Position numbers and translations under genes: made by a program. Source: an uncultured Alphaproteobacteria bacterium (GTDB taxonomy: Bacteria > Pseudomonadota > Alphaproteobacteria > Rs-D84). From it: a DNA stretch of 64,000 bases. Every line of letters starts with the position of its first letter. Within the stretch, counting starts at the first letter, position 1. Positions 1-64,000 of this stretch are shown here, piece after piece. Where the stretch lies: NCBI GenBank assembly GCA_944393245.1, contig CALXZM010000004.1, positions 383-64,382 on the forward strand. The letters run 5' to 3'. The notes beneath the pieces were generated by a model that saw only the letters and a program-made list of their open reading frames with translations, had not been told where the DNA came from and did no database searches.

Positions 1-2156
1 CTGCAACTACAGGGGGATCAGCGTTACCTGCAACAACGGGTGGCGGTTCAAATGTACCAGCGCCCACAGGTGGCGGATCTGGTGGTAATACTGGTGGCGG
101 TGGTGGTAAAGTAACAGGCAAGGGCGTGGGAAGCACCGTTGGGAAAGCACTGGGGGTCTTGGGCGGTGCCCTGATGGTTGTTGATGGTGCTGCAACTGTG
201 TCTGAATCTGTTGCAGGTACAGATAAAGCCACTTGGAAAGATGTCGGGCAGGGTGCCCTGGGTGGTGCAGAGGCCGCGGGTGGTGTCCTCATGTTTTCAA
301 GAGGAGGAAGTTGGCAGGTAGTGCTTGGCACATTGGCCGCAGGTGCAGTAATCGGTGCGGCTGGTGCGGGTGCAGAAATGTTTTCTGAAACCGATTGTGA
401 AATGGACCCTGTGTTAGGAATGTATGCGTGTTGCAATATTTCAAAGTTAAGTAATATTGATGCATATCGGGCTGAAATAGGCGACAGAATGTTTACCGAT
501 ACTTTCCCGTATGTACGTTACTGTGTACAGGGGAAAAAAGAATTCAAAGAAGAACAACCGTGGTTAAAGGGGCGTTTTTTGGATGACCACTGGTCTGCAA
601 ATACCGAGGTTGGTTTATGTCCAGGATATGATATGCCAGTAAATCCAGATATGAATATATCATTAATTGCTGCTGCTGTTGAAGGGGTTGGACACTGTTG
701 GGCGTGGGAATGTGCCGAACCGGGGCGTGTGCGCAGTGGTGGAACATGTATCGGCAGTGATGTTGCGGATGCCAGTGAAATGGGGCCGTTTTTGCCAGAA
801 AACTTTGAAGCGAATTCAAATCAAGATAGTGGCGGAAATACTGCTGATAATGTAATCGGCACAAATTGTAATGTCGCTGATTTACCACAATATGCAACGG
901 CTGGTACCTATATTAATAATGGCGTCGGTGTTGTATGCGCCGCAACGGCATGTCAAAGTGGAACTTATTTGGTTGTAAATGCATCCGGTGTATCACAGGG
1001 CTGGTGTGTTGCATCAACATATTGTAATAATAAACCAAATACGCATTTGAATATTATTGATGAAACAAAAACCGATTTGCAGTGCGTTTCAAATGATACT
1101 GGTAATGCACCGGTTGTTGCAAATGCGCCACAATCGGGTGACGAAAATCAACCTGATGTGTCGCCAAGTAATGATGAACCGGCGGCGGTAAATACTGATA
1201 CGCGCAACGAATGTGAACGTGGTGTCACAGGTTACGTTATGTTCGAAGGTGTTTGTATGCCAATCGCACAAATGCAACAAATTCAATCGCAACGTGCCGA
1301 ACAACAGGCCGCACAGCAAGCAGCACAAGAATTACAAAACTTGCAGTCGCGAATTGACAGATATGCAGAAACAATTATGGATATAGAGGACGCGCATGCC
1401 GATGATAAAGTGTCTGCATGGAAAAATGCAGAGGGTAAATTTAATACGTCGCGTTTGTTGTCTGATTCCATTGCTGGAATTGCGCTGGGGACTGTTGGCG
1501 GGCTGGTTGTGAACAAGGTTGTAAAAGATAAACATGTTGAAACCGGATTCGAAGAGATTGGCTGTGCCATAGATGATGAAAGGGTTGCTGATTTTGATGA
1601 TGTGTTCGTAATCAATGGCGCGGTTAATAAAAATGGGTGTGTTGGTAATAACACTGGGTACGGTAATGTATATGTGTGGGCGTCGCGTAACAGTGACGGC
1701 AGTGATTATACACGTATGGTCGAAGACGTTTCCAATCCGGCAAATAATGCATGTTGGGTGCGTGTTGATATAGAATCTGATAACCCGAATATTCGTGTGT
1801 CTGATGTGCCGTCACGTTGGTTTATTGTCGGACAACAAATTACATGTGGTAATTGGGCCGACAGAAACACTTTGCGGCAACGTGCGTTGGATGCACGAAA
1901 ATCTGGACGCACGTGGGCAACTGTTGGTGGGGCCGTCGGTGGCGCGGGCGTCGGCGTTGGAATAATGGAATTGTTTGGTAATCGCCTGATAGGGGGCAAG
2001 GTTATGGGACAAAAGGCACTGGACGAAGTGGAATTGCTGTATTCGCAAATGTCTGAATCAGAACGGCGCGAATATGCAAATGCTGTTGAAAAACTAGATG
2101 AATTGTGCAGTGAATTGCATGCCAGGGGTGGTTTCCATTCTGCGTGTGGCGATTGA
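1..2156 (+). CDS. Family A secreted protein, 5'-partial (gene runs off the window start). Gly-rich repeats, a Gly/Ala-rich hydrophobic glycine-zipper-like segment, then a Cys-rich module and a long C-terminal region
   Basis: The reading frame is open from position 3 (ATTGGSALPATTGGS...) up to the first Met at 126, so the N-terminus lies outside the window. The motif FSETDCEMDPVLGMYACCN...GDRMF...CVQGKK and a CWAWEC..SGGTC motif match the 402-aa protein at 44723-45931 (FSETDCLYDPVTGAFTCCN...GDYMF...CLQGKK; CWNWGC..SGNTC). There is an intrinsic terminator just downstream. Confidence 0.6.
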   Translation, partial: ATTGGSALPATTGGGSNVPAPTGGGSGGNTGGGGGKVTGKGVGSTVGKALGVLGGALMVVDGAATVSESVAGTDKATWKDVGQGALGGAEAAGGVLMFSRGGSWQVVLGTLAAGAVIGAAGAGAEMFSETDCEMDPVLGMYACCNISKLSNIDAYRAEIGDRMFTDTFPYVRYCVQGKKEFKEEQPWLKGRFLDDHWSANTEVGLCPGYDMPVNPDMNISLIAAAVEGVGHCWAWECAEPGRVRSGGTCIGSDVADASEMGPFLPENFEANSNQDSGGNTADNVIGTNCNVADLPQYATAGTYINNGVGVVCAATACQSGTYLVVNASGVSQGWCVASTYCNNKPNTHLNIIDETKTDLQCVSNDTGNAPVVANAPQSGDENQPDVSPSNDEPAAVNTDTRNECERGVTGYVMFEGVCMPIAQMQQIQSQRAEQQAAQQAAQELQNLQSRIDRYAETIMDIEDAHADDKVSAWKNAEGKFNTSRLLSDSIAGIALGTVGGLVVNKVVKDKHVETGFEEIGCAIDDERVADFDDVFVINGAVNKNGCVGNNTGYGNVYVWASRNSDGSDYTRMVEDVSNPANNACWVRVDIESDNPNIRVSDVPSRWFIVGQQITCGNWADRNTLRQRALDARKSGRTWATVGGAVGGAGVGVGIMELFGNRLIGGKVMGQKALDEVELLYSQMSESERREYANAVEKLDELCSELHARGGFHSACGD

Positions 2157-2185
2157 ATTGGACAATTGACAGATTAACAAATTAA

Positions 2186-2210
2186 CGGGGCTGTTTATGC
2201 CCCGTTTTTA
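2186..2210 (+). terminator. Rho-independent terminator after the Family A gene
   Basis: GC hairpin cggggctgtttatgccccg followed by a T run. Confidence 0.5.
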
Positions 2211-2222
2211 TATGGTGAAAAT

Positions 2223-2453
2223 ATGAAAATTTATATTTTTTTGTTCTTTGTTTTTATCGTCGTGGTGGCGGGTGCGTACTGGGCGGGGGAACGCGTGGCA
2301 ATGCAAAAATGTAATACGCGTGTCGCATCAGTTGCCGTCAAAAAAAACCAGGAAATTATAAAAACGATGGGGGTGATAAATGAGAAAACTTTTAATACCG
2401 GTGTGCGTGATATTCGTCGCGTCCTGTGCGAAAAATACACCATTGCCGAATAA
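2223..2453 (+). CDS. Small hypothetical protein with an N-terminal hydrophobic (signal/TM) segment
   Basis: ORF of 76 aa. MKIYIFLFFVFIVVVAGAYWA is hydrophobic. GGTGA lies 5 nt before the ATG. It overlaps the next small ORF by 74 nt, so the extent is uncertain. Confidence 0.3.
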   Translation: MKIYIFLFFVFIVVVAGAYWAGERVAMQKCNTRVASVAVKKNQEIIKTMGVINEKTFNTGVRDIRRVLCEKYTIAE

Positions 2454-2574
2454 TACGTGTCCGCCGTGTGTGCCGATTTATGGGCGCGCCAATGACTGGG
2501 ACGTTATCAGCGATGATTTGGCGCGCAATATTTATCGGCATAATTTGATGTGCGCGGAAATAAATGGTGATTGA
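2380..2574 (+). CDS. Small putative lipoprotein
   Basis: 64 aa. MRKLLIPVCVIFVASC contains a lipobox (VAS-C). A strong GGGGGTGA Shine-Dalgarno sits upstream. Several Cys residues. Confidence 0.3.
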   Translation: MRKLLIPVCVIFVASCAKNTPLPNNTCPPCVPIYGRANDWDVISDDLARNIYRHNLMCAEINGD

Positions 2575-2586
2575 TTGTAAAGAATA

Positions 2587-3432
2587 TTATTCTTCGTCCA
2601 GCGCAATGCCGACCAATTTACGTACAATTTCCGCACTTTGCGAATCGCCATTTGGGGCGTATTCCACGAATTCAAAACTGTGTGCGTCGGGGGCAAATGC
2701 GCGTACAAAATATTCGGCAGCATCGGTACTGATTCCGTTTGGTTCTGGTACCAGAACGTCGCGGAATATTTGCGGATCAATCGCATCAAAATCAAATGAT
2801 ACAACGTATGGACGGGTGCCGATTTTGCGCTTTATTTCATCCACCGCGTGCGTATATGCGTCCGTGGTTGATAATTCCGATGCAGAACGTGTGTAAATAT
2901 TTTTGCGACGTACAAAATTTATTTCCGATGGTTCATATGAACGGGCGCCCAGATAAAATACATTTTCCGGGCGCAGGGCGGGGCGACGCAGTTGCAAACC
3001 CAACCAACGTTCATCGCCATCACCCAACAGGGCGCGAACATTGGTGCCATGGGGGGCACCGGATGCCTCTGCCTGGGATGATTCTGGGGTATGAATATCC
3101 AAATGCGCGTCAATGTAAACCAGGCATAAATCTTCGTCCTGAATACGGTTGGCCAATGCGCTGAAATGACCAAAATTGACGGAATGGTCCCCACCAATCA
3201 TTACATGGCGTTCAAACGGTGTGGCGGCCACAATTTTCTTTTGTATCTGAAAGCAATCACCAAACCTGTCGGTGGCGCATAATTCTGCATTATATGGATC
3301 GGCAATAATGGTTGTCCAATCTGCATCAGGATACATTGTCTTTACCGCCGCCGGTGCCAGTGCCGGCCCGCCATTTGTCACAATGTGTGCCGTTGCGCTG
3401 CGACCGTATTCAATGCCCATTATTGTTTTCAT
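2587..3432 (-). CDS. Arginase/agmatinase-family ureohydrolase
   Basis: Motifs GGDHSVNFG, YIDAHLDIHT and VSFDFDAIDP are the binuclear-Mn ureohydrolase signature. Probable start is MKTIMGIEYG. The gene abuts the stop of the upstream secreted-protein gene. Confidence 0.75.
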   Translation of the reverse strand: MKTIMGIEYGRSATAHIVTNGGPALAPAAVKTMYPDADWTTIIADPYNAELCATDRFGDCFQIQKKIVAATPFERHVMIGGDHSVNFGHFSALANRIQDEDLCLVYIDAHLDIHTPESSQAEASGAPHGTNVRALLGDGDERWLGLQLRRPALRPENVFYLGARSYEPSEINFVRRKNIYTRSASELSTTDAYTHAVDEIKRKIGTRPYVVSFDFDAIDPQIFRDVLVPEPNGISTDAAEYFVRAFAPDAHSFEFVEYAPNGDSQSAEIVRKLVGIALDEE

Positions 3433-4535
3433 TTGTATGCCTCCACAACGCTTTCTGCGACGTTTTGTAATTGTTGTAATGAATTTTCGTATGCGGCACA
3501 ATCGCGCGCAATATCAGAACGATATGCGTCCCGCATATTTGTTTGCATATATGCACAGCCAGTTAAATGTTGTACGCAATATTGATGCCCGATGGCAAAT
3601 GCCTGTTGGCCACGGACCTGGCTTTCTGTGCTGGACCAATCAATATTTAATGCGTCATCCAGATTTTTCCACGAATTTTCACCAGTGTATTTACCAATGG
3701 TTTCCATCCAATATTCGTTCATTTCCTCTTCGGTCCAATGGCTTTTGTTTTGCAGGGTTAATATTTCCTTTATCAAACGGTCAATTTCTGGTTTGTATTT
3801 TGCGTCAATTTGGGCCAAGTGCGCACTGCAATAACAACGATTGTATTCTGTATTTTCGCGTTGACAATATGAATTCATACAATCAACATAATCCGCCATG
3901 CAACGCGCCGAAGATACCGCTTCACCCGTAGATGTGTATACCGCAGTGGATGATTGACGTGCCGTTGATACATTGCCGTCTGCACGTGATGTACGCATAA
4001 TACCGGTTTGCATTGCCGTTGTGCCAGTGGATGTGCCGGCACGTGCAATAACGCGTCGGGTGCCAGATGCGCTTTGTGCGGATAATGATGATGTTGCGCG
4101 ACGTGCGGTTGTGCGGCCACCATTTGTCGCGGCACGGGCCGTGGACGTGCCGGTTGATGTCGCGCGTCGTTGTGATACGCCACGTGTTGCCGAACGTGCG
4201 TTTTGGGCCGCTGTATTTGATGTTGGGGTCGTGCGTGCCGATGATGTGATTGCCGCACGGGCGTTGGTGTTTGTGGTTGTGGCGCGCCGCGGAACAACGG
4301 TTCGCGTGGATGAATTTGTTGTGTTTGTACGTGTCAGTACATTTATTTGTGCGTTGGCCTGGGATGGACTGACCCCCGGATTCAGGTTTGTACGCATGGT
4401 GTTGTTCATATAAGGATACAGATTGTTGTACGCATTTGCACTGACGTAATCAGACGGGCGTGTTGTGGCCAATGCCGCGCCAGATGTGATTGCCAGTGTC
4501 GTACAGATTACAAAAAGTATAAATTTCCTTGCCAT
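3429..4535 (-). CDS. Family B secreted protein: signal peptide, basic T/S/A/R-rich low-complexity region, C-terminal Cys-motif domain
   Basis: MARKFILFVICTTLAITSGAALA is a Sec signal. About 170 aa are low-complexity (TTARRATSS, ARTTPTSNTA...). The module CMADYVDCMNSYCQRENTEYNRCYCS aligns to CKSAYFTCMDQFCQLKNDDYRRCSCS in the 913-aa protein at 36851-39592. Confidence 0.6.
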   Translation of the reverse strand: MARKFILFVICTTLAITSGAALATTRPSDYVSANAYNNLYPYMNNTMRTNLNPGVSPSQANAQINVLTRTNTTNSSTRTVVPRRATTTNTNARAAITSSARTTPTSNTAAQNARSATRGVSQRRATSTGTSTARAATNGGRTTARRATSSLSAQSASGTRRVIARAGTSTGTTAMQTGIMRTSRADGNVSTARQSSTAVYTSTGEAVSSARCMADYVDCMNSYCQRENTEYNRCYCSAHLAQIDAKYKPEIDRLIKEILTLQNKSHWTEEEMNEYWMETIGKYTGENSWKNLDDALNIDWSSTESQVRGQQAFAIGHQYCVQHLTGCAYMQTNMRDAYRSDIARDCAAYENSLQQLQNVAESVVEAYK

Positions 4536-4630
4536 TATTTATATTGTAAAAACTTTATCATATTCAGACAAGCATAAAATACATATAAAATTTGCATTTG
4601 TAAAAAATACTGATATAATGGGGTTCGTTT

Positions 4631-4707
4631 CGGGGCGTAGCTCAGTCTGGTAGAGTGCTTGCTTTGGGAGCAAGATGTCGAAGGTTCGAATCCTTTCGCC
4701 CCGACCA
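4631..4707 (+). tRNA. tRNA-Pro (anticodon TGG)
   Basis: Cloverleaf with acceptor cggggcg/cgccccg, anticodon loop tTTGGga, T-arm ggttcgaatcc and an encoded CCA. Confidence 0.85.
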
Positions 4708-4856
4708 GAAAATTCAAACCGTCGCAAATGCGGCGGTTTTAATTTTCTGGGTGGCCCGTGCGGATTCAAACGACAAACAGCGGTTTGTCGGGCTTCGAAT
4801 CTTTCACTCGATTTATCGTCAAAAGACGATAAATCTGCGTGTATCATCGTATTTAT

Positions 4857-4968
4857 GCGAACTGCGCTGACGCTTGTTCTTATATACTCGGATTCCCTCG
4901 GCTTATGCCTGTGGGTATCCTCGTAGTTATTCGAACGGCGCTGACGCTTGTTCTCATATACTCGGATT
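4857..4968. repeat. Two ~38-bp direct repeats (period about 73 bp) downstream of tRNA-Pro(TGG). A degenerate copy of the tRNA T-arm/3' end (gggcttcgaatctttc) lies at about 4785-4805.
   Basis: gcgctgacgcttgttcttatatactcggattc and gcgctgacgcttgttctcatatactcggattc. Hairpins cgacaaacagcggtttgtcg and ttatcgtcaaaagacgataa lie upstream. Confidence 0.5.
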
Positions 4969-5169
4969 CGCCGCGATTAAAATATGCTGGCAAGGCCGAA
5001 AACGCGGGATTTTATATTCAAAAATGCACGGTATGTGTTTTTACAATTGCCAAATCCGCCCAAATCTCAGATATGACATTTTATGACAGTCAATTTGAGA
5101 TGTAGGGCGTTTTTGAGTTGACAAATGTACGTATTTGTAATAGTTTTTTTTGAAAAAAGAGGTAAAAAT

Positions 5170-5466
5170 ATGGGATTCACGCAGGAAAAGAAAATAAATA
5201 CGGATGTTTGCGATTTTTGTACGGGGTGTGAAGAACATTGTAAGTTCGGTTTTGATGTCTATTATGATGAAGATGAAAAAAGGGTGGCTTGCCCAACCAT
5301 AGGTGGTGAACAAATAAAAGAGTTTTTATGTAAAGATGGTACGTGGAAAATATCTGAAAAAGAAGAAAATTGCGTTTCTACGTATGAGTTAAACCGATTC
5401 CACAGCGAGATGATGCGTGCAGCACGTAAAATAGCGACACTTTGTGATAAATATAAAGCGCGGTAA
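5170..5466 (+). CDS. Small Cys-rich hypothetical protein
   Basis: MGFTQEKKINTDVCDFCTGCEEHCKF... has 8 Cys in about 98 aa. AGAGG lies upstream. The ORF is AT-rich. Confidence 0.35.
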   Translation: MGFTQEKKINTDVCDFCTGCEEHCKFGFDVYYDEDEKRVACPTIGGEQIKEFLCKDGTWKISEKEENCVSTYELNRFHSEMMRAARKIATLCDKYKAR

Positions 5467-5499
5467 GATAGGTTTCGTAATTTTAATTTTTATGTAAGG

Positions 5500-5847
5500 C
5501 TATCTAATAATCTCGTGTTTGAACCATTGTTCTTGGAATTTAGTTTTTTGTTCTATAAATTGGTTCGTTATTTTTAAGCCGTCCGGAACAACTATCAGTT
5601 TATCATCGTTATCGTTTGTACGGCGAATGATTGCTATACAACGTCCTGTGAATTCTTTTAGTGGTTTGTCTATGCCTAAAACATATGCGTCAAGCTCTTC
5701 GCCGTCACCAGAAACTGTGTTTGGAATATAGCCATAGTTTACTTCGTACACAAATCCATGCTTTGGGTGCTTTGTACCCAATGGTCTGTCCATGACGACA
5801 GATACAATTTTGTTCAGATAGTCAGAGGGGTTGGTCTGTTGCGGCAT
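5500..5847 (-). CDS. Truncated inorganic-pyrophosphatase-fold protein (family I PPase homolog lacking the N-terminal ~50 residues)
   Basis: YEVNYGYIPNTVSGDGEELDAYVLG..GRCIAIIRRTNDNDDKLIVVP is colinear with E. coli PPase [48 protein letters not shown]. It is only about 115 aa. Confidence 0.5.
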   Translation of the reverse strand: MPQQTNPSDYLNKIVSVVMDRPLGTKHPKHGFVYEVNYGYIPNTVSGDGEELDAYVLGIDKPLKEFTGRCIAIIRRTNDNDDKLIVVPDGLKITNQFIEQKTKFQEQWFKHEIIR

Positions 5848-6211
5848 GTTGGGGCTCCTTTTTTCGAAAAGTATCACATATCGCCCAAAAAACAATGTAA
5901 AAATGGTTTCGCTGTTAGCTTATCAAATTCCCTGATGTTTGTTGATAATTCCCTGATATGTTCCAAAAAAATCCCTGTTATTTTTGCGGGGAATTTTGAG
6001 GCGGGTGGGGTGTAAGTGCTTAGAAAACTGTGGGTTGGTTCTAGTGCAGGTTGTGTGAGTTTTGATCAAAATGTCCGTTTTTTGCAAAAAATCCCTGTTT
6101 TTCCCTGTTTCTTATTGTGTGGTGTTATGTGTTTTAGTCGATTTTGCGTGGTGAAAATAAATAGATTTTAACATATTTTTTTGTTATCCTTTTGGCAAAG
6201 AGTGCTGCTAA

Positions 6212-6787
6212 ATGAATATCTTACCAGATTATATAAAGGGTGAACGGGTGCAATTGCGCCGTTCTTTATCGTCGCATGCCAGTGCTGTGTGGCAATATGT
6301 CAAAGATAATCAAGATTTCTTTATGAAATGGCAGAATAGTTGTTGGAAAAGTGAAAAAGAAATTTTTGATTATTTTACCGAATTAAACAGTGATAAAAAC
6401 CGCAAAGATTTTTATTATACTATTTTTCTTGGTGACAGAATCATCGGTACTGTAAATTGTTGGGATGTCAGTACATGGCGAATGGCGTGCCAGTTAGGGT
6501 ACGAGATAAATCCAGAATATGCCGAACATGGTTATATGACAGAAGCGGTCAAACTTTTGGTAACAGAACTTATTAGAGCTGGGTTCGTTCGTATAAAAAT
6601 AGAATGTGCAACAGAAAATATTCCAAGTATGAAGTTGGCAGAAAAAGTGGGTTTTGTTTGTGAGGGCATAATGAAGAAAGATGTATTTATGAAATCGGTA
6701 AATCATTTCTGTGATACAGCGGTTTTTGCAATTGTTAATGAAGATAATGCAATAAAATTGGAAAAAAACAGGTCAAGTATTGTGTAA
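6212..6787 (+). CDS. GNAT-family N-acetyltransferase (RimJ/RimL-like)
   Basis: Size and motif layout fit the RimL/RimJ class: ...VNCWDVSTWRMACQLGYEINPEYAEHGYMTEAV... The gene is AT-rich. Confidence 0.7.
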   Translation: MNILPDYIKGERVQLRRSLSSHASAVWQYVKDNQDFFMKWQNSCWKSEKEIFDYFTELNSDKNRKDFYYTIFLGDRIIGTVNCWDVSTWRMACQLGYEINPEYAEHGYMTEAVKLLVTELIRAGFVRIKIECATENIPSMKLAEKVGFVCEGIMKKDVFMKSVNHFCDTAVFAIVNEDNAIKLEKNRSSIV

Positions 6788-6827
6788 AAATATTCTTTGA
6801 CAAGGTTGTATTAAATAAAATAACGAG

Positions 6828-8033
6828 ATGAAAATGTCTAATGCTGGTGCGTTGCTGATATTAAAATTATCTAGATTTTGTCTGTATTTTATGCCTTTGA
6901 TACCTGTTATTACATTGGTGTATTTGGGCAAGGGTGTTTCGTTGGCGGATTTCTTTTTAATTCAGGGAATTTTCAGAATAGCGGCGTTTTTGTTTGAAAT
7001 ACCCAGTGGTTATTTGGCCGACGTTTTTTCCAGAAAGAAAATTATGGTTTTGGCCGCACTTTTACAATTTTTGGGAATGCTTTTATTGATATGGGCCCAG
7101 GGATTTTGGGCTGTTGTGGTTTGTGAGTCACTTATGGGAATGGCCAGCGCACTACTTTCTGGTACTGGTGAAGCCTATGTGTATGACCTGTTAAAGCGAG
7201 ACGGTAAGGAAAATCAATATGTGAAAGAAAACGGTTCAATAAAGTCATTTGCGCAAGTGGGGACGTTTATTTCCATGGTCATAGGCGGGGTATTGTTGGC
7301 ACGGGGCGAGAATGTATTGTTGGGTGTAGAGGCGTTTGTAGTATTCTTTGGATTTTTGTTGATGCTGTTTTTGCCGGAAATCAAAGAAGTCAGGCGTAAA
7401 GTTGTACCAGAGGCAAGCCCACTGAAAGATTGTCTTGGTATAGTAAAGATGTCTGTGAAACATCCAGAAATAAAGTGGTTGATGTTGTTTCCCGCGATAT
7501 ATTCAACATTTACGATAGTATTATTATGGTTGTTGCAGCCGGCGATGGAGTTGGCTTTGGTTCCTGTTGCATTGTTTGGGGTGTTTTTTGCCATCAATCA
7601 GGGAAGCAGGGTATTGTTTTCCAAATTTGCACATAAAATTCTGAATGCTTTGGGTGCCAAAAAGTTATTGTTGGGTTGTGTTGGGGCGTTGGTGCTGGGG
7701 TTTGCTGCGGTGCTGTTGACGATAAATTCAAATGGGTTTATGATGCCACTGGTGTATGCAATATGTGGAATGGTTGCGATTATACCCGCTGTTCAGACGA
7801 TGTGTGTGTTGGTCTTTAATGATTATATACATCACAGAATTCAATCAAACGAGCGCGGCACAGTATTAAGTGTAAGTTCAATGTTTAATATGGGAATATC
7901 TGGTGTGGTGTTGATGGCGGCAAAGCCGTTGTTAAGTAATTTTGGTGTGGCGGCAACAACAATAATATTTTTAGTATTGGTGGTGTTTATTCTTATACCA
8001 CTGAACAAAGTATTTAAGATAAAAAATTTATAG
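6828..8033 (+). CDS. MFS transporter
   Basis: About 12 predicted TM helices and the MFS loop motif FSRKKIM after TM2. 401 aa. Confidence 0.7.
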   Translation: MKMSNAGALLILKLSRFCLYFMPLIPVITLVYLGKGVSLADFFLIQGIFRIAAFLFEIPSGYLADVFSRKKIMVLAALLQFLGMLLLIWAQGFWAVVVCESLMGMASALLSGTGEAYVYDLLKRDGKENQYVKENGSIKSFAQVGTFISMVIGGVLLARGENVLLGVEAFVVFFGFLLMLFLPEIKEVRRKVVPEASPLKDCLGIVKMSVKHPEIKWLMLFPAIYSTFTIVLLWLLQPAMELALVPVALFGVFFAINQGSRVLFSKFAHKILNALGAKKLLLGCVGALVLGFAAVLLTINSNGFMMPLVYAICGMVAIIPAVQTMCVLVFNDYIHHRIQSNERGTVLSVSSMFNMGISGVVLMAAKPLLSNFGVAATTIIFLVLVVFILIPLNKVFKIKNL

Positions 8034-8127
8034 TCGATTTCGGATTTTTGTGGGGCGGGGCGTTATAATGCTTGACAATTTTGTTGTTTTGTCTAGACTG
8101 TTTTTAGTATAAAAATATGGTGGTGTT

Positions 8128-8928
8128 ATGAAATACTGGGATGATAAAAAAGAAAATTTAATCATTAACGCTGATACCATTCGGCGCTTTAATAAAGAAA
8201 ATCCGTTGAGTGGGCGGTATGCCTGTGATGAACGGGTGTTGGGTGATGTCGCGAATTCTTTAATTAACAAAAATTCAAAATTTGAAGACGTTTATCACAT
8301 GGTCACGTTGATTAACTCGTTTTACAGTACTCGTATGGGTGGGGACGATTGTTATGCTTTGTCGAAAATTTTGTATAACCGCCATGGCGATATTTTGGGC
8401 GCAATGGACAACGGTAACAAAAATGTTGTTCAAAGCGTGATAAAAGACCAAGTTGATGCACGCGAAAAACATGATGAGCATGGGGCGCCAGTGTTGCGCA
8501 GTGTGGCGTTTTCATTTACGTCTAAATATTTTTCCATTATATCGCGGTATCGGTTTCATGATGATAAATTCCCAATTTATGACAGTTTGGTTGCCGGGCT
8601 GTTGGATTTTTGGTACAGAAATAAAGGCACGAATCTTGTATCAAAAACACGCAAAAATTATAACTATATGGAATACTGCAAATATATAAACAGATTTTGC
8701 AGAGTTGTGGAATATAAAGAACTGGATTCGTATTTATGGACATTGGGGCGAAAAATTGTTCCGTATGTAACCGATATTTCAGCAGAAGAATATAAGCGTC
8801 TGATGCCTGGGAAAGACTTAAAAACCGGCAAAGATAAATACACGATTGCGATTACATCCAGTCTGCCATCTGATACGATGGAAAGAATTTTGAAGGCAGT
8901 TGCGCGTGATGATCAAAAGTCGCGGTAA
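8128..8928 (+). CDS. Hypothetical protein (266 aa)
   Basis: Long ORF with a GGTG upstream and AT-rich composition. No family was recognised from the sequence. Confidence 0.45.
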   Translation: MKYWDDKKENLIINADTIRRFNKENPLSGRYACDERVLGDVANSLINKNSKFEDVYHMVTLINSFYSTRMGGDDCYALSKILYNRHGDILGAMDNGNKNVVQSVIKDQVDAREKHDEHGAPVLRSVAFSFTSKYFSIISRYRFHDDKFPIYDSLVAGLLDFWYRNKGTNLVSKTRKNYNYMEYCKYINRFCRVVEYKELDSYLWTLGRKIVPYVTDISAEEYKRLMPGKDLKTGKDKYTIAITSSLPSDTMERILKAVARDDQKSR

Positions 8929-8983
8929 AAGTTTCCCATAAATGTATGGTTGAATTTTTTGGCGGATGGTATTATAATTCTTT

Positions 8984-9646
8984 GTGTCCAAGGAAGGGAG
9001 TTTTATGATGCCAAAATCAAAGTCTGAAAAAACAAAATCTGTAAAATCACGTCGCACGTCGCGCGCGGTGAATTATAATCCAATCGCGTCGTCGGTTAAG
9101 CGTTTGTATAACAAAAGTGCACCGTTGTTAATATGCGAAGCGTTGTTATTCGGTGTTGCGGCAATACTGATGGTGATTAAACCTGTTGCGATTTTAACTG
9201 CGCTGACGTTGGTGATTGGGGTGGCTTTGGTATTGTTTGGATTGTATCGCACAATCGCAGGTTTCGTTGTTTCGCGTGACATGGGCGGCGGATGGTTCGA
9301 TGTAGTGTTCGGATTGCTGACGGTTGTGTTGGGTGTGTTGTTCTGTATATATCCGGTGGGATCGGTCGCGGCGTTGGTATACATATTTGTAATACTATTT
9401 GCATTGCGCGCGATTTTGTCACTGATATTTTCGATAAATATGATACGCGCGCGGTTTGGCAATTATTGGTTTGATTTGATTATGTCGATTATATTGATTG
9501 CGCTGGCGGTGTTTTTACTGTTCTATCCGATGGCGGGTGCGGTTGTTATGGTTTATTATTTGGCGATAACTTTATTGCTGTATGCCGCGGCCGACGTATA
9601 TATGTATGTTGAAATATTACGTTTAAAGAAATTAGTTACAGATTAA
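8984..9646 (+). CDS. HdeD/DUF308-like multi-pass membrane protein
   Basis: Basic N-terminal tail followed by repeated paired-TM segments with the G..L..G spacing typical of DUF308. Confidence 0.45.
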   Translation: MSKEGSFMMPKSKSEKTKSVKSRRTSRAVNYNPIASSVKRLYNKSAPLLICEALLFGVAAILMVIKPVAILTALTLVIGVALVLFGLYRTIAGFVVSRDMGGGWFDVVFGLLTVVLGVLFCIYPVGSVAALVYIFVILFALRAILSLIFSINMIRARFGNYWFDLIMSIILIALAVFLLFYPMAGAVVMVYYLAITLLLYAAADVYMYVEILRLKKLVTD

Positions 9647-9651
9647 TAAAA

Positions 9652-9680
9652 ATCGCCCGTTTGGGCGATTTTTATTTTAA
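9652..9680 (+). terminator. Rho-independent terminator
   Basis: aatcgcccgtttgggcgatttttatttt. Confidence 0.5.
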
Positions 9681-9759
9681 ATATGTTTTGGCGCATATGC
9701 CTTATATAACAGTTTGATTGCTTGCATTTTGCCGAATGATGTTATAATATATGCCTGAT

Positions 9760-9836
9760 GCGCCCTTAGCCCAGCTGGATAGAGCATCGGATTTCTAATC
9801 CGCAGGTCGCAGGTTCGAATCCTGCAGGGCGCGCCA
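9760..9836 (+). tRNA. tRNA-Arg (anticodon TCT)
   Basis: gcgccct/agggcgc acceptor, anticodon loop ttTCTaa, T-arm caggttcgaatcctg and an encoded CCA. The framework is close to bacterial tRNA-Arg. Confidence 0.85.
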
Positions 9837-10156
9837 GAATAAAAATATCACCCAACGGGTGATTTTTTTATTATGATGCAAGCCCCAGGATTTGAACCTG
9901 CGAAAAAGCAGTTCGAACCGCCGCAAAAAGGCGGACGGCAGTACGCCGGTTTGCGTTTAGCAAATTTTGCCAGGTGGCGCAGCAATCCTGCAGGGCGCGC
10001 CAGAATAAAAATATCACCCAACGGGTGATTTTTTTATTATGATGCAAGCCCCAGGATTTGAACCTGCGAAAAAGCAGTTCGAACCGCCGCAAAAAGGCGG
10101 ACGGCAGTACGCCGGTTTGCGTTTAGCAAATTTTGCCAGGTGGCGCAGCAATCCTG
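9837..10156 (+). repeat. Tandem direct repeat: one 166-bp unit plus a 154-bp identical partial second unit. Each unit begins with a terminator hairpin and ends with the last 19 nt of tRNA-Arg (aatcctgcagggcgcgcca).
   Basis: Copy 1 is 9837-10002 and copy 2 is 10003-10156. They are identical base for base until the divergence at 10157. Hairpin atcacccaacgggtgatttttttatt. Confidence 0.85.
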
Positions 10157-10275
10157 GTAGGGCAATGAATAATGTTATACGCCGTGGGCGTTTTTTTATT
10201 GGGAAATCATACCTGGGGCATTTGTGGTGGGGCATATGTTATAATGGTCATGTATAAAACAAAGGGAGTTTTTTA

Positions 10276-10746
10276 ATGAAAAAATTTTGGTTGTTTATTT
10301 TGGCGGTTGTAATATCTTTTTTGCCGGGTATTATCGGGATGCTGTTTTCGCCAGATGGGGCGTCTGATTTATGGTATAATGCCCTGAATAAGCCATTGTT
10401 AATGCCAGATGGTTGGGTCTTTGCCGTTGTGTGGCCGATTTTATATTTTATTTTAGGCATTGCGTTGTATTTAATCATTGTTGATAAGACGCGTTACAGC
10501 AAGGCGATGTCATATGGCGTGTTTGCAATACATATGGTATTAAATGCATTGTGGTCTTATTTGTTCTTTGGCGCGAATTTGATTGGGGCGGCGTTAATTG
10601 TTTTAATTGCGTTGATTGCCGTTGTTATATGGATGATGCGGGTGTTTTATCCCATCAGCAGATCTGCGTATTACCTGGTCTGGCCGTATTTAATTTGGTT
10701 GGTATTTGCATTGTATTTAAATGGAACTGTTTTATTCTTGAATTAA
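10276..10746 (+). CDS. tspO: TspO/MBR family tryptophan-rich sensory protein
   Basis: WYNALNKPLLMPDGWVFAVVWPILYFILGIALY...LWSYLFFG... is the classic five-TM TspO signature. Confidence 0.8.
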   Translation: MKKFWLFILAVVISFLPGIIGMLFSPDGASDLWYNALNKPLLMPDGWVFAVVWPILYFILGIALYLIIVDKTRYSKAMSYGVFAIHMVLNALWSYLFFGANLIGAALIVLIALIAVVIWMMRVFYPISRSAYYLVWPYLIWLVFALYLNGTVLFLN

Positions 10747-10787
10747 TTGTAAATGTACAACGGCCACCAATGTGTGGCCGTTGTTTA

Positions 10788-11123
10788 CTAAATCTTTAAT
10801 ATTTTAAACTGTGGATTGCCAATGTTCAGGTATTTTAGCCCCAATTCTTCGACATAGTCAGCACTGTATCCCTGTAATAATTCAATATGACGGCGTATGG
10901 ATTGTAATTCTTTTTGTTCCGCGGCCAACTGTTCCTGTTCGGCACGTAAATGCCATGTGTTTATTATCAGGCTTTGCACGTTTACATCGCCCCAAAACAT
11001 GCGTATGAATATGCCCACGGCGAATATCAGCATAAATGTGCCAAATTTACCACGCGCCCCGTCAGACCATGCACGGCCCAAAAAGCCAAAGAAATTTTTG
11101 ATTTTTTCCTTCATCGGTGGCAT
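10788..11123 (-). CDS. ftsB: Septum-formation initiator (FtsB/DivIC-like)
   Basis: N-terminal TM helix, coiled coil (LRAEQEQLAAEQKELQSIRRHIELL), then a ..ADYVEELGLKYLNIGNPQF tail. Confidence 0.55.
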   Translation of the reverse strand: MPPMKEKIKNFFGFLGRAWSDGARGKFGTFMLIFAVGIFIRMFWGDVNVQSLIINTWHLRAEQEQLAAEQKELQSIRRHIELLQGYSADYVEELGLKYLNIGNPQFKILKI

Positions 11124-11133
11124 TATATCATAA

Positions 11134-12057
11134 ATGTTTAATGTTAATCAAATTTTTGCTGCACCGTTGGCCGGAATTACAGATAAACCATTTCGGCGTA
11201 TTGTTCGTATGTTTTCGCCGAATACACCAATGTATACGGAAATGATTTCATGTCATTCGTTGGTGGGGGCGCATAAAAATTGTCTGCGTAATTTTGACCG
11301 TTATGATGATGAAGGTAACATAGGGACCCAGATTTTTGGTGCAAATGCACAATTAATGGCGGATGCGGCGCGAATTTTACAGGATGCCGGCGCCACATGG
11401 ATTGATATAAATATGGGTTGCCCAGTACCAAAGGTTGCCACACGCAGTGGGGCGGGGGCAAACCTGATGCGTGACCATAAATTGGCTGAAAAAATAATGC
11501 GGGCGGTGGTTCGTGCCGTACAGATTCCAGTATCGATAAAAACGCGCCTGGGGTGGGATGATGCCAATCGTGACTGGGCTGATTTAATTAGGATTGCTGC
11601 TGATTGCGGGGTACGATTTGCCGCATTGCATGGGCGCACGCGGGCGCAATTGTATACGGGGGTGTCTGATTTGCCGCGGTTGGTAAATTCGCCGATACCC
11701 ATTATTGGCAATGGGGATATAAAAACGTCGGCCGATGTTCGGCGTGTCGCGGATTTGGGGTACAGTGGTGCAATGATTGGGCGTGCCATGTTGGGGCGAC
11801 CATGGATTTTTGGGGTGCTGAATGGAATTTGTGGGGTGCCTGAAAATGTTGGGGTGGTTGTATTGCGACACCTGCAATATATGGTGGAATATTATGGCGA
11901 AAAAAACACTGTCCCCATGTTTCGCAAGCATGCGGCCTGGTATTCCGCGGGTATGCCTAATTCTGCTGAATTCAGAATTCGTGTCAATGGTATTACGGAT
12001 GCTGGTGAATTGGTGGATGAAATTTGTAAATTTTGGGGTTGCGAAGTAAAAGTATAG
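11134..12057 (+). CDS. tRNA-dihydrouridine synthase (Dus family)
   Basis: AAPLAGITDKPFRRIVRMFSP...IDINMGCPVPKV...VSIKTRLGWDD. Confidence 0.8.
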   Translation: MFNVNQIFAAPLAGITDKPFRRIVRMFSPNTPMYTEMISCHSLVGAHKNCLRNFDRYDDEGNIGTQIFGANAQLMADAARILQDAGATWIDINMGCPVPKVATRSGAGANLMRDHKLAEKIMRAVVRAVQIPVSIKTRLGWDDANRDWADLIRIAADCGVRFAALHGRTRAQLYTGVSDLPRLVNSPIPIIGNGDIKTSADVRRVADLGYSGAMIGRAMLGRPWIFGVLNGICGVPENVGVVVLRHLQYMVEYYGEKNTVPMFRKHAAWYSAGMPNSAEFRIRVNGITDAGELVDEICKFWGCEVKV

Positions 12058-12953
12058 ATTCTATGATTAGCATGATAAACAAGGGACTGGATAATATGAA
12101 TGAAATTGATAAAACAGAAACAAATAATGTTGAAATGACCGTTGGGGAAATTTTGCGTAACGCACGTACAACTGGCCGGCGCAAGCGTGAATTGCAAACC
12201 GTGGCAAAGCAGTTATGCATACGGGAAGAGTTTTTACAGGCATTAGAAGATGGAAATTATTCCGTTATTCCAGAAACTGTGTATATTTTGGGATTTGCGC
12301 GTAATTATGCAATGGAACTGGGGTTGGATCCCGATGAAATTGTCACAAAAATAAAGCGCGAAATGGGTTTGTTGCCTGATGAACGCAAAGACGATGACGA
12401 TGAATCTGATTCGGATGATGTTGATGGCCAGGGTGGTGATGGAAAAGCAAAGCATGTGTTCGTGCGTGCCTGGAAATTCATCAAACGTAATTGGTTATGG
12501 TTTGTTTTGGGGATAATTGTTGTTGTATTGATTATTGGTGGGGCGATGTTCTGGACCGGGACTGGAAAAACAACTGTTACGGAACCCGTGATTGAAACGA
12601 ATGTGGCTGTGTCGGCTGATACAGATGCGGAACCAAAATATAATACAGATGTTCGCGAACGTTTTGGTACGGATAACGCGGCAACTGCATCCGTTATATT
12701 ACAGGCTGTTCAAGAATCTTGGGTAAAGGTTGAAGACAGACGTGGCAATACTGTTTTTAGTCGGGTTTTGGTTCCGGGTGATATTTACTATGTTCCCGAT
12801 GGTGATGGATATACGGCCGTGTTTGGTAATGCCGGGGGCGTAGACGTATGGGTAAATAATGTTTTGGCACCAAAACAGGGGGCCGACCACGCCAGGGTGT
12901 CTGGAATTTCATTGTCGCCAGATGATTTGATGACCACAAATTCCCAGGAATAA
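12033..12953 (+). CDS. rodZ: RodZ-like cytoskeleton protein (HTH_XRE + TM + DUF4115). Start uncertain; later Mets lie at 12063, 12072 and 12096.
   Basis: TVGEILRNARTTGRRKRELQTVAKQLCIREEFLQALEDGNY is the HTH. A single TM follows (WLWFVLGIIVVVLIIGG), then a C-terminal DUF4115-like region (VLVPGDIYYVPDGDGYTAVFGNAGGVDVWVN). Confidence 0.6.
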   Translation: MGLRSKSIDSMISMINKGLDNMNEIDKTETNNVEMTVGEILRNARTTGRRKRELQTVAKQLCIREEFLQALEDGNYSVIPETVYILGFARNYAMELGLDPDEIVTKIKREMGLLPDERKDDDDESDSDDVDGQGGDGKAKHVFVRAWKFIKRNWLWFVLGIIVVVLIIGGAMFWTGTGKTTVTEPVIETNVAVSADTDAEPKYNTDVRERFGTDNAATASVILQAVQESWVKVEDRRGNTVFSRVLVPGDIYYVPDGDGYTAVFGNAGGVDVWVNNVLAPKQGADHARVSGISLSPDDLMTTNSQE

Positions 12954-13057
12954 TGCAAATGGCGGGGTTATAATTACCCCGCTGTTTAAAATGCAAGTAT
13001 ATTTTTATATGCGCGGCTATTGCAATTTTTTATAAATTTTCTATATTTAGTATTACT

Positions 13058-15916
13058 ATGGCTGGTGTAATAAAAATTCGCGGGGCACGCGAAAATAATC
13101 TTAAAAATATTGATTTAGACATACCAAAAAACAAATTGGTGGTCTTTACCGGCGTTTCTGGGTCTGGCAAATCGTCGTTGGCGTTCAATACAATTTATGC
13201 CGAAGGTCAACGCAGATATGTTGAATCATTGTCGGCGTATGCGCGCCAATTCCTGGATATGCAGAAAAAGCCAGATGTTGATTTAATCGAAGGATTGGCC
13301 CCGGCAATTTCAATTGAACAAAAAACAACATCAAAAAATCCCCGTTCCACGGTTGGCACCGTTACGGAAATTTATGATTATTTGCGTTTGTTGTGGGCAC
13401 GCGTGGGGGTGCCACATTCACCTGTAACAGGGTTGCCAATTAAATCACAAACGATTGCTGAAATGGTTGATTGGACCATGAAAATCCCCAACGGAACACG
13501 CGTGTTTATAATGGCGCCACTGGTTCGTGAACGCAAGGGGGAATATAAAAAAGAAATCGCATTCTTGGTAAAGCAGGGGTATCAACGCGCAATCATTGAC
13601 GGCGAATTGCACGATTTGTCGGCTGTGCCGCCATTGGATAAAAATAAAAAGCATACTATATTCGTTATTGTTGACCGTCTGCAAATGCCGGCGGCGGACG
13701 CGTCCGATTCCGATATAGAAGAATTTCGGTCGCGCATGTATTCATCATTCGAAGGTTCACTGCGTTTGGTGCCTGGGTCAGTGTTGGTGCGTCGTTTGGA
13801 TACGAACGAAGATATTTTATATTCACAAAATTATGCCTGTCCGGTCAGTGGGTTTACGGTGCCAAAAATAGAACCACGTTTGTTTTCTTTTAATGCGCCG
13901 ATGGGGGCGTGCCCGGCATGTGATGGATTGGGGGTGCAATTAAATATGTCGCCAGATTTGGTGATTCCTGATCCGTCTAAATCCATTTTGGATGGTGCCA
14001 TTGCGCCGTGGTCGCGTGGTGGTATGTTAAGTCAATTTGACCATTTGTTGGATGCATTACATAAAAAGTATAAAATCCCATTGTCAAAACCGTGGCATAC
14101 ACTGACCCAGCAACAGAAAGATATTATTTTGTATGGCAGTGGTGATGAACCGATAAAAATAAACTGGAATGGATTTGTTTACGAAAAACCGTACGAAGGG
14201 GTAATTCCAAATATCGAACGTCGTTGGCGTGAATCAGATTCCGAAGCCGTACGTAACGAATTGGCGAAGTATCAATCTGAAACGCCGTGCCCGATGTGTC
14301 ACGGCAAACGTTTGAATATTCAGGCATTATGCGTGAAAATTTATGGGTTGGATATTATGGATGCGTGCGATATGGCGGTGGATCAATCGCTGAAATGGTT
14401 TACTGATTTGCCAAATCATTTGTCGCAAAAGGAAAATGATATCGCGCGCGTGATATTGCGCGAAATTACCAGTCGGTTGCAATTTTTACAGAATGTTGGG
14501 TTGGGATATCTGACGCTGTCGCGTATGTCGGGGACTTTGTCTGGTGGCGAAGCGCAACGAATCAGGTTGGCGTCACAGATTGGCAGTGGGCTGTCTGGGG
14601 TATTGTATGTTTTGGACGAACCATCAATTGGTCTGCATCAAAGTGACAATGATAAATTATTGGATACATTGAAAATGTTACGCGACAAAGACAACAGCGT
14701 AATTGTGGTTGAACATGACGAAGATGCCATGCGGGCGGCTGATTATTTGGTTGATATCGGCCCGGGGGCGGGTATTAATGGCGGGCACGTTGTTGCCGCC
14801 GGTACACCAGAACAGGTTATAAAAAACAAAGATTCATTAACAGGACAATATTTGTCTGGGAAACGAAAAATAGATGTGCCAAAGGCACGACGTGCCGGTA
14901 ATGGTCAGGTGATTTCTGTGCAGGGCGCGCGTGAAAATAATCTGAAAAACATAAATGTTGATTTCCCCTTGGGTAAATTTGTTGCACTGACCGGTGTGTC
15001 GGGGTCTGGGAAATCTACTTTGTTATTGGATACATTATATCCGGCGTTAATGCGTGCGTTGTATAATTCAAAAATAGAAATGGGGGCGCATGACATAATT
15101 CGTGGTATGGAACATGTGGACAAGGTTGTTGATATAGATCAATCGCCGATTGGACGTACCCCACGCAGTAATCCTGCAACTTATACGGGTGTGTTTTCAA
15201 ATATTCGTGACTTTTTTGCAGGTCTGCCAGAAGCCAAGGCGCGCGGATACGGACCCGGACGTTTTTCATTTAATGTAAAGGGTGGCCGGTGCGAGGCATG
15301 TCAGGGTGACGGTCAGATAAAAATTGAAATGAATTTCTTGGCCGATGTGTATGTCGAATGCGACAAGTGTCATGGCGCACGATATAACGATGAAACGTTG
15401 GCTGTGAAGTATAAGGGAAAGTCCATTGCCGACGTATTAAACATGACTGTCGAAGAGGCATATAGATTTTTCAGTAATGTGCCACAAATTGCGCGCAAGT
15501 TGGAATTATTAAAGCGTGTCGGTTTGGATTATATCAAATTGGGGCAGAGTTCATTGGATTTATCCGGGGGCGAGGCCCAGCGTATTAAATTGTCCAAAGA
15601 ACTGGCCGCGCGCAGTACGGGACAAACAATATATATATTGGATGAACCGACAACTGGTTTGCATTTTGCAGATATTAAATTGTTGCTGTCTGTGTTGCAT
15701 GAACTGGTTGACCAGGGCAATACGGTCATTGTCATCGAACATAATTTGGAAGTTATAAAGACTGCGGATTGGATTATTGATTTGGGCCCTGGCGGTGGGG
15801 CCGGGGGCGGACGTGTTGTCGCCGTCGGTACACCAGAACAGGTCGCAGAAAATCCTGAATCTTTGACTGGGAAATATCTGCAAAAGTATCTGGACAATGG
15901 GAAAAAGAAAAAATAA
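13058..15916 (+). CDS. uvrA: Excinuclease ABC subunit A
   Basis: 952 aa with two ABC ATPase modules ([20 protein letters not shown]) and zinc-finger Cys clusters ([16 protein letters not shown]). Confidence 0.95.
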
Positions 15917-15948
15917 AGTTTTTAATATATAACATAAAAGGAGCAAAA

Positions 15949-16467
15949 ATGTTTGGGTTTGGAAAGAAAAAGGCAGAAAAAGTAGTAAACACAACCGCAA
16001 CGGAAGCGACCGCCCCAGAACTGGATGAAAAAGAATTGAAAAAGATGGAGGCCAAGATTCCCAGCGGAATGAAAGAATCTGCCCAACGTATGATGGCCGG
16101 TCAATTTGATATGAACGATATGTTGGCGCAATTAAAACAAATTAAAAAAATGAGTAATTTTAGTGGGCTGTTAAAAATGGTGCCGGGTATGTCGGGTGCT
16201 GTGGCTGCGATGAAGGAAAAAATCAAAGATGGCAGTGTTGACGCACAAATAAAAATACTGGAAGCAATGACCGCAGAAGAACGCGCCGAACCAGAAAAAA
16301 TTTTTGCAAATGCCAAAACGCGTATTGCAGAAACCGCGGGATGCACTGTACGTGACGTGGAACATATTATCAAACAATATACTAAAATGCGTCAACAGAT
16401 GGCAATGTTACAGAAAATGGGGGGAATGGAGGCTGTTATGCAAAAAATGCAAAAGCCGGGCAACTAA
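15949..16467 (+). CDS. Stand-alone signal-recognition-particle Ffh (SRP54) M-domain-like protein; no NG GTPase domain
   Basis: GQFDMNDMLAQLKQIKKMSNFSGLLKMVPGM...MTAEERAEPEKI...TRIAETAGCTVRDVEHIIKQYTKMRQQMAMLQKMGGM is colinear with the E. coli Ffh M domain (GFDLNDFLEQLRQMKNMGGMASLMGKLPGM...MTMKERAKPEII..RRIAAGSGMQVQDVNRLLKQFDDMQRMMKKM). It starts 33 nt after the uvrA stop. Confidence 0.6.
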   Translation: MFGFGKKKAEKVVNTTATEATAPELDEKELKKMEAKIPSGMKESAQRMMAGQFDMNDMLAQLKQIKKMSNFSGLLKMVPGMSGAVAAMKEKIKDGSVDAQIKILEAMTAEERAEPEKIFANAKTRIAETAGCTVRDVEHIIKQYTKMRQQMAMLQKMGGMEAVMQKMQKPGN

Positions 16468-16779
16468 ATGCATTGGAAAAATATTTTTAGTTTGGAAAAA
16501 ATACGGCAACAGTTTGACTGGACGCCGGTTGCGGTTCGGGTCCCATGTCCGCGTTTCGTCAGAATGGGGGCTGATAATGCGCGTTTCCTGTTGGGATATG
16601 TGGTGGAAATTGAATATAAATACCATAAAAGTAAAAGCGTCTTTTTCCCGGCCAAATATAATGATGATACATTGCAACGGCGGGGCAGTGTTGCATTAAG
16701 GGATGCTATATCATTATACAGGCAAACAAAACAAAAAATTGTGGCGGCAAAAAAATATAATAATGAAAATTTTAAATAA
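16468..16779 (+). CDS. Hypothetical 103-aa protein, translationally coupled to the Ffh-M ORF (TAAATG junction)
   Basis: The ATG immediately follows the TAA of the upstream ORF. No recognisable family. The 3' end overlaps the probable rlmE start. Confidence 0.3.
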   Translation: MHWKNIFSLEKIRQQFDWTPVAVRVPCPRFVRMGADNARFLLGYVVEIEYKYHKSKSVFFPAKYNDDTLQRRGSVALRDAISLYRQTKQKIVAAKKYNNENFK

Positions 16780-17422
16780 GAAAATTGCATCAAAAAAATC
16801 ATCGGCTGCATGGATTCAACGCCAGGCGGCTGACCCGTATGTTGCGCGTGCACATCGTGATGGGTATCGTGCACGTGCCGCGTACAAGTTAATCGAAATG
16901 AACGAACGGTACAATTTTCTAAAAAATGGCCAGGTTGTTGTTGACCTGGGGGCGGCACCGGGTTCATGGTCACAATATGTTATGCGTGCATTTCCAAAAT
17001 CACGCGTGTTCGCCATGGATTTGTTGGAAATTACACCAATCCCGGGGGTTGAATTTTATCAGGGGGATTTTACCACAGACGATGCGCTGGATTGGTTGGT
17101 GGAAAAATTAAATTTGCAATCGGATGGCGCATCACATGGTACGGTGGATGTTGTGCTGTCTGATATGGCACCGAATACCGTTGGACACAAGAAAACCGAC
17201 CATATACGTCAAATGGTGTTGTTGGAATATGCGTTTGATTTTGCCATTCGTGCATTAAAGCCGGGCGGAACATTTGTGGCAAAATCTTTTACCGGTGGGA
17301 CAACAAATGATTTATTAAAACAAATACGTGAAAAATTCGAATCGGTGCATCACATAAAACCGCCTGCATCACGCAAAGACAGTGTGGAAATGTTTATTGT
17401 CGCAATGGGATTTCGTGGATAA
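16763..17422 (+). CDS. rlmE: 23S rRNA (uridine2552-2'-O)-methyltransferase RlmE/FtsJ
   Basis: SAAWIQRQAADPYV..RARAAYKLIEMNERY..VVDLGAAPGSWSQYV...DVVLSDMAPN. Confidence 0.85.
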   Translation: MKILNKKIASKKSSAAWIQRQAADPYVARAHRDGYRARAAYKLIEMNERYNFLKNGQVVVDLGAAPGSWSQYVMRAFPKSRVFAMDLLEITPIPGVEFYQGDFTTDDALDWLVEKLNLQSDGASHGTVDVVLSDMAPNTVGHKKTDHIRQMVLLEYAFDFAIRALKPGGTFVAKSFTGGTTNDLLKQIREKFESVHHIKPPASRKDSVEMFIVAMGFRG

Positions 17423-17451
17423 ATAAAAAATCGCCAAAATATGGCGATTTT

Positions 17452-17880
17452 TTATTTCATCTTTTCAGCGGCAGTGCGCGCCAGTTCGTCACATCGTTCG
17501 TTATACGGATTGCCCGCATGACCGCGCACCCACACCCAATGTATTTCACGGTCACGTGCCAATTCATCCAGTTGTTGCCATAATTCTTTGTTCTTTACGG
17601 GCTTTTTGGCCGCGGTTTTCCAGTTGTTATTTTTCCATTGGGGTACCCAAATCTGCATACCGTTTTTTACATATTGACTGTCGGTGTGCAGTTCAACCGC
17701 ACGATGATGGCGCGTTGCGTACAGGGCGCGTATTACCGCCGTTAATTCCATTTGATTATTTGTGGTTAGGCGCGCCCCACCACTGCGTTCAGCAGTATTG
17801 TCACCATCCGTGGCAATAAATGCCCATCCGCCGGGACCGGGGTTACCCAAACAACTGCCATCTGTCCAAATTTTTAGCAT
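17452..17880 (-). CDS. rnhA: Ribonuclease HI
   Basis: IWTDGSCLGNPGPGGWAF...ELTAVIRAL...TDSQYV...W..RGHAGNPYNERCDELA. A bidirectional terminator hairpin overlaps its stop (aaatcgccaaaatatggcgatttttt). Confidence 0.9.
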   Translation of the reverse strand: MLKIWTDGSCLGNPGPGGWAFIATDGDNTAERSGGARLTTNNQMELTAVIRALYATRHHRAVELHTDSQYVKNGMQIWVPQWKNNNWKTAAKKPVKNKELWQQLDELARDREIHWVWVRGHAGNPYNERCDELARTAAEKMK

Positions 17881-17916
17881 TTCTTATAACCTTGTTTTGT
17901 GATATAATATCATAAA

Positions 17917-19701
17917 ATGAGATTTGATGCCAAACAATTACAAGAAATGTCTAAATCCGTGCGTGCGCATGCGCTGGATGCCGTGCGTCATGCGGGGTCT
18001 GGCCATGTCGGAATCGTGCTGGGGGCGGCGGATATTGTCACCACGATTTATGCGAATTTTCTGCGTCGTGGCCGCGACAGGTTCGTTTTGTCCGCAGGAC
18101 ACGGCAGTGCATTGTTGTATTCTGTGTTAAAACTGGCCGGGTATGATGTTGGTGATTTACACGGGTTTAGAAAACTGGGGGGATTGCCGGGACATCCAGA
18201 ATGCGGAATTGATGGTGTTTTTGCCACAACAGGCCCGTTGGGGCAGGGTGTTGGGAACGCGGTCGGGTTGGCATTGGCTGAAAAAATACGTGGCACGGAC
18301 GGTATTATTTATTGTTTGTGCAGTGATGGCGATTTGAGTGAGGGGGTCGCGGCCGAGGCGATAACCTTTGCCGGTCGGTATCAGTTGGATAATTTAGTTT
18401 TAATTTGGGATGATAACGGTATCAGTATTGACGGCGATGCATTGACAGATATTGATGTTGCGGAACGTATGCGGGCGGCCGGGTGGCGAACGGTTAAGGT
18501 GCCTGGGGATGATTTTAATAAGTTAAATCGGGCGTTACAGGGGGCTGTGGGACGGCATGTGCCGGTATTTATTGATGCCAAAACTGTAATTGGGCGTGGT
18601 TCCAGTGTTGCTGGCACCGCCGCAGCACATGGGTTTGCGTTATCTGATTCAGAAATGATGCAGTTGGTTGAAAAAAATATTTCACCAGTTGGGGATGATT
18701 TGTGGGCAACGGTGGCAAATGACGCGACTGCAAAGTATGCGTTGCATTCGGCCCAGGTGTGTCCAAATGATATTCCGGTGCCTGATTTGGGTGATGTGGC
18801 GTCAACGCGTGAATTGTCCGGGGCATATTTACAATCAATGATTACGGCGGGGTGCACATTGATTGGTGGCAGTGCCGATTTAGGGCATAGCACCAATGCC
18901 AAGGTATCCGCCAGCATAGATATTATGCCACCAAAATATCGTGGCAATTATATAAACTATGGTGTGCGTGAACATGCCATGGGGGCAATAATGAACGGGT
19001 TGGCGGCGACGGGGTTGCGACCGTATGGGTCAACGTTTTTGGTGTTCAGTGATTATATGCGACCGTCGATTCGATTGGCGGCGATGTCTGGATTGCCGGT
19101 TATATATGTTTTTACACATGACAGTATTGCCGTTGGGGCGGATGGACCGACACATCAGCCAATTGAACAATTGCCATCATTACGATTGATACCAAAATTA
19201 AATGTATATCGTCCATGTAATGGGGCCGAAGTGGCGTATGCTTGGTCTGCGGCAATTGCGGACGGTTCGCGTCCCAGCGCAATTATTTTGTCGCGCCAGA
19301 AATTTGCACAAATTAAAACCCCAGGTGGGGCCGATATTTCGCGTGGGGGATATATAATATATCCGGCCACCGCACGTCGTGTACGTGTGACAATTTTGGC
19401 CACAGGGGCCGAAGTGGCATTGGCCGTGGCGGTTGCTAAAAAATTGGGTGACGCGGTCCAGGTGGCCAGTATCCCATCTGTGGCGGATTTTCGTGCCCAG
19501 GATGATAAATATAAGTCTAAAATTTTGGCTGGGTATGTTGTCGCGATAGAGGCCGCCGCAACATCACCGTGGTTTGAATTTGCCGATGCGGTGGTTGGAA
19601 TTGATTCTTTTGGGGTGTCTGGGCCGGGTGATGCGGTTTATTCTGGTTTTGGATTTGACACAGACACAATTGTGCGCGATATTTTAAAAAAATTAAAATA
19701 A
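17917..19701 (+). CDS. tkt: Transketolase (compact 594-aa form)
   Basis: GSGHVGIVLGAADIV, DRFVLSAGHGSALLYSVL, GHPE, TGPLGQGVGNAVGLALAEK; C-terminal pyrimidine-binding and transketolase C domains. Confidence 0.85.
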   Translation: MRFDAKQLQEMSKSVRAHALDAVRHAGSGHVGIVLGAADIVTTIYANFLRRGRDRFVLSAGHGSALLYSVLKLAGYDVGDLHGFRKLGGLPGHPECGIDGVFATTGPLGQGVGNAVGLALAEKIRGTDGIIYCLCSDGDLSEGVAAEAITFAGRYQLDNLVLIWDDNGISIDGDALTDIDVAERMRAAGWRTVKVPGDDFNKLNRALQGAVGRHVPVFIDAKTVIGRGSSVAGTAAAHGFALSDSEMMQLVEKNISPVGDDLWATVANDATAKYALHSAQVCPNDIPVPDLGDVASTRELSGAYLQSMITAGCTLIGGSADLGHSTNAKVSASIDIMPPKYRGNYINYGVREHAMGAIMNGLAATGLRPYGSTFLVFSDYMRPSIRLAAMSGLPVIYVFTHDSIAVGADGPTHQPIEQLPSLRLIPKLNVYRPCNGAEVAYAWSAAIADGSRPSAIILSRQKFAQIKTPGGADISRGGYIIYPATARRVRVTILATGAEVALAVAVAKKLGDAVQVASIPSVADFRAQDDKYKSKILAGYVVAIEAAATSPWFEFADAVVGIDSFGVSGPGDAVYSGFGFDTDTIVRDILKKLK

Positions 19702-19714
19702 AATCTGTTTATTA

Positions 19715-20422
19715 ATGGCTGAATACGAATTTGTTTTGTCGTCGGGTGAACGGATACCGATTATTATTACTGCGCGTCGCGGGTTGCGTAATATTACGTT
19801 GCGCCCGAAAACGCGCCCAGTGCGTGAAATACATATATCTAAACCATGGTTGACCCCAATTTCAGTGGCGTTGCGATTTGTAGAACAAAAACGCACATGG
19901 TGTGAACGCATATTTAATAATGCCCCACAAAAGGTGCATATAACCCCAGGGGATGAGATTGACTTTTTGGGTTGGCATGTCGTTTTGCAACATGATACGG
20001 ACCGCCGTGGTAATGATTTTGTCGTGCATGATGATGGGACGGCCGTGTTAGTCGTTGGGGGCGGGGTGGATATGTTTGAACGGCGTGTTCGTGATTTTAT
20101 TCGTGCGCAATTTTTAATTGCTGTAAAACAGATGATACGTACCGCACCGCGTGATTTATGGCCACGACGTGTTGCAATTCGTGATACTTCATCACGATGG
20201 GGCAGTTGTTCAACCAGTGGCACGATGTCTTTTTCGTGGCGATTGGCGTTTGCGCCACGCGATGTTATGCGGTATGTCGTTATGCATGAATTGGCGCACC
20301 AGGTGCATATGAATCATTCACCAGAATTTTGGCAGACTGTTGCGCAGTTGTATGGTTTTGGGGTTGAACGCGCAAAGCGTTGGTTGGCCGTTCATGGTGC
20401 AGAATTACACCGGTATTTTTAA
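19715..20422 (+). CDS. YgjP/DUF45-family (SprT-like) zinc metallohydrolase
   Basis: YVVMHELAHQVHMNHSPEFWQTV is the HExxH..NHS..FW signature of the DUF45/YgjP family. Confidence 0.7.
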   Translation: MAEYEFVLSSGERIPIIITARRGLRNITLRPKTRPVREIHISKPWLTPISVALRFVEQKRTWCERIFNNAPQKVHITPGDEIDFLGWHVVLQHDTDRRGNDFVVHDDGTAVLVVGGGVDMFERRVRDFIRAQFLIAVKQMIRTAPRDLWPRRVAIRDTSSRWGSCSTSGTMSFSWRLAFAPRDVMRYVVMHELAHQVHMNHSPEFWQTVAQLYGFGVERAKRWLAVHGAELHRYF

Positions 20423-20476
20423 CTTGTTTATTTAATATCAATAAATTATACTGAATATTGAATCAACAGGGATGTT

Positions 20477-20676
20477 GGTTCGGGGACTTAGCAAGCCCGT
20501 ATCTGTATAACGCAAAAGCGTTATAATCCACCAACGGCGCGCCGTTGGATTACCTGGCCCGTGGGTCGGGTTGTGTCGGCTATACAACAGATTATGTAGC
20601 ATAATCGAAAACCGACAGATCATTTACAGATATGATTTGCTAACTTCCCGACCACCAAGAAATCTGGTGGTTTTTG
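20477..20676 (+). ncRNA. Candidate structured small RNA (6S-like rod) or MITE. The 5' and 3' ends form a long interrupted helix, there is an internal perfect palindrome, and the element ends in an intrinsic terminator.
   Basis: The 5' segment gggacttagcaagcccgtatctgta is a near-perfect reverse complement of the 3' segment tacagatatgatttgctaacttccc. Internal palindrome ccaacggcgcgccgttgg. Terminator ccaccaagaaatctggtggttttt. A TATACT -10-like hexamer lies about 25 nt upstream. Confidence 0.3.
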
Positions 20677-20705
20677 TTTAACTGTTAGACAAAAAGGAAG
20701 AAGCA

Positions 20706-21446
20706 ATGAAAAAAGTACTATGTGGTTCAATGTTTGCATTGGTTGCGACTGGCGCAATGGCGAACGGTTTTTATATCAATCCACAGGTTGCGTACAGCAT
20801 CACGTCGGTTTCAGAATCACGTGTTGAAAAATCCGCACAAAATGGTTCTTGGGCTGAATTTGTGAATAACAAGCACGAATCTTGGGCTGATAAGGGACAT
20901 CAATTTTCACCAAAAATTGCGGTCGGTTACGAATTTGATATGGATAAGGCCGGCATTTTATCAATCGAAGCCGAATATGGCGAAGTAGATAATTTCTTTA
21001 ATGCGGTTGGGTTCGATATGGCAGAAAATGGTGATAGGCCAAACGACACGGATGTCAGAAACTTTACATATGACGAACGTACGTTGGGGTTGAACCTGAA
21101 ATACGGATATAAAGTTTATAAATTTATTCCGTATGTGACGGCCGGTATCGGATACACAACAATTGAATCTGAAAATAATTTCCGCAGTGGACGCTATTTC
21201 TGGGAAACACCGGCAACAACGGAAAATATGTCGTGGAATGTCGGCGTTGGTGTCGAAGTGCCATTGACCGATAATGTTGCGTTCAATGTGGCGTATAAGT
21301 ATACCGACCTGGGCAGTGTTGAATACACAAATGGTATGTTTTATGACAATCATGTCGCGGGCCAGGGTGGTATAACAAGTGTGTTTGATTCAGATGTTGA
21401 TTTGGATAAACATGAAATTATCGCAGGTGTTAAATTGACTTTCTAA
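20706..21446 (+). CDS. Outer-membrane beta-barrel protein (Omp25/Omp31/OmpA-like family)
   Basis: Signal peptide MKKVLCGSMFALVATGAMA, alternating amphipathic beta-strand pattern, C-terminal ...KLTF with terminal Phe. Strong RBS aaaggaagaagca. Confidence 0.7.
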   Translation: MKKVLCGSMFALVATGAMANGFYINPQVAYSITSVSESRVEKSAQNGSWAEFVNNKHESWADKGHQFSPKIAVGYEFDMDKAGILSIEAEYGEVDNFFNAVGFDMAENGDRPNDTDVRNFTYDERTLGLNLKYGYKVYKFIPYVTAGIGYTTIESENNFRSGRYFWETPATTENMSWNVGVGVEVPLTDNVAFNVAYKYTDLGSVEYTNGMFYDNHVAGQGGITSVFDSDVDLDKHEIIAGVKLTF

Positions 21447-21694
21447 GCACGTCTGTATGTTGTTGGTTTGGTTAATATGCCCTGAAATTCGGGGCATATT
21501 TTTATAAAAAACTTGAAAAATGTTGATTTTAGGGTACTATTTTAGTGTGAATATTCAAAAATACATCTTTGTTGTGTTGCATCACGCCCGCCGGGGCGAC
21601 TGTTTATAGCGTTTTGTAATTTCGTATGATATAATAAGTTTAATGTTAAAATGCTCTTTTCATCATAAGTGGGCGGAACAATAGGAAATAAAAA

Positions 21695-22981
21695 ATGGAA
21701 TTAAAACCGACAAAGACTTTATCTGGATTCATAGAATTATTACCGGCGCAGCAGCGTTGCTTTGACGAATGTGCGGCGCGTATGCAGCGTGTGTTAAAAA
21801 CGGCCGGGTTTGCACATCTGGATTTGCCCGCCATTGAACGGGCCGAGGTTTTAACCGATAAAGATAACTGGGACGAAATTGAAACGCAAATGTTTCTGTT
21901 TCAAAAGGGTGACACTAAAATGGGACTGCGATATGACGGAACGGTTGGGTTATCGCGTTATGTCGCAGGGCACTTGAATAATTTGGTGTTTCCATTTCGT
22001 GCATATCAGTTCGCGCGTAATTATCGCGGTGAACGTCCGCAACGTGGCCGGTATCGCGAATTTTACCAGATGGATTTGGATATAATGGGTATAGATTCTT
22101 TGTCTGAAAACTATGATGCGGAAATTGTCGCAACATTGGCGCGGGCATATGAATCTGTGGCTGAATTTATTGGGCCGGTGAATATTCGTGTCGGAAATCG
22201 TCGTTTTTGGAATGCCATGTTCGCGCATTTGAATCTGACAGATGAACAAAGTCGTGCGGCATTCGTTCTGATTGATAAACGTGACAAGATTTCTGATTTC
22301 TATGATGGTTTGGTGGAAAGTGTTGGTGCGGATGCGGCAAATGAAATAAATAAAGTATTTTCAAATGGGTACAGAAGTTTTGTTGGCTTGTCTGATGATT
22401 TAGATGGCGCGATAAGTGAAATGGATGCGTTTATGAACCTGTTGGATTCAATGGGGATAAAAAATGCGGTTATTGATTTGGGAATTATGCGTGGTCACGC
22501 GTATTATACGGGGATAGTATTTGAATTTTTCCTGGATAATTTTCCTGAATTGGGTGCGATTGGTGGCGGTGGCCGGTATGAAGATTTGGCGTCCAAGTTT
22601 TCAAAAACAAAAATTATCGGGGTTGGCGCGGCCGTTGGTTTTTCGCGCCTGATGGTGGCGTTGTTGGACGATAATCGTATAGATTTAACGCCGTTTATGC
22701 ACCCAGTACGTGCCGCGGTTTTGTGTATGGGTCAGGCACAGGTTGCTTATTCAATGCGGGTTTTGTCCGAATTGCGCAATGCCGGGATTGTTGCGGTGCC
22801 ATATTTGGATGCGACCAAAAAATTTAAAAATCAAATTGAATTTGCTGATAAAATTGGCGCAGATTACAGTATTATAATTGGTGATTCAGAACGTGAATCT
22901 GGAATGTTGGCCGTGAAAAATATGCAGACTGGCGAACAAAAAAATCTGAATTTAGAAGGCACTGTTAATTTGTTAAAATAA
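21695..22981 (+). CDS. hisS: Histidyl-tRNA synthetase (class II)
   Basis: Motif 2 (FRAYQFARNYRGERPQRGRYREFYQMDLD), GGGGRYEDL (HisA/B motif) and a C-terminal anticodon-binding domain. HisZ cannot be fully excluded. Confidence 0.8.
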   Translation: MELKPTKTLSGFIELLPAQQRCFDECAARMQRVLKTAGFAHLDLPAIERAEVLTDKDNWDEIETQMFLFQKGDTKMGLRYDGTVGLSRYVAGHLNNLVFPFRAYQFARNYRGERPQRGRYREFYQMDLDIMGIDSLSENYDAEIVATLARAYESVAEFIGPVNIRVGNRRFWNAMFAHLNLTDEQSRAAFVLIDKRDKISDFYDGLVESVGADAANEINKVFSNGYRSFVGLSDDLDGAISEMDAFMNLLDSMGIKNAVIDLGIMRGHAYYTGIVFEFFLDNFPELGAIGGGGRYEDLASKFSKTKIIGVGAAVGFSRLMVALLDDNRIDLTPFMHPVRAAVLCMGQAQVAYSMRVLSELRNAGIVAVPYLDATKKFKNQIEFADKIGADYSIIIGDSERESGMLAVKNMQTGEQKNLNLEGTVNLLK

Positions 22982-22996
22982 AAATGTGATAATACC

Positions 22997-24061
22997 ATGA
23001 TAATAGAAGATAAATTAAAAGATATTAAAAAGCATGCCGCAGAAATTGCAAACCAGATGAATTCTGGTGACGTGTCTGGCGCAGAATTGACCAGATTGTC
23101 CAAAGAATATTCGCAACTGACGGATGTTTTACCGCTGATTGATGAATATTTTCAAATAAAGCAGGGCATATCAGATGCCAAAGAAATGCTGCATGATGCG
23201 GAATTAAAAAATATTGCCGCAGAACAGTTGGACGAATTAAACCATAAATTGCCTGATGTTGAAAAACAGTTGCAAATAGCGTTGCTGCCGCGGGACGAAG
23301 CAGACGATAACGGTGTTATCATGGAAATTCGTGCCGGGGTCGGCGGTGAAGAGTCTGCCTTGTTCGCGGGTGATTTATATAATCAATACAAATCGTATGC
23401 GTTGCGTCATGGTTGGAAAGTAGAAGTCATAGAAGAAAATGCAACATCTTTGCATGGGTATAAAGAAATAATTTTTAAAATTGATGGTGCGGGTGCATAT
23501 GCGCGTATGAAATTTGAATCTGGCATTCATCGTGTTCAGCGCGTTCCTGAAACCGAGGCCGGTGGGCGTATTCATACCAGTGCGGCGTCTGTGGCCGTTA
23601 TGCCAGAGGCAAAGGATATAAATATCGTCATTGATGATAAAGATATTCGTATCGATGTGTTCCGTGCGTCTGGTGCTGGTGGGCAACATGTTAACAAAAC
23701 TGACAGTGCGGTTCGTATAACGCACTTTCCAACGGGAATTGTGGTCACGTGTCAAAATGAACGCAGCCAATTTCAAAACAAGGCTGCGGCCATGGATGTT
23801 TTGCGGTCTAAATTGTATGAAAAACAACGCGAAGAGCAAAATAATGCCAGTAATTCCGCACGTAAAAGTATGGTTGGTTCGGGGGACCGCAGTGAAAAAA
23901 TCAGAACTTATAATTTCCCAGAACAGCGTGTTACCGATCATCGCATCAAATTGACACTGTATAAATTAGACGATATTTTGGCGGGCGGGGCGGCATTGGA
24001 CGAAATGATTGATGCATTGACTGCGGCGGACCAATTGGAACGGTTGGCAAATATGGATTAA
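22997..24061 (+). CDS. prfA: Peptide chain release factor 1
   Basis: GGQ motif (SGAGGQHVNKTDSAVRITH) and the RF1-type RVQRVP-x-TE..GRIHTSA block. Here the tripeptide is PET. Confidence 0.9.
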   Translation: MIIEDKLKDIKKHAAEIANQMNSGDVSGAELTRLSKEYSQLTDVLPLIDEYFQIKQGISDAKEMLHDAELKNIAAEQLDELNHKLPDVEKQLQIALLPRDEADDNGVIMEIRAGVGGEESALFAGDLYNQYKSYALRHGWKVEVIEENATSLHGYKEIIFKIDGAGAYARMKFESGIHRVQRVPETEAGGRIHTSAASVAVMPEAKDINIVIDDKDIRIDVFRASGAGGQHVNKTDSAVRITHFPTGIVVTCQNERSQFQNKAAAMDVLRSKLYEKQREEQNNASNSARKSMVGSGDRSEKIRTYNFPEQRVTDHRIKLTLYKLDDILAGGAALDEMIDALTAADQLERLANMD

Positions 24062-24133
24062 TATTTTATTGTCGCATATGTAAAAAATATCCGCGTATGC
24101 GGATATTTTTTGATATCACAAAAGTGTATTCGT

Positions 24134-25261
24134 TTAGAATATATATTTTAAATTAAACCCGCCATTCCAACCGGCACGTCCACCGTCACGACGGTTTAAA
24201 TTCAGTGCAATGTTAAAGCGGTCGATCGATTTTTCAATACTTATACCATATTCGGCATAATCACGTGTGTCCAGGTCATCGTATTGAACACCGTCAACAA
24301 TAACGTCGCCACCGTGTCCCATCATAAATGCGTATTTAAAATTAATTGAACCAAACCAACCGCGACCGATATGCTTGATTGCGCGAATTTCAGGCGCGAT
24401 TTCAAATGAATTAAAGTTTTGGTTTGCAACGGCATTTCCGGACATTGACATATAATTTGCGCCACCAATCCATGTGTATCCTGCGTAAACGCCCGGTTGG
24501 ATTGTAAACGAATCATCCAATGCGATATTGTATGTCATGTTTATTGCGGCGCCCGCCCACATATTTGCGAATTCATCATTGCCGTATTTATGTTCGGCGT
24601 TGTTATACAGTGTTCCAAAATTAGCAGCCAATGAAATATTAAAACGTTGGATGTTGTATCCTGTGTACAGGCCAACATAACCGCCACGTTCGTCCAGGTT
24701 TATAAATTCATTTTCCTGGGTTCCGCCAACATATCCACCGAAAATACCCCATTCGGATATTCCGATGCCACGTTGCGCTTCCCCGCCGGCCAGACCAAAC
24801 GATATTAAATCCATGTCTGTATTTAATTCATCGTATCCCTTGAACTTTATGTCGTCCGCAGCATGTTGCCAATTTAACCAAATGCTGTTTATTACAGGGC
24901 GGGCGTCTGAATATTCAGTGGTTTCCGGTGCGTCACCACCATTACGACCCGACTGTGATGCTTTCTGGGCGTTGCCGTCATCGCCATATTCGCCATATAA
25001 TCTGGGCCAACCATACATGGGGGTTGTGCCGTACATGTATTTTGATTCTGGATCTTGCCTTACCAGGCGGGCGCGTCCACCCAGGGCCGCGGCGGCGGTA
25101 CCTTCAAACGTTTGCATGGCATTGGTCATGATAGAATGTTGCAATGCGGTAATATTATTTGTTGTAAATGTGTTTGCATAAATATGCGGATTAACCGCAG
25201 CAAAACCGCCGTTTGTGGACAATATAAATATACTAAGCGCAAATAGTGATGTTTTTTTCAT
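24134..25261 (-). CDS. Outer-membrane beta-barrel protein (porin-like), hypothetical
   Basis: Signal peptide MKKTSLFALSIFILSTNGGFAAV, aromatic-rich alternating strands, C-terminal ...LKYIF. Confidence 0.55.
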   Translation of the reverse strand: MKKTSLFALSIFILSTNGGFAAVNPHIYANTFTTNNITALQHSIMTNAMQTFEGTAAAALGGRARLVRQDPESKYMYGTTPMYGWPRLYGEYGDDGNAQKASQSGRNGGDAPETTEYSDARPVINSIWLNWQHAADDIKFKGYDELNTDMDLISFGLAGGEAQRGIGISEWGIFGGYVGGTQENEFINLDERGGYVGLYTGYNIQRFNISLAANFGTLYNNAEHKYGNDEFANMWAGAAINMTYNIALDDSFTIQPGVYAGYTWIGGANYMSMSGNAVANQNFNSFEIAPEIRAIKHIGRGWFGSINFKYAFMMGHGGDVIVDGVQYDDLDTRDYAEYGISIEKSIDRFNIALNLNRRDGGRAGWNGGFNLKYIF

Positions 25262-25402
25262 CTCTTGTGTTCCCCCCCAGTATGAATTTTCATATTCATT
25301 TATATTATATCACATTTTTACGTCATTGAAAAATAAAAAGCAAAAAATTCCTGTGCAGGATTTTTATTGAGAAATCGGCCTTTTTCTAGTAAAATTACAG
25401 TT

Positions 25403-25963
25403 ATGAAAGAAAATATTGATTTGAACAAGCCCATCGTTATGGTGGGGCTGATGGGGGCCGGCAAAACCAGTGTGGGGCGTGCTTTGGCCCGACGATTGGG
25501 TATACCGTTCGTTGATTCTGACAAGGAAATAGAGGCTGCTGCCGGTGCCAGTGTGGTGGATATATTTTCTATGTATGGCGAAGCTGAATTTCGGCGTGCT
25601 GAACAACGTGTAATTGCGCGATTGTTTGATACACCGCCCGTGTTAAAGGTAATTTCCACGGGCGAGGGTGCATTTATCACCCCGGCGGTGCGTGAAATGG
25701 TGTTGCAGCGCGCGGTATCGGTATGGCTGCGCGCGGATTTGGATTTATTGGTAAAAAGAACTAATTTTCGTCATACGCGTCCGCAACTGTTGCATACGGA
25801 CAGTCGTAAAATTTTGGCGCAATTAATCGACGAACGTTATGATATTTATGCCATGGCTGATATAACGGTGGAAACGCGGGATGAAAGCCTGCGTAAAACG
25901 TTGGACAAGGTTGTTAACGCAATTCGCGATTTTCAAAATAGAGAGGAAAAAACAAATGGCTAA
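25403..25963 (+). CDS. aroK: Shikimate kinase
   Basis: PIVMVGLMGAGKTSVGRALARRLGIPFVDSDKEIE... Confidence 0.8.
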   Translation: MKENIDLNKPIVMVGLMGAGKTSVGRALARRLGIPFVDSDKEIEAAAGASVVDIFSMYGEAEFRRAEQRVIARLFDTPPVLKVISTGEGAFITPAVREMVLQRAVSVWLRADLDLLVKRTNFRHTRPQLLHTDSRKILAQLIDERYDIYAMADITVETRDESLRKTLDKVVNAIRDFQNREEKTNG

Positions 25964-26519
25964 GAGTAAATTTTTAAGTGAATTTAGAACTTTTTTGGAA
26001 CGCGGCAGTGCGATTGATATGGCGGTCGGTATAATCGTCGGCAGTGTTATGACGACGATGGTGAATTCGTTGGTCAAAGACGTTATTATGCCGCCAATTG
26101 GAATGTTGCTGGGGGATATTGATTTTTCGCAATTTTTTATTGTGTTGTCCGGTGGCGAACCCGGGGCGCATTATAATACAGTTGCCGAAGCCCAGGCTGC
26201 TGGTGCGGCAACAATGAACATAGGTGTGTTTTTAAATACGGTGGTCAGTTTCTTTATAACTATGTTTGCCGTATTTATGTTGGTGAAAATTATGAACAAG
26301 GTGCGCGCTAAAAAGGCTGTTACGACGCGTACGTGTCCGTATTGTAAATCAACCATTAATGCCGAGGCTTCAAAATGTCCAAATTGTTGTTCGTCTGTTG
26401 TGCCAGAACAGGTAATACCGGCACAGCCCAGTGATTTGGAAAAGAATATTGGTAAAATCACCAAAATAGCAAAGAAAAAAGTTTCAAAAATTATAAAAAT
26501 AACAAAGGGTTCAAAGTAA
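25956..26519 (+). CDS. mscL: Large-conductance mechanosensitive channel MscL with a C-terminal CxxC-x16-CxxC zinc-ribbon extension
   Basis: FLERGSAIDMAVGIIVGSVMTTMVNSLVKDVIMPPIGMLLGDIDFSQFF... matches the MscL TM1/periplasmic loop/TM2. The extra tail is TCPYCKSTINAEASKCPNCCS plus a Lys-rich end. Confidence 0.8.
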   Translation: MAKSKFLSEFRTFLERGSAIDMAVGIIVGSVMTTMVNSLVKDVIMPPIGMLLGDIDFSQFFIVLSGGEPGAHYNTVAEAQAAGAATMNIGVFLNTVVSFFITMFAVFMLVKIMNKVRAKKAVTTRTCPYCKSTINAEASKCPNCCSSVVPEQVIPAQPSDLEKNIGKITKIAKKKVSKIIKITKGSK

Positions 26520-26524
26520 AAATT

Positions 26525-26565
26525 AAAGTTAGTGTTTAGGGCGGGGCAAGCGTAATCGTTGCCCC
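26525..26565 (+). terminator. Rho-independent terminator after mscL
   Basis: gggcggggcaagcgtaatcgttgccccgttttttt. Confidence 0.55.
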
Positions 26566-27628
26566 GTTTTTTTGATTGTTTGCATGATTGTTGGTTGGGG
26601 TTGCAGATGTGTTTTTTTTGTATCGTTGAAAAATAAAAGTTATTTGTATAAACAAAGTAAAAGTTTTATTTGTTTAAATGTTTGTTTATTTAATTTTCTG
26701 ACCTGGTAATGGTTTTGGGTTTATGTATAGTTGTGGGCATTATGGGGTACTTTTGTTGGGGCGGCCGATTACAGGTGTGATAAATATGTTTGATATGTTT
26801 GGTGGTTGCGCGTCGTTGATTTGGGTTGGTGATTTATTCGGCGCGTTAAATGTTGATGATATCGTGGTGTTTGTTTGGTAAAAATATTTTGCATAGTATT
26901 GGTAATTTGTGGTGAGTGTTATTGAAATATTGGGTGGTTCGCGCACTTTGTTGGTTGACATTTATGGTGCCAGGGCATTAATATATAAAAGGCGCATAAT
27001 GTATATTATGTATAGTTTGGTGTTGTAGTGGGGTGGTTTTGGGTATTTTTTGGTGCGTGTTTATCTGTTTATTTTATTTATTTATTTTGTCTGTTTGTTT
27101 TATTTATGTGATTTTGGTTGATTGGCATTCGTTTGGTGGCTGTTTGAATTGTGGGATGTGTTACGTTGTCGGGTAAATTATTTTTGGTGTATACAGATTG
27201 TTGTGTTAATTGATTGGCTGTGTTTGTGTCTGATGTGGATTTAAATATTTTTTATGTTGCGCACACAATTGTGGATGCTTTTTGTGGCATATGTTTTAAT
27301 TGGTTGGGCGAATTGTGGTTTGTGTTAAAATGCTTTATTAAGTGTATTAAATAATAATTTGTTTTTATGGTTATAATTTAAATATTGTTACCGGTGTGTT
27401 TGCCGTCGATTTTGTCCGTTTTTTTGTTGTTTTGGGTGGGTTTTTAGCCACAAAAAAGTAAAAAATCCCGGATTTCTGGGCTTTTTGCGGGTTTTTAGGC
27501 GGTTTTGTGTGGTGGTGATACAGGTTATAAATAATATTAAATAATAATATGTTATTTTAATATTTTTATAATTTACTTTATGCATTTTTGTTTATTGTTA
27601 ATGCAATCTGATTTAGTGCTTATATATT
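26566..27628. other. About 1.1-kb non-coding stretch. The top strand is strongly G+T-rich (few A/C) with no ORF over 75 aa in any frame.
   Basis: By eye the top strand is built from gttt/ggtt/tgtg words (e.g. ggtggttttgggtattttttggtgcgtgtttatctgtttattttatttatttattttgtctgtttgttttatt). Only two short spurious minus ORFs are present. Confidence 0.6.
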
Positions 27629-27751
27629 ATGTTAAGATACGCTGTTAATATAATGAAGTTAGTGATTTTTTGTTTTTATTTGTTTGGTGCGTATCCGTAT
27701 GATATTAATAATTTGATTTTAAAATATATGTACTGTAAAATAATTTTTATT

Positions 27752-28468
27752 ATGAGATTAGATCAGGCATTAGTTTTACGTAATTTATATCCAACCAGAG
27801 CCAAGGCCGTTGCCGCTATAAAGTCGGGTTTGGTTTCTGTAAATGGTGCAGTTGCGCAAAAGGCCAGTCAATCGGTTTCAGATACCGATAATATTGTTGC
27901 AGGGGCGTTACCCTATTCCGTCGGTCGTGGGGGTGTGAAACTGTCGGCGGCGTTGGATGCGTTTAATGTAAATCCGGCCGGATATGTTTGTTTGGATGTC
28001 GGTGCCAGTACGGGCGGTTTTACAGAAACTTTATTGTCCCGTGGTGCGGTGCGTGTAATTGCCGTTGATGTTGGAACGAACCAGTTGGCCGATGAATTAA
28101 AGCGTGATGCGCGGGTTTTGTCGTTGGAACAAACGGATATACGCGCCCTGCACCCGGTATCGCCAGTTGATTTGATTGTGATTGATGTATCGTTTATATC
28201 ATTGATAAATATAATGGACGCGTTGGTGGCGTGGAATGCGCCACAAATAATCGCGCTGATAAAGCCGCAATTTGAGGTTCCGCGTGCCATTGCGGCGCGT
28301 AATCGTGGTGTTATAAAAAGCGAAATTGACCGGCAAAATGCCATTCAAAACGTTGTTAAAAACTTTGAAAAAATCGGCTATAATCAATGTGGTATAATTG
28401 AATCGCCCATCCGCGGTGGCAGTGGCAATGTGGAATATTTGGCGTGTTTGCGCCATGTGGCGCAATAA
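27752..28468 (+). CDS. tlyA: TlyA-family rRNA 2'-O-methyltransferase (S4 domain + FtsJ-like MTase)
   Basis: MRLDQALVLRNLYPTRAKAVAAIKSGLVSVNG (S4), CLDVGASTGGFTETLL (SAM motif I). Confidence 0.8.
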   Translation: MRLDQALVLRNLYPTRAKAVAAIKSGLVSVNGAVAQKASQSVSDTDNIVAGALPYSVGRGGVKLSAALDAFNVNPAGYVCLDVGASTGGFTETLLSRGAVRVIAVDVGTNQLADELKRDARVLSLEQTDIRALHPVSPVDLIVIDVSFISLINIMDALVAWNAPQIIALIKPQFEVPRAIAARNRGVIKSEIDRQNAIQNVVKNFEKIGYNQCGIIESPIRGGSGNVEYLACLRHVAQ

Positions 28469-28533
28469 AACACCTTGAATTAAGTATATTTTATGTATAA
28501 AATTTTCCCAGAATTTAACAACAGGTTATAAAA

Positions 28534-30930
28534 ATGGCAGATGATATAAATAAAATTCATGAACGAGAGGCCAAATGGCAGAAAAAATGGGTCGATGCAG
28601 GTGTTTTTACCCCGAAAAACGACGGGACTAAACGGCCGTTCTATATGCTGGCGGAATTTCCGTTTCCGTCGGGAATGGGGCTGCATGGTGGGCATATGTT
28701 AAATTATACGGGCTGTGACGTTATGGCGCGGTTCCGTCGTATGCAGGGATATGACGTTTTATATCCGTTGGGGTTTGATTCGCTGGGGATTTCTGCGGAA
28801 AACTATGCCACCAAAATTGGCAAGCATCCGTCGGTTGTCGTCCGTGAATTGGTCGAAAGGTTCACAAAGAATATGGTTGAAATGGGCTGGTCCATTGATT
28901 TGAAATCTCAGGTTGCCACATCTGACCCTGAATTTATCAAATGGACACAGTGGATGTTTATTCAATTTTTCAATGCGGGGTTGGCGTATAAATCTATGCT
29001 GCCAATGAATTGGTGTCCGAATTGCCGCACTACGTTGACCAATGAAGAATTGGAAGATGGCAAGTGCAATCGTTGTCACGGACCGGTGGAAATTCGTGAA
29101 AAAATGCAGTGGAATCTGGCGATTACTAAATATGCACAACGTTTGTTGGATGATTTATCGTTGGTGGATTATCCAGAACGGGTAAAGCGCGACCAGACAA
29201 ACTGGATTGGCAAATCAACGGGGGCTGATGTTGATTTTATGGTTGGTGATGATGTTATGACCGTGTACACAACACGTCCCGACACTATATTTGGTGCAAC
29301 GTTCTGTGCGATTGCGCCGGAACATAAACTGGTTGCCAAATGGCTGAACGACGGCAGGGTTAAAAATGCTGATGCCGTGCGTGCGTATATAAAAGAAGCC
29401 GCGGCAAAATCAGAAATAGACCGCACTGATGTCACCAAGGAAAAAACTGGCGTGCAACTGGACGGTATAATGGCCAAGAATCCGTACACTGGTGATGAAA
29501 TACCGGTGTTTGTTGCGGACTATGTATTGGTGAATTATGCGCACGGTACAATTATGGCGGTGCCTGCGCACGATGATCGCGACTGGGATTTTGCAAAAAA
29601 GTTCGGATTGAAAATAGTGACTGTTATTGACGGTGGTGAACCAGGCAAGGTTTGGACCGGGGACGGCCCGCATATCAATTCTGGATTTATGGACGGTATG
29701 AACCGGGGCGATGCAATCGCCGCCGCAATTAAATACGGTGCAGAACGTGGGTTTGCACGTCCAAAAACACGTTTCAAAATGAGTGATTGGGGATTTTCAC
29801 GCCAGATGTATTGGGGTGAACCGATACCGTTGGTGTATTGTGAAAAATGTGGTTGGGTGCCGGTGCCTGAATCTGAACTGCCACTGATGCAGCCGTACAT
29901 GGAAGATTATCGTCCGACCGAGGACGGCGAAAGTCCCCTGGCCCGTGCGACGGATTGGGTAAATACCACGTGTCCAAAATGTGGTGCGCCAGCCCGCCGT
30001 GAAACGGATACTATGCCGCAATGGGCGGGTTCGTCGTGGTATTATATGAGATATTTAGACCCGCATAATGATACAGAATTTTGTTCACGTGAAAAAATGG
30101 AACGCTGGATGCCCGTTGACCATTATAACGGTGGAAACGAACACAACACCCGCCATTTGATTTATTCGCGTTTCTGGCACAAGGCACTGTACGATTTGGG
30201 TTTTGTGAATACGGTTGAACCGTATAAAAAGCGCACCACGAATGGGTTGCTGATGGGGTCTGATGGTAAAAAAATGTCAAAATCCGCCGGCAACGGGTTC
30301 CAGGTGGACGAAATGGTCGCGCGTGTTGGTGCCGATGCTGCGCGCACAACGGTGCTGTCACTGGGGCCGTGGGACACAAATGTCAATTGGTCCGATGGTG
30401 CGCTGGCCGGGGTTCAGCGGTTCTTGAAACGTGTTGAAAATATGGCGGACAATCTGACCGATTTGCCGATGAACGCGGAACAGGACCGCTTGGTCAATCA
30501 ATTGATTGCCGATATGACGGATAGATTGGAAAATATGCGCTTTAATACGGCGATTTCCGCGATGATGGAATTTATCAATCAGTTTGACGGCAAAATGCCC
30601 CGCCCCGCGTATGAGATTCTGGTTCAAGTCCTGAATCTGTTCGCACCACATCTGACCGAAGAAATTTGGCAGCGTTTGGGGCACGATGATATGTTGGTGT
30701 TTCAACCGTGGCCGACATACGACGCGTCAAAGTTAGTTAAAACAACAATGAATATGGTTGCGTCAGTGAACGGTAAACGTGCGGCAGAATTTCAGATTGG
30801 TGTTGATGCCACCAATGATGAAGTTATTGCAATGGCGCGTGATGTGGTGGCCAAAAAGTTGGATGGGCTTGAAATTGTAAAAACGATTGTTGTGCCCAAT
30901 AAAGTGGTGAACTTTGTTGTTAAAAAATAA
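28534..30930 (+). CDS. leuS: Leucyl-tRNA synthetase
   Basis: HMLNYTGCDV (HIGH-like), CNRCHGPVE zinc motif, KMSKS (KKMSKSAGN), editing domain. Confidence 0.95.
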   Translation: MADDINKIHEREAKWQKKWVDAGVFTPKNDGTKRPFYMLAEFPFPSGMGLHGGHMLNYTGCDVMARFRRMQGYDVLYPLGFDSLGISAENYATKIGKHPSVVVRELVERFTKNMVEMGWSIDLKSQVATSDPEFIKWTQWMFIQFFNAGLAYKSMLPMNWCPNCRTTLTNEELEDGKCNRCHGPVEIREKMQWNLAITKYAQRLLDDLSLVDYPERVKRDQTNWIGKSTGADVDFMVGDDVMTVYTTRPDTIFGATFCAIAPEHKLVAKWLNDGRVKNADAVRAYIKEAAAKSEIDRTDVTKEKTGVQLDGIMAKNPYTGDEIPVFVADYVLVNYAHGTIMAVPAHDDRDWDFAKKFGLKIVTVIDGGEPGKVWTGDGPHINSGFMDGMNRGDAIAAAIKYGAERGFARPKTRFKMSDWGFSRQMYWGEPIPLVYCEKCGWVPVPESELPLMQPYMEDYRPTEDGESPLARATDWVNTTCPKCGAPARRETDTMPQWAGSSWYYMRYLDPHNDTEFCSREKMERWMPVDHYNGGNEHNTRHLIYSRFWHKALYDLGFVNTVEPYKKRTTNGLLMGSDGKKMSKSAGNGFQVDEMVARVGADAARTTVLSLGPWDTNVNWSDGALAGVQRFLKRVENMADNLTDLPMNAEQDRLVNQLIADMTDRLENMRFNTAISAMMEFINQFDGKMPRPAYEILVQVLNLFAPHLTEEIWQRLGHDDMLVFQPWPTYDASKLVKTTMNMVASVNGKRAAEFQIGVDATNDEVIAMARDVVAKKLDGLEIVKTIVVPNKVVNFVVKK

Positions 30931-30960
30931 ATAAAAACCGCCCGTTTGGGCGGTTTTTTA
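30931..30960. terminator. Bidirectional intrinsic terminator between leuS and rpiB
   Basis: aaaaaccgcccgtttgggcggttttttat. Confidence 0.6.
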
Positions 30961-31407
30961 TCATGATATTTTTTTCAATCGGCGTACGCGACGTTCTGAA
31001 TTGTCAAACGGGCTTTCCAGAAATGCGCGTGTGACCAGGAATGATACCTCTATATCAATATCATCAGCGGCCAAAGATAAAACGTTTATATCGTCGTGCA
31101 GGCGGTCATCACGGGCCTGGTCAGGGCGTTCGCAACGCGATGCACGCAGGTGACGATATCGGTTGGCCGCAATTTGCATGCCTGCACCAGTGCCACAAAT
31201 TAAAATGCCACGCGATTTATCATCGTTCAACATTGCGTCTGCCAGATTTTTGGCAATATCAGGAAAGTCAACCGGTGTGTTTACATCGTCCGTGCCCAAA
31301 TTTACAACCGTATACCCAACCGCAGACAGCATTTCAATTAAGTACAATTTTACCCCAACCCCACGATGGTCGGCGGCAATATATACCTTGGATATTGTTT
31401 TATTCAT
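30961..31407 (-). CDS. rpiB: Ribose-5-phosphate isomerase B
   Basis: KVYIAADHRGVGVKLYLIEML...RGILICGTGAGMQIAANR is the RpiB/LacAB signature. Confidence 0.85.
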   Translation of the reverse strand: MNKTISKVYIAADHRGVGVKLYLIEMLSAVGYTVVNLGTDDVNTPVDFPDIAKNLADAMLNDDKSRGILICGTGAGMQIAANRYRHLRASRCERPDQARDDRLHDDINVLSLAADDIDIEVSFLVTRAFLESPFDNSERRVRRLKKIS

Positions 31408-31753
31408 TTTTTTTATCCTTTCGTTTGGCCAGTTTGCATTCCAGTCCGGTGTTACCTGTGATATTTAATGTGAAATATGATAATATGCCGGTCATTTGCG
31501 CATTGCTGAAAATGTTCGCGGTATTTACTGTCGCAGGACCGTCCAGTGTGCCGTGTAAAAACAAATTTGTTGCGTTTATTTTTCCAACAACACGACCACC
31601 ACGACCAATAACAATTGTTTCAGCCGTTATGTTGCCAACAACCTGGCCGTGAATTTGAACAGAATGGTCTGTTTTTATGTCGCCGGTCAATTTGCATCCG
31701 GCACCAATAATTGTTGGTGATGTTTTTTCTTTTGCGTTTGTAAATGCCAGCAT
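31400..31753 (-). CDS. Bactofilin (DUF583) polymer-forming cytoskeletal protein
   Basis: Repetitive beta-helix pattern IGAGCKLTGDIKTDHSVQIHGQVVGNITAETIVIGRGGRVVGKINATNLFLHGTLDG. Confidence 0.7.
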   Translation of the reverse strand: MLAFTNAKEKTSPTIIGAGCKLTGDIKTDHSVQIHGQVVGNITAETIVIGRGGRVVGKINATNLFLHGTLDGPATVNTANIFSNAQMTGILSYFTLNITGNTGLECKLAKRKDKKNE

Positions 31754-31756
31754 CGT

Positions 31757-33034
31757 TTATTCCTTTACAAATTTTGCAGGGTCAAATGGAACGCCCTTGT
31801 ACCGAATTTCATAGTGCAGATGCGGGCCAGTTGAACGACCCGTTGATCCCGCCAGTCCAATTACAGTTCCAGGACGTACCCAATCACCACGCGTGACCAA
31901 TGTTTGTGATAAATGGGCGTATAATGTTGTAAAGCCCAATCCGTGGTCTATTTCAACCGTGGTGCCGTATCCAACACGTTCGCCCGCAGATACAACACGG
32001 CCCGGCGCAACCGCCATTAATTCCGTGCCGATGGTGCCGGCAAAATCAATGCCGCGGTGACGTTTGGGTTCGCCAGTGAACGGATCATTGCGAATACCAA
32101 AATTTGATGTAACACGCATTTTTTCAACCGGTGCCCCCAATGGCAATATCTTGTTTAATTTGGTCAGGCCATTCCATAATTCTAAATCGTCTGCCAGTTT
32201 TTGATATTTTTCATCCATGTCCCGGTCAAATTCAATCGGACTGAATGCCGCGCCGACCAATGGATTGGAAAATTTGTTTGCGCTGTTTACTAATTTTTGT
32301 TGGGTCAGTCCCAGTGATGCGATTGTGCCACTGATGTTTTTTATGCTTTCACGTAATGAATCGATATTTTCTGATGCCAGTTTGGATACAGTGTCCACTA
32401 TCTGAACATCTGCGGCGGCAACACGCTGCATTGATTCAACCAATTGGGTGTTCTGCTTTTTCAGCATTTCATTTTCGGCACGGGTCAATTCGTATTCCGT
32501 TGACAGTTCAGACAGTTTTGTGTATTCCGCCGTATATTCGTCGTTGGTGAACATTTCCGTCAATCTGGTACGTAAAAAGTCCAATTCGCCCCATGTTTTA
32601 AGGCGACTGTTCATCAATTCTTCTTTCTGTTTGTCGTTTAAATCGGTGGCATTTAATATTTTGTCGTCTATGACATTCAAATCACGGGTCAAATCATTGT
32701 ATTTTTCCAGATATACCTGTAAATCCGTCATTTGGCGGGCGTGTTGTGCCTTGGCCTCTTCCAGTTCCTGGGTGCGCTTTTGCAATAATGGACGGTGGTA
32801 AACAAATACATATGTTGACCATGTCGCCCAGACAATTAAACCTATCTTGCCACAGAATTTTGTAAAACGCCAAAAACTGCTTTGCTTGAAAGTGTATACG
32901 TTACCACGTGGGGTGTCCATTACCGTAAATTCACGCGGTGGAAATACACGGCATATAACACGCCACATCGCACGAAATGGTGATGTTATAAATGCCCACA
33001 GGGATGTAAAATATCGTGTTATAAAATTTATCAT
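31757..33034 (-). CDS. M23/LytM-family peptidase with N-terminal TM and coiled coil
   Basis: C-terminal HRGIDFAGTIGTELMAVAPGRVV...GYGTTVEIDHGLGFTTLYAHLS...GSTGRSTGPHLHYEIR (HxxxD...HxH zinc site). Sits 3 nt downstream of bactofilin on the same strand. Confidence 0.8.
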   Translation of the reverse strand: MINFITRYFTSLWAFITSPFRAMWRVICRVFPPREFTVMDTPRGNVYTFKQSSFWRFTKFCGKIGLIVWATWSTYVFVYHRPLLQKRTQELEEAKAQHARQMTDLQVYLEKYNDLTRDLNVIDDKILNATDLNDKQKEELMNSRLKTWGELDFLRTRLTEMFTNDEYTAEYTKLSELSTEYELTRAENEMLKKQNTQLVESMQRVAAADVQIVDTVSKLASENIDSLRESIKNISGTIASLGLTQQKLVNSANKFSNPLVGAAFSPIEFDRDMDEKYQKLADDLELWNGLTKLNKILPLGAPVEKMRVTSNFGIRNDPFTGEPKRHRGIDFAGTIGTELMAVAPGRVVSAGERVGYGTTVEIDHGLGFTTLYAHLSQTLVTRGDWVRPGTVIGLAGSTGRSTGPHLHYEIRYKGVPFDPAKFVKE

Positions 33035-33039
33035 ATCTG

Positions 33040-33735
33040 TTACAGGGTAGACAAAGTGTCGTCAATAGTCAAGCCGTCACGTAAAATCGGTTCATAATTC
33101 ATGGACAGGCCTGAATACAGGGTCGCCCCACCCCGCGTGCCCATGCGACCACGTATTAAAACGCGTTCTGCTGTGTTTTTAGTGCCGAATAATGGAAATA
33201 TTTCTGTGTCACCACAATGGTGGTGCATTTCTGAAATTATTTCATCCATACGGTCGGCTGATACAATTATGCAAAAGTACCCATGTGGACGAATGCGGGC
33301 AATGCACTTTTTGGTCCATGTTGTTAAATCTGCATTATGGTGGGCGTTATGGCGCGCCGGGGTACCACGAAAATATGGCGGGTTTGTCACAACTGCGTCA
33401 AATGTTTTGTCTGTGCGCCATGTGTTAATGTCTGCATTTATTAATTCAGCGGAAAAATTATTTAAATCCATGTTCGTGGCACATTCAGATAACATTTCGC
33501 GCGATATGTCCAGGCCTGTTAATTTTATATTTTTATTATGGGCAATGGCGCATAATCCAACCCCGCCCGTTCCAATGCCGACGTCCAGTACTGTTTTTAT
33601 GCCCGATGGAATAAAGGCGGCCAACCAAACCGCGTCTGATGTGGGGTTGTATCGGCCACGCATCATGCGCACACGACCACCAATCAGGGTAAAAATTTCT
33701 TGTTTTTCTGACATGTCTATATAATAATTCAACAA
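33040..33735 (-). CDS. tRNA1(Val) (adenine37-N6)-methyltransferase-like (YfiC/TrmN6 family) N6-adenine MTase
   Basis: VLDVGIGTGGVGL (motif I) and VVTNPPYF (NPPY motif IV). Confidence 0.65.
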   Translation of the reverse strand: MLNYYIDMSEKQEIFTLIGGRVRMMRGRYNPTSDAVWLAAFIPSGIKTVLDVGIGTGGVGLCAIAHNKNIKLTGLDISREMLSECATNMDLNNFSAELINADINTWRTDKTFDAVVTNPPYFRGTPARHNAHHNADLTTWTKKCIARIRPHGYFCIIVSADRMDEIISEMHHHCGDTEIFPLFGTKNTAERVLIRGRMGTRGGATLYSGLSMNYEPILRDGLTIDDTLSTL

Positions 33736-33752
33736 AATTAAAAGGCAAGTTT

Positions 33753-34760
33753 ATGTTTGAAGGAACAATGATTGTAAAAAGTGCGGCCAGCGCATTTAAT
33801 AATGCTGCGTTGGTGGCACCTGCTTTTTTGTGGGTGGCATTGTTGGCGTTGCCGCTGTTTGCGCTGGTGTATTTTTGTGGTAATTCTGTTATGGAAAAAG
33901 TTGGCTGGAATTCACGAAATATTATGGCGCGGACGGCATTGTGGACGGTTGTTTTATCGCTGATATGGGTGGTATTGTTTGGCGGAAATTACGGCGTGTT
34001 GCGTGATAATGCAACCATATTACCGTTTGTGATTGCCACAATTGTATTCGTTTCAAGTGTTTTTGTCGGTTCGTATCATAATTCTTTGAATTTACCGAAA
34101 TTTCGTTGCGCGTCACGTGGAATAAAAATCGGAATAATTTGTGCGTGGATTTTTGGTTTGGCGATAATAGGATTGTCTGATTTGCATGCGTGGTGGGGGC
34201 CATTGTTGCAAATTGGGGCATTTTTGTTTGGTTTGGGCGTTGGGCGTTTGGCGCGCGCAGAAATGCGTCCAATTGCCGGCGCCGTGTTGGTTATGGTGGC
34301 AATTACGGTTGCCGTGTTGATGCAACCCGAATTTTTCCGTTTTGGGCAATTGGGGGCGTTAACGCCAGTGCATCAGGTGTTCTTGATTTTAATGGCCATG
34401 GCATTGGCGGCCGTTGTGGCACTGCGTAATATAAAACCGCGTGGGATTATTCGTCACAGTGCGTATGTAAAGTTAAAATGGTTGGCGCGGTTTATTTCTG
34501 TGCTGTGTATGGCATTGTTTGTGTTAACGGAATCTGTGCCAGTTTATTTGGGTATGATGTTAATGTTTTTCATAACATTTGCGATGTCTGTGGCGCATGC
34601 GGCGCAATTGCCTGAACGTGCGGATGAACGCATGTTTGCAATTACGTTGGGGATGTTCGGAACGATAACGATGATGCCGGCTGTTACGGCGTTGGGAATT
34701 TTGTATTGGATTGTTCTGCCACGTACAAAGGCATGGCAGTCAATAGGATTCCTGTTATAA
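33753..34760 (+). CDS. Hypothetical polytopic inner-membrane protein
   Basis: 335 aa with about 9-10 hydrophobic helices. No recognisable family. Confidence 0.5.
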   Translation: MFEGTMIVKSAASAFNNAALVAPAFLWVALLALPLFALVYFCGNSVMEKVGWNSRNIMARTALWTVVLSLIWVVLFGGNYGVLRDNATILPFVIATIVFVSSVFVGSYHNSLNLPKFRCASRGIKIGIICAWIFGLAIIGLSDLHAWWGPLLQIGAFLFGLGVGRLARAEMRPIAGAVLVMVAITVAVLMQPEFFRFGQLGALTPVHQVFLILMAMALAAVVALRNIKPRGIIRHSAYVKLKWLARFISVLCMALFVLTESVPVYLGMMLMFFITFAMSVAHAAQLPERADERMFAITLGMFGTITMMPAVTALGILYWIVLPRTKAWQSIGFLL

Positions 34761-34843
34761 TTAGTTATATTTATTGAATACCAATTTATTCGCAGATAAT
34801 GTATTATGTCAGGCGATAGTTAAAAAATATAGGCCTGAAAGTT

Positions 34844-35638
34844 ATGATACATCCAACAGCAATAATACACCCTGGGGCGGTTTTGGGTACAGATTGTAAA
34901 ATCGGACCGTTCTGTATAGTGGGGCCCAATGTGGTTTTGGGCGACCGTGTGGAATTAGTTTCAAATGTAATTATTGATGGAAAAACGTCTGTTGGCGACG
35001 ATTCCATTGTATATCCGTTTGCGGTTTTGGGCGTTATGAGCCAGGATTTAAAATGGCAGGACGAATCCGCAATGACTGGGTTACGTATTGGAAAACGCTG
35101 TAAAATTCGCGAATATGTTACAATTCATTCTGGTACACCGGCGTCCGATGGCACCGTCATAGGTGATGATTGTCAAATTATGGTTAATGCGCATGTCGGA
35201 CATGATTGCAAGGTGGGAAACAGTGTCGTTATGTCAAACCTGGTTCAGGTTGCCGGGCATGTTGAAATAGAAGATTATGCAATTTTATCCGGTGGGGTTA
35301 TGGTGTTACAGTTCGCACGCATAGGGCGCAATGCATTTATCGGTGGAATGTCGGGCGTTGGTAATGATGTTTTGCCGTATGCTATTTATGATGGTGCGCG
35401 GGCGGTGTATCGCACTATTAACCGTGTGGGATTAATGCGGCATGGGTTTACAAATGAAGATATGCACGCAATTCATTCCGTGTATTCTGCGGTATTTCGC
35501 GAAAATGATGGGACGGTGTCGGAACGATTGGCGCGTGTCCGTAAAGAGGTTAAAAACAATAAATATGCAATGGATGCAATAGATTTTATAGAAAATCGTT
35601 CAAAGCGCGGAATTGGCACATCTGACAATGCGGAATAA
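34844..35638 (+). CDS. lpxA: UDP-N-acetylglucosamine O-acyltransferase
   Basis: MIHPTAIIHPGAVLGTDCKIGPFCIVGPNVVLG... hexapeptide repeats, with a C-terminal LpxA helical domain. Confidence 0.9.
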   Translation: MIHPTAIIHPGAVLGTDCKIGPFCIVGPNVVLGDRVELVSNVIIDGKTSVGDDSIVYPFAVLGVMSQDLKWQDESAMTGLRIGKRCKIREYVTIHSGTPASDGTVIGDDCQIMVNAHVGHDCKVGNSVVMSNLVQVAGHVEIEDYAILSGGVMVLQFARIGRNAFIGGMSGVGNDVLPYAIYDGARAVYRTINRVGLMRHGFTNEDMHAIHSVYSAVFRENDGTVSERLARVRKEVKNNKYAMDAIDFIENRSKRGIGTSDNAE

Positions 35639-36770
35639 AAAATTAACTATATTTATAATTGCGGGCGAAGTGTCCGGTGATGTTTTGGGGGCGCGCATAA
35701 TGCGTGAAATGCCTGGTGTGCGCTTTGTCGGGGTCGGTGGTGAAAATATGATTGCCGCCGGGCTGCATTCTTTGTTCCCGATGTCTGATTTGTCTGTGAT
35801 GGGTGTGGCAGAGGTTGTCGCGCATGCCAGAACGTTGACGCGGCGTATAAATCAAACGGTTGGCGCAATATTAGATGTGCAACCAGATATTATTTTAACC
35901 ATTGATTCACCAGGATTCGCGCGCAGTGTTATAAAAAAAATACGTAAATCATCGGCCGGTCGTGCGCTGGTTGCAAATGGATTGCGGTTTCATCACGTTG
36001 TTGCGCCCCAGGTGTGGGCATGGCGCGCCGGGCGTGCAAAAAAATATGCACAAACATTTGATAAATTGTATGCTTTTTTTGATTTCGAAGTTCCATATTT
36101 TACAAAATATGGTTTGGATACAATTGCGGTTGGGCATCCAATTGCTGATGGACTGGTTGGGCGTAATGCGTCCAAGCATGGTGGTGAAAAACTAATAACC
36201 CTGGTCCCCGGCAGTCGCATGTCAGAGGTAAAACGTTTGATGCCGTTGTTTCGTGATGTGGCACATAAATTGGCGGCGTCTGGATATGATTATAAGTTTG
36301 CAATTCCAACAGTTGAAACGACGGCTGAATTTGTCCGTGATTCAATTCGTGAATGGGATGTTCGGCCAGAATTGGTAAGTGCAGATAAACGATACGATTT
36401 ATATTCACGGACATATATCGCCGTTGTTACCAGTGGGACTGTTTCTGCGGAATTGGCAATGTTGCATATTCCAACTGCTGTTGTGTACAAAATGAATCCG
36501 ATAACAACATGGTTGGTGCGCCAGGTAATACGTATAAAATGGGTTTCTTTGGTAAATATACTGTTAAATCGTTGCGTTTATCCGGAATTTTTGGGACGCG
36601 ACGCCAGAACAGAAAATGTTTTGGGGGCTGTGCGGCAAATGGCGTTGCCGGCGGTACGTGAAACAATGATTGCCGAATTAAAATCGGCCGATGAATTATG
36701 GCTGCGTCCTGATGGGGCACCGGCAAAATTGATTGCAGAATCGTTAATGGATTCAGTACGCAGTAAATAA
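35613..36770 (+). CDS. lpxB: Lipid-A-disaccharide synthase
   Basis: IFIIAGEVSGDVLGARIMREM..., GT-B fold. Adjacent to lpxA. Confidence 0.85.
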   Translation: MAHLTMRNKKLTIFIIAGEVSGDVLGARIMREMPGVRFVGVGGENMIAAGLHSLFPMSDLSVMGVAEVVAHARTLTRRINQTVGAILDVQPDIILTIDSPGFARSVIKKIRKSSAGRALVANGLRFHHVVAPQVWAWRAGRAKKYAQTFDKLYAFFDFEVPYFTKYGLDTIAVGHPIADGLVGRNASKHGGEKLITLVPGSRMSEVKRLMPLFRDVAHKLAASGYDYKFAIPTVETTAEFVRDSIREWDVRPELVSADKRYDLYSRTYIAVVTSGTVSAELAMLHIPTAVVYKMNPITTWLVRQVIRIKWVSLVNILLNRCVYPEFLGRDARTENVLGAVRQMALPAVRETMIAELKSADELWLRPDGAPAKLIAESLMDSVRSK

Positions 36771-36794
36771 GTGTGGTATATTTATAAGGCATAA

Positions 36795-36830
36795 AAACGG
36801 GGCATTTTTTAAACATTGCCCCGTTTTTTT
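36795..36830 (+). terminator. Rho-independent terminator after lpxB (bidirectional with the minus-strand 913-aa gene)
   Basis: aaaacggggcattttttaaacattgccccgttttttt. Confidence 0.55.
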
Positions 36831-36850
36831 AGTATTTATTATGCGTGTGT

Positions 36851-39592
36851 TTATCTGATGGCATCGGGCAAATATTCTAATTCTTCGCCATTTTCTGATA
36901 CACAAATGCCATCTTTTTCACCGCCATTTAATGGGCAAACCTGGTTGGCGGAACTGGGGGTCATTATGCACCAATCTGATGCGGCTGGGACGTTGGTGGC
37001 ACTGACATCCATCATTTCGTGCAGTGTTATGCTGCAACTGGCATCGTTTGCGTGTTTCGTTGTCCCAGATGTTTGATTTTTTACCGTTACTGGCAGACCA
37101 GCGATACATTTCGGGCTTTGGCCCCATTTACTGCGGCGTCCGCCATTTTCCCAGCACAGGCATGCCCCCCATGATTGGGTGTCCACATTCAAATCGTAAT
37201 CACGTGGGCACATGTTTTCATTTGCACCAATGGCATATATTTTAACTAAATTTGGGTATATTGATGTACCACCATATTCCAATGAGTTTTCAAAATCGGC
37301 AGAACACAAAGAATCTTCGACATAAACATCTTTGATAAATTGTAGTTCTATAAACCTGCCCTGTAAATTCATGCATTGTGTTGTCAAAGAGTCAACGATT
37401 TGATTATATATTTCGGTTGCAACACCCGTTGGTCGTGGTGTGTGGTGGGCCAACAAACGTTGTGGACCCGCCGCCACGGATGTATCATATGGTGTTACAC
37501 CGTCTGTTGGATTTGCGTCCAGTAAACCGTATTTTCTGTGCTTGCCAGGTGCGCCATTTTTATTGTATTCGCCATCGTAATCAAAATAGAATACACTTTC
37601 AGTATTGTATTTACCCTTGGACGCGTTTATAACGTCAAATCCACCAAATACCTTTTCCAACATTTCCGGTGCACTGCATGATTCAATGTCTTTTAATTGC
37701 TGGGCGCATTTTGATACGGGCTTGTCTGTTATTTGTTTGCCGTTTTCGTCATATTCATACAATGTAAACCATTCCAGTGCTTCGCCGGTGCGGAATAAAC
37801 CGCTGTACGGATAATAGAAGTTTTCATAATTACTGCCACCAAAACTGTCAAAGCATTGTTTTGCAACTGCACGACATGCGGTCAAAGTATCCGTTTCTTC
37901 GCGATTGTTGATATAGTCCGTAACGATGTTTTGGCCGTCCGTTTGTTCATAGAACATCATGTTACATGAATTGATATAGTCGCGACATATTTCGGTGGTT
38001 AGTGTGATTTTGTTTGGTTGTAAAACCGTGGTATCGTCCCCAGTTAATTCAGCCATTGCCGCAGTCAGTGCCGTATCACCGTTCATATAGCATGCTGATA
38101 CAAAGTCAAAGCAACCCTGCTTGATTTCGGCAACTTTGGATTGTTGGGCGTAATATATGTCCAACATTGCTTTGTCTAAGTATTCCGCCCAAACGTCATC
38201 CGCGATTTCTGTGCATTTATCCAGTGCGGGTTCCGCAAATTTTTTCACCCTGTTTTCAAAATTATTTACAAATGCACGATTGGCGGTAACCTTGGATAAC
38301 TTTTGATTGGCGGCATCAATACCATCAGCAAATCGTAACAGATTTCCCAATTCATAGAAGTTTTCCACCCCGGCAATCGGTGCACCCGTCGATACATCAA
38401 TAAATTCGCCATTGTCCAGGCATTTATGGTAATTGGCACCGCATACCTCTTCACTTAAAATGGCCTGTTCCACATTGGCCAGACATGTGGCCATGTCGGA
38501 TGAATTGTGATTTTGTCTGTTTTCTACGCGTGCCAAATCCAACATAGCACTGCTTTCGCGGACCGCGGATTTCATCTGTTTTTGTTGATTTTCGATTGCA
38601 GATTCAACGGCGTTACAATCCTGTTCTATGGCCATCAGGTATGCCGTGATTGCGCGCTGTAACTGGGCGTCTGTGCAATCAGCACGGACCGCCGCGCGAC
38701 ATTGTGGGTATACGGCGTTATATAAATTTTGGCCGTTGTATGATGCGATTATTTGCCCCGCGTCGGCGGTGCCAAATGCGTTTACAGTATCAAATGACAG
38801 GGTTATACTGTTTAATCCTGAATACTTGCCACCAACAGTTGCATCGTCGCCACGAATGGAATTCATAATTGCCCGTAATAATTGTTTTGATGCAGATGTA
38901 TCGGCGGTTAGTGCATTTTCACCCTCGGTCGCGGTTTTCATGGCGGCTGCCTGTTCCGCGGTCATGCCGACAACGTCCAGATTTTCTGTAAATACCGTTA
39001 ATTGGTCGGTGGCATCCTGCATAACATCACGAATTTCCGCCAGGTCAAACACGCGATTGCTGCACGAACAACGGCGATAATCGTCATTTTTTAATTGGCA
39101 AAATTGATCCATGCATGTGAAATATGCACTTTTACATTGTTCGTATTCGGCCCCAGTGCGTGTGCCAGACACTATGTCGGATACCCCATCAATGGCCGCG
39201 CGTGAAACAACCGGTGTGGCACTGCGTGCAGATTGCACCGTTGTTGTGGCCGCCCGGGTTGTTGCGTCACGTGATATAACGCCAGTTGAATCGCCGCGTA
39301 CAGTTGCAGATGTATTTTGTGTTTGGCGTGGGGTGCGCGCCGTGCGGGCGGTTGTTGTGTCTGGACGGGTTGGTGCTGATACCGTGGTGCCAGTGCGTGA
39401 AACAACTGGGGCGGCGGTACGTGTTGTTACCGCACGGGCGGCAACGGCCTTGGTCGATGCAGTGCGTGATGTGGCGGATTGTGTTGCCGATGATGGGGTA
39501 CCACGATTGGTTACGTTTTCATCACGAACGGCGGCGTCGGCCGTGCCCAAGCAGATTGCAAAAATCCCAATAAAATGCAGAATTTTTTTCAT
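36851..39592 (-). CDS. Family B large secreted Cys-rich protein (913 aa). Signal peptide, about 140 aa of T/S/A/R-rich low complexity, then a large Cys-containing domain.
   Basis: MKKILHFIGIFAICLGTADA signal; TARTARTPRQTQNTSATVRGDSTGVISRDATTRAATTT...; EYEQCKSAYFTCMDQFCQLKNDDYRRCSCS is paralogous to the protein at 3429-4535. Confidence 0.6.
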   Translation of the reverse strand: MKKILHFIGIFAICLGTADAAVRDENVTNRGTPSSATQSATSRTASTKAVAARAVTTRTAAPVVSRTGTTVSAPTRPDTTTARTARTPRQTQNTSATVRGDSTGVISRDATTRAATTTVQSARSATPVVSRAAIDGVSDIVSGTRTGAEYEQCKSAYFTCMDQFCQLKNDDYRRCSCSNRVFDLAEIRDVMQDATDQLTVFTENLDVVGMTAEQAAAMKTATEGENALTADTSASKQLLRAIMNSIRGDDATVGGKYSGLNSITLSFDTVNAFGTADAGQIIASYNGQNLYNAVYPQCRAAVRADCTDAQLQRAITAYLMAIEQDCNAVESAIENQQKQMKSAVRESSAMLDLARVENRQNHNSSDMATCLANVEQAILSEEVCGANYHKCLDNGEFIDVSTGAPIAGVENFYELGNLLRFADGIDAANQKLSKVTANRAFVNNFENRVKKFAEPALDKCTEIADDVWAEYLDKAMLDIYYAQQSKVAEIKQGCFDFVSACYMNGDTALTAAMAELTGDDTTVLQPNKITLTTEICRDYINSCNMMFYEQTDGQNIVTDYINNREETDTLTACRAVAKQCFDSFGGSNYENFYYPYSGLFRTGEALEWFTLYEYDENGKQITDKPVSKCAQQLKDIESCSAPEMLEKVFGGFDVINASKGKYNTESVFYFDYDGEYNKNGAPGKHRKYGLLDANPTDGVTPYDTSVAAGPQRLLAHHTPRPTGVATEIYNQIVDSLTTQCMNLQGRFIELQFIKDVYVEDSLCSADFENSLEYGGTSIYPNLVKIYAIGANENMCPRDYDLNVDTQSWGACLCWENGGRRSKWGQSPKCIAGLPVTVKNQTSGTTKHANDASCSITLHEMMDVSATNVPAASDWCIMTPSSANQVCPLNGGEKDGICVSENGEELEYLPDAIR

Positions 39593-39761
39593 TTCTATTA
39601 AATGTTAGCAAAATTGCAATTTTCAGGGCAAGCATTTTTATACACAATATTGATATATGACAGAATGCGTATTGATGTGGTGGGATATTTGCAATATGCA
39701 ATAAAGTTCATTTTTCTTGTTGCAAAATAAGTTAACTTAATATATTATAGGCAAAGCACCT

Positions 39762-39848
39762 GCGGATATGGCGGAATTGGTAGACGCGCTAGTTTCAGGT
39801 ACTAGTGGCAGCAATGCCTTGGAGGTTCAAGTCCTCTTATCCGCACCA
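39762..39848 (+). tRNA. tRNA-Leu (anticodon CAG)
   Basis: Long variable arm, anticodon loop ttCAGgt, acceptor gcggata/tatccgc, encoded CCA. Confidence 0.85.
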
Positions 39849-39859
39849 GATTGGGTTTT

Positions 39860-39935
39860 GGGGTTGTAGCTCAGTTGATAGAGCGCTACGTTCGCATCGT
39901 AGAGGTCGTGGGTTTGAGTCCCATCAGCTCCACCA
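39860..39935 (+). tRNA. tRNA-Ala (anticodon CGC)
   Basis: G3:U70 wobble in the acceptor (the Ala identity element). Anticodon loop ttCGCat. The unusual D-loop A19 is compensated by U56 in the T-loop (tttgagt), an A19:U56 covariation. Encoded CCA, terminator follows. Confidence 0.8.
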
Positions 39936-40022
39936 GAATTATACCGCCAGAATGGGCGGTTTTTTATTGCAATATTTTATTAATGTTATTATATTTTTTG
40001 CGAATAATTTCAGGGGAAAAAT

Positions 40023-41153
40023 ATGAATTTTGGGATTACATCCAGTACGTCAATTATTGGATTTATTGCAATGGCTTTCTTATTTGTGCGATATGCGATG
40101 TTTTCCAATATTTCGTGGTGGGGAAAATTAATTTTGCTTGTCGTGTTTGTCGGAATCGGCTTTTTGCCCCAATTGGGAAAATATGAATTTGAAGACTTTT
40201 GGGGTGCGGCATATCCCGTTGTTTGTAACATTATTTCATATGTGTATATGACGGCAATAATACTGGTTACAATAACCGTTATTCGGGATGCGGGGTGGCT
40301 GATTTTATATTTGTGTGGTGTAACGCCCAGTCCCATGGAAATACCATCCGTTGTGCGTGCTAACTTAATAACATTGGTTGTGGCGGCGATTATGGGCGGA
40401 TATGCACTGTATGTGGGATTACGTACCCCGCCGGCCAGGGTTGTCACAATATCATCACCAAAAATTACGGCGGAATACAAGATTGCTGCCCTGCCCGATT
40501 TACATATTCAGCGTACAACGGCATTGCGTCGGATTAAGAATATTGTTGATGTTGTAAATGAACAACATGTAAATGCCGCTGTATTATTGGGCGATACCAT
40601 AGATGATGAATTATCGCGTATTATGCCAGGGTTACAGATGTTGACGGATATATCGGCACCTGATGGTATTTATTTTGTTACAGGTAATCATGAAACGTAT
40701 TTGGGGTATGACGCGTCGGTTGCGGCATTAAAGGGTATGGGGTTTACATTCCTGGAAAACAGTGGGGTATCATTGCGCGATGATATTTATTTGGGCGGTT
40801 TTCCAGATATTCATTCGTCGCGGCGCAGTGGCCATCAATATGATATGGAAAAAACGTTTGAAAATGCCAATGTTGGACAATTCAGGCTGTTGGCATCGCA
40901 TACACCGGGGACGTTTAAAAATAATGATTTTGATTTAGAAATTGCCGGGCATACACATGGTGGGCAAATTATACCAATTATATTTTTAATGTATTTGCAT
41001 GCGTCCTTTTTGGCCGGTGAATATGAATTGCATGATGGGGCCAAAATATACGTTTCACGTGGAATATCCCAGGGTGGACCACAAATGCGATTATTTGCAC
41101 CAAACGAAATAACTGTTATCAAACTGGTGCCACAATCTGGCGGCAAAATGTAA
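40023..41153 (+). CDS. Membrane-anchored calcineurin-like metallophosphoesterase
   Basis: N-terminal about 130 aa with 4 TM helices, then LGDTIDD, VTGNHETY and AGHTHGGQI metallophosphatase motifs. Confidence 0.7.
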   Translation: MNFGITSSTSIIGFIAMAFLFVRYAMFSNISWWGKLILLVVFVGIGFLPQLGKYEFEDFWGAAYPVVCNIISYVYMTAIILVTITVIRDAGWLILYLCGVTPSPMEIPSVVRANLITLVVAAIMGGYALYVGLRTPPARVVTISSPKITAEYKIAALPDLHIQRTTALRRIKNIVDVVNEQHVNAAVLLGDTIDDELSRIMPGLQMLTDISAPDGIYFVTGNHETYLGYDASVAALKGMGFTFLENSGVSLRDDIYLGGFPDIHSSRRSGHQYDMEKTFENANVGQFRLLASHTPGTFKNNDFDLEIAGHTHGGQIIPIIFLMYLHASFLAGEYELHDGAKIYVSRGISQGGPQMRLFAPNEITVIKLVPQSGGKM

Positions 41154-41276
41154 ACAGACCGACTGCGCTGGCATAGATATATACCCCAATGCAACATAAT
41201 TGCAACAATAACAGCATAAAAATATTGACAAGTGGGTACGTCACGCGGTAGTATATTGGGCAGATTTTTAAAGTCC

Positions 41277-41363
41277 GGGGATATGGCGGAATGGTAGACG
41301 CTGAGGACTTAAAATCCTTTGGTCATTGCGACCGTGTGGGTTCAAGTCCCACTATCCCCACCA
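41277..41363 (+). tRNA. tRNA-Leu (anticodon TAA)
   Basis: Long variable arm, anticodon loop ctTAAaa, acceptor ggggata/tatcccc, encoded CCA, terminator hairpin aatggggtgaatttatcaccccattt downstream. Confidence 0.85.
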
Positions 41364-41418
41364 AGGAAATCAAAATTTTATAAATAAATGGGGTGAATTT
41401 ATCACCCCATTTATTTTA

Positions 41419-42330
41419 CTAATACAACTTATGCTTATTTTCCATGGATACTTTAATCAGGTATTTTTTATAATCGCTGTCTTTTAATTCATTAATTATG
41501 TTGGTTAATTGCTTTTTATTAATAAATCCACGACGATATGCGATTTCTTCGATACAGGCGATTTTCAGGCCCTGGCGTTCTTCCATAATTTGTACAAAGT
41601 TGCTGGAATCCATCAGGCTTTTTGGTGTGCCAGCGTCCAGCCAGGCGTTCCCGCGTAACATTGGTACCACAGACATTCTGTGTTCCGCCAGGTACATATT
41701 ATTTAAATCAGTAATTTCATATTCGCCACGGGCGGATGGTTTTAATGATTTGGCCTTTTCAACCACGTCGCCAGGATAGAAATATAATCCAACAGACGCA
41801 AAGTTTGACTTTGGATTTTTGGGTTTTTCTTCGATTGATACGGCGTTCAGTTTGTCGTCAAATTCAACAACGCCAAATCTTTCTGGGTCAGACACGTGAT
41901 ATGCAAAAATTGTCGCGCGTTGGCCCTGGTTTTTCTGAACCGTTTTGCGGAACCAGGGGAACTGTTCGCCCATATGGAATATATTATCACCCAAAATCAG
42001 GCACACGTCTTGGTTGTTAATAAATTGTTCGCCAATGGTGAATGCCTGGGCAATGCCCTGGGGGTGCTGTTGTATTTTGTAACTGATTTTCATCCCCAGG
42101 TTGCTGCCGTCGCCAAACAGGCGTTCTATGTTTGGCGTATCATGGGGGGTGGATATAATCAAAATATCGCGGATGTCAAATTGCATCAGGGTTGACATGG
42201 GGTAATAAATCATCGGTTTATCATATACAGGCAGTAACTGTTTTGATGTCGTTTTGGTCAATGGATACAAACGGGTGCCACTGCCACCTGCTAAAATAAT
42301 GCCTTTCATGGAATTACTCCTTTGAATCAA
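41419..42330 (-). CDS. rfbA: Glucose-1-phosphate thymidylyltransferase
   Basis: MKGIILAGGSGTRLYPLTKTTSKQLLPVYDKPMIYYPMSTLM. Confidence 0.9.
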   Translation of the reverse strand: MIQRSNSMKGIILAGGSGTRLYPLTKTTSKQLLPVYDKPMIYYPMSTLMQFDIRDILIISTPHDTPNIERLFGDGSNLGMKISYKIQQHPQGIAQAFTIGEQFINNQDVCLILGDNIFHMGEQFPWFRKTVQKNQGQRATIFAYHVSDPERFGVVEFDDKLNAVSIEEKPKNPKSNFASVGLYFYPGDVVEKAKSLKPSARGEYEITDLNNMYLAEHRMSVVPMLRGNAWLDAGTPKSLMDSSNFVQIMEERQGLKIACIEEIAYRRGFINKKQLTNIINELKDSDYKKYLIKVSMENKHKLY

Positions 42331-42452
42331 TATATTTTATTGAAATGATAGCCAAATGATGACAAAAAGCAAATTTTTGTATATGTTTTTTGCTTGCGCC
42401 GAATTGGTCAAGGTGTTAAAATACACGGCAACCTGTTTTGGAAATTGTTTTT

Positions 42453-42529
42453 GGATGTGTAGCTCAGTTGGTTAGAGCGCTTCGTTCACATCGAAGAGGT
42501 CGTTGGTTCGAGTCCAATCACATCCACCA
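42453..42529 (+). tRNA. tRNA-Val (anticodon CAC)
   Basis: Anticodon loop ttCACat, acceptor ggatgtg/cacatcc, T-arm ggttcgagtcc, encoded CCA, terminator aatccgccagtatcggcggatttttt downstream. Confidence 0.85.
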
Positions 42530-42590
42530 GAATATTAAAAAATCCGCCAGTATCGGCGGATTTTTTATTGGTATGTTTATACATGTTTGT

Positions 42591-42929
42591 TTATCGCAAA
42601 CCCTTTGCCCGGCAACAGGCCGATGCTGCACTGCGCCAATCGGAATATTTCTTGTTCGGGGTGCGTAAATCCTGCCACGGTTGCCAACCACTGCAATTTT
42701 GGTTGTCGCCACTGCCGTTGCATTTTACATATCGACGTAATGTACATGTTTGGTTTGAAACCTTGCCCGTGTCGGTTGTGCATTTTACCACAACCGTTTG
42801 ATTGCGGGCATCGTTACGGCCCAATTCCTTGGATGATAACAGCTGATACGCATCCGCCATACCAGCGGACGCAATCAATACGCATAATGCACAGAATAAC
42901 TTTTTCATATAATGCGCCCCCTTTGTCAT
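42591..42929 (-). CDS. Small secreted Cys-rich hypothetical protein
   Basis: MKKLFCALCVLIASAGMADA signal; 10 Cys in 112 aa including a C-terminal CC dipeptide. Confidence 0.45.
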   Translation of the reverse strand: MTKGAHYMKKLFCALCVLIASAGMADAYQLLSSKELGRNDARNQTVVVKCTTDTGKVSNQTCTLRRYVKCNGSGDNQNCSGWQPWQDLRTPNKKYSDWRSAASACCRAKGLR

Positions 42930-42968
42930 ATTATTATAATCAGGTATGTATAAAATTACAATCGGTAT

Positions 42969-44717
42969 TTATTCGGCGTGCTGGGTGTCGCGCGTTGTCC
43001 ACGGTTCGTCGTTCATCACCAAATAATATAATTCTGCGCTGTTCGTTCCAGGGTTGCGTATAATCGGACGCACAACATAAATATCAACGTTACAGGCGCG
43101 ATTGTTTTCGTCCGTTTGAATACTATCCAGGTTGAAATGGAATTTGTTGGCAAAATCCATTGCCTGTAAAAACGCGGCGTCATCATCAGCGGCGGTATAC
43201 GCATCGCCCGCCCACATCAGCCACATGCCGTGATTTATAACGTTTTCTTGGCCCTGTAAATCGTCTGCGGATAATAATGTTAATGGTTTGAATTCTATTC
43301 CACTGGTGAAATCACCGGTACTGGTTTCTGTCCAATCATACATTCCGCCAATGAAATTTAATGCGCCGTATATAAATCCACCCGTTCTTTCCAGGCGTGC
43401 CAATGCACCCACGTTTGCCAGTGTTGATTGAAACAACCAATCACGTACACGGCCTGATAATGTGCTGCTGCGGGCGATTTTTGCAGCGGCGCGAATTTGT
43501 TTGCCGCCACTGTTGGCCGCACGTATTGCACGCCATGCGCGGGCAATAATGTTGCCACGTTGGGCCGGACGCAGACTGCGTAATGCGCGACGGTATTGAT
43601 TTAGTGAAGAAAATGTTTGGCTGGCCTGGCGATATCGGCGAACATTATCGTCGGTTGTTTCCAATGTACGTATTGCATTGGCGTAATTTTCAACCTCGGC
43701 CGCTTTACGCGCATATCCGGCCGCATCAGTTGCGCGATCAATTGCCCTTAATTCTGATGTGGCACGTGCGTATTGTTGGGTCAGACGAATGTAATCGCGC
43801 ACAGAATCTGTTTGGCGCAGCGCACGCATTGTTGATGTTAGTCCGTGCAGTGCACGTGATGCACGTGCGGCCTTGGTTGCGCCCAGAACAGCAGTCCCCC
43901 CACCCATCGTCGCAACCGTTATAATCACATCCAATCCAATTTCCAGATATGAAATCCATTGTAAATTGGCATCGCCCGCCACATAGTAATCATTTGTGTC
44001 ATCTTCCAGATTTACTGTTTCGCGCATTGCGCGGTTTATCATGGTGTTATCATTGGTCAGTGCTGATTTGCCGGTGCACATATTGCCACGTGGAAACAAT
44101 GTATCAATGTTATCATTTATATATTGCATTGATATAGTGTTGTTTTTATCGGGGCCAACAAATGCGTCCAATGTGCCAGATTCCACAACCATAATGGCAT
44201 ACCATGCAGGATCGGTGTTCGTCCAAATGGCATTGTCGTTTGGGTCGCCAACACGTGGATTTGGATCGGTGGACGGTAAATCGCGTTTATCCCCCAGGGT
44301 TATACGCTGTTTCAGAATTTTTGGTTGTGTTTCATAATTTACCGTTATTGTGCGGCCACCTGGGAAAGTATATGTAATTGGTAAAAATTTGATTGTTTCA
44401 TCATCCGCCAAATTTTCAAATTCGGGGCATGCCAATACAGCGCGCAATACATCAGGATTCTGAAAAGTTTGGTATATCCATTGGCGAATTGTTGTTTCAT
44501 CATCTGTTTCAGAAACAGATGATTGGGTTTCATACAGTGCGTTTGCAAATATGGCCGTTGCACATTTTGTGTCATCTGGACTGGTTTTCAATAGTTCAGA
44601 TGTTGGGATAAAATCAGGTGTGTTTGGCAAATCATTTGGTGGGGGCACTAAATCCGCACAAAACGCCACACGCGTGGTGCACAGTGTGAATAATAAAGAT
44701 ACAGCAATTTTATGCAT
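42969..44717 (-). CDS. Large secreted hypothetical protein (about 580 aa) in the prepilin-peptidase operon
   Basis: Probable start MHKIAVSLLFTLCTTRVAFCA (Sec signal). It follows the stop of the Family A gene by 5 nt. No recognised domain. Confidence 0.55.
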   Translation of the reverse strand: MHKIAVSLLFTLCTTRVAFCADLVPPPNDLPNTPDFIPTSELLKTSPDDTKCATAIFANALYETQSSVSETDDETTIRQWIYQTFQNPDVLRAVLACPEFENLADDETIKFLPITYTFPGGRTITVNYETQPKILKQRITLGDKRDLPSTDPNPRVGDPNDNAIWTNTDPAWYAIMVVESGTLDAFVGPDKNNTISMQYINDNIDTLFPRGNMCTGKSALTNDNTMINRAMRETVNLEDDTNDYYVAGDANLQWISYLEIGLDVIITVATMGGGTAVLGATKAARASRALHGLTSTMRALRQTDSVRDYIRLTQQYARATSELRAIDRATDAAGYARKAAEVENYANAIRTLETTDDNVRRYRQASQTFSSLNQYRRALRSLRPAQRGNIIARAWRAIRAANSGGKQIRAAAKIARSSTLSGRVRDWLFQSTLANVGALARLERTGGFIYGALNFIGGMYDWTETSTGDFTSGIEFKPLTLLSADDLQGQENVINHGMWLMWAGDAYTAADDDAAFLQAMDFANKFHFNLDSIQTDENNRACNVDIYVVRPIIRNPGTNSAELYYLVMNDEPWTTRDTQHAE

Positions 44718-44722
44718 GTTTT

Positions 44723-45931
44723 TTAGTTGCCCAACATATAACCACACCTGTTAACAAGGTTTTGACGCAGGTTTTGTAAACGATTAATCAGTTCATCGTA
44801 TTGATTTGTAGTTGGATTTTCAGGCGTTGTGTACGGGTTTACCGGTTGATTTGTTGATGCGACGACACAGGTGTTACCACTGCGTGTATAACCAGATATA
44901 CAACCCCAATTCCAACAATAATTGGTGGTATCAGGTATGTATTCAATATATGCATCTATGCCCTTGGCGGGTTCGCCAGATTCTGTACAATATCGTGCGA
45001 CACATTCAGGTTGCCAAAAATCGTCTTTCCATAATCCGTTCCACCACCCCGCGGCGGTGTCTGACCAAGTGGATTCGTCTTTCTTTTTCCCCTGTAAACA
45101 TTGACGGACACCCGGTGCGGCGATAACATTAGTGCCGTTTTGTTCCACGCCACAGAACATATAATCACCAATATTTGCCTGGCGTTCGCCTTTATTAAAT
45201 ACCGTATTACAACATGTGAAAGCACCAGTCACAGGATCGTATAAGCAATCTGTTTCTGAAAATACTTGTGAACCAGATATTAAACCGCCAATAATTGCAC
45301 CAGCGGCCGCCCCGATACCAGTGCCGATTACTGGGAATATACTGCCAACCGATGCACCCGCGATTGCACCACTGGCCGCACCACCAGCCACATTCCAACC
45401 GCTGTGTTCGCCCTGGCCGGCGGTTGATGCATATATACCGGCCGCGCCCCCGGCAATGCCCAATGCGGCCCCCACTTTTGCGCCGCGTGACATACTGGAC
45501 CAGTTTGTTCGGGGCCTAGGCGCGGTAGTTGACGGTGCCGACGTTGTTGGCCCAGACGGAGCTGGGGCAGGACCTGGTGTCGGTGTCGACGTTGTTGGTC
45601 CAGACGGAGCTGGGGCGGGACCTGGTGTCGGTGTTGACGTTGTTGGTCCAGACGGAGCTGGGGCAGGACCTGGTGTCGGTGTCGACGTTGTTGTCCCAGA
45701 TGGAGTTGGGGCAGGACCTGGTGTCGGTGCCGATGGTGTTGGTGCAGGTACGGGAACCGCATTTGGCATACCTGTAACGTTTATTAAACGTCCTGTATTT
45801 GCGTCACGCCAACGGTGATCAGAAATGCTCTGTACTGGGATTACGCCAGGGTCATTCCACATTAATGCGTTTGCACCAGAATTAACAAACATCAATGACA
45901 GTATGAAAAAAAATATAACTGTTTTACGCAT
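44723..45931 (-). CDS. Family A secreted protein: signal peptide, 16-aa Pro/Thr-rich tandem repeats, glycine-zipper segment, FSETDC...CCN / CWNWGC module
   Basis: MRKTVIFFFILSLMFVNSGANA; (TPTPGPAPAPSGPTTS)x about 4; GAALGIAGGAAGIYAS...IGTGIGAAAGAIIGGLISGSQVFSETDCLYDPVTGAFTCCN. Paralogous to 1-2156. Confidence 0.6.
   Translation of the reverse strand: MRKTVIFFFILSLMFVNSGANALMWNDPGVIPVQSISDHRWRDANTGRLINVTGMPNAVPVPAPTPSAPTPGPAPTPSGTTTSTPTPGPAPAPSGPTTSTPTPGPAPAPSGPTTSTPTPGPAPAPSGPTTSAPSTTAPRPRTNWSSMSRGAKVGAALGIAGGAAGIYASTAGQGEHSGWNVAGGAASGAIAGASVGSIFPVIGTGIGAAAGAIIGGLISGSQVFSETDCLYDPVTGAFTCCNTVFNKGERQANIGDYMFCGVEQNGTNVIAAPGVRQCLQGKKKDESTWSDTAAGWWNGLWKDDFWQPECVARYCTESGEPAKGIDAYIEYIPDTTNYCWNWGCISGYTRSGNTCVVASTNQPVNPYTTPENPTTNQYDELINRLQNLRQNLVNRCGYMLGN
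45520..45740. repeat. Four tandem 48-bp coding repeats (the Pro/Thr/Gly-rich unit) inside the Family A gene
   Basis: gacgttgttggtccagacggagctggggcaggacctggtgtcggtgtc repeated with single-base variants. Confidence 0.7.
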
Positions 45932-45935
45932 GTGC

Positions 45936-46832
45936 TTAATAAATCCCTTTTAGACTTTTTATACATTCATTAAATGGTGTGCCGGCATTTTTGCAGTTTT
46001 GCAATGTTGCTATATCCGCATTTAGCGTTGCCAGTTGCGCTGTTGCGTTATTGCAATAAGAATCGTAACGTGCACGGTATTTTTCTTCGCTTTCAATATT
46101 TAATGGTTCGTATGCGGATTTATCCTTGTACGGGGCGTAACCGGCCGCGTCATTTTGCATGCGTTCGGTAAAAGATAAATCAGCGGCCGTTGTTGGAAAT
46201 GCCGCGCGTGCCAATTGGGTGTCGCCCCCGCCGGTGTTGGCAGATTGCAGATTTTGTAATTCCTGTTGCCGTTCCATTATATCACCCATCCAGTCGGGTG
46301 TTTGTGGGGTATATGGGTTGGGAAATTCATAATCGGGTTGATTTAACTTTGTATTCGGGGTTGTCGCAGCCGGAAAAGATACCGTTTTGCCCGTGGGGGC
46401 CGCCACTGCGTTTTGTGAAACATATTTGCTGAATTCTGTGTCAATGTATCCCGCGCATGGCGTTACATAGTTATGGTTTGGTAAACTGGCCAATTGTACA
46501 GTCAACGTTGGACGTGCGTCATCAACGTCAATCCCGACACAGTTATTGCGCGATGCACAAAATGATGCCACCAATGCCCCAACAACAGCGGTACAATCCG
46601 ATGTGTCGACATCCGTGCCCTGGACATAAACGGGTACCGGCATACGTTGGTTATACGGCATGTCAGGATTCCAAAATGGGTTTGATGAATAATTTTGCAC
46701 GTTTTGTATTTGACCATATTGTGAAAATGGTGTGGTGTATGTCGGAAATGTTGTCGCGATTGCCGGCAATGTGGCAATGCTGAAAAGTGTGCCAATTATG
46801 GAAAATATATATAATTTCATTTCTCTGCCCAT
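45936..46832 (-). CDS. Secreted hypothetical protein (about 300 aa)
   Basis: Hydrophobic signal-like N-terminus MKLYIFSIIGTLFSIATLPAIA. AGGGA Shine-Dalgarno before Met6. Contains QQELQNLQS, a heptad also present in the 676-aa Family A protein. Confidence 0.5.
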   Translation of the reverse strand: MGREMKLYIFSIIGTLFSIATLPAIATTFPTYTTPFSQYGQIQNVQNYSSNPFWNPDMPYNQRMPVPVYVQGTDVDTSDCTAVVGALVASFCASRNNCVGIDVDDARPTLTVQLASLPNHNYVTPCAGYIDTEFSKYVSQNAVAAPTGKTVSFPAATTPNTKLNQPDYEFPNPYTPQTPDWMGDIMERQQELQNLQSANTGGGDTQLARAAFPTTAADLSFTERMQNDAAGYAPYKDKSAYEPLNIESEEKYRARYDSYCNNATAQLATLNADIATLQNCKNAGTPFNECIKSLKGIY

Positions 46833-46850
46833 TATTCCCTGTTTCATGTA

Positions 46851-47333
46851 TTATATCAAAAATGCCATTGTAATTAAAGACAAAATTCCACCAATGATAA
46901 AAAATGGCGCAAAAGGAATGTATTTTTGTTTCTGGCGCATGCCCCAAATTATTCCCGATATACATGCGATAACCAACGCCATGGCCAATCCTGTGGCACC
47001 CAACCATACGCCGCCCGTTGCAATTAATTTTATGTCGCCCATGCCAATTGGAATGTCTGGTTTTTTGTGTCGGGTCCCGATTTTTTCAAAAATGAAACCG
47101 ATTAATGTGGCCAATATATATCCAGATGTTGCCGCGATAACCGATTGACCAATTGTGACCGGCCACGGAAAAAATGTCGCCATTATCAGCCCGATTAACA
47201 ACAAGGGAAACAGGTATACATCTGGAATTATGCGGCGACGCCAATCGGCGACCGATATTTTCCATGCGCACCATGCCGCAATGGCCAATAAAATGCAGAA
47301 AAAAATGTTGTATATGTCAATCGCAATATTCAT
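46851..47333 (-). CDS. A24-family prepilin-type aspartic peptidase (TadV/CpaA-like, short form)
   Basis: Catalytic Asp motifs ADWRRRIIPD and IGMGDIKLIATGGVWLG; about 5 TM helices; 160 aa. Confidence 0.7.
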   Translation of the reverse strand: MNIAIDIYNIFFCILLAIAAWCAWKISVADWRRRIIPDVYLFPLLLIGLIMATFFPWPVTIGQSVIAATSGYILATLIGFIFEKIGTRHKKPDIPIGMGDIKLIATGGVWLGATGLAMALVIACISGIIWGMRQKQKYIPFAPFFIIGGILSLITMAFLI

Positions 47334-47404
47334 AATTCCCCCTTGCCTTTCGATTCGAAAATATGTTACAATTATGACGTTATATATAACAAGGATTTTT
47401 TAAT

Positions 47405-47959
47405 ATGAGTAAAGGTTGGGATAGCGCAACGCTGAAAAAGTTAAAAGCCCTGACTGGCAAGGGACTGTCCACGGCTGAAATCGGAAAACGTTTGGGGATG
47501 AGCAAAAACGCAGTCGTCGGAAAACTAAACCGTTTGGGTTGGAATTCCAAGGCCGGCGGTGTTGCCGGTGCTGATAAAGCCAAAAAGGCGGATGTTAAAA
47601 AGACAGCGACGAAAAACACGACTAAAAAAACCGTCGCGCCAAAGGCTGGGGCTAAAAAAACGTCTGGGCGTGCGGATTCTGTTAAAAAAACGGTTGTGGC
47701 CAAGGTTGCAAAAACCACGGACAAGGCCAGTTCACCAAAAAAATCACTGACCAAAAATTTGGCAATGCATCAGCGTATAATTCAGCATTCGTTGGAAATG
47801 GCAAATTTAAAACCTAATCAGTGTCGTTGGCCAATTGGGGATCCGGATTCTGAAAATTTTCATTTCTGTGGTGCCCAGGTGTTTGTTGGCAAACCGTATT
47901 GTTATGAACATTGCAAGCAGGCGTATCAGTTTACACCGCCAAAAAAGAAACAGGCTTGA
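47405..47959 (+). CDS. gcrA: Cell-cycle transcriptional regulator GcrA
   Basis: N-terminal WDSATLKKLKALTGKGLSTAEIGKRLGMSKNAVVGKLNRLGW. C-terminal QCRWPIGDPDSENFHFCGAQVFVGKPYCYEHC is the GcrA signature. Confidence 0.8.
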   Translation: MSKGWDSATLKKLKALTGKGLSTAEIGKRLGMSKNAVVGKLNRLGWNSKAGGVAGADKAKKADVKKTATKNTTKKTVAPKAGAKKTSGRADSVKKTVVAKVAKTTDKASSPKKSLTKNLAMHQRIIQHSLEMANLKPNQCRWPIGDPDSENFHFCGAQVFVGKPYCYEHCKQAYQFTPPKKKQA

Positions 47960-48004
47960 AAAAAATATATACCGGGGCGCAAATAAAAAAAGCGGAGAGG
48001 GAAA

Positions 48005-50545
48005 ATGGATAAATCGGTTTTAACATTCAGGGAATATAATATAGCAGGCAATGTATTGCGTGCTTATTATGATGCCGATGATAAATTGGTTTTTGTCCTG
48101 GACAGTACGTTGGACGACAGAAAACCGAATGCGCTGTTGGTAATAAATCCGGTTGGTGACAGAAAGTGGGATGATATTTTGGCCAATGATTATGGGGTTG
48201 ATTTAGAAACTGTTCGGCCGAAAAAAAATAACAAATATCAAAAACTGGATATAGAATATGCCGGGTTGGCGGAATATGATAATTTAATTAATGCGTATGA
48301 AACCGGTGGTGATTTGGCGGCTGCATTGGCTGAATTGGCCGGTTTCCGCGAAGAATCTGTACGCCGTGCCGCAACTGAACGTTTGGCGGTGGCAAATGAT
48401 AATGCTGAAAAAGCGCGCGAAACAATTATCAAAACACGCGAATCTATTTCTGAATTACAAACCAAGTTGCGCCAATTACGGGCAAAACTGGCCCAGCAAA
48501 AAAAGCAGGTCGGGCGCGAACCAACAAAAAAATCTGCGTCCAAGATTTTGCGCACTGATGCACAGGTTGATGCCACAAATGAAAAATTGCGTCGCGCAAA
48601 AAAACGTTTGAATAATGCACAGCGTCGTTTGATTGCTGCGGACCAGGATGCTGAAATCGCACGTGGAATTTTGGAACGAAAAAATACTGTGGCGGATGTG
48701 GAAATGAAACACGGTGTTGCGCGGCCACGTCCAAGTGCGGTGGAACCGATTGTTACAACCACTTATAATGTATCTTATGATGATGTGACAGATAATGACA
48801 ATGGTGATGATGATAATGGGCGTGATGATGAATTTCCTGATTCTGGAATTCATTTTTCCACACAAATAGATATGTCACCCAATAATAATATTGTGGCCGC
48901 AGCAGACGCCAACGACGATAACAATGTTGCACGCATGCCGGACACAGAATTTGACAGTGACGATAATTTGGCAGATGTACAAACACAAATCGCAGATGAA
49001 CCAAAGGCGGAAACAATGGCTGATGAACCAGTGAAAAACGAAGAAGAAGTAAAACCGTTGTTTGACAATGATCCAGAAATATTGGACGAAGAAATCGCGT
49101 TTAAGCCCATTAATTTTGGGGTTTCCAGTCCTGTGCCGGATCAGACAGCAGAATCACAACCCAGTGCAGATGTTTATGAAACGGTTGTTGATGAAAAACC
49201 ATTGGCATTTACGCCACCGGTTGATGATGATAAAATCGTTCGGGATTCACCAATAAATGTCAGACCCGTAACGGATGAATTTGGGGAAAATACGGGCAAT
49301 ACAAATTCAGGGCCGGTGTTGGACACTATCAAATCGGTTGAAATGCCCGTGGATAATAATGATTCAAATGTACAATTGGATTCTGAATTAATGTCTGGTG
49401 TTGCGCCGATTCGGCCAGACGTGGAATCTGAACCTGTGCCGGTGCGGCCGGAACCTGTGGCACGGCCAATGGTAAATGAAAACAATATGGGAACGCCTGC
49501 CCCGGCCCCGGTTGCGCCAGATGTGAATGCGGGTGCGCGTCCTGTGCCACCGGCTGCAACGTTGTCAAATGCGGCCGCTGTTGCGCGCCCAATGTCGCCG
49601 ATTACTGGAAATGCGGCACCGACAAATCCGGCACCGCGCAAACCCACGTGGATATACTATGTTATGCTGATTTTATTAATCGGTTTATCAATATTTACGT
49701 TGTGGCTGTATCAGAAAAATACAAATCAGAATGTGCCTGATTTGACGGCAACGGTACCAACTGTACAGGAATCAGAACAAACGTCGCCAGATGTGGATTC
49801 TGATATAGACAGTCCATTTATCGCAGAAATGGATACAAGCGTATCTGATGAAAAAACGCAGATAACGGTTGATGCGCCTGTTGCAGAACCGGTGGAACCA
49901 GTTACGGTTACAGAACCGGTTGTTGAACCAGAACCAGTGCCAGAACCAGAACCTGTTGAAACCGTGTCTGAACCAGTGGTGACGGAACCAGAACCAGTGG
50001 CGGATATAGAAATCACATCAATTGATATGGCACCGACTGAACCGGTTGCTGAACCGGAACCTGTCATAGAAACAGAAGAAGAAATATTGGCCAGCAAGCC
50101 CGCGTATAATGTTTCACAAAACGAAAATATGTTTGTTGCCAGTCCTGAATATGATACTGAAACACTGCGGCAAAACGCCATGCAGGCCGTTGATACGGTT
50201 GGGCCGTCTGTTGTAACATCCAATGATGTTGCAAATGCAAATGTTAATGTGCCAACAACGCCATCAACAAATGTAACGTCTGGGGTGTCAATGAATGCAG
50301 CCCCAGTCGTACTGCAAAATCAGCAGGCGCCAGTGGCCACGTCAAATACAGTCGAAGAATATGTGCCCCAGGCCGTAACGTCGGTTGTATGGGAAGATAC
50401 CGTTCAGAATTTGCCAACGTGTCCAGATGGAACCGCGCCTGATGTTAATGGGTGTTGTGCTGGTGAAGTTTATACCGATATGGGGGAAATGGGATTTAAT
50501 TGTTGTCCAGAGACCGGTGGTGATTGTTTCCCGCCGTTGTTATAA
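48005..50545 (+). CDS. Large acidic single-TM protein with Glu/Pro/Val-rich repeats and a Cys-rich C-terminus (hypothetical)
   Basis: 846 aa. N-terminal coiled coil (ETIIKTRESISELQTKLRQLRAKLAQQKKQ), TM at WIYYVMLILLIGLSIFTLWLY, EPVEPVTVTEPVVEPEPVPEPEPVETV repeats, C-terminal CPDGTAPDVNGCCAGEVYTDMGEMGFNCCPETGGDC. Confidence 0.5.
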   Translation: MDKSVLTFREYNIAGNVLRAYYDADDKLVFVLDSTLDDRKPNALLVINPVGDRKWDDILANDYGVDLETVRPKKNNKYQKLDIEYAGLAEYDNLINAYETGGDLAAALAELAGFREESVRRAATERLAVANDNAEKARETIIKTRESISELQTKLRQLRAKLAQQKKQVGREPTKKSASKILRTDAQVDATNEKLRRAKKRLNNAQRRLIAADQDAEIARGILERKNTVADVEMKHGVARPRPSAVEPIVTTTYNVSYDDVTDNDNGDDDNGRDDEFPDSGIHFSTQIDMSPNNNIVAAADANDDNNVARMPDTEFDSDDNLADVQTQIADEPKAETMADEPVKNEEEVKPLFDNDPEILDEEIAFKPINFGVSSPVPDQTAESQPSADVYETVVDEKPLAFTPPVDDDKIVRDSPINVRPVTDEFGENTGNTNSGPVLDTIKSVEMPVDNNDSNVQLDSELMSGVAPIRPDVESEPVPVRPEPVARPMVNENNMGTPAPAPVAPDVNAGARPVPPAATLSNAAAVARPMSPITGNAAPTNPAPRKPTWIYYVMLILLIGLSIFTLWLYQKNTNQNVPDLTATVPTVQESEQTSPDVDSDIDSPFIAEMDTSVSDEKTQITVDAPVAEPVEPVTVTEPVVEPEPVPEPEPVETVSEPVVTEPEPVADIEITSIDMAPTEPVAEPEPVIETEEEILASKPAYNVSQNENMFVASPEYDTETLRQNAMQAVDTVGPSVVTSNDVANANVNVPTTPSTNVTSGVSMNAAPVVLQNQQAPVATSNTVEEYVPQAVTSVVWEDTVQNLPTCPDGTAPDVNGCCAGEVYTDMGEMGFNCCPETGGDCFPPLL

Positions 50546-50585
50546 ATAAAAACCCGCCAAATGGCGGGTTTTTATTTCGTAACGT

Positions 50586-50963
50586 TTATATTTTTTCAAT
50601 TATTACGACTGCGGCGGAATAACTGTCCTGGTCAGTTATTGATAAATGAACGGCAGCGTTGCCGTCGGTTAATTCCTTTAACCTGGCGCGTGCCCCGCCC
50701 GCCAATAATAATTCCGGACGTCCGGCATCATCATGGGTAATGGAAACATCAGAAAATCCAATTTCATCGCCAAATCCCGTCCCCAACGCTTTCAGGCATG
50801 CTTCACGCGCCGCCCAAAAGTTAGCCAGGTGTTTTTCAGCGTTTGCGTTATCGGTGTCTGCGTATTCCAATTCTTTCTTTGTAAATATGCGTTGTTTTTT
50901 GAATGCGGACCAATCTAAAAATCTGTCGCATTCAACCAAATCAATTCCAATACCTACTATCAC
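50586..50963 (-). CDS. acpS: Holo-[acyl-carrier-protein] synthase
   Basis: MIVGIGIDLVECDRF...FAAREACLKALGTG. Confidence 0.85.
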   Translation of the reverse strand: MIVGIGIDLVECDRFLDWSAFKKQRIFTKKELEYADTDNANAEKHLANFWAAREACLKALGTGFGDEIGFSDVSITHDDAGRPELLLAGGARARLKELTDGNAAVHLSITDQDSYSAAVVIIEKI

Positions 50964-51085
50964 GAATGACTCCCTGGTTAATGTTTATTGATATGCGTGA
51001 ATACTAGTAACATTTTTCCGATTCGTGCAAGTATAAAATATATTCTTGCTTTTGCATGAATAGAATTGTATAAATATGCGTACGT

Positions 51086-51162
51086 CGGGGCGTAGCTCAG
51101 CCTGGTAGAGTACTTGCATGGGGTGCAAGGGGTCGCAGGTTCGATTCCTGTCGCCCCGACCA
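51086..51162 (+). tRNA. tRNA-Pro (anticodon GGG)
   Basis: Acceptor cggggcg/cgccccg, anticodon loop atGGGgt, T-arm caggttcgattcctg, encoded CCA. Confidence 0.85.
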
Positions 51163-51582
51163 TAAATAAAAAAGAAACCGCCATCGTGCGGTTTGTTTTT
51201 TATTTACAGTGGGCATAACAGAAGCGACCTTGCATACGCAGTATGCCCAGGTTCGACAACGAGTAGATTTGACCAAGCGATGTATTTTCATCGCGCAGTC
51301 AAATCGTTACGAATGCCCCACAGCCGCAACGATAGTCTAAATCGTTGCGCGCGAGGGATTCCTGTCGCCCCGACCATAAACAAACAGAAAACCGCAGTCG
51401 CGGTTTTTATTTTTGTTTACAGTGGGCATAACGGAAATTGGCCCTGCATTACTGAAAATAATGCAGTGGTTCGACAATGAGTAGATTTGACAAGAGTAAC
51501 GCAGTCAAATCGTTACGAATGCCCCACAGCCGCAACGATAGTCTAAATCGTTGCGCGCGAGGGATTCCTGACGCCCCGACCA
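51163..51582 (+). repeat. Two tandem diverged repeat units of about 210 bp (51163-51376 and 51377-51582). Each starts with a terminator hairpin and ends with the last ~20 nt of tRNA-Pro(GGG) (gattcctgtcgccccgacca).
   Basis: Shared blocks: tttacagtgggcataac, ggttcgacaaYgagtagatttgac, and a near-identical 3' stretch of about 80 nt containing the perfect hairpin cgcaacgatagtctaaatcgttgcg. The middle section has diverged. Confidence 0.8.
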
Positions 51583-51595
51583 TAAATAAAAATGC

Positions 51596-51763
51596 TTACA
51601 ATTGACTGGTTTGAATTATACTGTCGTTTACAATTTTGTCTGTATTTTGATTTTGCTGTTTTTGGTTGATAAGTATCCAGGCTATAATCCAAATACATAA
51701 AATTAAAACCAGTGCCATTAATATATAACGCGAAATTTTAAAAGAATTTGTTTGTAACGCCAT
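51596..51763 (-). CDS. Unannotated 55-aa single-TM small protein
   Basis: MALQTNSFKISRYILMALVLILCIWIIAWILINQKQQNQNTDKIVNDSIIQTSQL. GGGGGA Shine-Dalgarno lies 6 nt before the ATG. It is absent from the ORF track because it is under 60 aa. Confidence 0.3.
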   Translation of the reverse strand: MALQTNSFKISRYILMALVLILCIWIIAWILINQKQQNQNTDKIVNDSIIQTSQL

Positions 51764-51902
51764 TTGTTATCCCCCTGAATATCACAATCATTGTACCATG
51801 TGGTTAACCGATAAAATAATTGTATTTATTCCTGGGAAATATTTGATTTTTTATGATTTACATTTTAAAATAGTTGCTGTTATATTCAAAGGGGGCTGAC
51901 GT

Positions 51903-52787
51903 ATGTTTGTAACAGAAAAGCTGAAAACATTTTCTTGGGTAAACGTCGGAAATCCTGATCATGATGATTTTGAACGTCTGCAACGTGAATATGAAATAGA
52001 TGAAGATACCATCTGTGATATTTTAGACCCAGATGAACAGCCCAGGTTTGAAGTAGAAGATGATTACAAGGTTATAATTGTTCGATTCCCAATTATTAAT
52101 CGTGAAACTGATACATTGTGGCATACTGAACCGTTGTCTATTATTTATTCCACTAATCGTGTTATAACTGTATGCCGGAAACGTTGCGATTTATTGGACA
52201 GAATAAAAAAAGATGAAAAAACATCGCGTGAAGAATTTGTGTTAAATATAATTTACTATATTGCTGAATCTTACTTGCGTTTTCTGAAAGAATTAAACAA
52301 GCGTGTTTTGGCGTCTAAAAAAGTGTTACAGGAACGTGTCCGCAAAAACGAATTGATGGCTTTGTTAGGGGTTGAAAACAGTTATACATTGTATATGGCT
52401 GGATTAAAGGGAAATGTGGCCGTGCTGGATAAATTGGAAAAGGTGCGCGGTTTTGTGAAAACAGATGACGCCAAAGATTTGGTCGAAGACACGCGTATCG
52501 AATTGTCCCAGGCAATAGAGGTCGTTACGTCATACAGTAAAATGTTAAAGTCAATCAAGGAAACTTTTGAAAGTGTGATTAATATGGATTCCAATATGTA
52601 TATTAATCGATTGACGATGTGGAACATTATTTTGGTTGTGCCAACGGTTATTGTTGGATATTACGGTATGAATATGAAATTGCCATTTGCGGATAATGAA
52701 CAAACGGCCACGGCGATATTTGTTTTAATAATGGTGTTACTGATAGGTTTCGCAATGTTTAGTATAATCAGGCGACGTGTAATATAA
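51903..52787 (+). CDS. corA: CorA-family magnesium/cobalt transporter
   Basis: C-terminal TM1 with YGMNM (GMN motif) followed by a second TM; cytoplasmic N-domain. Confidence 0.8.
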   Translation: MFVTEKLKTFSWVNVGNPDHDDFERLQREYEIDEDTICDILDPDEQPRFEVEDDYKVIIVRFPIINRETDTLWHTEPLSIIYSTNRVITVCRKRCDLLDRIKKDEKTSREEFVLNIIYYIAESYLRFLKELNKRVLASKKVLQERVRKNELMALLGVENSYTLYMAGLKGNVAVLDKLEKVRGFVKTDDAKDLVEDTRIELSQAIEVVTSYSKMLKSIKETFESVINMDSNMYINRLTMWNIILVVPTVIVGYYGMNMKLPFADNEQTATAIFVLIMVLLIGFAMFSIIRRRVI

Positions 52788-52809
52788 ATTAAACCGCGCA
52801 ACGCGCGGT

Positions 52810-53364
52810 TTAATTTTGTAATGCATCCAATATGTTTTTGAAATTTTCATCAATTGGGCCGGTTACATCCACATCAGAAAAACGCACGTTTGGTACAGTG
52901 CGCAGCCAATTAATTGCCGGCATGGTTGTATTCCAAAAAATATTTAACCGGTTACGTATTGCCGCGTTATCTGCGTCGTCTGTACGGCCACCGCCATCGC
53001 GAATTCGTTTTTGGATTCGCTGAATCATTATTGATTCAGGTACATCCAGATATAATATGTGTATATTGAATTTCTGTGCGTAATTATCGACCAACCATTT
53101 GGCCTGGTCCAATGTACGCGGAAAACCATCCAACAGCATATCGCGGTTAATATCGATATTTTCAGAAATTAATTTAGCCAGCATATCAAATGGTAACAGT
53201 TCGCCACGCGCCATTATATTGGCGATGTCCTGATTTGTTGCGGATGCATAACGCAACATTTTTCCCGTTTCGATATATTTAAAATCGTGGCGTTCACATA
53301 ACATACGGGCAAATGTACCCTTACCCACGCCCTGGCCACCCATAAGAACAATCATTTGTTTCAT
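52810..53364 (-). CDS. adk: Adenylate kinase (short type)
   Basis: GGQGVGKGTFARML (P-loop), KYIETGKMLR, LLDGFPRTLDQA, RTDD..AAIRNRL. Confidence 0.75.
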   Translation of the reverse strand: MKQMIVLMGGQGVGKGTFARMLCERHDFKYIETGKMLRYASATNQDIANIMARGELLPFDMLAKLISENIDINRDMLLDGFPRTLDQAKWLVDNYAQKFNIHILYLDVPESIMIQRIQKRIRDGGGRTDDADNAAIRNRLNIFWNTTMPAINWLRTVPNVRFSDVDVTGPIDENFKNILDALQN

Positions 53365-53438
53365 ATGTCAGATTTTATCATAAAAAACAAAACCCGGCAA
53401 GTGCCGGATTTTGTTTATCAAGACAAAATATATTTGTC

Positions 53439-55157
53439 TTATTTTTTGCTGTTTTCAATTGCAGCACCCAGAATATCGCCCAAAACAGAACCACTGTCGG
53501 CCTGGTTGGCGTATTCTTTGACCGCCTGCTTTTCCAATGTTACCTGCAATGCGCGGATAGACAGTTTAACAACGTTGTTATCAACGGAAACAACAGATGC
53601 CTCTACTGTGTCACCGACCTTGAATTTGCTGGTATCTTGTTCAGCTTTTTCGCGTGACAAATCTGTACGGCGGATTACACCACGGATGTCGTTTGGCAAT
53701 GCCAAAATCAATTCATCTGGGGTGATTTCAGATACCGTACCAGAAACAACTGCGCCTTTCTTTAATGCGGCTGCGTTGTTGTCTGCGCCTTCGGTCAATT
53801 GTTTGATGCCCAATGTAATACGTTCTTTGTCCGGATTGATGTCCAAAATTTTTGCTGTAACTTCCTGGCCGCGAACGAACTTTTTCAGTTCTTCTTCGTC
53901 CAGTTTGTTCCATGACAAGTCAGAAATGTGCACCATTCCGTCCAATTCCGGCGTTAACGCAATGAACAAACCGAATTCAGTTGTGTTCTTTATCGGGCCT
54001 GTTACGACGTCGCCAACATTGTGGGTTTCTGCAAATTGTTTCCATGGGTTTGGTTGCAATTGCTTGTATCCCAATGATATACGGCGTTTTTCTTGGTCTA
54101 TGCCCAAAACGACAACGTTTACATCCTGGCCAACCTGTAAAACTTTTGATGGGTGGATGTTTTTGTTTGTCCATGATAATTCAGACATGTGGACCAGGCC
54201 TTCGATATTATTGCCCAAATCGATAAATGCGCCATAGTCCGTCAAAGAAGATACTTTGCCGGAAACCGTGTCACCAACATTGAATGCGCGTGATGCGTTT
54301 TCCCATGGATCTTCTTCTAACTGTTTGGCACCCAGTGAAATACGATGTGATTCTGGGTCGAATTGGATAACTTTGACCTTGATTTTTTGGCCAACGTGGA
54401 CCAATTCGCGTGGATGGTTGACACGTTTCCATGACAAATCTGTCACGTGTAACAAACCATCAATTCCGCCCAGGTCAACAAACACACCGTAATCGGTGAT
54501 GTTTTTAACCGTGCCTTCGATAACTGCGCCCAAAGAAATGTTTTTCATTGCTTCTTTTTGGGCGGCGGCAATGGTGTCAGCCTGAATCGCGCGACGTGAA
54601 ACAATTGCGTTTGTGCGCAATGCGTCCATTTTTAATACGCGGAATTTATCTTTCAGACCAATTAATGATTTTGGATCACGAACTGGTTTGTGGTCAACCT
54701 GGGACGATGGCATAAATGCAAATACGCCATTGATGTCAACAGTGTAACCGCCACGGACAACGTCGATAATTGTACCATCTGGGTCGATACCTTCGGCAAC
54801 AGTCTTTTCCAATTCTTTCCATGCTTTTTCAGCACGAGCCTTGGTATAAGACAGAACAGCTGTACCTTCGCGGGATTCATAACGTTCTACAAAAACGTCA
54901 ATAATATCACCAACGGACGGAACAGATGCGCCGAATTCTTTTAACGGGATGCGCCCTTCGGATTTCAGGCCAACGTCAACAATCACGAAATCGCCGCGAA
55001 TATCTTTGACGGTGCCCTTGGTTGCGTAACCCTGCAAAGTTTCCTGGGTTCCATAGTCCTGGTTGAACATTTGGACGAAATCTTCGCCGGATAACGGATT
55101 ATATAAATCTTTGGATAAATCTTTCATGAAAAATTCATACAAAGTTGGCCATCGCAA
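53439..55157 (-). CDS. rpsA: 30S ribosomal protein S1
   Basis: Six S1 domains. VKNITDYGVFVDLGGIDGLLHVTDLSWKRVNHP and VSSLTDYGAFIDLGNNIEGLVHMSELSW are near-identical to E. coli S1. Confidence 0.9.
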   Translation of the reverse strand: MRWPTLYEFFMKDLSKDLYNPLSGEDFVQMFNQDYGTQETLQGYATKGTVKDIRGDFVIVDVGLKSEGRIPLKEFGASVPSVGDIIDVFVERYESREGTAVLSYTKARAEKAWKELEKTVAEGIDPDGTIIDVVRGGYTVDINGVFAFMPSSQVDHKPVRDPKSLIGLKDKFRVLKMDALRTNAIVSRRAIQADTIAAAQKEAMKNISLGAVIEGTVKNITDYGVFVDLGGIDGLLHVTDLSWKRVNHPRELVHVGQKIKVKVIQFDPESHRISLGAKQLEEDPWENASRAFNVGDTVSGKVSSLTDYGAFIDLGNNIEGLVHMSELSWTNKNIHPSKVLQVGQDVNVVVLGIDQEKRRISLGYKQLQPNPWKQFAETHNVGDVVTGPIKNTTEFGLFIALTPELDGMVHISDLSWNKLDEEELKKFVRGQEVTAKILDINPDKERITLGIKQLTEGADNNAAALKKGAVVSGTVSEITPDELILALPNDIRGVIRRTDLSREKAEQDTSKFKVGDTVEASVVSVDNNVVKLSIRALQVTLEKQAVKEYANQADSGSVLGDILGAAIENSKK

Positions 55158-55310
55158 AGCACTAAAATTTTTATGCTGTATAGTGCGAGGACTTGTGGGG
55201 TTAATCGGATTGATAATGCGCCCACCCGCAAAATCAGCACAATTATAAGTGATTTGTTTTGAAAAAGCAAGTAATTATAAATAAAAACAGGTGTCAAATG
55301 ACACCCGATT

Positions 55311-55766
55311 TTATTTGGCAATTATTCGCGCGCGTTCACCATAATCGGCGTCCAGGACATATACCGATTGACCGACCGAGAATTTTACATCATCGCCCTG
55401 GGTCAGTGTGATTGTTTTGCCTGAATCCAGTTTTACAATGTATTCTAGGCCAGCCTGGCGGGACAGGCCCTCTTGTGCTTTGCCACCCAGATATCCCCCC
55501 AATACTGCGCCACCAACCGCACCAATTGTTTGGGTCAGTGCGCTGTCGCCGATTTGGCCGCCAGCAACCCCGCCAATAATTCCGCCGGCCAATTGACCAA
55601 CATCGCCGTTTTCGGTTGCGATTGTAACTGGGCGCGCACTGATAATGACGCCTTCGGATACAGTGTTCACATTACCCGCCCCAGATGTTTCATATCTGTC
55701 CAAATCCAGATTTGCACCGCACGCGGTCAGTGCCATAATCATAAATAATGCGAAAAATTTTTTCAT
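55311..55766 (-). CDS. Glycine-zipper outer-membrane lipoprotein (SlyB / 17-kDa surface-antigen family)
   Basis: Lipobox LTAC; GQLAGGIIGGVAGGQIGDSALTQTIGAVGGAVLGGYLGG glycine zipper. Confidence 0.6.
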   Translation of the reverse strand: MKKFFALFMIMALTACGANLDLDRYETSGAGNVNTVSEGVIISARPVTIATENGDVGQLAGGIIGGVAGGQIGDSALTQTIGAVGGAVLGGYLGGKAQEGLSRQAGLEYIVKLDSGKTITLTQGDDVKFSVGQSVYVLDADYGERARIIAK

Positions 55767-55873
55767 AATATTTACCCTGCTTTATTGTCAATCAATAATA
55801 CCATCGGTTTATTTATTTTGCAACAGGTGTCGTTTTTGTTCAAATAAAAAAACGCCCAGGGGGGGCGCTTTTT

Positions 55874-56398
55874 TTATTTTGTTTTTGCCTGCATCGTTGA
55901 TGCGACCATTGCGTCAAACTGACTTTTGGTTATTTTGTACAGCGCATTTATCGGTGTGCCAGACGCGGACGAATTATGATATACCTGTAAAACTTCTGAT
56001 GAGCCCAGACGCTTTGTGTCGCGAATGTTGCCACGGTCGTCAATAATGCCGTTTAATTTGTCTGTTTGAAACGACCAGGACAAATCCATAACTAATCCAG
56101 GATTTATGCTTTGTGGAATCAGTGGGCTTGTTTCCGGGTCATATGGCAGATTGTATTTTTTGTGTATGCTTATGTAACCAGGTAATTTTCTGAACAGGCG
56201 ACCGGTACGCGGGTCATATTCATAGTATTGTCCAGATAAAATATAGTCCTGGGCGGCCAGTGATGTGCGTAAAATCATATCTGCATTTGCGGCAAAAAAT
56301 TGTGGGTTCAGCCGTTCCAACATCAGCATACGCAATGCATAAATAGGTACAAGTTTTGTTTCCATAATCAAAACTCCTTGGATAAAACTCAAACGCAT
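55874..56398 (-). CDS. Hypothetical protein
   Basis: 174-aa ORF. Probable start METKLVPIY. No family recognised. Confidence 0.4.
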   Translation of the reverse strand: MRLSFIQGVLIMETKLVPIYALRMLMLERLNPQFFAANADMILRTSLAAQDYILSGQYYEYDPRTGRLFRKLPGYISIHKKYNLPYDPETSPLIPQSINPGLVMDLSWSFQTDKLNGIIDDRGNIRDTKRLGSSEVLQVYHNSSASGTPINALYKITKSQFDAMVASTMQAKTK

Positions 56399-56476
56399 AA
56401 TTTATAGCACTGTTATTAAATATGTCAATATATTTTGAAAATAAAAATGGCCCTGAACATTCGGGGCCATTGCGGT

Positions 56477-57433
56477 TTAGCGTGCCACATCGCCACGCAG
56501 TTTTTCGTGGCAGATATAATTTTTTAATGTAAAACCACCCTGGGCCGACCAATTTAGCATACCGCGCCAGTTGTCATTCGGAATTTCAACGGTTGGCAAA
56601 GGATACGGTTTGCGTTGCAGTTGTTCGCGAACCTGGGGGATATGATTTTGATAAATGTGCGCGTCGTGCAGTTCGCCCTTTAACGTTCCTGGTTTCAGAC
56701 CCGCTTCTTTGGCATACAGCAATAACAGCAATGCATAACTGGCAATATTATAAGGTACGCCCAGGAACATATCACAGGAACGCTGGGTCCATATTAAAGA
56801 TAATTTTCCATCGCGCACAACCAGTTGGTGCATAACGTGGCACGGTGGTAACGCCATTTGCGGTATGGCGACTGGGTTCCACGCACTGACCAGTATACGA
56901 CGGTCGTTTGGATTGTTTTTTAATTTATAAATTGCATTTTGAACTTGGTCTATGCCAGGATTTTTTGGGTTAAAATTATCCGTTGGATTTTTGTTTATAC
57001 GTTTTTCGTTCCATACATATTCGCCACCAAAATGACGCCATTGAAACCCATAAATTGGCCCCAGGTCGCGTTCGGAATCCATAATTGAATTGCGTATAGT
57101 GTTTTTTTCGTCGTCGGTCAGATTTGGTAAATTATTGGTTGCAATATTGTATTTTTGTTCAACCTTTACCGGGTTTGCCCATTCGTCCCATATATGGCAC
57201 TTTCTGTCCTGTAACCAGCGTTTGTCGGTAATCCCGTGCAGAAAAAATTCCAGTTCGGTTGCTATGTTTTTCAGTCCCATTTTTTTTGTCGTGACCAATG
57301 GAAAACCAGTTGACATATCGTGTTCAAATACGGCACCAGCGGACAGGCCAATGTCTGGAATACCCGTGCGATTCATACGTAAATCTTTACCATTGGTCAT
57401 AATATTTTCCAAAATGTCTAAATATGCTTTCAT
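56477..57433 (-). CDS. thyA: Thymidylate synthase (ThyA, long 318-aa form)
   Basis: MKAYLDILENIMTNGKDLRMNRTGIPDIGLSAGAVFEHDMSTGFPLVTTKKM..., LPPCHVMHQLVV active-site Cys, C-terminal ...DVAR. Confidence 0.9.
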   Translation of the reverse strand: MKAYLDILENIMTNGKDLRMNRTGIPDIGLSAGAVFEHDMSTGFPLVTTKKMGLKNIATELEFFLHGITDKRWLQDRKCHIWDEWANPVKVEQKYNIATNNLPNLTDDEKNTIRNSIMDSERDLGPIYGFQWRHFGGEYVWNEKRINKNPTDNFNPKNPGIDQVQNAIYKLKNNPNDRRILVSAWNPVAIPQMALPPCHVMHQLVVRDGKLSLIWTQRSCDMFLGVPYNIASYALLLLLYAKEAGLKPGTLKGELHDAHIYQNHIPQVREQLQRKPYPLPTVEIPNDNWRGMLNWSAQGGFTLKNYICHEKLRGDVAR

Positions 57434-57486
57434 TGTTTTAATCCTTTGAAAAAAATCACACGCGCAAATGCGCGTGTGTTATTTAA

Positions 57487-58797
57487 CTAGCGAACCGATG
57501 CCTGTTGAAACAATTCTTCGGGCTTTACGGCTTTTTCTTTTGTTTTGACGTGTGTCAGCATTGCATCCAGTGCCTTGCGTTCGAAAATCATGCCCCGCAG
57601 CATTGCCAATGCATTTTGATTTTTGTTGTAAAAATCAAATACCTGCTTTGGATCTGGATAGCGGGCGGCCTCGGCCCAGACGGCCTGTTGCAGATCGTCA
57701 CGGGTGACCTCTACCTTGTTCTGGGTGCCCCATTCCGCCAATATCAGGCCCAATTTAACGCGACGTTCTGCGTCTTTGCGTTCTTTCTTTTCGTCCCATT
57801 TATGATCGTCGCCACAATCGCCGTCACAGTGTGCATGGGCGCGGTCGTGTTCCTGTTTGGCCATGTTTAATTCCTGGTCAACCAGAACGTCTGGCAAATC
57901 TAATTTAACCTTGTCCGCCAATATGTCCAATAATTCGTTGCGCATTTCACGTTTGGATGCCTCTTCATATTGGTCATTTAAAATTGTGCGAATGTGTTCA
58001 CGCAATTTTTCAACGGATTCATGACCGACAGATTTCGCCAGTTCGTCGTTCAATTCCGGCAAAGTGTGTTTGCGAACTTCGTGTACCTTGACCGCAAAAC
58101 GGGCGTTTTGACCGGCCAAGTGTTTTGCATGGTAATCAGATGGAAATTTGACGTTAACGTCAAATTCGTCACCTGATTTATGGCCGATAACCTGGTCTTC
58201 GAATCCAGGGATAAATGCACCAGAACCCAAAATTAAATGATGCTTTTCAGCGGCCCCACCTTCGAATTCTGTGTCGTTAACAAATCCCTTGAAATCAATA
58301 ACTGCGGTGTCACCATTTTGGGCAACATAATCATCTGGTTGCTTTTCCGCAACACTGCGTGATTTACGAATGTTTTCAATTGATTTTTCTACTTCTGATT
58401 CATCCAGTTTTGTGGTTTTTTTGGTAACTGTTAATTTTTCTAAATCAATTGGCGGTAATGTCGGCAGAATATCAAATTCCAGTGTGTATTCTGCATCCTG
58501 GCCAATTTCCCAACCGGCTAAATCTGCCTTGGGCGTGCCGGCCAGGCGAATTTTTTTGTCCGCAATATATTCGTTTAAATCGCGGTTCATCAGTTTGTCA
58601 ATTGCATCAGACATTGCAGATGCGTTGTATTTTTGACGCAGTATGTTTAATGGAATATGCCCCGGACGGAAGCCCGGCATTTTAGCCTTTTTCCCGTATT
58701 CCGTCAGAATTTCATCGGCCGCGGCCTGTAATTCGGTGGCGGATATTACCCCATTAACCGTATAGTGCAAATCTTTGATTTTTTCTTTTTTAAACAT
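57487..58797 (-). CDS. tig: Trigger factor
   Basis: MFKKEKIKDLHYTVNGVISATELQAAAD...PGFRPGHIPLNILRQKY. FKBP-type PPIase middle domain. Confidence 0.85.
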   Translation of the reverse strand: MFKKEKIKDLHYTVNGVISATELQAAADEILTEYGKKAKMPGFRPGHIPLNILRQKYNASAMSDAIDKLMNRDLNEYIADKKIRLAGTPKADLAGWEIGQDAEYTLEFDILPTLPPIDLEKLTVTKKTTKLDESEVEKSIENIRKSRSVAEKQPDDYVAQNGDTAVIDFKGFVNDTEFEGGAAEKHHLILGSGAFIPGFEDQVIGHKSGDEFDVNVKFPSDYHAKHLAGQNARFAVKVHEVRKHTLPELNDELAKSVGHESVEKLREHIRTILNDQYEEASKREMRNELLDILADKVKLDLPDVLVDQELNMAKQEHDRAHAHCDGDCGDDHKWDEKKERKDAERRVKLGLILAEWGTQNKVEVTRDDLQQAVWAEAARYPDPKQVFDFYNKNQNALAMLRGMIFERKALDAMLTHVKTKEKAVKPEELFQQASVR

Positions 58798-58922
58798 TGT
58801 GCTTCCCCATTGAAATAATGAAATTGCCGAATGATTATACACAGTTTTTTTATAAACGCAATACACTTTTTAATCATAATAAAAAAATCCGCCGTTGGGC
58901 GGATTTTTGATATGTATACGCA

Positions 58923-59414
58923 TTAACGTTTGCTGAACTGTGTGGAACGACGCGCCTTGTGACGGCCAAAGTGCTTACGTTCAACAACACGACTGTCGCG
59001 GGTCAGGAATCCGGCCGCTTTCAGTGTTTTGCGTAAATCTGGTTCGGCTTTTTCCAATGCCTTGGAAATACCGTGTTTTACGGCGCCCGCCTGGCCAGAC
59101 AAACCACCACCGGCGACAATTGCGTGAACGTCGTACGCGGTTTCACGTTTTGTAATGCCAAACGGTTGCGCGATAATCATTTGCAATACCGGACGACGGA
59201 AATATTCGGCCATCGGAATGCCATTAACGATAATTTGACCCTTGCCTGCAATCAGATATACACGTGCAATGGAATCTTTGCGTTTGCCCGTGGCATATGT
59301 CGCATTGGTCAATTTTACATCAGCCACCGCTTTTTTAGCAGTTGTTTTTGCCGGGGCGGCCTTTTTCGTTGTTTTTGCGGCTGTCTTGGTCGCAGTTTTC
59401 TTTGCTTCTGTCAT
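58923..59414 (-). CDS. rpsI: 30S ribosomal protein S9 with a Lys/Ala/Thr-rich N-terminal extension
   Basis: [26 protein letters not shown]...[19 protein letters not shown]...RRSTQFSKR. Confidence 0.9.
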
Positions 59415-59887
59415 TATTCGCCCCTTTTATTTTTACGATTTAATTCGGCAAAATTTATAACAATTGGGTTTTGTGCTGCGTGTTTGTGTTCCGGCCCCGC
59501 ATATACGTGCAGTTTGGTCAAACGTTTGTTCGCCAATGCAACTGCGGTGCGACGGCCCATCATACGCTTTACCGCGTTGGTAACCAGTTTTTCTGGTTTT
59601 TCGCTGCGCATCTGGCCCAGGGTGCGTTCCTTGGTACTGCCCGTCCACAATGAATGCCAAAAGAACTTGGTTTTGTCGGCCTTTTTGCCGGACAGTGCAA
59701 CCTTGTCCGCATTGATGATGATAACGTGATCGCCACAGTCCATATTCGGCGTCCACGTCGGCTTGTTTTTACCACGCAGGATGTTCGCAGTATATGCCGC
59801 CAAACGTCCCAACGTGCAATCGGTTGCGTCAATCAGATACCATTTGGCGTCCAATTCACACTTTTTTAACGATTTTGTCGCTGCCAT
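59414..59887 (-). CDS. rplM: 50S ribosomal protein L13
   Basis: [49 protein letters not shown]. The stop overlaps the rpsI start. Confidence 0.9.
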
Positions 59888-59988
59888 AGTTTTTTACCTT
59901 TTATTAAAATTTAGCGGAACTATTATGCCCCGCCATACCAGAAAAGTCAAGAAAAATCGATACGGTATTATTGTACCGTATTATGTGG

Positions 59989-61644
59989 CTACATTTCATC
60001 TGGGATTTTCAATCCCATTAAATCGATTGCTGTGGCCAATGTGTCGCGTGCGATACGGGTTATTTTCAGTCGATGCGCCCGTGTTGCATCGTCCACATCA
60101 TCGCGCAGTATTGGGCAGTTGTGATAAAAACTGTTCGCCAATTGGCACAAATCATATGCATAGTTTGCAATCATATCTGTTGCGCGGTTGTCAAACGCAC
60201 TTTGCACCGTGCGTTCAAAGTCCAATGTTTCAATCAGCAAATTGCGTTCATCATCGGTCAGTGTTTTAACGGTATTAACATCGGACGTGTCCCCTGCCCG
60301 TTTTAATACGCTGTTCAGGCGTACGGCCGTGTACAAAATGTATGGACCGGTGCGTCCCTCAAAACTGGTGATTTGGTTTGGGTCAAAAACATAGTCTGAA
60401 CGCACATCGTGCAGCAAGTCATTGAATTTTACCGCCGCCAATGCAATTGATGCAATTGTATCATCGTCCAGTTTTTTGCCGGTATCTGTGACACGTGTGC
60501 GAACGGCATCGTTCACCATATCCAATATATCCAATAATTCAGCAACACCACCGTCACGTGTTTTGAATGGTTTTCCGTCTGGACCCGTCAATGCGCCAAA
60601 GCCAGTGTGAAACAGTTCGGCGTTTGTCAGTCCGGCCATTTTTGCGACACGAAAAACCTGTTGAAAGTGCAGATTTTGGCGCGAATCCGTAAAATAGCCA
60701 ATTATATCCGGCGTGTCGGTTTTAGTGCGATAATATATTGCCGACAAATCGGCCGCGGCGTATGTCTGGGTATCCGAACTGGTACGGAACATCAGGGGTG
60801 GCATTGGTGCGGTGTCATCGTCATTGCGAACGTTTACGACCATTGCACCGTCGGATTCGACCAATAATCCCTTGTCTGCCAATATTTTTTGTGTATCGGC
60901 AACATATGGGGCAACGCCACGTTCGCCCATTGTTGCATCAAACGGTAACAGATTCAACCGGTGTAACACCATATCCATCTGACCCACAGATATTTTCATA
61001 AAATCGTCATATATTTTACGATATTCTGGATTGCCTGATTGTAATTCAGCGGTGACTTCCTTGGCACGTGCCATCCATGCGTCGTCTGATTTTGCACGTG
61101 CGGTGGATTCTGGATAGATTTTGTTTAATTCGTCCGCGTTTTTAGGCATGCCGTATTCTAGAATCCATGCGATAATCAATCCCATAGGTCGCCCCCAATC
61201 GCCAATGTGATTGTAACTTTTGGTTGTGTGCCCCAAATGTTTTGCAATACGGTTGAACGTGTCACCAACAATAGATGTACGCAGGTGGCCAATGTGTAAT
61301 GCCTTGCCCACGTTATAGCCGCCGTAATCTAAATCAATCTTTTTTGGTGTGTCAGATTTACAGTTGTGTGGTTTTGCGGCCGCGTCCCATATAAATTCAT
61401 CGCGCAGTTTTATGTTTATAAATCCAGGTCCCGCGATTGATGCATCGGCAAGGAATTCCAATTCCTGTAACTGGGGCAGAATTTCCGCCGCCAATTCGCG
61501 TGGATTTTTGCCTGCACTTTTTGCCATAACCATGGCCGCGTTCGTTGAAAAATCGCCAAATGTGCGATTGCGCGGAACTTCCAGATTTGCGGTGAACCCC
61601 AGTTTTTTGTTTATTGATTCTGATACATATTTATACAAGTTCAT
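59989..61644 (-). CDS. argS: Arginyl-tRNA synthetase
   Basis: N-terminal Arg_tRNA_synt_N, HIGH motif (LHIGHLRTSIVGD), DALR anticodon-binding C-terminus. Confidence 0.9.
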   Translation of the reverse strand: MNLYKYVSESINKKLGFTANLEVPRNRTFGDFSTNAAMVMAKSAGKNPRELAAEILPQLQELEFLADASIAGPGFINIKLRDEFIWDAAAKPHNCKSDTPKKIDLDYGGYNVGKALHIGHLRTSIVGDTFNRIAKHLGHTTKSYNHIGDWGRPMGLIIAWILEYGMPKNADELNKIYPESTARAKSDDAWMARAKEVTAELQSGNPEYRKIYDDFMKISVGQMDMVLHRLNLLPFDATMGERGVAPYVADTQKILADKGLLVESDGAMVVNVRNDDDTAPMPPLMFRTSSDTQTYAAADLSAIYYRTKTDTPDIIGYFTDSRQNLHFQQVFRVAKMAGLTNAELFHTGFGALTGPDGKPFKTRDGGVAELLDILDMVNDAVRTRVTDTGKKLDDDTIASIALAAVKFNDLLHDVRSDYVFDPNQITSFEGRTGPYILYTAVRLNSVLKRAGDTSDVNTVKTLTDDERNLLIETLDFERTVQSAFDNRATDMIANYAYDLCQLANSFYHNCPILRDDVDDATRAHRLKITRIARDTLATAIDLMGLKIPDEM

Positions 61645-61662
61645 TTTTGTTATCCATCAAAA

Positions 61663-62943
61663 TTATATTGGTAATGTTACGCGAACCTTTAACCCGCCCA
61701 GGTCGCTGTTTTCCAAGAATAATTGGCCCCCATGGTTTTCAATTGCGGTTTGCGCAATGGATAATCCCAATCCGGTACCACCTGTTTTTTCATTTCTGGA
61801 TTCATCCAGACGTACGAATGGGCGCATTGCGTCGCGTTTTTTGTCGTCCGGAATGCCTGGACCGTCGTCTTCGATTATAATTTCTATGCTGTCTGTGTTG
61901 TCATGTTCGGTTATGCGAATTGTTTTGTTTGCATAACGTGCCGCGTTTTCAATAATGTTACCAAATGCGCGTGCCAACGCCATCGGACGTGCATAAAAGC
62001 GGGCCGGTTCATTTGGAAAATCTGTTTGAATGTCTTTATCCGGGGCGGCATCGCGTGCGATACGTATTAACATTGCTGGTAATTCAACAGATTGTTCTAT
62101 TTCAGGAATTTCACCACGTGCAAATGCCAGGTACCCGTTTACCATTTCCGTCATGCGGTCGATGTCTTGTAATAAATCGTTTTTAGATGCAGCATCTGTT
62201 TCCACGGCCAATCGCATACGTGCCAACGGGGTTTTTAAATCGTGGCTGACCGCGTTCAGCATATCTGTGCGGGTGCGATTATAGCGATTCAGGCGTTCCT
62301 TCATCGTAATCATTGCGGCGGCGGCTTCACGTATTTCTTTGGACCCGGTTGGTTGGAATCCAGGTGCGTCCAGCCCACGGCCAAACCGACCGGCGGCCTT
62401 GGCAATGCGACGAATACTGCGCGTGTGCATAATAATAAATGGTGTAATCAATATTGATACAATTAATATTGATCCAATCAGCCATATTATGAACACTTCG
62501 GTACTGGTGGAATAAATGCGGTATAATGATGTACCAAATGTGGCTATTTTTCCATCGTTTGTCGGTACGTCTATAAATACCAGGCGTTTGCCTTTATCAA
62601 TATAAATTTGGGCCGGACGTTTTAACCGATTTGATAATTCATTTGCCAACAGCCCTGCTTCGCGTGAATCGTTGTCATTTTTACTGGGCCGGTTCAGTTT
62701 TGAATTTATTGAAACGTTTATGCCCATTTCACGCCCCATGGTGCGTGCCGCATCGGTGTTGCCATCGTCCATAAAATTCATCATGGTAACGATTTCAACG
62801 GCCAAACTGCGCGCCAATGTTGCATGAACGCGCGCCCAGTGATTGCCAAAAAACACGTTGGCGATTATAACCTGGGCTATAATCAGGGGAATTAAAATCA
62901 TTAAAATTGTGCGCCATAAAAAGCTGCGTGGTATTAATCTCAT
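61663..62943 (-). CDS. Sensor histidine kinase (EnvZ-like: 2 TM, HAMP, HisKA, HATPase_c)
   Basis: H-box AVSHDLKTPLARMRL, N-box IIENAARYA, G-boxes DDGPGIPDD and GGTGLGLSI. Confidence 0.8.
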   Translation of the reverse strand: MRLIPRSFLWRTILMILIPLIIAQVIIANVFFGNHWARVHATLARSLAVEIVTMMNFMDDGNTDAARTMGREMGINVSINSKLNRPSKNDNDSREAGLLANELSNRLKRPAQIYIDKGKRLVFIDVPTNDGKIATFGTSLYRIYSTSTEVFIIWLIGSILIVSILITPFIIMHTRSIRRIAKAAGRFGRGLDAPGFQPTGSKEIREAAAAMITMKERLNRYNRTRTDMLNAVSHDLKTPLARMRLAVETDAASKNDLLQDIDRMTEMVNGYLAFARGEIPEIEQSVELPAMLIRIARDAAPDKDIQTDFPNEPARFYARPMALARAFGNIIENAARYANKTIRITEHDNTDSIEIIIEDDGPGIPDDKKRDAMRPFVRLDESRNEKTGGTGLGLSIAQTAIENHGGQLFLENSDLGGLKVRVTLPI

Positions 62944-63608
62944 TTTGTGTCACCGTTGCTGTCGTTCGTTTGGCGAATATGAATTAGTTTATATCCGCGA
63001 CCACGTATGGTAATTATATCCATATCAGATAATACACCATTTAATTTGTTGCGCAAGCGTTTTGCAACCATTGGGGCCGCCGGCGCGATATTCCCAATTG
63101 GTGTGGTCAGATTGCGCAGCAACTTTTTTTCTTCCCCAGATAATGGTAATATACGTGGCGGTTGGGATGAATTGCCGGGGGTGGTGATAAAAAATTCTTC
63201 GTCTGTGAAAATTAATCCGCCTGGTAATTCTGATGCAGGAATTGAATTATTTTTAATAATATTGTTTAATCTTAAAACTAATTCGCGTAATTGAAATGGT
63301 TTGGCCAGATAATCGTTTGCGCCACCAGCCAGGCCATCAATCGCATTTTCCGCCCCAGACATTGCCGTCAACATTATAACCGGGATATTTATGCCATTAT
63401 TACGTATTTGACGCAAAAATGTTAACCCGTCCATGCCGCCCAACATGCGATCCAAAACAATGGCATCGACCGTGATGCGTTTCAATATTTCTGTGCCGGT
63501 TTCAGCCGAATTTGCGGTTAAAATATAAAAACCATTGTCGCGCAAACCGCGGGCCAACGTTTTGCGCAACATGTCGTCGTCGTCGATAATTAAAACAGTT
63601 TTATTCAT
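62940..63608 (-). CDS. OmpR-family response regulator
   Basis: Receiver VLIIDDDDMLRKTLARGL...VLDRMLGGMDG...YLAKPF. C-terminal winged helix ...IITIRGRGYKL. Its stop overlaps the kinase start (ATGA). Confidence 0.85.
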   Translation of the reverse strand: MNKTVLIIDDDDMLRKTLARGLRDNGFYILTANSAETGTEILKRITVDAIVLDRMLGGMDGLTFLRQIRNNGINIPVIMLTAMSGAENAIDGLAGGANDYLAKPFQLRELVLRLNNIIKNNSIPASELPGGLIFTDEEFFITTPGNSSQPPRILPLSGEEKKLLRNLTTPIGNIAPAAPMVAKRLRNKLNGVLSDMDIITIRGRGYKLIHIRQTNDSNGDTK

Positions 63609-63634
63609 TTGGCATTAATTTTGCCGGTGCGAAT

Positions 63635-64000
63635 TTACTTTTTTAACGGTTCAACCGCATATTCGCCCGGTTGAATGGTCATTAATCCATTGGGGCCGGC
63701 CATGTCTTCTTCGCCAGCAACGTCGGCGCGGAACAGCATGCCCCCGGTTGTGAATTCAGTTTTAAACAGTGCATAGCCCGTTCCGCCCCCCGTTGTTGGG
63801 CCCTGCATCCCCAGTGAATAATAACCGCCCAGGATGCCATAATCCAAATCAATATAGTCAATATTTATCAATAAAGACACATTGCTGATTCCGTCACTGG
63901 TCATGTTGCATGCGAATTCGCGGTTTGATAATGTGGCCTGGGAATTAATGGGAATTACAATATCCATTATTGTTGGTTCGCAAGTGCGTGCAATTCCATT
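63635..64000 (-). CDS. Gly-rich hypothetical protein, 5'-partial (frame stays open to the window end)
   Basis: ...YSLGMQGPTTGGGTGYALFKTEFTTGGMLFRADVAGEEDMAGPNGLMTIQPGEYAVEPLKK. No stop upstream of the first Met up to position 64000. Confidence 0.35.
   Translation of the reverse strand, partial: NGIARTCEPTIMDIVIPINSQATLSNREFACNMTSDGISNVSLLINIDYIDLDYGILGGYYSLGMQGPTTGGGTGYALFKTEFTTGGMLFRADVAGEEDMAGPNGLMTIQPGEYAVEPLKK

Follow-up and report, generated by a model that had tools for sequence, protein, structure and literature searches.

Integrases that target tRNA genes are known to cross over in the T loop, and a T-loop crossover class of tRNA-gene integration is said to have been distinguished by Williams in 2002. 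Plant mitochondrial t-elements, mascRNA and viral 3′ tRNA-like structures are processing or stability signals, and Y-like RNAs, which adjoin rsr, mimic the D/T elbow internally and are not tRNA-specific. Rickettsia palindromic elements, REPINs and MITEs are present as many dispersed, near-identical copies with fixed ends. In the Islander definition, islands in tRNA genes are recognized by a regenerated target and a displaced fragment (PMC4383910). CIMEs are integrase-less, att-bounded elements that build accretion arrays (PMC5704250), and the tandem ssrA islands of Dehalococcoides form arrays at the tmRNA 3′ end (PMC3146451).

The repeat described here lies directly behind a tRNA-Arg(TCT) gene in a 64-kb stretch of DNA, which is called the window and means the whole stretch that was analysed (Table 1). 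Like islands bounded by attL and attR, it shows a direct repeat of the tRNA 3′ end (9818-9836, 9984-10002 and a degenerate 10150-10169) past an intact tRNA, identity from the T loop on, a decaying distal copy, and tandem arrays. Unlike such islands, it has an element body of 100-130 nt that is non-coding and carries no integrase, its repeat includes the host terminator, and no free attP-type copies were found among phage, plasmid and IMG/VR sequences; in addition, the body has an antisense tRNA end and a covarying fold, and the core occurs behind many tRNAs with its flanking modules matched to each of them. The absence of an integrase, att-type repeats at a tRNA or tmRNA 3′ end, and arrays that may have grown by successive events are also shared with CIMEs and the ssrA islands, but CIMEs are decayed ICEs or IMEs that span kilobases and bear cargo genes, and apart from the att core they show no fit to the particular tRNA they target. 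Membership in the CIME class would be compatible with the structure and with an empty/occupied pair of sites (L003 vs L007, below), no recombinase having been identified.

Table 1. Positions of the tRNA, terminators, element copies and proposed helices in the array behind tRNA-Arg(TCT)
Feature	Position	Strand	Remarks
tRNA-Arg(TCT), CCA encoded	9760-9836	+	ARAGORN; Rfam tRNA 64.8 bits
Last 19 nt of the tRNA, first copy of the repeated 3′ module	9818-9836	+	
Spacer and terminator A, copy 1	9837-9871	+	hairpin 9847-9863, then T run
Element copy 1, complete	9872-10002	+	covariance model R1 146.8 bits, E 6e-38
Copy 1, 5′ anti-tRNA module	9879-9903	+	contains GCCC 9882-9885 and CAGGATT 9886-9892
Copy 1, hairpin H1	9893-9915	+	
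Copy 1, ACC paired with GGT	9917-9919 with 9973-9975	+	
Copy 1, P2	9923-9928 with 9965-9970	+	covariation-supported
Copy 1, P3	9930-9933 with 9944-9947	+	covariation-supported
Copy 1, P4	9950-9954 with 9960-9964	+	covariation-supported
Copy 1, isolated pair	G9977-C9983	+	
Copy 1, 3′ module	9984-10002	+	exactly the tRNA's last 19 nt, including discriminator base and CCA
Spacer and terminator A, copy 2	10003-10037	+	hairpin 10013-10029, then T run
Element copy 2	10038-10169	+	body as in copy 1; R1 130.9 bits
Copy 2, 3′ module, degenerate	10150-10169	+	AATCCTGGTAGGGCAATGAA, without CCA
Terminator B	10170-10201	+	hairpin 10179-10191, T run; older right flank, common to L005 and L001
TspO gene, downstream of terminator B	10276-10746		

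The array is surrounded by housekeeping genes (DUF308, TspO, Dus, RodZ and UvrA), and its two tandem units are the only copies of the R1 element in the window. Elsewhere in the window, a diverged two-copy array (Y1 and Y2) is located 3′ of tRNA-Pro(GGG) at 51086-51582, with the structure intact in both copies, and a payload-less degenerate version of the same layout may follow tRNA-Pro(TGG) at 4745-4815.

The reading favoured here, with even confidence, is that the 166-bp unit is a copy of a small RNA gene that mimics a tRNA end, and that its copy number was changed by recombination between the repeated ends. An array at 9818-10156 with a period of 166, 2.04 copies, 100% matches and a score of 678 was reported by Tandem Repeats Finder, and a repeat search and direct string comparison both gave 100% identity between 9818-9983 and 9984-10149; a perfect 166-nt repeat of this kind is far beyond chance. 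The earlier note, which had described a perfect tandem duplication abutting the tRNA with a second copy identical until 10156, was right on both points, and its frame (9837-10002 plus 10003-10156) is a rotation of this repeat. The 19-mer AATCCTGCAGGGCGCGCCA is found at 9818-9836, within the tRNA, and at 9984-10002, the repeat starting inside the T loop, and the insert between the two 19-mers is 147 nt long and non-coding. The claim that both units end with the last 19 nt of the tRNA holds for the first unit and fails for the second: at this third junction, whose degeneracy had been missed, only AATCCTG (10150-10156) is common with the tRNA end, and the following GTAGGGCAATGAA is a degenerate older copy of that end, next to which stands a different terminator (10179-10191). 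The intrinsic terminator reported at the start of the unit is present in both copies (9847-9863 and 10013-10029), as hairpins with T runs that are terminator-like on both strands.

Since the two copies are identical, the change of copy number in the window is recent. The same identity could arise if a loop in the assembly graph had been traversed twice, in which case the element would be real and single-copy here, an explanation that is compatible with the other readings and quite improbable in itself. The 166-bp period exceeds many short reads, and the source is probably a metagenome assembly, as the closest DusB from a species-representative genome is only 83% identical. However, such repeats are usually collapsed and not expanded by short-read assemblers, slightly diverged two-copy arrays are found in independent assemblies (L004, L012 and L023), and the second array of the window has two diverged copies.

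The unit is built around copies of the tRNA end. An imperfect palindrome (I2) with 47-nt arms (9807-9853 and 9857-9903, 79% complementary) extends from the 3′ half of the tRNA across the terminator to ~30 nt into the body; copy 1 of terminator A is its centre, and the tRNA 3′ end is paired in it with the 5′ module. The start of the body, the other point missed by the earlier note, is antisense, in degenerate form, to the T arm, acceptor 3′ strand and CCA of the tRNA (TGATGCAAGCCCC--AGGATTTGAACCTGCGA, where a perfect antisense would read TGGCGCGCCCTGCAGGATTCGAACCTGCGA). On the 3′ side of H1, the sense start of the T arm (GCAGTTCGAACC) is followed by ~75 nt, after which the sense sequence resumes at the end of the T loop and runs to the tRNA 3′ end. 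A coding role for the 51-aa and 72-aa ORFs that span the unit was rejected, for their start ATG is not conserved and indels and differences in helix length are not multiples of three, which bears out the earlier description of the unit as non-coding. A simple promoter scan of 9600-10300 gave no sigma-70-like sites, the upstream region of the tRNA included, and is therefore uninformative. No integrase was seen in or near the unit when the neighbouring genes were inspected, and exact-protein matches to the flanking TspO and DUF308 were absent from other assemblies.

Related loci were collected by a search with the DusB protein (11134-12054), which gave 80 loci in species-representative genomes, all of them gut or rumen alphaproteobacterial MAGs, many assigned to 'Candidatus Enterousia', with a best match of 83% identity. 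The window itself belongs to a gut alphaproteobacterium resembling 'Candidatus Enterousia'. tRNA-Arg(TCT) is located upstream of dusB in most of the 80 loci, in either orientation, and the 147-nt body has blastn matches at 20 of them, always directly 3′ of the tRNA. Occupancy was counted over the 55 loci that have tRNA-Arg(TCT) and enough flank: elements of two sequence families, one or two each, follow the tRNA at 28 loci (one family-1 copy at 11, two family-1 copies at 6, and family 2 at 11), and none follows it at the other 27. Confinement of the unit to this one locus, together with the lack of a transcript, had been named by the earlier note as telling against its view; the unit is not so confined, since family members occupy 28/55 tRNA-Arg(TCT) loci and sit behind other tRNAs as well; the comparison with an empty site in relatives that it had proposed is provided by the 27 loci without an element, and most cleanly by L003 vs L007.

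Two tandem copies are present in L004, L010, L012 and L023 and partially in L008, L009 and L037; those of L004 and L023 have diverged, and arrays of mixed families occur. The downstream 19-mers are copies of the tRNA end of their own species, including the variant AATCCTGCTGGGCGTGCCA in L004 and L012, and the distal 19-mer of L054 differs at 3 positions from its tRNA's own end. The terminator between tRNA and body is species-specific and repeated within a species. In L092 and L045, the CCA of the tRNA leads to the element with no terminator between, and, judged from this arrangement, co-transcription of tRNA and element would be unavoidable. The degenerate junction and terminator B of the window are also found in L005 and L001, and the L005 element lacks CCA with its core intact. 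Family 2, whose core is GGATGAGAACC..GGTTCGAGCCG..GGCGAAAGGGGCCCAT..ATGGGAATTTAC, is found in more distant relatives at the same site and also ends with the tRNA's 19-mer.

The same core is found behind other tRNAs. A scan of metagenomes with a 20-nt core pattern gave 22 loci, 5 of which are chance matches in coding DNA, and at most of the others a ~75-nt core lies closely 3′ of a tRNA on the same strand, the further contexts being Lys(CTT), Glu(CTC), His(GTG), Arg(CCT) and Ser(GGA). Several core sites can be present in one genome (e.g., three on one 590-kb contig), and in L085, L087, L088 and L096 the core follows another cassette-like sequence and not a detectable tRNA. In the tRNA-linked elements, the 5′ module is antisense-like to the T arm and acceptor strand of their own tRNA, the 3′ module is the last 14-20 nt of that tRNA, CCA-ending and exact in most copies, and a terminator is usually present 3′ of the element. 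The 3′ module agrees with its own tRNA at 15-17/17 positions and with other tRNAs at 5-13/17, and the 5′ module has its best or tied-best score against the antisense of its own tRNA in 5/6 cases. The constant part begins exactly at a T-loop position (GTTCGAACC, independent of the local T loop) and stops two or three nt short of the 3′ strand of the T stem; the element's sense half thus resembles in sequence a tRNA 3′ half in which the core stands in for the T loop. Paralogues at different tRNAs of one genome have diverged and orthologues at one tRNA are similar across species, which indicates long residence and argues against active hopping.

The fold of the element was examined on a MAFFT alignment (A1) of 29 elements from six tRNA contexts. 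The proposed helices are a rod between the 5′ and 3′ modules, H1, ACC/GGU, P2 (GCAAAA/UUUUGC), P3 (GGCG/CGCC), P4 (a variable hairpin) and an isolated G-C pair. In A1, 90.8% of cells are paired, as against 25-42% with the partners slid by 1-3 columns, both sides have changed in 21 pairs, and the observed values were reached in 0/500 shuffles; RNAalifold independently gives H1, ACC/GGU, P2, P3 and P4 on this alignment. The covariance model R1 recovered 43 copies among the fetched loci, in which 92.4% of cells are paired (28-44% when slid) and 24 pairs are double-changed. This 43-copy alignment is one fitted to R1, and no correction for phylogeny enters the covariation controls; covariation is shown more independently by the slid-partner control and by the MAFFT alignment. 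The double changes include C-G to U-A in P2, G-C to A-U in P3 and up to five pair types in P4, where the tandem paralogues of L023 also show compensatory differences. A G-C/A-U covarying pair stands at alignment columns 117/125, the rest of the all-vs-all listing of column pairs being too noisy. The element is old and conserved, with compensatory base changes, so that the very recent event of the earlier note is upheld for the change in copy number and not for the element itself. Its GC hairpin (ccgcc/ggcgg) is likewise found when the single sequence is folded, but the comparative data favour GCAAAA/UUUUGC and GGCG/CGCC in its place.

Conservation differs among the parts. S5/S3 pairing is kept at 82-90%, and acceptor-like pairing at ~78% of cells family-wide: it amounts to 4/7 bp in the window and is absent in L092, CCA is missing in copy 2 and L005, and the acceptor-like part of the 5′ module decays freely. 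This free decay is expected if the array is a by-product of replication errors, in which a sense-antisense-sense triplication of the tRNA 3′ region arose when the replicating strand switched templates at palindromes of the terminator and T arm, and the resulting junk array expanded and contracted. Quasipalindromic template-switch products and inverted triplications indeed have the same sense-antisense-sense layout, with the hairpins of terminator and T arm at its centre here. One unbroken imperfect palindrome (I2) runs from the tRNA end through the terminator into the 5′ module, another is made by that module together with the next sense copy, and the possible layout without payload behind tRNA-Pro(TGG) (4745-4815) would be a product of this kind. 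Such an origin may explain the scaffold of the element but not its conserved, covarying core, for it leaves unexplained the conservation of ~75 nt across six tRNA contexts, the compensatory changes in P2, P3 and P4, and the intact structure of diverged tandem paralogues (L023, and Y1 and Y2 of the window), and as an account of the whole it is most improbable.

The strand of the putative RNA can be judged from the same alignments. A tRNA-like gene or pseudogene that runs convergently on the minus strand could share the bidirectional terminator with tRNA-Arg and take the reverse complement of the 19-mer as the 5′ strand of its acceptor. The terminator is terminator-like on both strands and the rod is symmetric, so that either strand can form it; moreover, for L097 and L100 the ARAGORN output includes an opposite-strand tRNA-Lys(ttt), and on the minus strand of the window there are a hairpin resembling a T arm and a 5-bp/7-nt arm whose loop contains UUU. 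These calls, however, concern 2/43 copies and are of poor structure, the Rfam tRNA and tmRNA models do not match the element, and the putative anticodon arm clashes with the covarying P2 and P3. The minus strand of 9873-10002 folds no better than its shuffles (z -1.6), as against a modest z of -2.9 for the plus strand, and the ratio of G.U to A.C (74:23) also favours the plus strand, which makes a minus-strand gene very improbable. A TC-to-GA variant at the base of H1 recurs in family 2 as well as, within family 1, behind several tRNAs, His and Lys among them; it replaces two Watson-Crick pairs with tandem G.A pairs and gives no better DNA palindrome, and therefore makes sense for an RNA and not for a palindrome in DNA.

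In flank comparisons the element behaves like a cassette. The terminator plus body of the window is 95-97% identical to those of L008/L004, whereas dusB, tspO and the DUF308 gene are only 75-79% identical. L005 has a DUF308 gene 92% identical to that of the window and the same right flank (degenerate junction and terminator B), but its terminator A differs and its terminator plus body is just 78% identical, and L001 combines the window-type right flank with the body variant of L005. As far as these sequences tell, the window would be an L008/L004-type allele on a window/L001/L005-type flank, with its right junction within or just before AATCCTG. L003 and L007 have downstream flanks of ~95% identity with an element in L007 and none in L003, and the difference between them is the body and a 65-bp duplicate of the 19-mer and terminator. 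The pattern fits a recombinational allele swap with the tRNA and the 3′ part of the element, both conserved, as anchors; it fits site-specific insertion equally well, and mobile DNA is suited at least as well by the empty/occupied pair and the mismatch between element and flank identity.

The main rival is a miniature integrative cassette acting as DNA, a non-autonomous unit of tRNA end, terminator and body that a recombinase encoded elsewhere inserts at the T loop, thereby restoring the 3′ end and displacing the old one; repeated insertion would yield tandem and mixed arrays, and the fold would serve the recombinase as substrate or be that of an RNA which the element encodes. In every case the T loop is where identity with the tRNA sets in, and the right junction of the window shares exactly AATCCTG, a typical overlap length for tyrosine recombinases. 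The last tRNA end on the right, with terminator B, resembles an original that was displaced and is decaying, a regenerated target with a displaced fragment is the exact definition of islands in tRNA genes (PMC4383910), and an empty and an occupied site lie in near-identical flanks in L003 vs L007. The three mismatches of the distal 19-mer of L054 to its tRNA, element similarity that does not track flank similarity, arrays that mix families, and the patchy distribution are also as expected of a cassette. On the other hand, no integrase or transposase was found in or beside any array examined, no copies were found on phages, plasmids or viral contigs, and a 166-bp circle is a poor substrate for recombination. 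The duplicated segment includes a host-specific terminator (65 bp duplicated in L007), so that an incoming element would have to bring the recipient's own terminator; furthermore, classical att recombination has no use for the 5′ antisense module or for its match to each tRNA, paralogues within a genome are old and diverged, and the compensatory changes and G.U bias point to RNA. Overall, such a cassette is possible but rather unlikely. The small mobile module suggested by the earlier note survives as this rival only, and its attL/attR scar of one tiny insertion is not supported as the simple account, given the lack of an integrase, the conserved fold, the tandem arrays elsewhere and the core behind at least six tRNAs; its other suggestion, an sRNA gene hitch-hiking on the tRNA terminator, comes close to the explanation favoured here.

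Families 1, 2 and 3 gave nothing beyond terminator-like noise in Rfam 15 at E up to 10, the whole 64-kb window at the gathering threshold gave 7 tRNAs and nothing else, and the Rfam tRNA and tmRNA models had no match to the element. ARAGORN called nothing on the unit with default or lowered thresholds except for junk at ps50, and gave junk calls only in its intron, mitochondrial and tmRNA modes. Collections of phages, plasmids and viral contigs (IMG/VR) contained no similar sequences, and no description of such elements was found in the literature searched, which is absence of evidence only. Several identities were considered and rejected. First, a hammerhead in family 2 (GGAUGAG...CGAAAG) lacks the core invariants by eye, and a kink-turn at the tandem G.A pairs lacks the canonical stem that is required. 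Second, H1 is no integron attC, as its arms TTTGAAC and GTTCGAA do not fit the RYYYAAC...GTTRRRY boxes by eye and the ends are tRNA-specific; no intI was seen among the genes neighbouring the array. Third, a permuted or two-piece tmRNA, considered for the CCA-ending piece together with the GGTTCGAC motif of family 3, scores at best 11.8 bits in Rfam against a gathering threshold of 47. A type III antitoxin repeat like ToxI is contradicted by the downstream gene, which is TspO here and differs elsewhere, and by the many single copies, and a MITE, REPIN or Rickettsia palindromic element by the presence of just two tandem copies in the window and by copies elsewhere that are tRNA-linked with ends that vary by tRNA. 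The element does share with those repeats that it is short, hairpin-forming, non-coding and patchy among alphaproteobacterial relatives, but unlike them it occurs behind tRNAs alone, with ends remade to suit each one, and no further copies are present in the 64 kb.

According to the small RNA gene reading, the element is a modular non-coding RNA gene on the strand of the tRNA, positioned after the tRNA and, at most loci, after a terminator. Its parts would be arranged as the 5′ antisense module, H1, the ~75-nt core, the copy of the tRNA 3′ end and, at most loci, a copy of the terminator, with the core folding as a three-way junction (P2, P3 and P4) in place of the T loop. Transcription would run in the direction of the tRNA, either as read-through from its promoter or started at a weak promoter belonging to the element. 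The 5′ and 3′ modules may then pair into the rod, the 3′ strand of which, with its NCCA tail, is that of the tRNA, and on which the core would be displayed as a functional payload; the ends of the RNA would be set by the tRNA's own termination and by tRNA-end processing. The tandem in the window could have arisen through homologous recombination in two ways, either by unequal exchange or by import of an L008/L004-type two-copy allele, in which case the right crossover would lie in the conserved 3′ portion of the element and join the import to the old degenerate junction and terminator B of the recipient. The anatomy, conservation, covariation, tRNA-matched modules and patchy distribution are observed, and it is transcription, strand, processing, function and the route of recombination that we infer from them.

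By analogy, the element probably works more like a tRNA-like end structure than like an att repeat. With t-elements, mascRNA and the viral tRNA-like structures it would share a helix resembling the acceptor and T stem and a CCA end on a non-tRNA RNA, which tRNA enzymes could recognize; what sets it apart is a 3′ strand copied exactly from the adjacent tRNA, an antisense partner strand in decay, a large conserved payload where the T loop would stand, and the formation of arrays. The bacterial Y-RNA-like YrlA is similar in being a modular small RNA with a tRNA-like domain and another functional domain, but RNAs of the YrlA type are without a copied tRNA 3′ end. Several findings stand against an RNA gene: the unit shows no promoter-like site, an intrinsic terminator separates tRNA and element at most loci, about half of the related species have no element at tRNA-Arg(TCT), and acceptor-like pairing is poorly kept. 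Copy 2 and the L005 element, with intact cores but no CCA, indicate that an exact tRNA-like 3′ end is not strictly required.

If the elements are indeed RNA genes, they would constitute an unrecognized class of small RNAs in gut alphaproteobacteria, each pairing a copy of the adjacent tRNA's 3′ end with an antisense strand and presenting one of several conserved payload domains. Such RNAs would stand singly or in mixed arrays behind many tRNA genes and represent a new way to build RNAs on a tRNA scaffold. They would also be a source of error for island callers that use displaced tRNA fragments, because the arrays mimic att repeats without any island. If the elements are cassettes, they would be the smallest site-specific integrative cassettes known and would imply a recombinase acting in trans on tRNA T loops. 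Under either reading, the family is directly testable, as the covariance model R1 and dozens of loci exist. A more far-reaching idea, not directly supported and clearly unlikely, is that the arrays are a programmable tRNA-specific RNA system, with an anti-tRNA guide and a spare CCA end mounted on a protein-recruiting core. Such RNAs might possibly act as a splint or spare part for mending tRNAs cut in the T loop or acceptor end, as a decoy to divert toxins or enzymes whose target is the acceptor end of the tRNA in question, or, by analogy with guide-RNA-directed recombinases, as a guide that steers cassette insertion behind the matching tRNA.

L001 adds a hint, drawn from its gene arrangement, that may favour the RNA gene: its element is located behind a promoter-less 3′ tRNA fragment, the intact tRNA being 3 kb off, past valS, and this element, a single case, is the most decayed full-length copy (71 bits with R1).

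The window carries a second tRNA-linked array at 51086-51582, at tRNA-Pro(GGG), where terminators alternate with two elements, Y1 and Y2. Both belong to a third element family (GGTTCGACAAYGAGTAG..CGTTACGAATGCCCCACAG..CGAGGGATTCC) and have diverged from each other, and the differences between their hairpins are compensatory. The array was not detected by TRF, and its elements had no match in Rfam. Downstream of tRNA-Pro(TGG), the flank opens with a terminator; next come a stretch resembling an antisense T arm (GCGGATTCAAAC) and a hairpin (GACAAAC..GTTTGTC), and then the T arm recurs in sense orientation as a degenerate copy (TGTCGGGCTTCGAATCTTTC). Match scores are weak (10-12), and this flank may be a decayed form of the tRNA-linked element scaffold, or one lacking its payload core.

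Proline tRNA genes of the window and the features 3′ of them
Feature	Position	Remarks
tRNA-Pro(TGG)	4631-4707	3′ flank of interest, 4708-4815
tRNA-Pro(GGG)	51086-51162	order 3′ of tRNA: terminator, Y1, terminator, Y2
Element Y1	about 51206-51376	3′ end is the last 20 nt of tRNA-Pro(GGG)
Element Y2	about 51419-51582	3′ end is the same 20 nt of tRNA-Pro(GGG), one mismatch

Families are mixed in arrays 3′ of tRNA-Ser and tRNA-His at other loci (L085, L101, L086, L094, L102), in which an element of family 1, the type found at tRNA-Arg(TCT) in the window, comes first; the family-3-like element (GGTTCGCWTACGAGTAA..) behind it carries a degenerate tRNA end of its own. In L087, L088, and L096, the family-1 core is preceded, at a distance of about 100-190 nt, by a sequence that contains the motif AAATTCCCTGTAAAnnCCCTGT and has the 3′ end ..GTAGAAT..CCGCCA and then a terminator. 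ARAGORN found no tRNA where this sequence precedes the family-1 elements at these three loci, and the sequence possibly represents a fourth element family. An additional conserved hairpin, TCCGYTTKCGCTGnCGCTACAGCGAGAT, is placed directly 3′ of CCA and ahead of the terminator, at both tRNA and element, in L084, L089, and L095 (tRNA-Glu) and in L024 (tRNA-Arg).

Among the related loci found via DusB (L001-L080), tRNA-Arg(TCT) with its element array occurs in either orientation relative to dusB, depending on the species. Its distance to dusB is about equal in both orientations (e.g., L004, plus; L010, minus). This arrangement suggests repeated inversion or rearrangement of the block. In L001 (1763-5160), valS comes after an intact tRNA-Arg(TCT), and 3 kb downstream, ahead of tspO, a 3′ fragment of tRNA-Arg(TCT) beginning at the anticodon loop has a terminator and then a decayed element behind it. 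The layout looks like that left by an insertion into this tRNA at its anticodon-loop site, or by a rearrangement there.

GC skew over the window (1-64000) is strongly positive to about 52 kb, with cumulative skew climbing steadily, and flat to slightly negative thereafter; this may mark a skew switch at around 52-54 kb, in the vicinity of the tRNA-Pro(GGG) array. A tandem repeat at 45533-45742 (CGGTGTCGACGTTGTTGGCCCAGACGGAGCTGGGGCAGGACCTGGTGT; 48 bp period, 4.4 copies, 91% identical) may lie within a coding region because its period is a multiple of three. A 27-nt minus-strand match (58873-58899, 93%) to the terminator-A hairpin and T run of the 166-bp tRNA-Arg(TCT) unit is probably a separate terminator with a similar stem.

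Follow-up and report, generated by a model that had tools for sequence, protein, structure and literature searches.

A lineage-specific family of exported, cysteine-rich proteins with polycationic disordered tails in reduced-genome gut Alphaproteobacteria of the order Rs-D84

The window analysed here, a stretch of 64,000 nucleotides from an uncultured alphaproteobacterium of the order Rs-D84, harbours two genes encoding proteins of 913 and 368 aa, which represent a long and a short class of one protein family. Both ORFs exist at the coordinates given by an earlier reading of the DNA that had only its letters and ORFs at hand (the sequence-only reading), and both products show the same order of parts, i.e., a Sec-type signal peptide, a basic disordered region, a Cys module and an acidic Cys-rich remainder. 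The features of the two genes are as follows:

36851..39592, minus strand: long-class gene (ORF call), 913 aa, stop codon included; single-copy core gene
39533..39592, minus strand: predicted long-class signal peptide MKKILHFIGIFAICLGTADA, residues 1-20 (sequence features), with the SPase I cut predicted before AVRDEN
39143..39532, minus strand: long-class disordered polycationic T/A/R/S/V-rich region, residues 21-150, net +9 (composition, pLDDT, motif enrichment)
39059..39136, minus strand: long-class Cys module CKSAYFTCMDQFCQLKNDDYRRCSCS, residues 153-178 (regex match)
38543..39142, minus strand: long-class 8-Cys helical domain, residues 151-350, with C153, 160, 165, 175, 177, 298, 306 and 326 (hhalign to the short class; helical in AF2)
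37793..38542, minus strand: another helical region with 8 Cys, residues 351-600, which features C-x6-C pairs and helices of great length (H461-517) (AF2 pLDDT 85-95; Cys conserved 100%)
36854..37792, minus strand: variable beta-rich Cys-containing C-terminal region, residues 601-913 (AF2 strands, pLDDT >90; Cys only partly conserved)
3429..4535, minus strand: short-class gene (ORF call), 368 aa, stop codon included
4467..4535, minus strand: predicted short-class signal peptide MARKFILFVICTTLAITSGAALA, residues 1-23 (sequence features)
4377..4451, minus strand: conserved short-class aromatic peptide D29-P53 DYVSANAYNNLYPYMNNTMRTNLNP, recurring in most of 38 short-class representatives
3906..4466, minus strand: short-class disordered polycationic T/A/S/R/N-rich region, residues 24-210, net +19 (composition, AF2, motif enrichment)
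3825..3902, minus strand: short-class Cys module CMADYVDCMNSYCQRENTEYNRCYCS, residues 212-237 (regex match)
3432..3920, minus strand: short-class 8-Cys helical domain, residues 206-368, with C212, 219, 224, 234, 236, 320, 327 and 346 (hhalign; low-confidence all-helical AF2 model)

The two proteins align with each other in BLASTP (E 7e-10), and the part following the basic region carries a charge of -45 and 30 Cys in the 913-aa protein, as compared to -9 and 8 Cys in the 368-aa protein. A six-frame translation of the window contains the Cys module at two places and no others (39059-39136 and 3825-3902), its spacing being C-x3-Y-x2-C-M-x2-[FY]-C-Q-x5-Y-x-R-C-x-C-S. The sequence-only reading had recognised this motif in both proteins, but the string as it was written (C..Y..CM, CQ......Y) has the spacing wrong and matches nothing; likewise, the peptides it quoted are real but had been swapped, ARTTPTSNTAAQNARSATRG and CMADYVDCMNSYCQRENTEYNRCYCS belonging to the 368-aa protein and the other two to the 913-aa protein. 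That reading had also named an alignment failing beyond the 26 residues of the motif as grounds for giving up the idea of a family. When deep profiles were compared, the whole 163-aa C-domain of the short protein aligned to residues ~151-350 of the long one (hhalign 98.7%, E 2.5e-16, 157 columns), hence over the entire 8-Cys domain; this supersedes a shallow comparison (12 versus 12 sequences) that gave 47 aligned columns only. A second copy of the 8-Cys domain inside the long protein was not detectable as an internal duplication. Promoter and terminator scans gave no excess over the shuffled expectation.

Used as a family signature, the module defines 378 clusters at 50% identity, all stemming from uncultured gut Alphaproteobacteria of the order Rs-D84 with genomes <1 Mb and all unnamed or "hypothetical", every member named at its source being a "hypothetical protein"; a diverse-profile search returned 34 proteins with names as uninformative. 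The architecture is conserved over the 378 clusters, with 100-250 residues between N-terminus and module, a tail of net charge +5 to +26 and an acidic body; in the form C-x3-[YF]-x2-C-[ML]-x2-[FY]-C ... [YF]-x-R-C-x-C-S the module was located 100-250 residues into 140 of the 149 best representatives analysed. More than 1020 homologs were found for the long-class gene and 49 for the short-class gene, and all full-length members at least 90% identical are exactly 913 or 368 aa long. Many public gene calls begin at a Met inside the Cys motif, a systematic annotation error through which signal peptide and tail are lost.

Conservation differs strongly along the long protein. Over 58 genomes, the 8-Cys domain has a median identity of 81% and the mid region one of 77%, with 46% for the C-terminal third and 36% for the tail, as compared to 69% for LpxB, meaning that the helical core is more conserved than LpxB. 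The same gradient was identified within one species, in which the long protein is almost invariant. Pfam domains fused to the family occur only sporadically among 55 diverse members (Big_2, Ephrin_rec_like and DnaA), the DnaA fusion probably being miscalled; in the rare relatives concerned, the Big_2 or ephrin-receptor-like Cys repeats lie within the C-terminal extension. One distant member gave a weak score against Pfam Mucin.

All 8 Cys are invariant in 38 short-class representatives; in 53 long-class representatives sharing 25-50% identity, the first 16 vary little or not at all (the five of the module being invariant in 53 diverse long-class sequences), and conservation across the 8-Cys domain amounts to 91-100%. 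The 913-aa protein contains five C-x6-C pairs and one C-x9-C, a spacing which suggests helices zipped by paired disulfides. The AF2 model of this protein has an overall pLDDT of 77, with values mostly of 85-98 from about residue 290 and of only 33-49 at residues ~223-277 inside the 8-Cys domain. That helical Cys-containing regions follow the motif was borne out by AF2 in both proteins, except that the last ~300 residues of the long protein are beta-rich and variable, so this protein is not helical throughout. No fold match to the 913-aa model was obtained by Foldseek in the PDB or among the predicted viral structures of BFVD, though a relative in AFDB may exist; the top match was colicin Ia (1cii), which is non-significant (E 1.9, TM 0.05-0.07). 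The model of the 368-aa protein, built from 12 sequences, reached a pLDDT of 43 and was unusable for fold search.

Preceding the module, both proteins carry the basic, Thr/Ser/Ala/Arg-rich low-complexity region that had been described earlier as 140-170 aa long; its composition and net charge (+9 and +19) agree with that description, while its lengths are ~130 aa in the long and 186 aa in the short protein. Residues 22-150 of the former consist of T 23%, A 16%, R 12% and S 12%, residues 25-210 of the latter of T 20%, A 16%, S 14%, R 12% and N 9%, and Thr plus Ser make up 34-35% of the segment. No other ORF of the 64-kb window has such a region. AF2 assigned a pLDDT <50 to residues 10-143 of the 913-aa protein and predicted no structure for residues 1-208 of the 368-aa protein. 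The assumption of an underlying degenerate tandem repeat in the DNA fell: TRF found none at a minimum score of 30 in either region, and a repeat search gave no more than dispersed matches of 12-36 nt in two or three copies. What recurs is a short peptide motif. In the long protein it takes the form xVSR[AS]A (PVVSRTGT, GVISRDAT, PVVSRAAI) and in short-class tails it is of the RRV[VI]xR or ARSAT type, the common core being [AS]-R-[SA]-A-T, preceded by V-S or R-R-V-V and present in several copies per tail. VSRA was counted 24 times versus 1.4 expected from shuffles and RRVV 40 times versus 0.2, and YPY and PYM are enriched over shuffles in the short class. The conserved trait of the tail is the spaced Arg motif together with positive charge, not Ser/Thr alone, and the mature N-terminus bears a conserved peptide that differs between the classes. 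Given this enrichment and these class-specific peptides, the tail is, judged from its sequence, more than a spacer. An Arg-rich disordered tail would be very protease-sensitive if exposed in the gut, which is a counterpoint to surface anchoring. A tandem-repeat surface protein or contingency locus was considered and rejected, as TRF returned 0 rows and length polymorphism is absent (exactly 913 or 368 aa at >=90% identity).

The Sec signals proposed earlier are signal-peptide-like in both proteins, each of which combines a hydrophobic core of 10 residues (mean Kyte-Doolittle value 2.6-2.75) with a basic n-region and an AxA site, and the predicted cleavage junctions are MKKILHFIGIFAICLGTADA|AVRDE and MARKFILFVICTTLAITSGAALA|TTRP, respectively. 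Signal-like N-termini were found in 71 of 90 members, the remainder being N-terminally truncated gene calls, and of 173 long-class members, 107 continue with A[AG][VI]R after the signal. The signal peptide together with the conserved even number of Cys makes export across the inner membrane a well-supported prediction. To this extent the designation "secreted" stands; periplasm, surface and release are all compatible with the sequence. Surface exposure is an assumption, and a purely periplasmic location would be equally compatible with most of the data. A lipobox ([LVI][ASTVI][GAS]C) at the signal end was looked for, but no more than 4 of 90 members have a site resembling it; the two window proteins have AxA SPase I sites, and no transmembrane segment was found in either of them. 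As to a route across the outer membrane, no beta-barrel, lipobox or recognised sorting signal was identifiable in the proteins. The long protein ends in an LPDAI or LP[ED]G[LI] motif that is clade-specific, being present in 83 of 120 close relatives and in none of 53 diverse members; LP[ED]G[LI] is confined to the final 12 residues with at most a few residues beyond, and no hydrophobic segment follows it as the sortase/exosortase pattern of motif, TM helix and basic tail would have it.

Comparison with curated libraries agrees with the earlier impression of an undescribed family. The 913-aa protein drew no Pfam-A family at E<=1, the 368-aa protein nothing beyond noise below the threshold. NCBIfam matched neither protein, and searches of PDB sequence profiles and PHROGs gave 0 matches each. 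Plasmid and phage databases likewise gave no match and PADLOC reported only Csx1 at 14.9 bits (E 0.0025), on which basis a phage, plasmid or defence origin was rejected. Taken together, it is strongly supported that both genes belong to one real, conserved, lineage-specific and previously undescribed paralogous family, composed of a cleavable Sec signal, a polycationic disordered tail of 100-250 residues and a helical 8-Cys domain of ~160-200 residues, to which the long class adds a helical stalk rich in disulfides and, distal to it, a variable domain rich in beta structure.

With regard to genomic context, in 65 of 80 related loci the 913-aa gene adjoins lpxB and runs convergently to lpxB-lpxA. 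An operon with lpxB was rejected, since the genes are convergent despite their conserved synteny, which hence does not imply co-expression; in divergent lineages this synteny is absent and the context differs. Neighbours in the window are lpxA/lpxB and an M23 peptidase, while next to divergent members lie genes for a Pom porin, for lipoprotein-like products and for further Cys-rich secreted proteins, with Pom porin and PBP1 as neighbours in the loci L085 and L086. The stop of the short-class gene overlaps the start of an arginase-family gene (ATGA). A functional link to the latter was rejected: this coupling recurs in locus L081, but the gene is absent from locus L082, hence it is not a family property.

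Based on these findings, the two proteins are tentatively read as disulfide-stabilised envelope or surface proteins anchored by their polycationic tail, a mechanism that is inferred and held to be somewhat short of an even chance. With the Cys invariance in mind (8 of 8 in the short class, the first 16 in the long class), it is proposed that the conserved Cys would form intramolecular disulfides after export, stapling the helices into a rigid, protease-resistant and strongly acidic body. The cationic tail would bind a polyanionic envelope component, LPS phosphates or peptidoglycan, and thereby hold the body on the envelope. The synteny with lpxB-lpxA and the core identity above that of LpxB are the grounds on which the conserved helical part is suggested to be a structural or assembly element; an envelope or surface setting is suggested by the Big_2 and ephrin-like modules and by the Pom porin, lipoprotein-like and Cys-rich secreted neighbours. 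The fast-evolving C-terminal domain of the long protein may face outside and contact the environment or a partner cell, and the short protein may be a base-only paralog joining the same assembly via the shared 8-Cys domain. In a presumably cell-dependent bacterium with <1 Mb of genome, envelope reinforcement and/or attachment would be candidate roles.

Among known systems, the closest in layout is chlamydial OmcB, which has a signal peptide, a variable basic hydrophilic N-terminal domain and a conserved Cys-rich remainder thought to give rigidity, the protein as a whole being basic and its basic domain carrying an XBBXBX heparin-binding motif (PMC2229832). The order of parts and the selection pattern are shared, and both occur in host- or partner-dependent bacteria with reduced genomes; however, there is no sequence relationship, making this an analogy of layout only. 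In the family, the basic region is longer than in OmcB by a factor of 3-5, is rich in Thr/Ser/Ala and follows another motif. The XBBXBX pattern is absent from both window proteins and from all 38 short-class members, occurring in just 4 of 53 long-class ones. Whereas OmcB is basic overall, the body of the family's proteins is acidic and mainly helical. With LpoA/LpoB, TolA/TonB and LPS-anchored S-layer proteins such as RsaA the family shares the principle of a long flexible segment that positions or anchors a folded domain in a diderm envelope. These Cys-poor proteins attach via a lipid, a transmembrane helix or a folded domain that binds LPS, whereas the family is polycationic and Cys-rich, lacks a lipobox or TM segment and gave no sequence or fold match to them. 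Cys spaced along one helix face are also known for twin-Cx9C (CHCH) and similar disulfide-stapled hairpins, from which the family differs by spacing, Cys number and a much larger domain; homology was not detected.

Several other readings have to be weighed against tail-anchored envelope or surface proteins. That two unrelated low-complexity ORFs merely resemble each other in their Cys pattern, by chance or through annotation, has a negligible probability: low-complexity regions do inflate pairwise scores and opposite-strand ORFs overlap both gene regions in the ORF listing of the window, yet the homology extends over 157 structured columns, Cys positions are invariant, the AF2 model is confident and 378 clusters share the architecture, by which this reading is refuted. 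A possible though rather unlikely alternative is a purely periplasmic envelope scaffold or tether that never crosses the outer membrane, with the tail in the peptidoglycan and the body on the inner face of the outer membrane or on a porin, where it would set spacing and rigidity, as is thought for the bulk of chlamydial OmcB. The presence of a Sec signal without an outer-membrane translocation signal, beta-barrel or lipobox, the very high conservation of the helical core and the neighbourhood of lpxA/lpxB and an M23 peptidase (window) or of Pom porin and PBP1 are consistent with this, and the trypsin-sensitive Arg-rich tail would be protected there. However, a C-terminal third at 46% next to 77-81% in the helical regions is more typical of exposed regions, adhesin-type Big_2 and ephrin-like modules occasionally occur, ~15 disulfides would be unusual in a periplasmic protein, and adjacency to lpxB is convergent, not operonic.

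Another reading concerns the N-region alone, which may mainly be a glycosylated, mucin-like spacer or a cleaved propeptide neutralising the acidic body during folding rather than an electrostatic anchor. Its Thr and Ser content in an exported disordered segment and the weak Mucin score of one distant member point to the former, an intramolecular chaperone or propeptide would fit with tail and body being oppositely charged, and the Arg-rich motifs could act as protease sites; the conservation of spaced Arg motifs and charge instead of Ser/Thr alone, the very small genome and the fact that no glycosyltransferase or O-oligosaccharyltransferase was linked in any context examined make this distinctly doubtful. 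Very improbable, finally, is the idea of released toxins, bacteriocins or effectors of colicin-like layout, in which the disordered region would serve translocation, the helical region receptor binding and the variable domain the activity. Like colicin Ia, the long protein starts disordered, continues in very long helices and closes with a separate, here variable, C-terminal domain, and colicin Ia was the top Foldseek match, but at E 1.9 and TM 0.05 this is noise. Colicins are not known to have Sec signals or disulfides, whereas the family has Sec signals, many Cys and predicted disulfides. The long-class gene is a chromosomal, single-copy syntenic core gene (65 of 80 loci) with lpxB immediately downstream and no immunity-like gene beside it, plasmid and phage matches are absent, the short class lacks a C-terminal domain altogether, and the protein is almost invariant within a species.

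Members of Rs-D84 (Candidatus Enterousia) are widespread in human, livestock, bird and termite guts but have never been cultured; their reduced genomes (<1 Mb) lack biosynthesis, respiration and standard transporters and encode many hypothetical membrane proteins proposed for cell-cell interaction (PMC12306168). The gene of the 913-aa protein takes up ~0.3% of such a genome. Considering this share together with a core conservation above that of LpxB and the lack of relatives in curated libraries and of fold relatives in the PDB or BFVD, the protein is a candidate, among the better ones, for a lineage-defining envelope or attachment component. The 378 clusters constitute a new domain family that could be added to Pfam, and the two proteins provide concrete antigens and tags for localisation or enrichment work. 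A more far-reaching, and on balance unlikely, idea is that, in these gut Alphaproteobacteria read as obligately dependent on a partner, both proteins assemble into an envelope or surface structure not seen before, in which a disulfide-stapled helical scaffold of new fold would be anchored by the polycationic tail with its own repeated Arg motif, and the variable distal domain of the long subunit would serve attachment to a partner or host. If true, this would be a new type of apparatus for anchoring and attachment, with the cysteine-rich outer membrane complex of chlamydiae as no more than an analogue.

36851-39592, minus strand: ORF of the 913-aa protein (long class)
3429-4535, minus strand: ORF of the 368-aa protein (short class)

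Both proteins are predicted to carry a signal peptide of the Sec/SPase I type (basic n-region, hydrophobic core and AxA site), as the sequence-only reading had proposed, and the basic low-complexity region it placed behind the signal was confirmed by composition and net charge. Residues 22-150 of the 913-aa protein comprise T 23%, A 16%, R 12% and S 12% (net charge +9), followed by a remainder of charge -45 with 30 Cys; residues 25-210 of the 368-aa protein comprise T 20%, A 16%, S 14%, R 12% and N 9% (net charge +19), followed by a remainder of charge -9 with 8 Cys. No third ORF across the 64-kb window possesses a comparable basic region. The shared cysteine motif had to be corrected, as the string originally given was wrongly spaced and returned zero matches, and the peptides quoted had been swapped between the proteins. 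The corrected motif, C-x3-Y-x2-C-M-x2-[FY]-C-Q-x5-Y-x-R-C-x-C-S, has exactly two matches in the six-frame translation of the window, at 39059-39136 and 3825-3902. A degenerate tandem repeat in the underlying DNA found no support: TRF was empty at the lowest threshold, and a repeat search returned only scattered short matches of 2-3 copies.

The two proteins match each other by BLASTP (E 7e-10). Shallow profiles (12 sequences) limited their alignment to 47 columns (96.7%). When hhalign was given deep profiles (53 sequences of the long class, 38 of the short), the 163-residue C-domain of the short class aligned over its whole length with the 913-aa protein at residues ~151-350 (98.7%, E 2.5e-16), so that homology, which might have ended with the 26-residue motif first described, holds over 157 columns. 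All eight Cys are invariant across the short class (n=38 sequences), and in the long class (n=53 sequences) the first sixteen are fully or almost fully conserved. From this alignment and the Cys conservation, the shared unit was identified as a helical domain with 8 Cys and ~160-200 residues. An exhaustive search of 1.84 billion representative proteins with the profile of the shared Cys module returned 378 clusters at E<=1e-3, of which 70 reached E<=1e-10. Of the 149 best representatives, nearly all have a common architecture of signal peptide, basic T/S/A/R/N-rich region (net charge +5 to +26), module (at residue ~100-250) and acidic Cys-rich remainder; among them, short-class proteins comprise ~280-430 aa with exactly 8 Cys counted from the module on, and long-class proteins ~700-1260 aa, up to 1759 aa, with 22-106 Cys. 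Two of the hits, P0219 (1084 aa, 76 Cys) and P0220 (743 aa), were matched by the module profile in 18 and 7 separate stretches, respectively; neither shows the family architecture or a match to the module regex, and both are probably unrelated proteins with Cys repeats, caught through composition.

The earlier view of an undescribed family is borne out, with zero Pfam and NCBIfam families matching the window proteins and all named members elsewhere (from Alphaproteobacteria or 'Rickettsiales' MAGs) being labelled 'hypothetical protein'. Zero matches were obtained in PHROGs and, by tblastn, in plasmids and phages; the single PADLOC defence match (Csx1, 14.9 bits) was rejected as noise. Among 55 diverse members, Pfam fusions are sporadic only (Big_2, Ephrin_rec_like and DnaA, the last probably a miscall). 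A lipobox is essentially absent from family members, and a sortase-type C-terminal signal is absent. Many database entries of both classes (e.g., P0122, P0125, P0157, P0069, P0369 and P0371) begin at a Met within the Cys motif (…C-M-ADY… or …C-M-DQFC…), giving ~150-aa and ~770-aa 'proteins' that lack signal peptide and tail, as the basic region is termed here. At two related loci, L081 and L082, stop-to-stop ORFs comprise 342-352 codons as compared to 270-292 called. The pattern suggests that these genes are systematically miscalled, probably on account of the unusual tail composition.

The long-class gene is present in 175 species-level genomes, and the 80 loci listed belong to uncultured Alphaproteobacteria of the gut (Candidatus Enterousia and its relatives) except for two bins labelled Muribaculaceae; closed chromosomes carrying it measure 0.72 and 0.96 Mb. 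Each locus holds one module-bearing ORF, and lpxB-lpxA is convergent with the 913-aa gene in 65 of the 80.

Median identity across 58 syntenic genomes
LpxA: 92%
8-Cys domain (151-350): 81%
M23 peptidase: 80%
Mid helical region (351-600): 77%
LpxB: 69%
Methyltransferase: 65%
C-terminal third (601-913): 46%
Tail (22-150): 36%

In a divergent lineage (~1-Mb genome) the homolog adjoins genes for a Pom porin, PBP1, an alpha-2-macroglobulin and other Cys-rich secreted proteins; in a further lineage its gene context is unrelated. The Pom-family porin gene (PF17251) is divergent from the adjacent long-class gene at both loci of the divergent lineage (L085, 6305-7861 and 11644-12630; L086, 6352-7860 and 13561-14772), where further secreted proteins, containing 28 and 35 Cys, are encoded nearby, and L086 holds a small lipoprotein-like gene in three tandem copies. 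The 368-aa gene and an arginase-family gene overlap at an ATGA, the stop codon of the former sharing bases with the ATG of the latter (window 3429-3432; L081 6876-6879), and this arrangement suggests translational coupling. This pairing was ruled out as a family-wide feature, the arginase-family gene being missing in L082. The neighbour is curious, as the tail of the adjacent 368-aa protein is 12% arginine.

The tail, left without structure by AF2 in both proteins and regarded as disordered, diverges fast in sequence and retains its composition, charge and several Arg positions. Long-class tails contain the motif [TN]-V-S-R-[AS]-A-T (VSRA 24 times versus 1.4 in shuffles, SRAA 37 versus 3.3), short-class tails R-R-V-V-[AP]-R-S-A-T (RRVV 40 times versus 0.2), the common core being [AS]-R-[SA]-A-T. 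Directly after the signal peptide, the long class conserves A-[AG]-[VI]-R and the short class a ~25-residue aromatic motif (D29-P53 in the 368-aa protein). Within species-level clusters all full-length members are exactly 913 or 368 aa and polymorphism is low, which rules out a contingency locus in the tail region.

Other genes noticed in the window are:

3-2156, plus strand: Cys-rich ORF without Pfam match, open at the left window edge
24134-25261, minus strand: 375-aa ORF with signal peptide, zero Cys and C-terminal …FNLKYIF
33753-34760, plus strand: 335-aa basic membrane protein without Pfam match, immediately upstream of lpxA
42969-46847, minus strand: three genes in a row, of 303, 402 and 592 aa, all with a signal-peptide-like N-terminus
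48005-50545, plus strand: 846-aa protein without Pfam match

The ORF at 3-2156 (676 aa if counted from the first start codon, 22 Cys, net charge -40, Gly/Ala-rich hydrophobic segments at each end) shows partial tblastn matches in 24 of the 80 related loci listed, 3-6 kb upstream of the 913-aa homolog, and may thus belong to a second envelope-protein family of the lineage. The gene of the 335-aa protein keeps its position in 62 of these 80 loci, hence its product may be an unrecognised component of lipid A or envelope biogenesis. The 375-aa ORF looks like an outer-membrane beta-barrel protein. No Pfam match was found for the 402-aa and 592-aa proteins; the three genes at 42969-46847, added to the two family members, make the window unusually rich in unannotated exported proteins. 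The 846-aa protein has an extreme net charge of -82 and a Cys-rich end (…CPDGTAPDVNGCCAGEVYTDMGEMGFNCCPETGGDCFPPLL). GC skew is strongly positive (0.2-0.39) over most of the first ~36 kb, apart from a few 2-kb bins at 0.04-0.16, and about zero or slightly negative past ~52 kb; gene orientation shifts over the same span from mostly plus at the left to mostly minus at the right, a pattern that would be consistent with a replication terminus at about 50-54 kb.

An AF2 model of the 913-aa protein, built from a 67-sequence alignment, is confident (mean pLDDT 77, pTM 0.58), with pLDDT mostly 85-98 from about residue 290 on and only 33-49 at residues ~223-277, within the 8-Cys domain. The model is all helical over residues 145-600, where the helices 308-362 and 461-517 are very long, and beta-rich over residues 600-913. 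The helices carry five C-x6-C pairs along their length; an internal duplication was looked for and was undetectable. A profile search of PDB sequences gave zero matches, and Foldseek gave no significant hit in BFVD (best E 0.11) or in the PDB, where colicin Ia ranked best (E 1.9, TM 0.05). The fold is probably new, and a colicin-like toxin is considered very unlikely.

There is strong support for the family being real, inherited vertically and specific to its lineage, and for its members being exported, almost certainly disulfide-bonded proteins with a new domain; chance or artefact can practically be dismissed. As to function, envelope-anchored surface proteins are tentatively favoured: the cationic tail would anchor the acidic, disulfide-stapled body onto an anionic polymer of the envelope, the role of the conserved helical part would be structural, the long protein would turn its variable C-terminal domain outward, and the short protein would represent a base-only paralog. 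A role as periplasmic scaffold only is possible at a somewhat lower probability, and that the tail is a glycosylated spacer or a propeptide is considered unlikely. The closest analogue is chlamydial OmcB, the likeness being confined to layout. All testable OmcB membership features failed for the family; the XBBXBX heparin-binding motif of OmcB is essentially absent (0/38 short-class and 4/53 long-class members). Members of the order that carries the family, Rs-D84, have genomes <1 Mb, lack respiration, most biosynthesis and standard transporters, probably depend on other cells and encode numerous hypothetical membrane proteins, possibly mediating cell interactions (PMC12306168). The protein family described here is new, yet it falls inside a familiar category, that of exported Cys-rich envelope or surface proteins.

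Follow-up and report, generated by a model that had tools for sequence, protein, structure and literature searches.

A TadV/CpaA-type A24 peptidase heads a conserved operon of orphan proteins with Sec-type signal peptides in the alphaproteobacterial order Rs-D84

An A24 peptidase is usually taken to signal a type IV filament system, and to our knowledge all characterised A24 enzymes (PilD, TadV, FlaK and PibD) act on class-III leaders, with no other target known. Two bacterial groups come closest to the enzyme described here: TadV/CpaA of type IVc (Tad) systems (MEROPS A24), which consists of the peptidase domain alone, and PilD/GspO/ComC, which carries an additional N-terminal Cys-rich/methyltransferase region. 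The archaeal enzymes PibD, FlaK and EppA offer a precedent for A24 processing of large non-pilin exported proteins, the sugar-binding proteins of Sulfolobus, but these substrates still bear class-III leaders, which the operon proteins analyzed below do not. The host of the operon is a Candidatus Enterousia-like alphaproteobacterium of the order Rs-D84, with genomes of less than 1 Mb (~0.9 Mb). Rs-D84 is an abundant, uncultured gut lineage whose dependence on partner cells is supposed.

The locus was analyzed within a window of 64 kb, the whole stretch of DNA under study. Five closely packed minus-strand ORFs encode, in order of transcription, the peptidase, p300, p400 (Family A), p590 and p110, and are followed by a hairpin terminator (Table 1). 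The gene order, strand and coordinates given in a first-pass annotation were all borne out, as were its intergenic gaps of 3, 4 and 5 nt, with small corrections needed at two starts. For p300, the start preceded by a ribosome-binding site (AGGGA) lies at 46832, which widens the gap to 18 nt, and gene callers picked the same start. Orthologues of p110 begin at MKK (42908), giving a protein of 105 aa and a gap of 60 nt after p590; this gap holds a promoter-like TTGTAA-17-TATAAT element at 42933-42961, a possible promoter of p110's own. A longer GTG ORF of p590, reaching up to 44747, probably does not represent the true start. Downstream of p110, the hairpin and its T-run likely mark the end of the operon.

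Table 1. Coordinates of the operon, its control region and its divergent neighbours
Feature	Position	Strand	Basis or remark
Hairpin + T-run, AAAAAATCCGCC-GATACT-GGCGGATTTTTT	42537-42566	-	read from sequence 3' of p110
p110, small 6-Cys exported protein	42591-42929	-	112 aa as annotated
p590, conserved orphan membrane protein	42969-44717	-	582 aa from ATG (MHKIAV)
p400 (Family A), variable-slot occupant, 402 aa	44723-45931	-	signal peptide and domain features
p300, Sec-exported orphan protein	45936-46847	-	300 aa
A24 (TadV/CpaA-type) aspartyl prepilin-peptidase homologue	46851-47333	-	PF01478 and Asp motifs
gcrA-peptidase intergenic control region	47334-47404	.	-35/-10-like elements, palindrome, RBS AAGGGGG
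gcrA, divergent neighbour	47405-47959	+	PF07750, E=1.6e-28
p846, coiled-coil single-TM protein with Cys-rich C-terminus	48005-50545	+	conserved beside gcrA

Judged by its sequence, the 160-aa product of the first gene is a true A24 member. It matches PF01478 from residue 18 onwards over profile positions 2-104 of 104 (57.8 bits, cut-off 26.5; E=1.7e-15), contains no further domain, and shows ~5 hydrophobic segments by hydropathy, the layout of a polytopic inner-membrane protein. D30 and D38 (DWRRRIIPD) and D100 (GMGD) are unchanged among 23 orthologues, and the R-x-x-P-D and G-x-G-D motifs are kept in 88/88, two of which have GFGD. Across the 88 species overall identity ranges from 54 to 75%, with the Asp motifs and much other sequence invariant. 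These motifs predict a catalytically competent peptidase of the TadV/CpaA type, which it resembles in size (~160 aa), in consisting of the peptidase domain (PF01478) alone, in its D-x-R-x-R-I-I-P-D and G-x-G-D motifs and in its ~5 hydrophobic segments. It differs from TadV/CpaA in lying outside any flp-tadV-rcp-tad locus, and its nearest annotated relatives, which are on plasmids, are merely 31-37% identical. With PilD/GspO/ComC it has the catalytic fold family and motifs in common, but the bifunctional architecture is absent, since the 160-aa protein has no N-terminal Cys-rich/methyltransferase region, and its vicinity is free of genes for type II secretion or a type IVa pilus. Against the NCBIfam FlaK model the peptidase reaches only 12 bits, where the cut-off is 330.

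That no pilin-like gene accompanies the peptidase, as the first-pass annotation had claimed, was confirmed both in the window and in the ±10-kb flanks of 88 genomes. A combined regular-expression and hydropathy search revealed no ORF with G-x4-E and a hydrophobic segment, either in the 64-kb window or across related loci totalling 1.44 Mb, and T2SSE-type Walker/Asp-box ATPase motifs were absent from 18,262 ORFs of the related loci. Genes for Flp, TadE/F, secretin, TadZ or TadABC were not found within ±10 kb of the peptidase in the 88 genomes, nor were filament genes (ATPase, platform protein, secretin, pilin) in the window, in a total of ~20 kb of extensions past its two ends, or in any of these flanks. 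The operon and its flanks thus do not have the composition of a Tad/Flp (type IVc) pilus locus. A candidate platform protein, p846, was discarded: its single weak T2SSF match (E 0.054) reflects coiled-coil noise, judging by ten orthologues. An Rfam search returned tRNAs only. With an intact peptidase and no pilin in the operon, the target must therefore lie elsewhere in the genome or be of a new kind.

Each of the four partner proteins starts with a hydrophobic segment followed by an AxA-type site (AIA/T, ANA/L, AFC/A and ADA/Y; the slash marks the cut), and in none of the leaders does a Gly separate the n- and h-regions. The earlier reading of these leaders as ordinary Sec signals holds for the orthologues too, which have the same n-h-c/AxA organization. 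A class-III signal peptide, with its basic leader, Gly/Ala, helix and Glu at +5, is found neither in p300, p400, p590 and p110 nor in their orthologues. The string MKQG/IMGRE at the longest p300 start is class-III-like but absent from orthologues. The four proteins would thus be exported via Sec and processed by signal peptidase I, and on that route they would not be N-terminal (class-III) substrates of the peptidase. An internal class-III-like candidate, at the second hydrophobic patch of p590 (RTGG/FIYGALNF...), was set aside, being 13 residues long with Asn/Lys, without Glu at +5 and not credible as a TM helix.

We searched the window proteins against Pfam and NCBIfam, 53-58 orthologues of each partner against Pfam, and the PDB by sequence and profile. 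None of the four partners gave a Pfam, NCBIfam, PDB sequence or fold match. A PF07996 (VirB5-like T4SS) match recurs weakly (15/53, best E 0.0086), and was treated as noise because it is located in a low-complexity Ala/Arg helical region. p300 has a conserved YGQIQNVQNYSSNPFWNP motif in its N-terminal part, a helical domain with four Cys residues and, at the C-terminus, a helical hairpin; its AF2 model is of low confidence (pLDDT 66), mostly helical, and like its sequence finds no Pfam, PDB or fold match. Besides its signal peptide, p590 has a predicted periplasmic N-domain and a single conserved TM helix, polar and Gly-rich (residues 260-280); a helical stretch rich in Arg and Ala and a conserved domain at the C-terminus complete the protein. 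Its model, also mostly helical and of low confidence (pLDDT 54), has no fold match, viral folds included, and just 135 clusters match p590 among 1.84 billion cluster representatives. p400 combines a signal peptide and P/T-rich repeats with a hydrophobic hairpin of the glycine-zipper type and a C-terminal domain rich in Cys, and has a paralogue at 126-2156 of the window. In other genomes its position is taken by at least five other exported families, p590 paralogues included, making this slot a hot spot for swapping in different exported proteins. Three of the proteins, p300, p590 and p110, represent new families specific to the order. In five separate 50%-identity clusters (P0450, P0455, P0456, P0461 and P0465), p300 and p590-type modules form a single fused protein.

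A conserved block, gcrA<- ->peptidase-p300-[variable slot]-p590-p110, recurs in ~85 species. Among eligible loci, 84/84 have p300 downstream of the peptidase gene (same strand, within 9 kb), 70/71 have p590 and 63/65 have p110, an arrangement that far exceeds chance. Adjacency is nevertheless weak evidence of function, because synteny in the clade is high in general, with the housekeeping genes gcrA, acpS, corA and adk collinear too. Strong purifying selection acts on p590 and p110, and p110 is the best-conserved member of the operon (median identity 69%). gcrA adjoins the operon in 83/83 loci, and p846, the second divergent neighbour, is likewise always linked to it. The 78-nt leader is almost invariant across the order and carries a GANTC site in 83/83 loci, where the background frequency is 2.56 per kb; in the window the site (47352-47356) is enclosed by an 11-bp palindrome, TTCGAATCGAA, at 47349-47359. 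The palindrome and the neighbouring gcrA suggest methylation- or GcrA-linked (cell-cycle) control of the operon.

The first-pass annotation had described an A24 peptidase in an operon with Sec proteins and no pilin nearby, and had proposed that the enzyme acts on unconventional substrates or that the genes form a new arrangement for secretion or processing. The description stands, extended by the order-wide linkage; the proposal is undemonstrated. The reading we favour, at about even odds, is that a genuine TadV/CpaA-type peptidase is co-expressed with a lineage-specific envelope module while its substrates are encoded elsewhere in the genome. The core five-gene operon appears specific to Rs-D84 (Candidatus Enterousia and relatives), and the whole unit would be transcribed from the ultra-conserved leader with its GANTC palindrome beside gcrA. 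The four partners may form an envelope or surface module, in which periplasmic p300 would work physically with single-pass membrane proteins of the p590 family, the rapidly exchanged slot protein would probably provide a variable surface-exposed part, and the conserved p590 and the small disulfide-rich p110 would complete the assembly. The peptidase would most likely trim short leaders off small class-III proteins encoded elsewhere in the ~0.9-Mb genome, and its co-expression with the module may reflect a shared envelope-assembly programme or simply inherited gene order. Several observations count against this reading: filament genes are lacking in the window, its extensions and the flanks of 88 genomes, a genomic survey of Rs-D84 mentions type IV pili for a different lineage only, and the roles proposed for the four partners find no backing in homology, their AF2 models being of low confidence.

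An alternative that we consider distinctly less probable, yet the strongest of the rivals, places the substrates within the operon: acting as a GxGD intramembrane-type protease, the peptidase would cut the Gly-rich TM/juxtamembrane region of p590-family or slot proteins, maturing them or releasing a domain. Its gene comes first in the operon in every genome, behind the conserved leader. One conserved TM helix recurs in p590, in its paralogues and in several of the slot families; it contains polar residues, has a Gly cluster at the cytoplasmic end (W..E/D..T..GGG..G-ATKAARAS) and is of a type that would be expected to dock with a polytopic protein. The lack of a classical substrate near the peptidase in 88 genomes points the same way, and the Rs-D84 survey, which reports no pili for the order and mentions type IV pilus genes for another lineage only, is suggestive, not decisive. 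Presenilin and signal peptide peptidase (A22) use the same membrane GxGD aspartyl chemistry and are the sole precedent for cutting single-pass proteins in the N-out/C-in orientation of p590, but they form a separate family and are likened to the peptidase by analogy alone. That orientation is the reverse of prepilins, the leader-only specificity of known A24 enzymes speaks against such a cut, the G/hydrophobic-x3-E motif is absent, and the second hydrophobic stretch of p590 has neither the length nor the apolar character needed for a membrane span; the argument is one from genomic context alone. Somewhat less likely again is the fuller version, in which an A24 enzyme diverted from pilins makes a presenilin-like cut in the Gly-rich TM/juxtamembrane segment of both the p590 family and Family A, so maturing or releasing parts of a variable surface apparatus. 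If cleaved in this way, that lineage-specific apparatus would be one used by reduced-genome, probably partner-dependent bacteria.

The remaining explanations fare far worse. In Caulobacter, cpaA, cpaB and cpaC encode proteins of ~170, ~300 and ~560 aa. The similar gene order and sizes here, in an alphaproteobacterium with gcrA, could be read as a degenerate Tad/Cpa locus (cpaA-cpaB-cpaC-cpaD) with p300 and p590 as diverged CpaB/RcpC and CpaC secretin, but we hold this to be very improbable. The Pfam models for Secretin, SAF and RcpC had no match at E<=1 among the 53-58 orthologues, the AF2 models show neither a beta-barrel nor a beta-clip, p590 carries an inner-membrane-type TM helix followed by a basic segment, and flp, tadZ and tadABC are not adjacent; predicted secondary structure and topology largely refute a CpaB/CpaC identity. 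Equally hard to credit is a non-catalytic peptidase homologue serving as a membrane scaffold in a purely structural association: the protein is small and has no known substrate nearby, but pseudo-enzymes generally drop catalytic residues, and here both Asp motifs are invariant in 88 species that diverge as described above. Least plausible of all is a mobile toxin, bacteriocin or phage-derived cassette that landed beside the peptidase by chance, for which the variable slot and weak, inconsistent Pfam matches to LPD14, P22 gp7 and VirB5-like T4SS families might be cited, against a chromosomal place fixed between gcrA and housekeeping genes in ~85 species, absent integrase/mobility genes, unremarkable GC content, no viral fold match and the purifying selection on p590 and p110.

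An intact A24 peptidase is thus retained in genomes of less than 1 Mb, always heading an operon of orphan exported proteins. Whichever proteins it cuts, the GANTC-containing conserved control region beside gcrA offers a handle on cell-cycle control in Candidatus Enterousia, and the operon families and the slot offer handles on its envelope biology. Non-pilin substrates, if true, would widen the substrate range of the A24 family and point to a new surface apparatus.

The peptidase, a homologue of A24 prepilin-type peptidases, heads a run of five minus-strand genes, and is followed by four exported partners, p300, p400 ("Family A"), p590 and p110. The gaps of 3, 4 and 5 nt claimed between operon genes in the first-pass annotation had the same values in our ORF listing. 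The true starts of p300 and p110 probably lie slightly later than listed: p300 has a start at 46832 with an AGGGA ribosome-binding site, also the choice of the gene callers, and the p110 start kept in orthologues is at 42908. At the end of the operon, a 6-bp GC-rich hairpin precedes a T-run (~42537-42566), immediately past which lies a convergent tRNA-Val. A consensus scan for internal terminators gave 11, compared with 8.0±3.0 in shuffled sequence, and thus no excess; the 60-nt spacer between p590 and p110 contains a promoter-like TTGTAA-17-TATAAT.

Genes of the operon and its neighbourhood in the window (ORF-listing coordinates for the operon)
Gene	Position	Strand	Remarks
peptidase	46851-47333	-	160 aa
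p300	45936-46847	-	
p400 ("Family A")	44723-45931	-	
p590	42969-44717	-	from ATG; longer GTG ORF up to 44747
p110	42591-42929	-	
p846	48005-50545	+	846 aa; always adjoins gcrA
p913	36851-39592	-	913-aa Cys-rich exported orphan protein

The peptidase matches PF01478 with 57.8 bits (cut-off 26.5) and has about five hydrophobic segments. D30 and D38 (DWRRRIIPD) and D100 (GMGD) are invariant among 23 aligned orthologues, and both Asp motifs are present in 88/88 recovered orthologues, two of which have a GFGD variant. Judged by these features, it is a genuine and intact A24 enzyme; that it is a pseudo-enzyme acting as a scaffold is unlikely. Having no methyltransferase region, it falls in the short TadV/CpaA class. 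Among plasmid records, the closest annotated relatives are "A24 family peptidase" genes, located in a type II secretion or plasmid setting and only 31-37% identical. We conclude that the peptidase adds a member to a known family, and that the operon it heads is of an unusual, non-pilus kind.

Homologue and locus searches placed the window among Candidatus Enterousia-like gut Alphaproteobacteria. Conservation was assessed in 88 loci from ~85 species with the window copy as reference, to which peptidase identity was 54-100%. Partners were counted in eligible loci if their genes shared the strand of the peptidase gene and lay within 9 kb on its downstream side; p300 was present in 84/84, p590 in 70/71 and p110 in 63/65. 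Divergent gcrA adjoins the peptidase gene in 83/83 loci. Median identities were 69% for p110, 66% for gcrA, 61% for the peptidase, 59% for p590 and 50% for p300. The genes stay grouped despite rearrangement (p300 after p590 in related loci L028 and L034, a local inversion in L038), and a mobile cassette is an unlikely description of them. The clade is generally syntenic, with S1, adk, corA and acpS collinear as well, so conserved adjacency is weaker evidence of function here than elsewhere. The peptidase-headed operon is real and conserved order-wide.

The ~78-nt spacer between gcrA and the peptidase gene (47334-47404) is almost invariant in ~85 species. It contains an 11-bp palindrome, TTCGA-N-TCGAA (47349-47359), with a GANTC inside, ~20 nt ahead of the ATG of the peptidase gene. 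This GANTC is found in 83/83 loci, where the background of 2.56 GANTC/kb would give ~0.2 per spacer. In Caulobacter, CcrM methylates GANTC, and promoters that depend on GcrA make use of this site. By analogy, the palindrome suggests a putative CcrM/GcrA-type or other operator site, and cell-cycle-linked control of the operon and/or gcrA. The TaqI target TCGA occurs twice within the palindrome, and one related genome has an insertion past the operon's downstream end that encodes a TaqI-like restriction enzyme and an N6/N4 methyltransferase (L003 16583-18201). On the other side of gcrA, p846 opens with a conserved coiled-coil region of 240 aa, continues through an acidic/Pro-rich linker and a single TM helix (546-571), and has a Cys-rich motif at its C-terminus; a weak match to T2SSF disappeared on orthologue check.

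The N-terminus of each of the four partners runs from a basic n-region through a hydrophobic core to a site of AxA type (AIA|T, ANA|L, AFC|A, ADA|Y), and their orthologues have the same type of N-terminus, bearing out the earlier description of ordinary signal peptides rather than class-III (prepilin) leaders. The string MKQG|IMGRE, present if p300 is read from its longest start, bears a superficial, unconserved likeness to a class-III site. The operon was also said to have no pilin-like gene; a six-frame scan of the whole window for G-x4-E with a hydrophobic helix after it gave zero matches, as did a relaxed [GAS]-x4-[EDQ] version. In 1.44 Mb of related loci the G-x4-E scan gave one match, rejected as a pilin on its resemblance to a membrane permease. 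The window, ~20 kb past its ends and the flanks of the 88 loci, together only about one-tenth of a genome, yielded no ATPase, platform protein or secretin of a type IV filament, and no pilin. A degenerate cpaA-B-C-D locus is an unlikely reading of the operon.

The partners matched nothing in Pfam, NCBIfam or PDB sequences, even when 53-58 orthologues were scanned one by one. AF2 models were poor (pLDDT 54 for p590, 66 for p300), and Foldseek searches of PDB and viral models gave no significant match. The partners are new orphan families. A p590 profile matched only 135 clusters among 1.84 billion representative proteins; by this measure the p590 family is lineage-restricted. Five mutually divergent proteins in the more distant tier of hits (P0450, P0455, P0456, P0461, P0465) fuse an N-terminal p300-like part (~250 residues, 60% identical, E=1e-101) to a C-terminal p590-like part (~400 residues, E=2e-27), and in L086 a p300/p590-type fusion lies directly between the peptidase and p590. 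Such fusion argues for a physical partnership between p300 and p590-type proteins.

The slot between p300 and p590 is always filled by one exported protein, drawn from at least five families: Family A, the type in this window (24 loci); p590 paralogues with a CTHGNHTAHDKD motif; and families of ~500 aa (Cys-rich), ~350 aa and ~260 aa (Cys-rich). The window encodes a second Family A member (126-2156, plus strand, 676 aa), which shares 36% identity with p400 across the glycine-zipper and Cys-rich region; the slot protein thus belongs to a multi-copy family. The slot p590 paralogues (L086 1381-3462; L088 10892-12406; P0455-P0466) share an invariant Cys/His/Asp cluster, C-T-H-G-N-H-T-A-H-D-K-D, in place of which p590 itself has CTGKSALTNDNT; p590 may have lost a metal or catalytic site here. 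Homologues of p913 come after p110 in most related loci, and p913 may be part of the same module; a weak paralogue of it lies at 3429-4535. Just past the left end of the window, a locus of the same contig lineage encodes a protein of >1,690 aa with no Pfam match (L093 8578-11263). GC skew across the window (1-64000) is 0.2-0.39 up to ~36 kb, then ~0.05, and slightly negative past ~54 kb; gene orientation changes at about the same place, which may mark the neighbourhood of a replication terminus or origin, or a strand-bias effect.

What does the peptidase act on? To our knowledge, all A24 enzymes characterised so far act on class-III leaders. The reading with the better prior, to which we give an even chance, is therefore one in which the substrates would be ordinary small class-III proteins with genes elsewhere in the genome, and the operon would be a lineage-specific envelope module co-expressed with the peptidase. 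That the targets of the peptidase are instead membrane proteins of the operon itself seems to us rather improbable. In favour of such targets, the peptidase invariably heads the operon, under a conserved leader, and no substrate is encoded nearby in 88 genomes. p590, its paralogues and the ~500-aa family also share a conserved hydrophobic helix with a Trp start and a Gly-rich end, with an acidic residue within it in p590 and its paralogues. In p590 the basic segment ATKAARASR follows this Trp/Gly-rich helix, which indicates a single-pass, N-out/C-in protein with an interaction-prone TM helix; this orientation, however, is opposite to that of prepilins, and no cleavage motif is recognisable. 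Also in favour of targets within the operon, no pili are reported for the order in the literature: a published survey assigns Enterousia to order Rs-D84, describes its genomes as mostly <1 Mb and without flagella, TCA cycle or respiration, proposes a partner-dependent lifestyle, and mentions type IV pilus genes for a different lineage only (PMC12306168). The significance of the peptidase-headed operon would be high if these genomes hold no class-III substrate.

Follow-up and report, generated by a model that had tools for sequence, protein, structure and literature searches.

The closest described counterparts of the locus examined here are the tRNA-linked repeats (TLRs) of Escherichia coli, which were reportedly described by Egan and Landy in 1978 and by Rudd in 1999. 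Each TLR shares its last 18–19 nt with the 3' terminus of the tRNA or rRNA that precedes it, and 22 copies are spread over ten loci with 1–5 copies per locus (PMC8144298). The TLRs were without known function as of that 2021 study (PMC8144298) and, as far as PMC8144298 and Rfam 15 go, have been reported from Enterobacteria only. Among the E. coli RNAs of this kind, RttR (from the tyrT repeats) and RrA/B/F (from rrnA/B/D) are discrete species released by processing; for the units described below the same would hold by analogy. In particular, rrB is made by read-through of the rrnB T1 terminator followed by processing, and the repeat has been proposed to be a nuclease recognition element (PMC8144298). 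At the tyrT locus, each 178-bp repeat consists of an antisense arm (GGGGAAGGATGAGAAGCTTC), then AAGGTTCGA, a core, and ATCCTTCCCCCACCACCA; the annotated RttR terminates exactly at the CCA, and in the Rfam RtT consensus a 5' arm (GGGGAAGGAU) pairs with AUCCUUCCCC of the tRNA-Tyr-derived end. (The initial annotation of the DNA analysed here made no link to the E. coli tRNA-linked repeats (RtT), the closest known system.)

The DNA that we analysed, referred to here as the window, is a stretch of 64,000 nucleotides from an uncultured alphaproteobacterium. On its + strand lies a tRNA-Pro(GGG) gene (positions 51086–51162; found with ARAGORN, Rfam tRNA score 59.7 bits) that serves as host to two units arranged head to tail: unit 1 of 214 nt (51163–51376), which starts at the base right after the CCA of the tRNA, and unit 2 of 206 nt (51377–51582). 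The flanking genes encode ribosomal protein S1, adenylate kinase, CorA, AcpS and GcrA. Each unit runs in the order terminator-like hairpin, TTTACAGTGGGCATAAC, variable stretch, GGTTCGACAAYGAGTAGATTTGAC and 91-nt tail region; the tail regions of the two units are 98% identical and the whole units are 87% identical with indels. Both tail regions carry the hairpin CGCAACGAT-AGTCTAA-ATCGTTGCG (51325–51349 and 51531–51555) and terminate in GATTCCTG(T/A)CGCCCCGACCA. This terminus matches the last 20 nt of tRNA-Pro(GGG) (51143–51162, + strand) at 20/20 positions in tail 1 (GATTCCTGTCGCCCCGACCA, 51357–51376, + strand) and at 19/20 in tail 2 (GATTCCTGACGCCCCGACCA, 51563–51582, + strand). Shuffling the window 100 times with its dinucleotides preserved gave an expectation of 0.00 matches to the 20-mer at up to 2 mismatches; the real sequence has four, the fourth being the end of tRNA-Pro(TGG) itself. 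The initial annotation had described two units, each re-creating the last 20 nt of the tRNA, and every sequence feature that it listed for positions 51163–51582 is present there.

Within the units, a terminator comes first in each case. T1 (51163–51206) comprises an A-tract, a hairpin (stem 51175–51194) and a T-tract, and T2 (51377–51419) has its stem at 51387–51408; both score as terminators on both strands. On the + strand of unit 1, T1 is followed by a 5' arm (CAGTGGGCATAACAGAAGCGACCTTGC, 51207–51233), recognized from folds and from its antisense alignment to the tRNA 3' half, by an apex hairpin (GCATAC-GCA-GTATGC, 51232–51246), and by the T-loop-like motif GGTTCGA (51250–51256), which opens the conserved core (51257–51356). 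Unit 2 has, on the same strand, a 5' arm (CAGTGGGCATAACGGAAATTGGCCCTGC, 51420–51447), an apex hairpin (CTGCATTA-CTGAAAA-TAATGCAG, 51444–51466) and GGTTCGA (51468–51474) followed by the conserved core, the motif and core together spanning 51468–51562. The two apex hairpins occupy the same position and differ in sequence. Tail 2, the distal copy, is the most polymorphic among strains, with GATG and GCCCA variants, and no terminator follows it in the species of the window.

A second locus of this kind in the window consists of tRNA-Arg(TCT) (9760–9836) and two 166-nt units that are 100% identical to each other (9760–10168 overall, + strand; repeat at 9818–10156). The core of these units, which we call A-type, is unrelated to that of the Pro(GGG) units, and in the last tail the copied tRNA end has decayed. 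Three tRNA loci in the window had been proposed to share the pattern, and this is clear for Pro(GGG) and Arg(TCT). For Pro(TGG), we found no copy of the tRNA's own 3' end at up to 2 mismatches in 16 and only a degenerate fragment, TTCGAAT-CTTTC (z 2.8); this locus is at best a decayed relic. The remaining four tRNAs of the window are followed by plain terminators, and a search of the window with nhmmer returned no further copies of the Pro(GGG) core.

The arrays resemble TLRs in several respects. Like TLRs they directly follow a tRNA gene, share its strand and end in the last 18–20 nt of the upstream RNA, they form tandem units (1–5 for TLRs and 1–3 here), and their core is dispersed behind several stable-RNA genes. 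Each TLR copy has the local 3' end (PMC8144298), as the present modules usually do. The succession of AAGGTTCGA, core and ATCC in E. coli RtT has its parallel here in GGTTCGA and core, after which come the remaining T-loop bases, the T stem, the acceptor strand and CCA, and the rrnB T1-rrB-T2 arrangement recurs as terminator, module and terminator in most relatives of the present locus. A closing stem between the 5' arm and the tRNA-derived end, as in the RtT consensus, is predicted by folding for the present units; the arm–tail pairing is not significant for Pro(GGG) alone. There are differences as well. The core is unrelated to that of RtT (RF00391): E. coli controls scored 133–138 bits against a threshold of 45, whereas the units gave no match at E ≤ 10. 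Instead of an enterobacterium, the host is an uncultured alphaproteobacterium of the gut with kinship to the reduced-genome order Rs-D84, every unit has an intrinsic terminator in front of it whereas the tyrT locus is without a terminator before its repeats, and there is no tpr-like ORF. In addition, expression, processing, and binding by Hfq and CsrA are known for the E. coli RNAs only. Thus, the building plan appears to be the same as that of TLR/RtT, with a core that is new and absent from Rfam 15. A further point of comparison is offered by small RNAs from the 3' external transcribed spacers of tRNA operons, such as 3'ETS-leuZ, which are likewise by-products of a tRNA transcript freed by tRNA processing (PMC8144298), but such spacers are unique and lack a copy of the tRNA end, tandem repetition and a dispersed core.

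The similarity to the tRNA extends to the 5' side of the module. Arms antisense to the whole 3' half of the tRNA were evident at Arg(TCT) (z 9.3), Arg(ACG) (z 7.5), E. coli Tyr (z 6.7) and Gln (z 5.2), as against a z of about 2 for Pro(GGG); the resemblance of the unit 1 arm to the antisense of the tRNA 3' half is weak and imperfect (z 2.1). After the arm come the apex hairpin, GGTTCGA, the core and (G)ATTCC...CCA, so that, judged by its sequence, the module repeats the tRNA 3' half in sense orientation, with an interruption after the TTCGA of the T loop. (Note that we had considered the 5' part of the module to be a decayed tRNA 5' half, on account of a shared CTTGCAT; this idea gave way to that of an antisense 3'-half copy, about which Arg(TCT), Arg(ACG), Gln and E. 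coli Tyr leave no doubt. A primer-binding site of the retroviral kind was likewise rejected, since the arm is imperfect, bulged and without a complement of the CCA.) The arm of unit 1 is predicted to pair with the tail through GGGC/GCCC and ACAG/CUGU, and a closing stem joining the 5' end to the tail was present in 8 of 10 minimum-free-energy folds. When pooled, cognate arm–tail pairing beat permuted pairing (5/5000); the Pro(GGG) units alone gave a z of about 0. Duplex energies of arms with cognate and foreign tails are uninformative because the G-rich arms pair with any C-rich tail.

T1 sits in the middle of a larger, imperfect palindrome, which extends into the tRNA's 3' end on one side and the 5' arm of the module on the other. 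The arms of the palindrome across the terminator are 47 nt long and 79% complementary at the Arg locus, and 26 nt long and 85% complementary at the Pro locus. Such long imperfect palindromes centred on the terminator fit an account, which we consider unlikely, in which the modules are structured but functionless DNA: through palindrome-driven mutation at tRNA terminators, the tRNA 3' half would have been copied by fold-back or template switching and then duplicated in tandem, the resulting repeats would persist as neutral or selfish DNA, and whatever RNA they give rise to would be incidental.

Folding of the units relative to shuffles gave z −7.1 for unit 1 and z −5.5 for unit 2. In an alignment of 14 distinct core-plus-tail sequences three helices are conserved. 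P3 (GUAGAUUUGAC with GUCAAAUC..UAC) is formed by 51263–51273 with 51298–51310 in unit 1, where an extra hairpin (51277–51294) is inserted in the P3 region, and by 51481–51491 with 51504–51516 in unit 2, all on the + strand; it is invariant. P4 (GAAU.CCC with GGGAUUC) is formed on the same strand by 51311–51318 with 51355–51361 in unit 1 and by 51517–51524 with 51561–51567 in unit 2, and its 3' strand includes the five leading bases of the tail that derives from the tRNA. P5 is the tail-region hairpin described above (51325–51349 and 51531–51555, + strand). Across P3, P4 and P5, 98.1% of 316 cells are paired, sliding the partners by 1–3 columns leaves no more than 47.8% paired, and none of 500 shuffles matched the observed pairing or the covariation score. 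At P5, at least seven unrelated perfect hairpins occupy one position, and in other members C-G, G-C, A-U and U-G pairs stand in the same P5 columns. At P4, a pair that is A-U in some sequences and U-A in others tracks the T loop of the local tRNA (GATTC versus GAATC); this covariation indicates that the tail taken from the tRNA belongs to the fold and is more than an appendix to it. Structural conservation therefore reaches well beyond the tRNA-derived 20 nt. The replacement of whole hairpins at P5 and the A-U/U-A switch at P4 are left unexplained if the modules are functionless repeats. The units are without a conserved ORF. Since differences in loop and hairpin length are not multiples of 3, the module is non-coding.

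Searches for a known RNA family, made with Rfam at the gathering score and then at E ≤ 10, returned none on the units besides tRNA. (Weak matches to STnc370, STnc240, Leu_leader and tmRNA_permuted were far below threshold and were dismissed as noise; that to tmRNA_permuted, with 11.8 bits and E 6, overlaps the tRNA itself.) ARAGORN reported the true tRNA only, and the tRNA and tmRNA models do not match the units. The idea that the conserved tail might fold as a mimic of a T-arm and acceptor is thus not borne out by these models; instead, the tail takes part in a fold particular to the module, through P4 and the predicted closing stem.

To establish how widely the core occurs, we searched one genome per species with two core anchors and also scanned metagenomes. 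The core (about 100 nt; consensus GGTTCG..AA..AGTAGATTTGAC-loop-GTCAAATCGTTACG..T.CCCC.CAG-hairpin-CGAGGGA) was found at ten loci in eight metagenome-assembled genomes (MAGs) of gut Alphaproteobacteria, one of them Candidatus Enterousia avistercoris, behind tRNAs Pro(GGG), Pro(CGG), Ser(GGA), Arg(ACG) and Gln(TTG). The metagenome scan yielded three near-identical loci only and added Ser(CGA), which brings the number of host tRNA species to six; one copy of the core has a Ser-type tail on a stretch that carries no tRNA. Enterousia is a member of the uncultured order Rs-D84, whose genomes are reduced (PMC12306168). All related sequences come from gut MAGs labelled uncultured Alphaproteobacteria, and the kinship of the present host with Rs-D84 is drawn from these relatives.

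Several features are shared throughout the family. Wherever the tRNA is on the contig the module lies directly downstream of it, the core is oriented along the tRNA strand in every case whatever the neighbouring genes (arginase, GNAT, MFS, TspO and Dus at other loci), and GGTTCG is invariant in all members. Most relatives have the order tRNA, terminator, module, terminator, with one to three units per locus; the three tandem units are at the Pro(CGG) locus of L013. Outside the Pro(CGG) cases (L013 and L018), where it differs from the end of the adjoining tRNA, the tail equals the 3' end of the local tRNA, and the check for this covered Arg(TCT), Arg(ACG), Ser(GGA) and Gln(TTG). A single MAG, CALXMC, has the core behind two different tRNAs (L012 and L019). 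Conversely, unrelated cores occupy the same position at some loci, namely the A-type (the Arg locus of the window and L015) and yet other types, which L016 and L019 carry. Truncated copies were found as well (the second unit in L011; L017/L020; L007). The initial annotation had argued for a family of tRNA-linked modules as opposed to coincidence, and had looked to further copies and to structure outside the 20 nt to decide the matter. The core recurs behind six tRNA species in eight related genomes, usually with the local tRNA end, and the helices P3–P5 are conserved; the modules form a genuine family, for which coincidence does not account. The conservation of a core of about 100 nt over at least eight species and six tRNA types, and its retention in a clade with strongly reduced genomes (PMC12306168), are further observations that the account of functionless repeats leaves unexplained.

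The term used in the initial annotation for these modules, tRNA-3'-end-targeting elements, invites the question of whether they are mobile DNA. An identity block that runs from the T loop to the CCA is the classical footprint of integrases that target tRNA genes. One might therefore view the units as relics or non-autonomous partners of integrative elements, each being an attP-like segment devoid of cargo that was inserted or amplified by a tyrosine integrase acting in trans, with the 20 nt as the att identity block. The block found here has this extent, the unit has about the size of a complete attP, and presence and copy number vary among strains while one core occurs behind different tRNAs. 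A direct repeat of the tRNA 3' part does bound the units, but it is common to TLRs and att scars and so does not discriminate between them. Known att scars and remnants of cis-mobilizable islands share with the units this bounding repeat and the strain-variable presence and copy number; the present segments, however, come with no integrase, cargo, or phage or plasmid relatives, and consist of a conserved RNA-like fold. We found no integrase or transposase in the units or flanks of the Pro(GGG) and other family loci, the neighbours being housekeeping genes, and the units had 0 matches in collections of viral contigs, phages and plasmids. Furthermore, an attP would need a new core for each tRNA while its arms stayed about 90% identical, and the persistence of a hairpin at P5 irrespective of its sequence is a signature of single-stranded structure, which protein sites on duplex DNA would not leave. 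In the same species, the one genuine island junction (L025) has an identity block that starts in the anticodon loop of a tRNA-Arg. We therefore think it quite improbable that the units are integrative relics, and the reading of them as mobile integrating DNA is not supported. (Other candidates were also set aside: a MITE, as the ends change with the local tRNA and there is no flanking duplication beyond the tRNA end and terminator; and IS200/IS605, integron attC, a group II intron and a Mg2+ riboswitch (upstream of corA), for which we found no defining features, Rfam match or constant neighbour.)

Differences among strains point to recombination as the source of changes in copy number. We compared ten strain-level contigs retrieved by exact-protein look-up with AcpS; the unit counts are to be read with the caveat that metagenome assemblies can collapse repeats. 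A unit of type 1 alone is present in one strain (L009), a single unit of type 2 in seven, two of which have deletions, and both types in two (L003 and L010). The single-unit strains have the terminator and tail variant expected from deletion between the repeated tails; the double form could equally be explained by unequal crossover. In L001, the terminator hairpin is precisely missing (40 nt), such that the module abuts the tRNA directly, and in L007 there is a deletion between ATCGTT(A/G)CG repeats. In L003, L010 and L011, GGCACA-TTC-TGTGCC replaces the P5 hairpin of the window. The initial annotation had taken the divergence of the two units as a sign of an older event. The units are indeed diverged (87% identity); nevertheless, types 1 and 2 are each found singly in some strains and jointly in others, which argues for two circulating variants that are combined or lost by recombination.

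The Arg locus leads to a similar picture. It carries one or two units in the strains, and the two-unit form is the exact product of a crossover within AATCCTG. The tail of the single-unit strain is decayed (AATCCTGGTGGGGCAATGAA), which implies that the exact internal tRNA end in the two-unit form is the junction of a recent unequal crossover; such a simple crossover accounts for this internal tRNA end without an integrative event. (Three contigs end inside the Arg array.) Taken together, the polymorphism in array size is consistent with recombination between the repeated ends.

The same data contain points in favour of functionless DNA, for recombination alone accounts for the changes in copy number, truncated or decayed copies are common, and the diversity of the module among strains is not reduced. 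Specifically, nucleotide diversity of the type 2 module among strains was 0.019, compared with 0.003–0.014 in neighbouring genes and spacers; it is thus not lower than in its surroundings, and the strain diversity of this module shows no sign of purifying selection. Given the truncated copies and the unreduced diversity, any constraint on the module is weak or lineage-specific.

If the modules act as RNA, the question arises of which strand is transcribed. Counted on the + strand, the non-Watson-Crick cells of the helices comprise 9 G-U versus 2 A-C, a bias that would have no explanation if the RNA were incidental. Among 10 SNPs in nine type 2 units, 5 are unpaired, 4 are helix transitions that keep a G-U pair, and 1 is a transversion that breaks the terminal pair of the apex hairpin. 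Minimum free energies of the two strands are ambiguous, with the minus strand more stable for the Pro(GGG) units. The G-U bias, the SNPs and the constant orientation relative to the tRNA favour, but do not prove, an RNA from the + strand.

The opposite strand could in principle be the source of the transcript, either as the structured 3' UTR of a convergent 55-codon ORF (51596–51763, minus strand) or as a small RNA started from a promoter-like site at 51642–51615; the transcript would stop at the bidirectional terminators, with the 20 nt then being antisense to tRNA-Pro. This site (CAGACA-16-TATAAT, 10/12), on the minus strand, is the sole promoter-like site that could drive the units independently. 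Moreover, there is no terminator between the stop codon of the ORF and unit 2, both terminator hairpins also score as terminators on the minus strand, and, as stated, the Pro(GGG) units fold slightly better in that direction. Nevertheless, promoter-like sites are not enriched (5 compared with 3.2 ± 1.8 in shuffles), and both the ratio of G-U to A-C and the SNPs favour the + strand. At other family loci, terminators stand on both sides and the neighbours are different, and yet the orientation relative to the tRNA is constant; an exact tRNA end with CCA is, furthermore, a + strand feature. For these reasons we hold a minus-strand transcript to be very improbable, a little more so than an integrative relic.

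No promoter-like site was found on the + strand within the units. Because of this, we infer that transcription comes from the tRNA promoter by way of leaky terminators: the modules, being without a + strand promoter of their own, would enter transcripts as extensions at the 3' side of the strongly expressed tRNA whenever the intervening intrinsic terminator is read through. T1 and T2 both look like efficient terminators, which counts against read-through. Since the end of each module is identical to that of the tRNA and is embedded in a helix, the nucleases that mature tRNA ends may release and trim a discrete, CCA-ended RNA. Beyond its P4 bases the tail is predicted to base-pair with the 5' arm, so that NCCA stays unpaired. 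Unit number would shift through homologous (unequal) recombination between the repeated segments made up of tRNA end and terminator. On balance we lean towards regarding the locus as an array of the E. coli TLR/RtT kind with a novel core, which would give rise to read-through transcripts that undergo tRNA-type end trimming and have some function as RNA. Probably, then, the modules constitute a new TLR-type family of RNAs that are made by read-through, are trimmed by the enzymes that process tRNA ends, and form arrays resized by recombination.

These findings have practical consequences, for such units can pass for att scars or tRNA pseudogenes, and they break metagenome assemblies, as illustrated by the three contigs that end within the Arg array. 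They widen the 45-year-old puzzle of the TLRs and overturn nothing; whether TLR-type modules share a common origin or have hopped is now testable by comparative genomics, as is the question of which cores and tRNAs are combined and how arms come to match. A bolder reading, which we put forward as doubtful, is that TLR-type modules are general hitchhiking elements found across phyla and built to a common plan, comprising a fold-back copy, a core in the T loop, and spread of the core by recombination. According to this idea, the antisense-then-sense fold-back of the tRNA 3' half may arise across the terminator palindrome, a structured core may be placed after TTCGA, where the T loop tolerates insertions, and cores may hop between tRNAs by recombination at the universal GGTTCGA and GA(A/T)TCC sequences, thereby gaining matching arms. 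If true, the modules would be self-retargeting RNA/DNA parasites of tRNA transcription and processing, which would explain the origin of the TLRs of E. coli. Irrespective of this bolder reading, the plan shared by the two systems includes a tRNA end that is part of the fold, a core located after a T-loop motif, arrays that can be resized, and the same core behind different tRNAs. The occurrence of this plan, with unrelated cores, in a distant and uncultured gut lineage suggests that TLRs reflect a general principle and are not an enterobacterial oddity.

The array behind tRNA-Arg(TCT), at window positions 9760-10168, consists of two 166-nt units that are 100% identical to each other. Their core, which we refer to as A-type, bears no relation to the core of the units behind tRNA-Pro(GGG). 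Across the strain contigs that cover this locus (L025-L029) the array comprises one or two units with varying hairpins, and in the window and all of these strains the tRNA end that forms its distal tail has decayed. Three metagenome contigs end in the interior of the array. Note that L025, whose stretch at ~1300-1370 and upstream is the counterpart of window position ~9760, departs from the window at the tRNA itself: identity starts at GATTTCTAATCCGCAGG, and leftwards from the anticodon loop of tRNA-Arg(TCT) the upstream sequence of this one strain is unrelated. This breakpoint resembles what would be left at the distal boundary of a genomic island that had inserted into the anticodon loop. 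Genes of 280 and 201 aa adjoin it and had no match in Pfam.

At the tRNA-Pro(GGG) locus, three strain contigs carry deletions. In L001 a 40-nt deletion removes exactly the terminator hairpin and places the module directly against the tRNA; in L007 helices P4 and P5 have been lost through a deletion between short direct repeats; and in L008, through a 5-nt deletion, the tRNA gene encodes CCC in place of its terminal CCA. Convergent with unit 2 lies a minus-strand ORF of 55 codons with a hydrophobic centre (51596-51763), called in all ten strain contigs, which is without a terminator of its own and holds a promoter-like site on the minus strand within its 3' end (51642-51615). An 846-aa ORF adjoining gcrA (48005-50545) specifies an acidic, Pro/Val/Thr-rich product with one hydrophobic segment and no Pfam match on record. 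Because 48 is divisible by three, a tandem repeat at 45533-45742 (48-nt unit, 4.4 copies, 91% matches) may encode a protein repeat.

Downstream of tRNA-Pro(TGG) (4708-4980) there is a terminator together with a strongly folding stretch (z of -6.1) that holds a degenerate T-arm piece of the tRNA, TTCGAAT-CTTTC. The sequence GCGCTGACGCTTGTTCTyATATACTCGGATTC also occurs there twice, as a direct repeat of 35 nt (4866-4900 and 4938-4972).

Further module types, again unrelated, occur in related gut genomes (L016, 1031-1400; L019, 6473-6830; and L015), where they follow tRNA-Arg(ACG), tRNA-Gln(TTG) and a Ser-type tail. A single locus can hold two distinct module types in tandem, both closed by the same tRNA 3' end.

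In the tyrT/tyrV region of E. coli K-12 (L024, 1286700-1287620), the tRNA-linked repeats have their T loop split as in the modules described here, in the order AAGGTTCGA, core, ATCC..., and they carry an antisense arm, GGGGAAGGAT.... The tyrT-tyrV spacer is itself a copy of the Rfam family RtT, which has four matches in L024.
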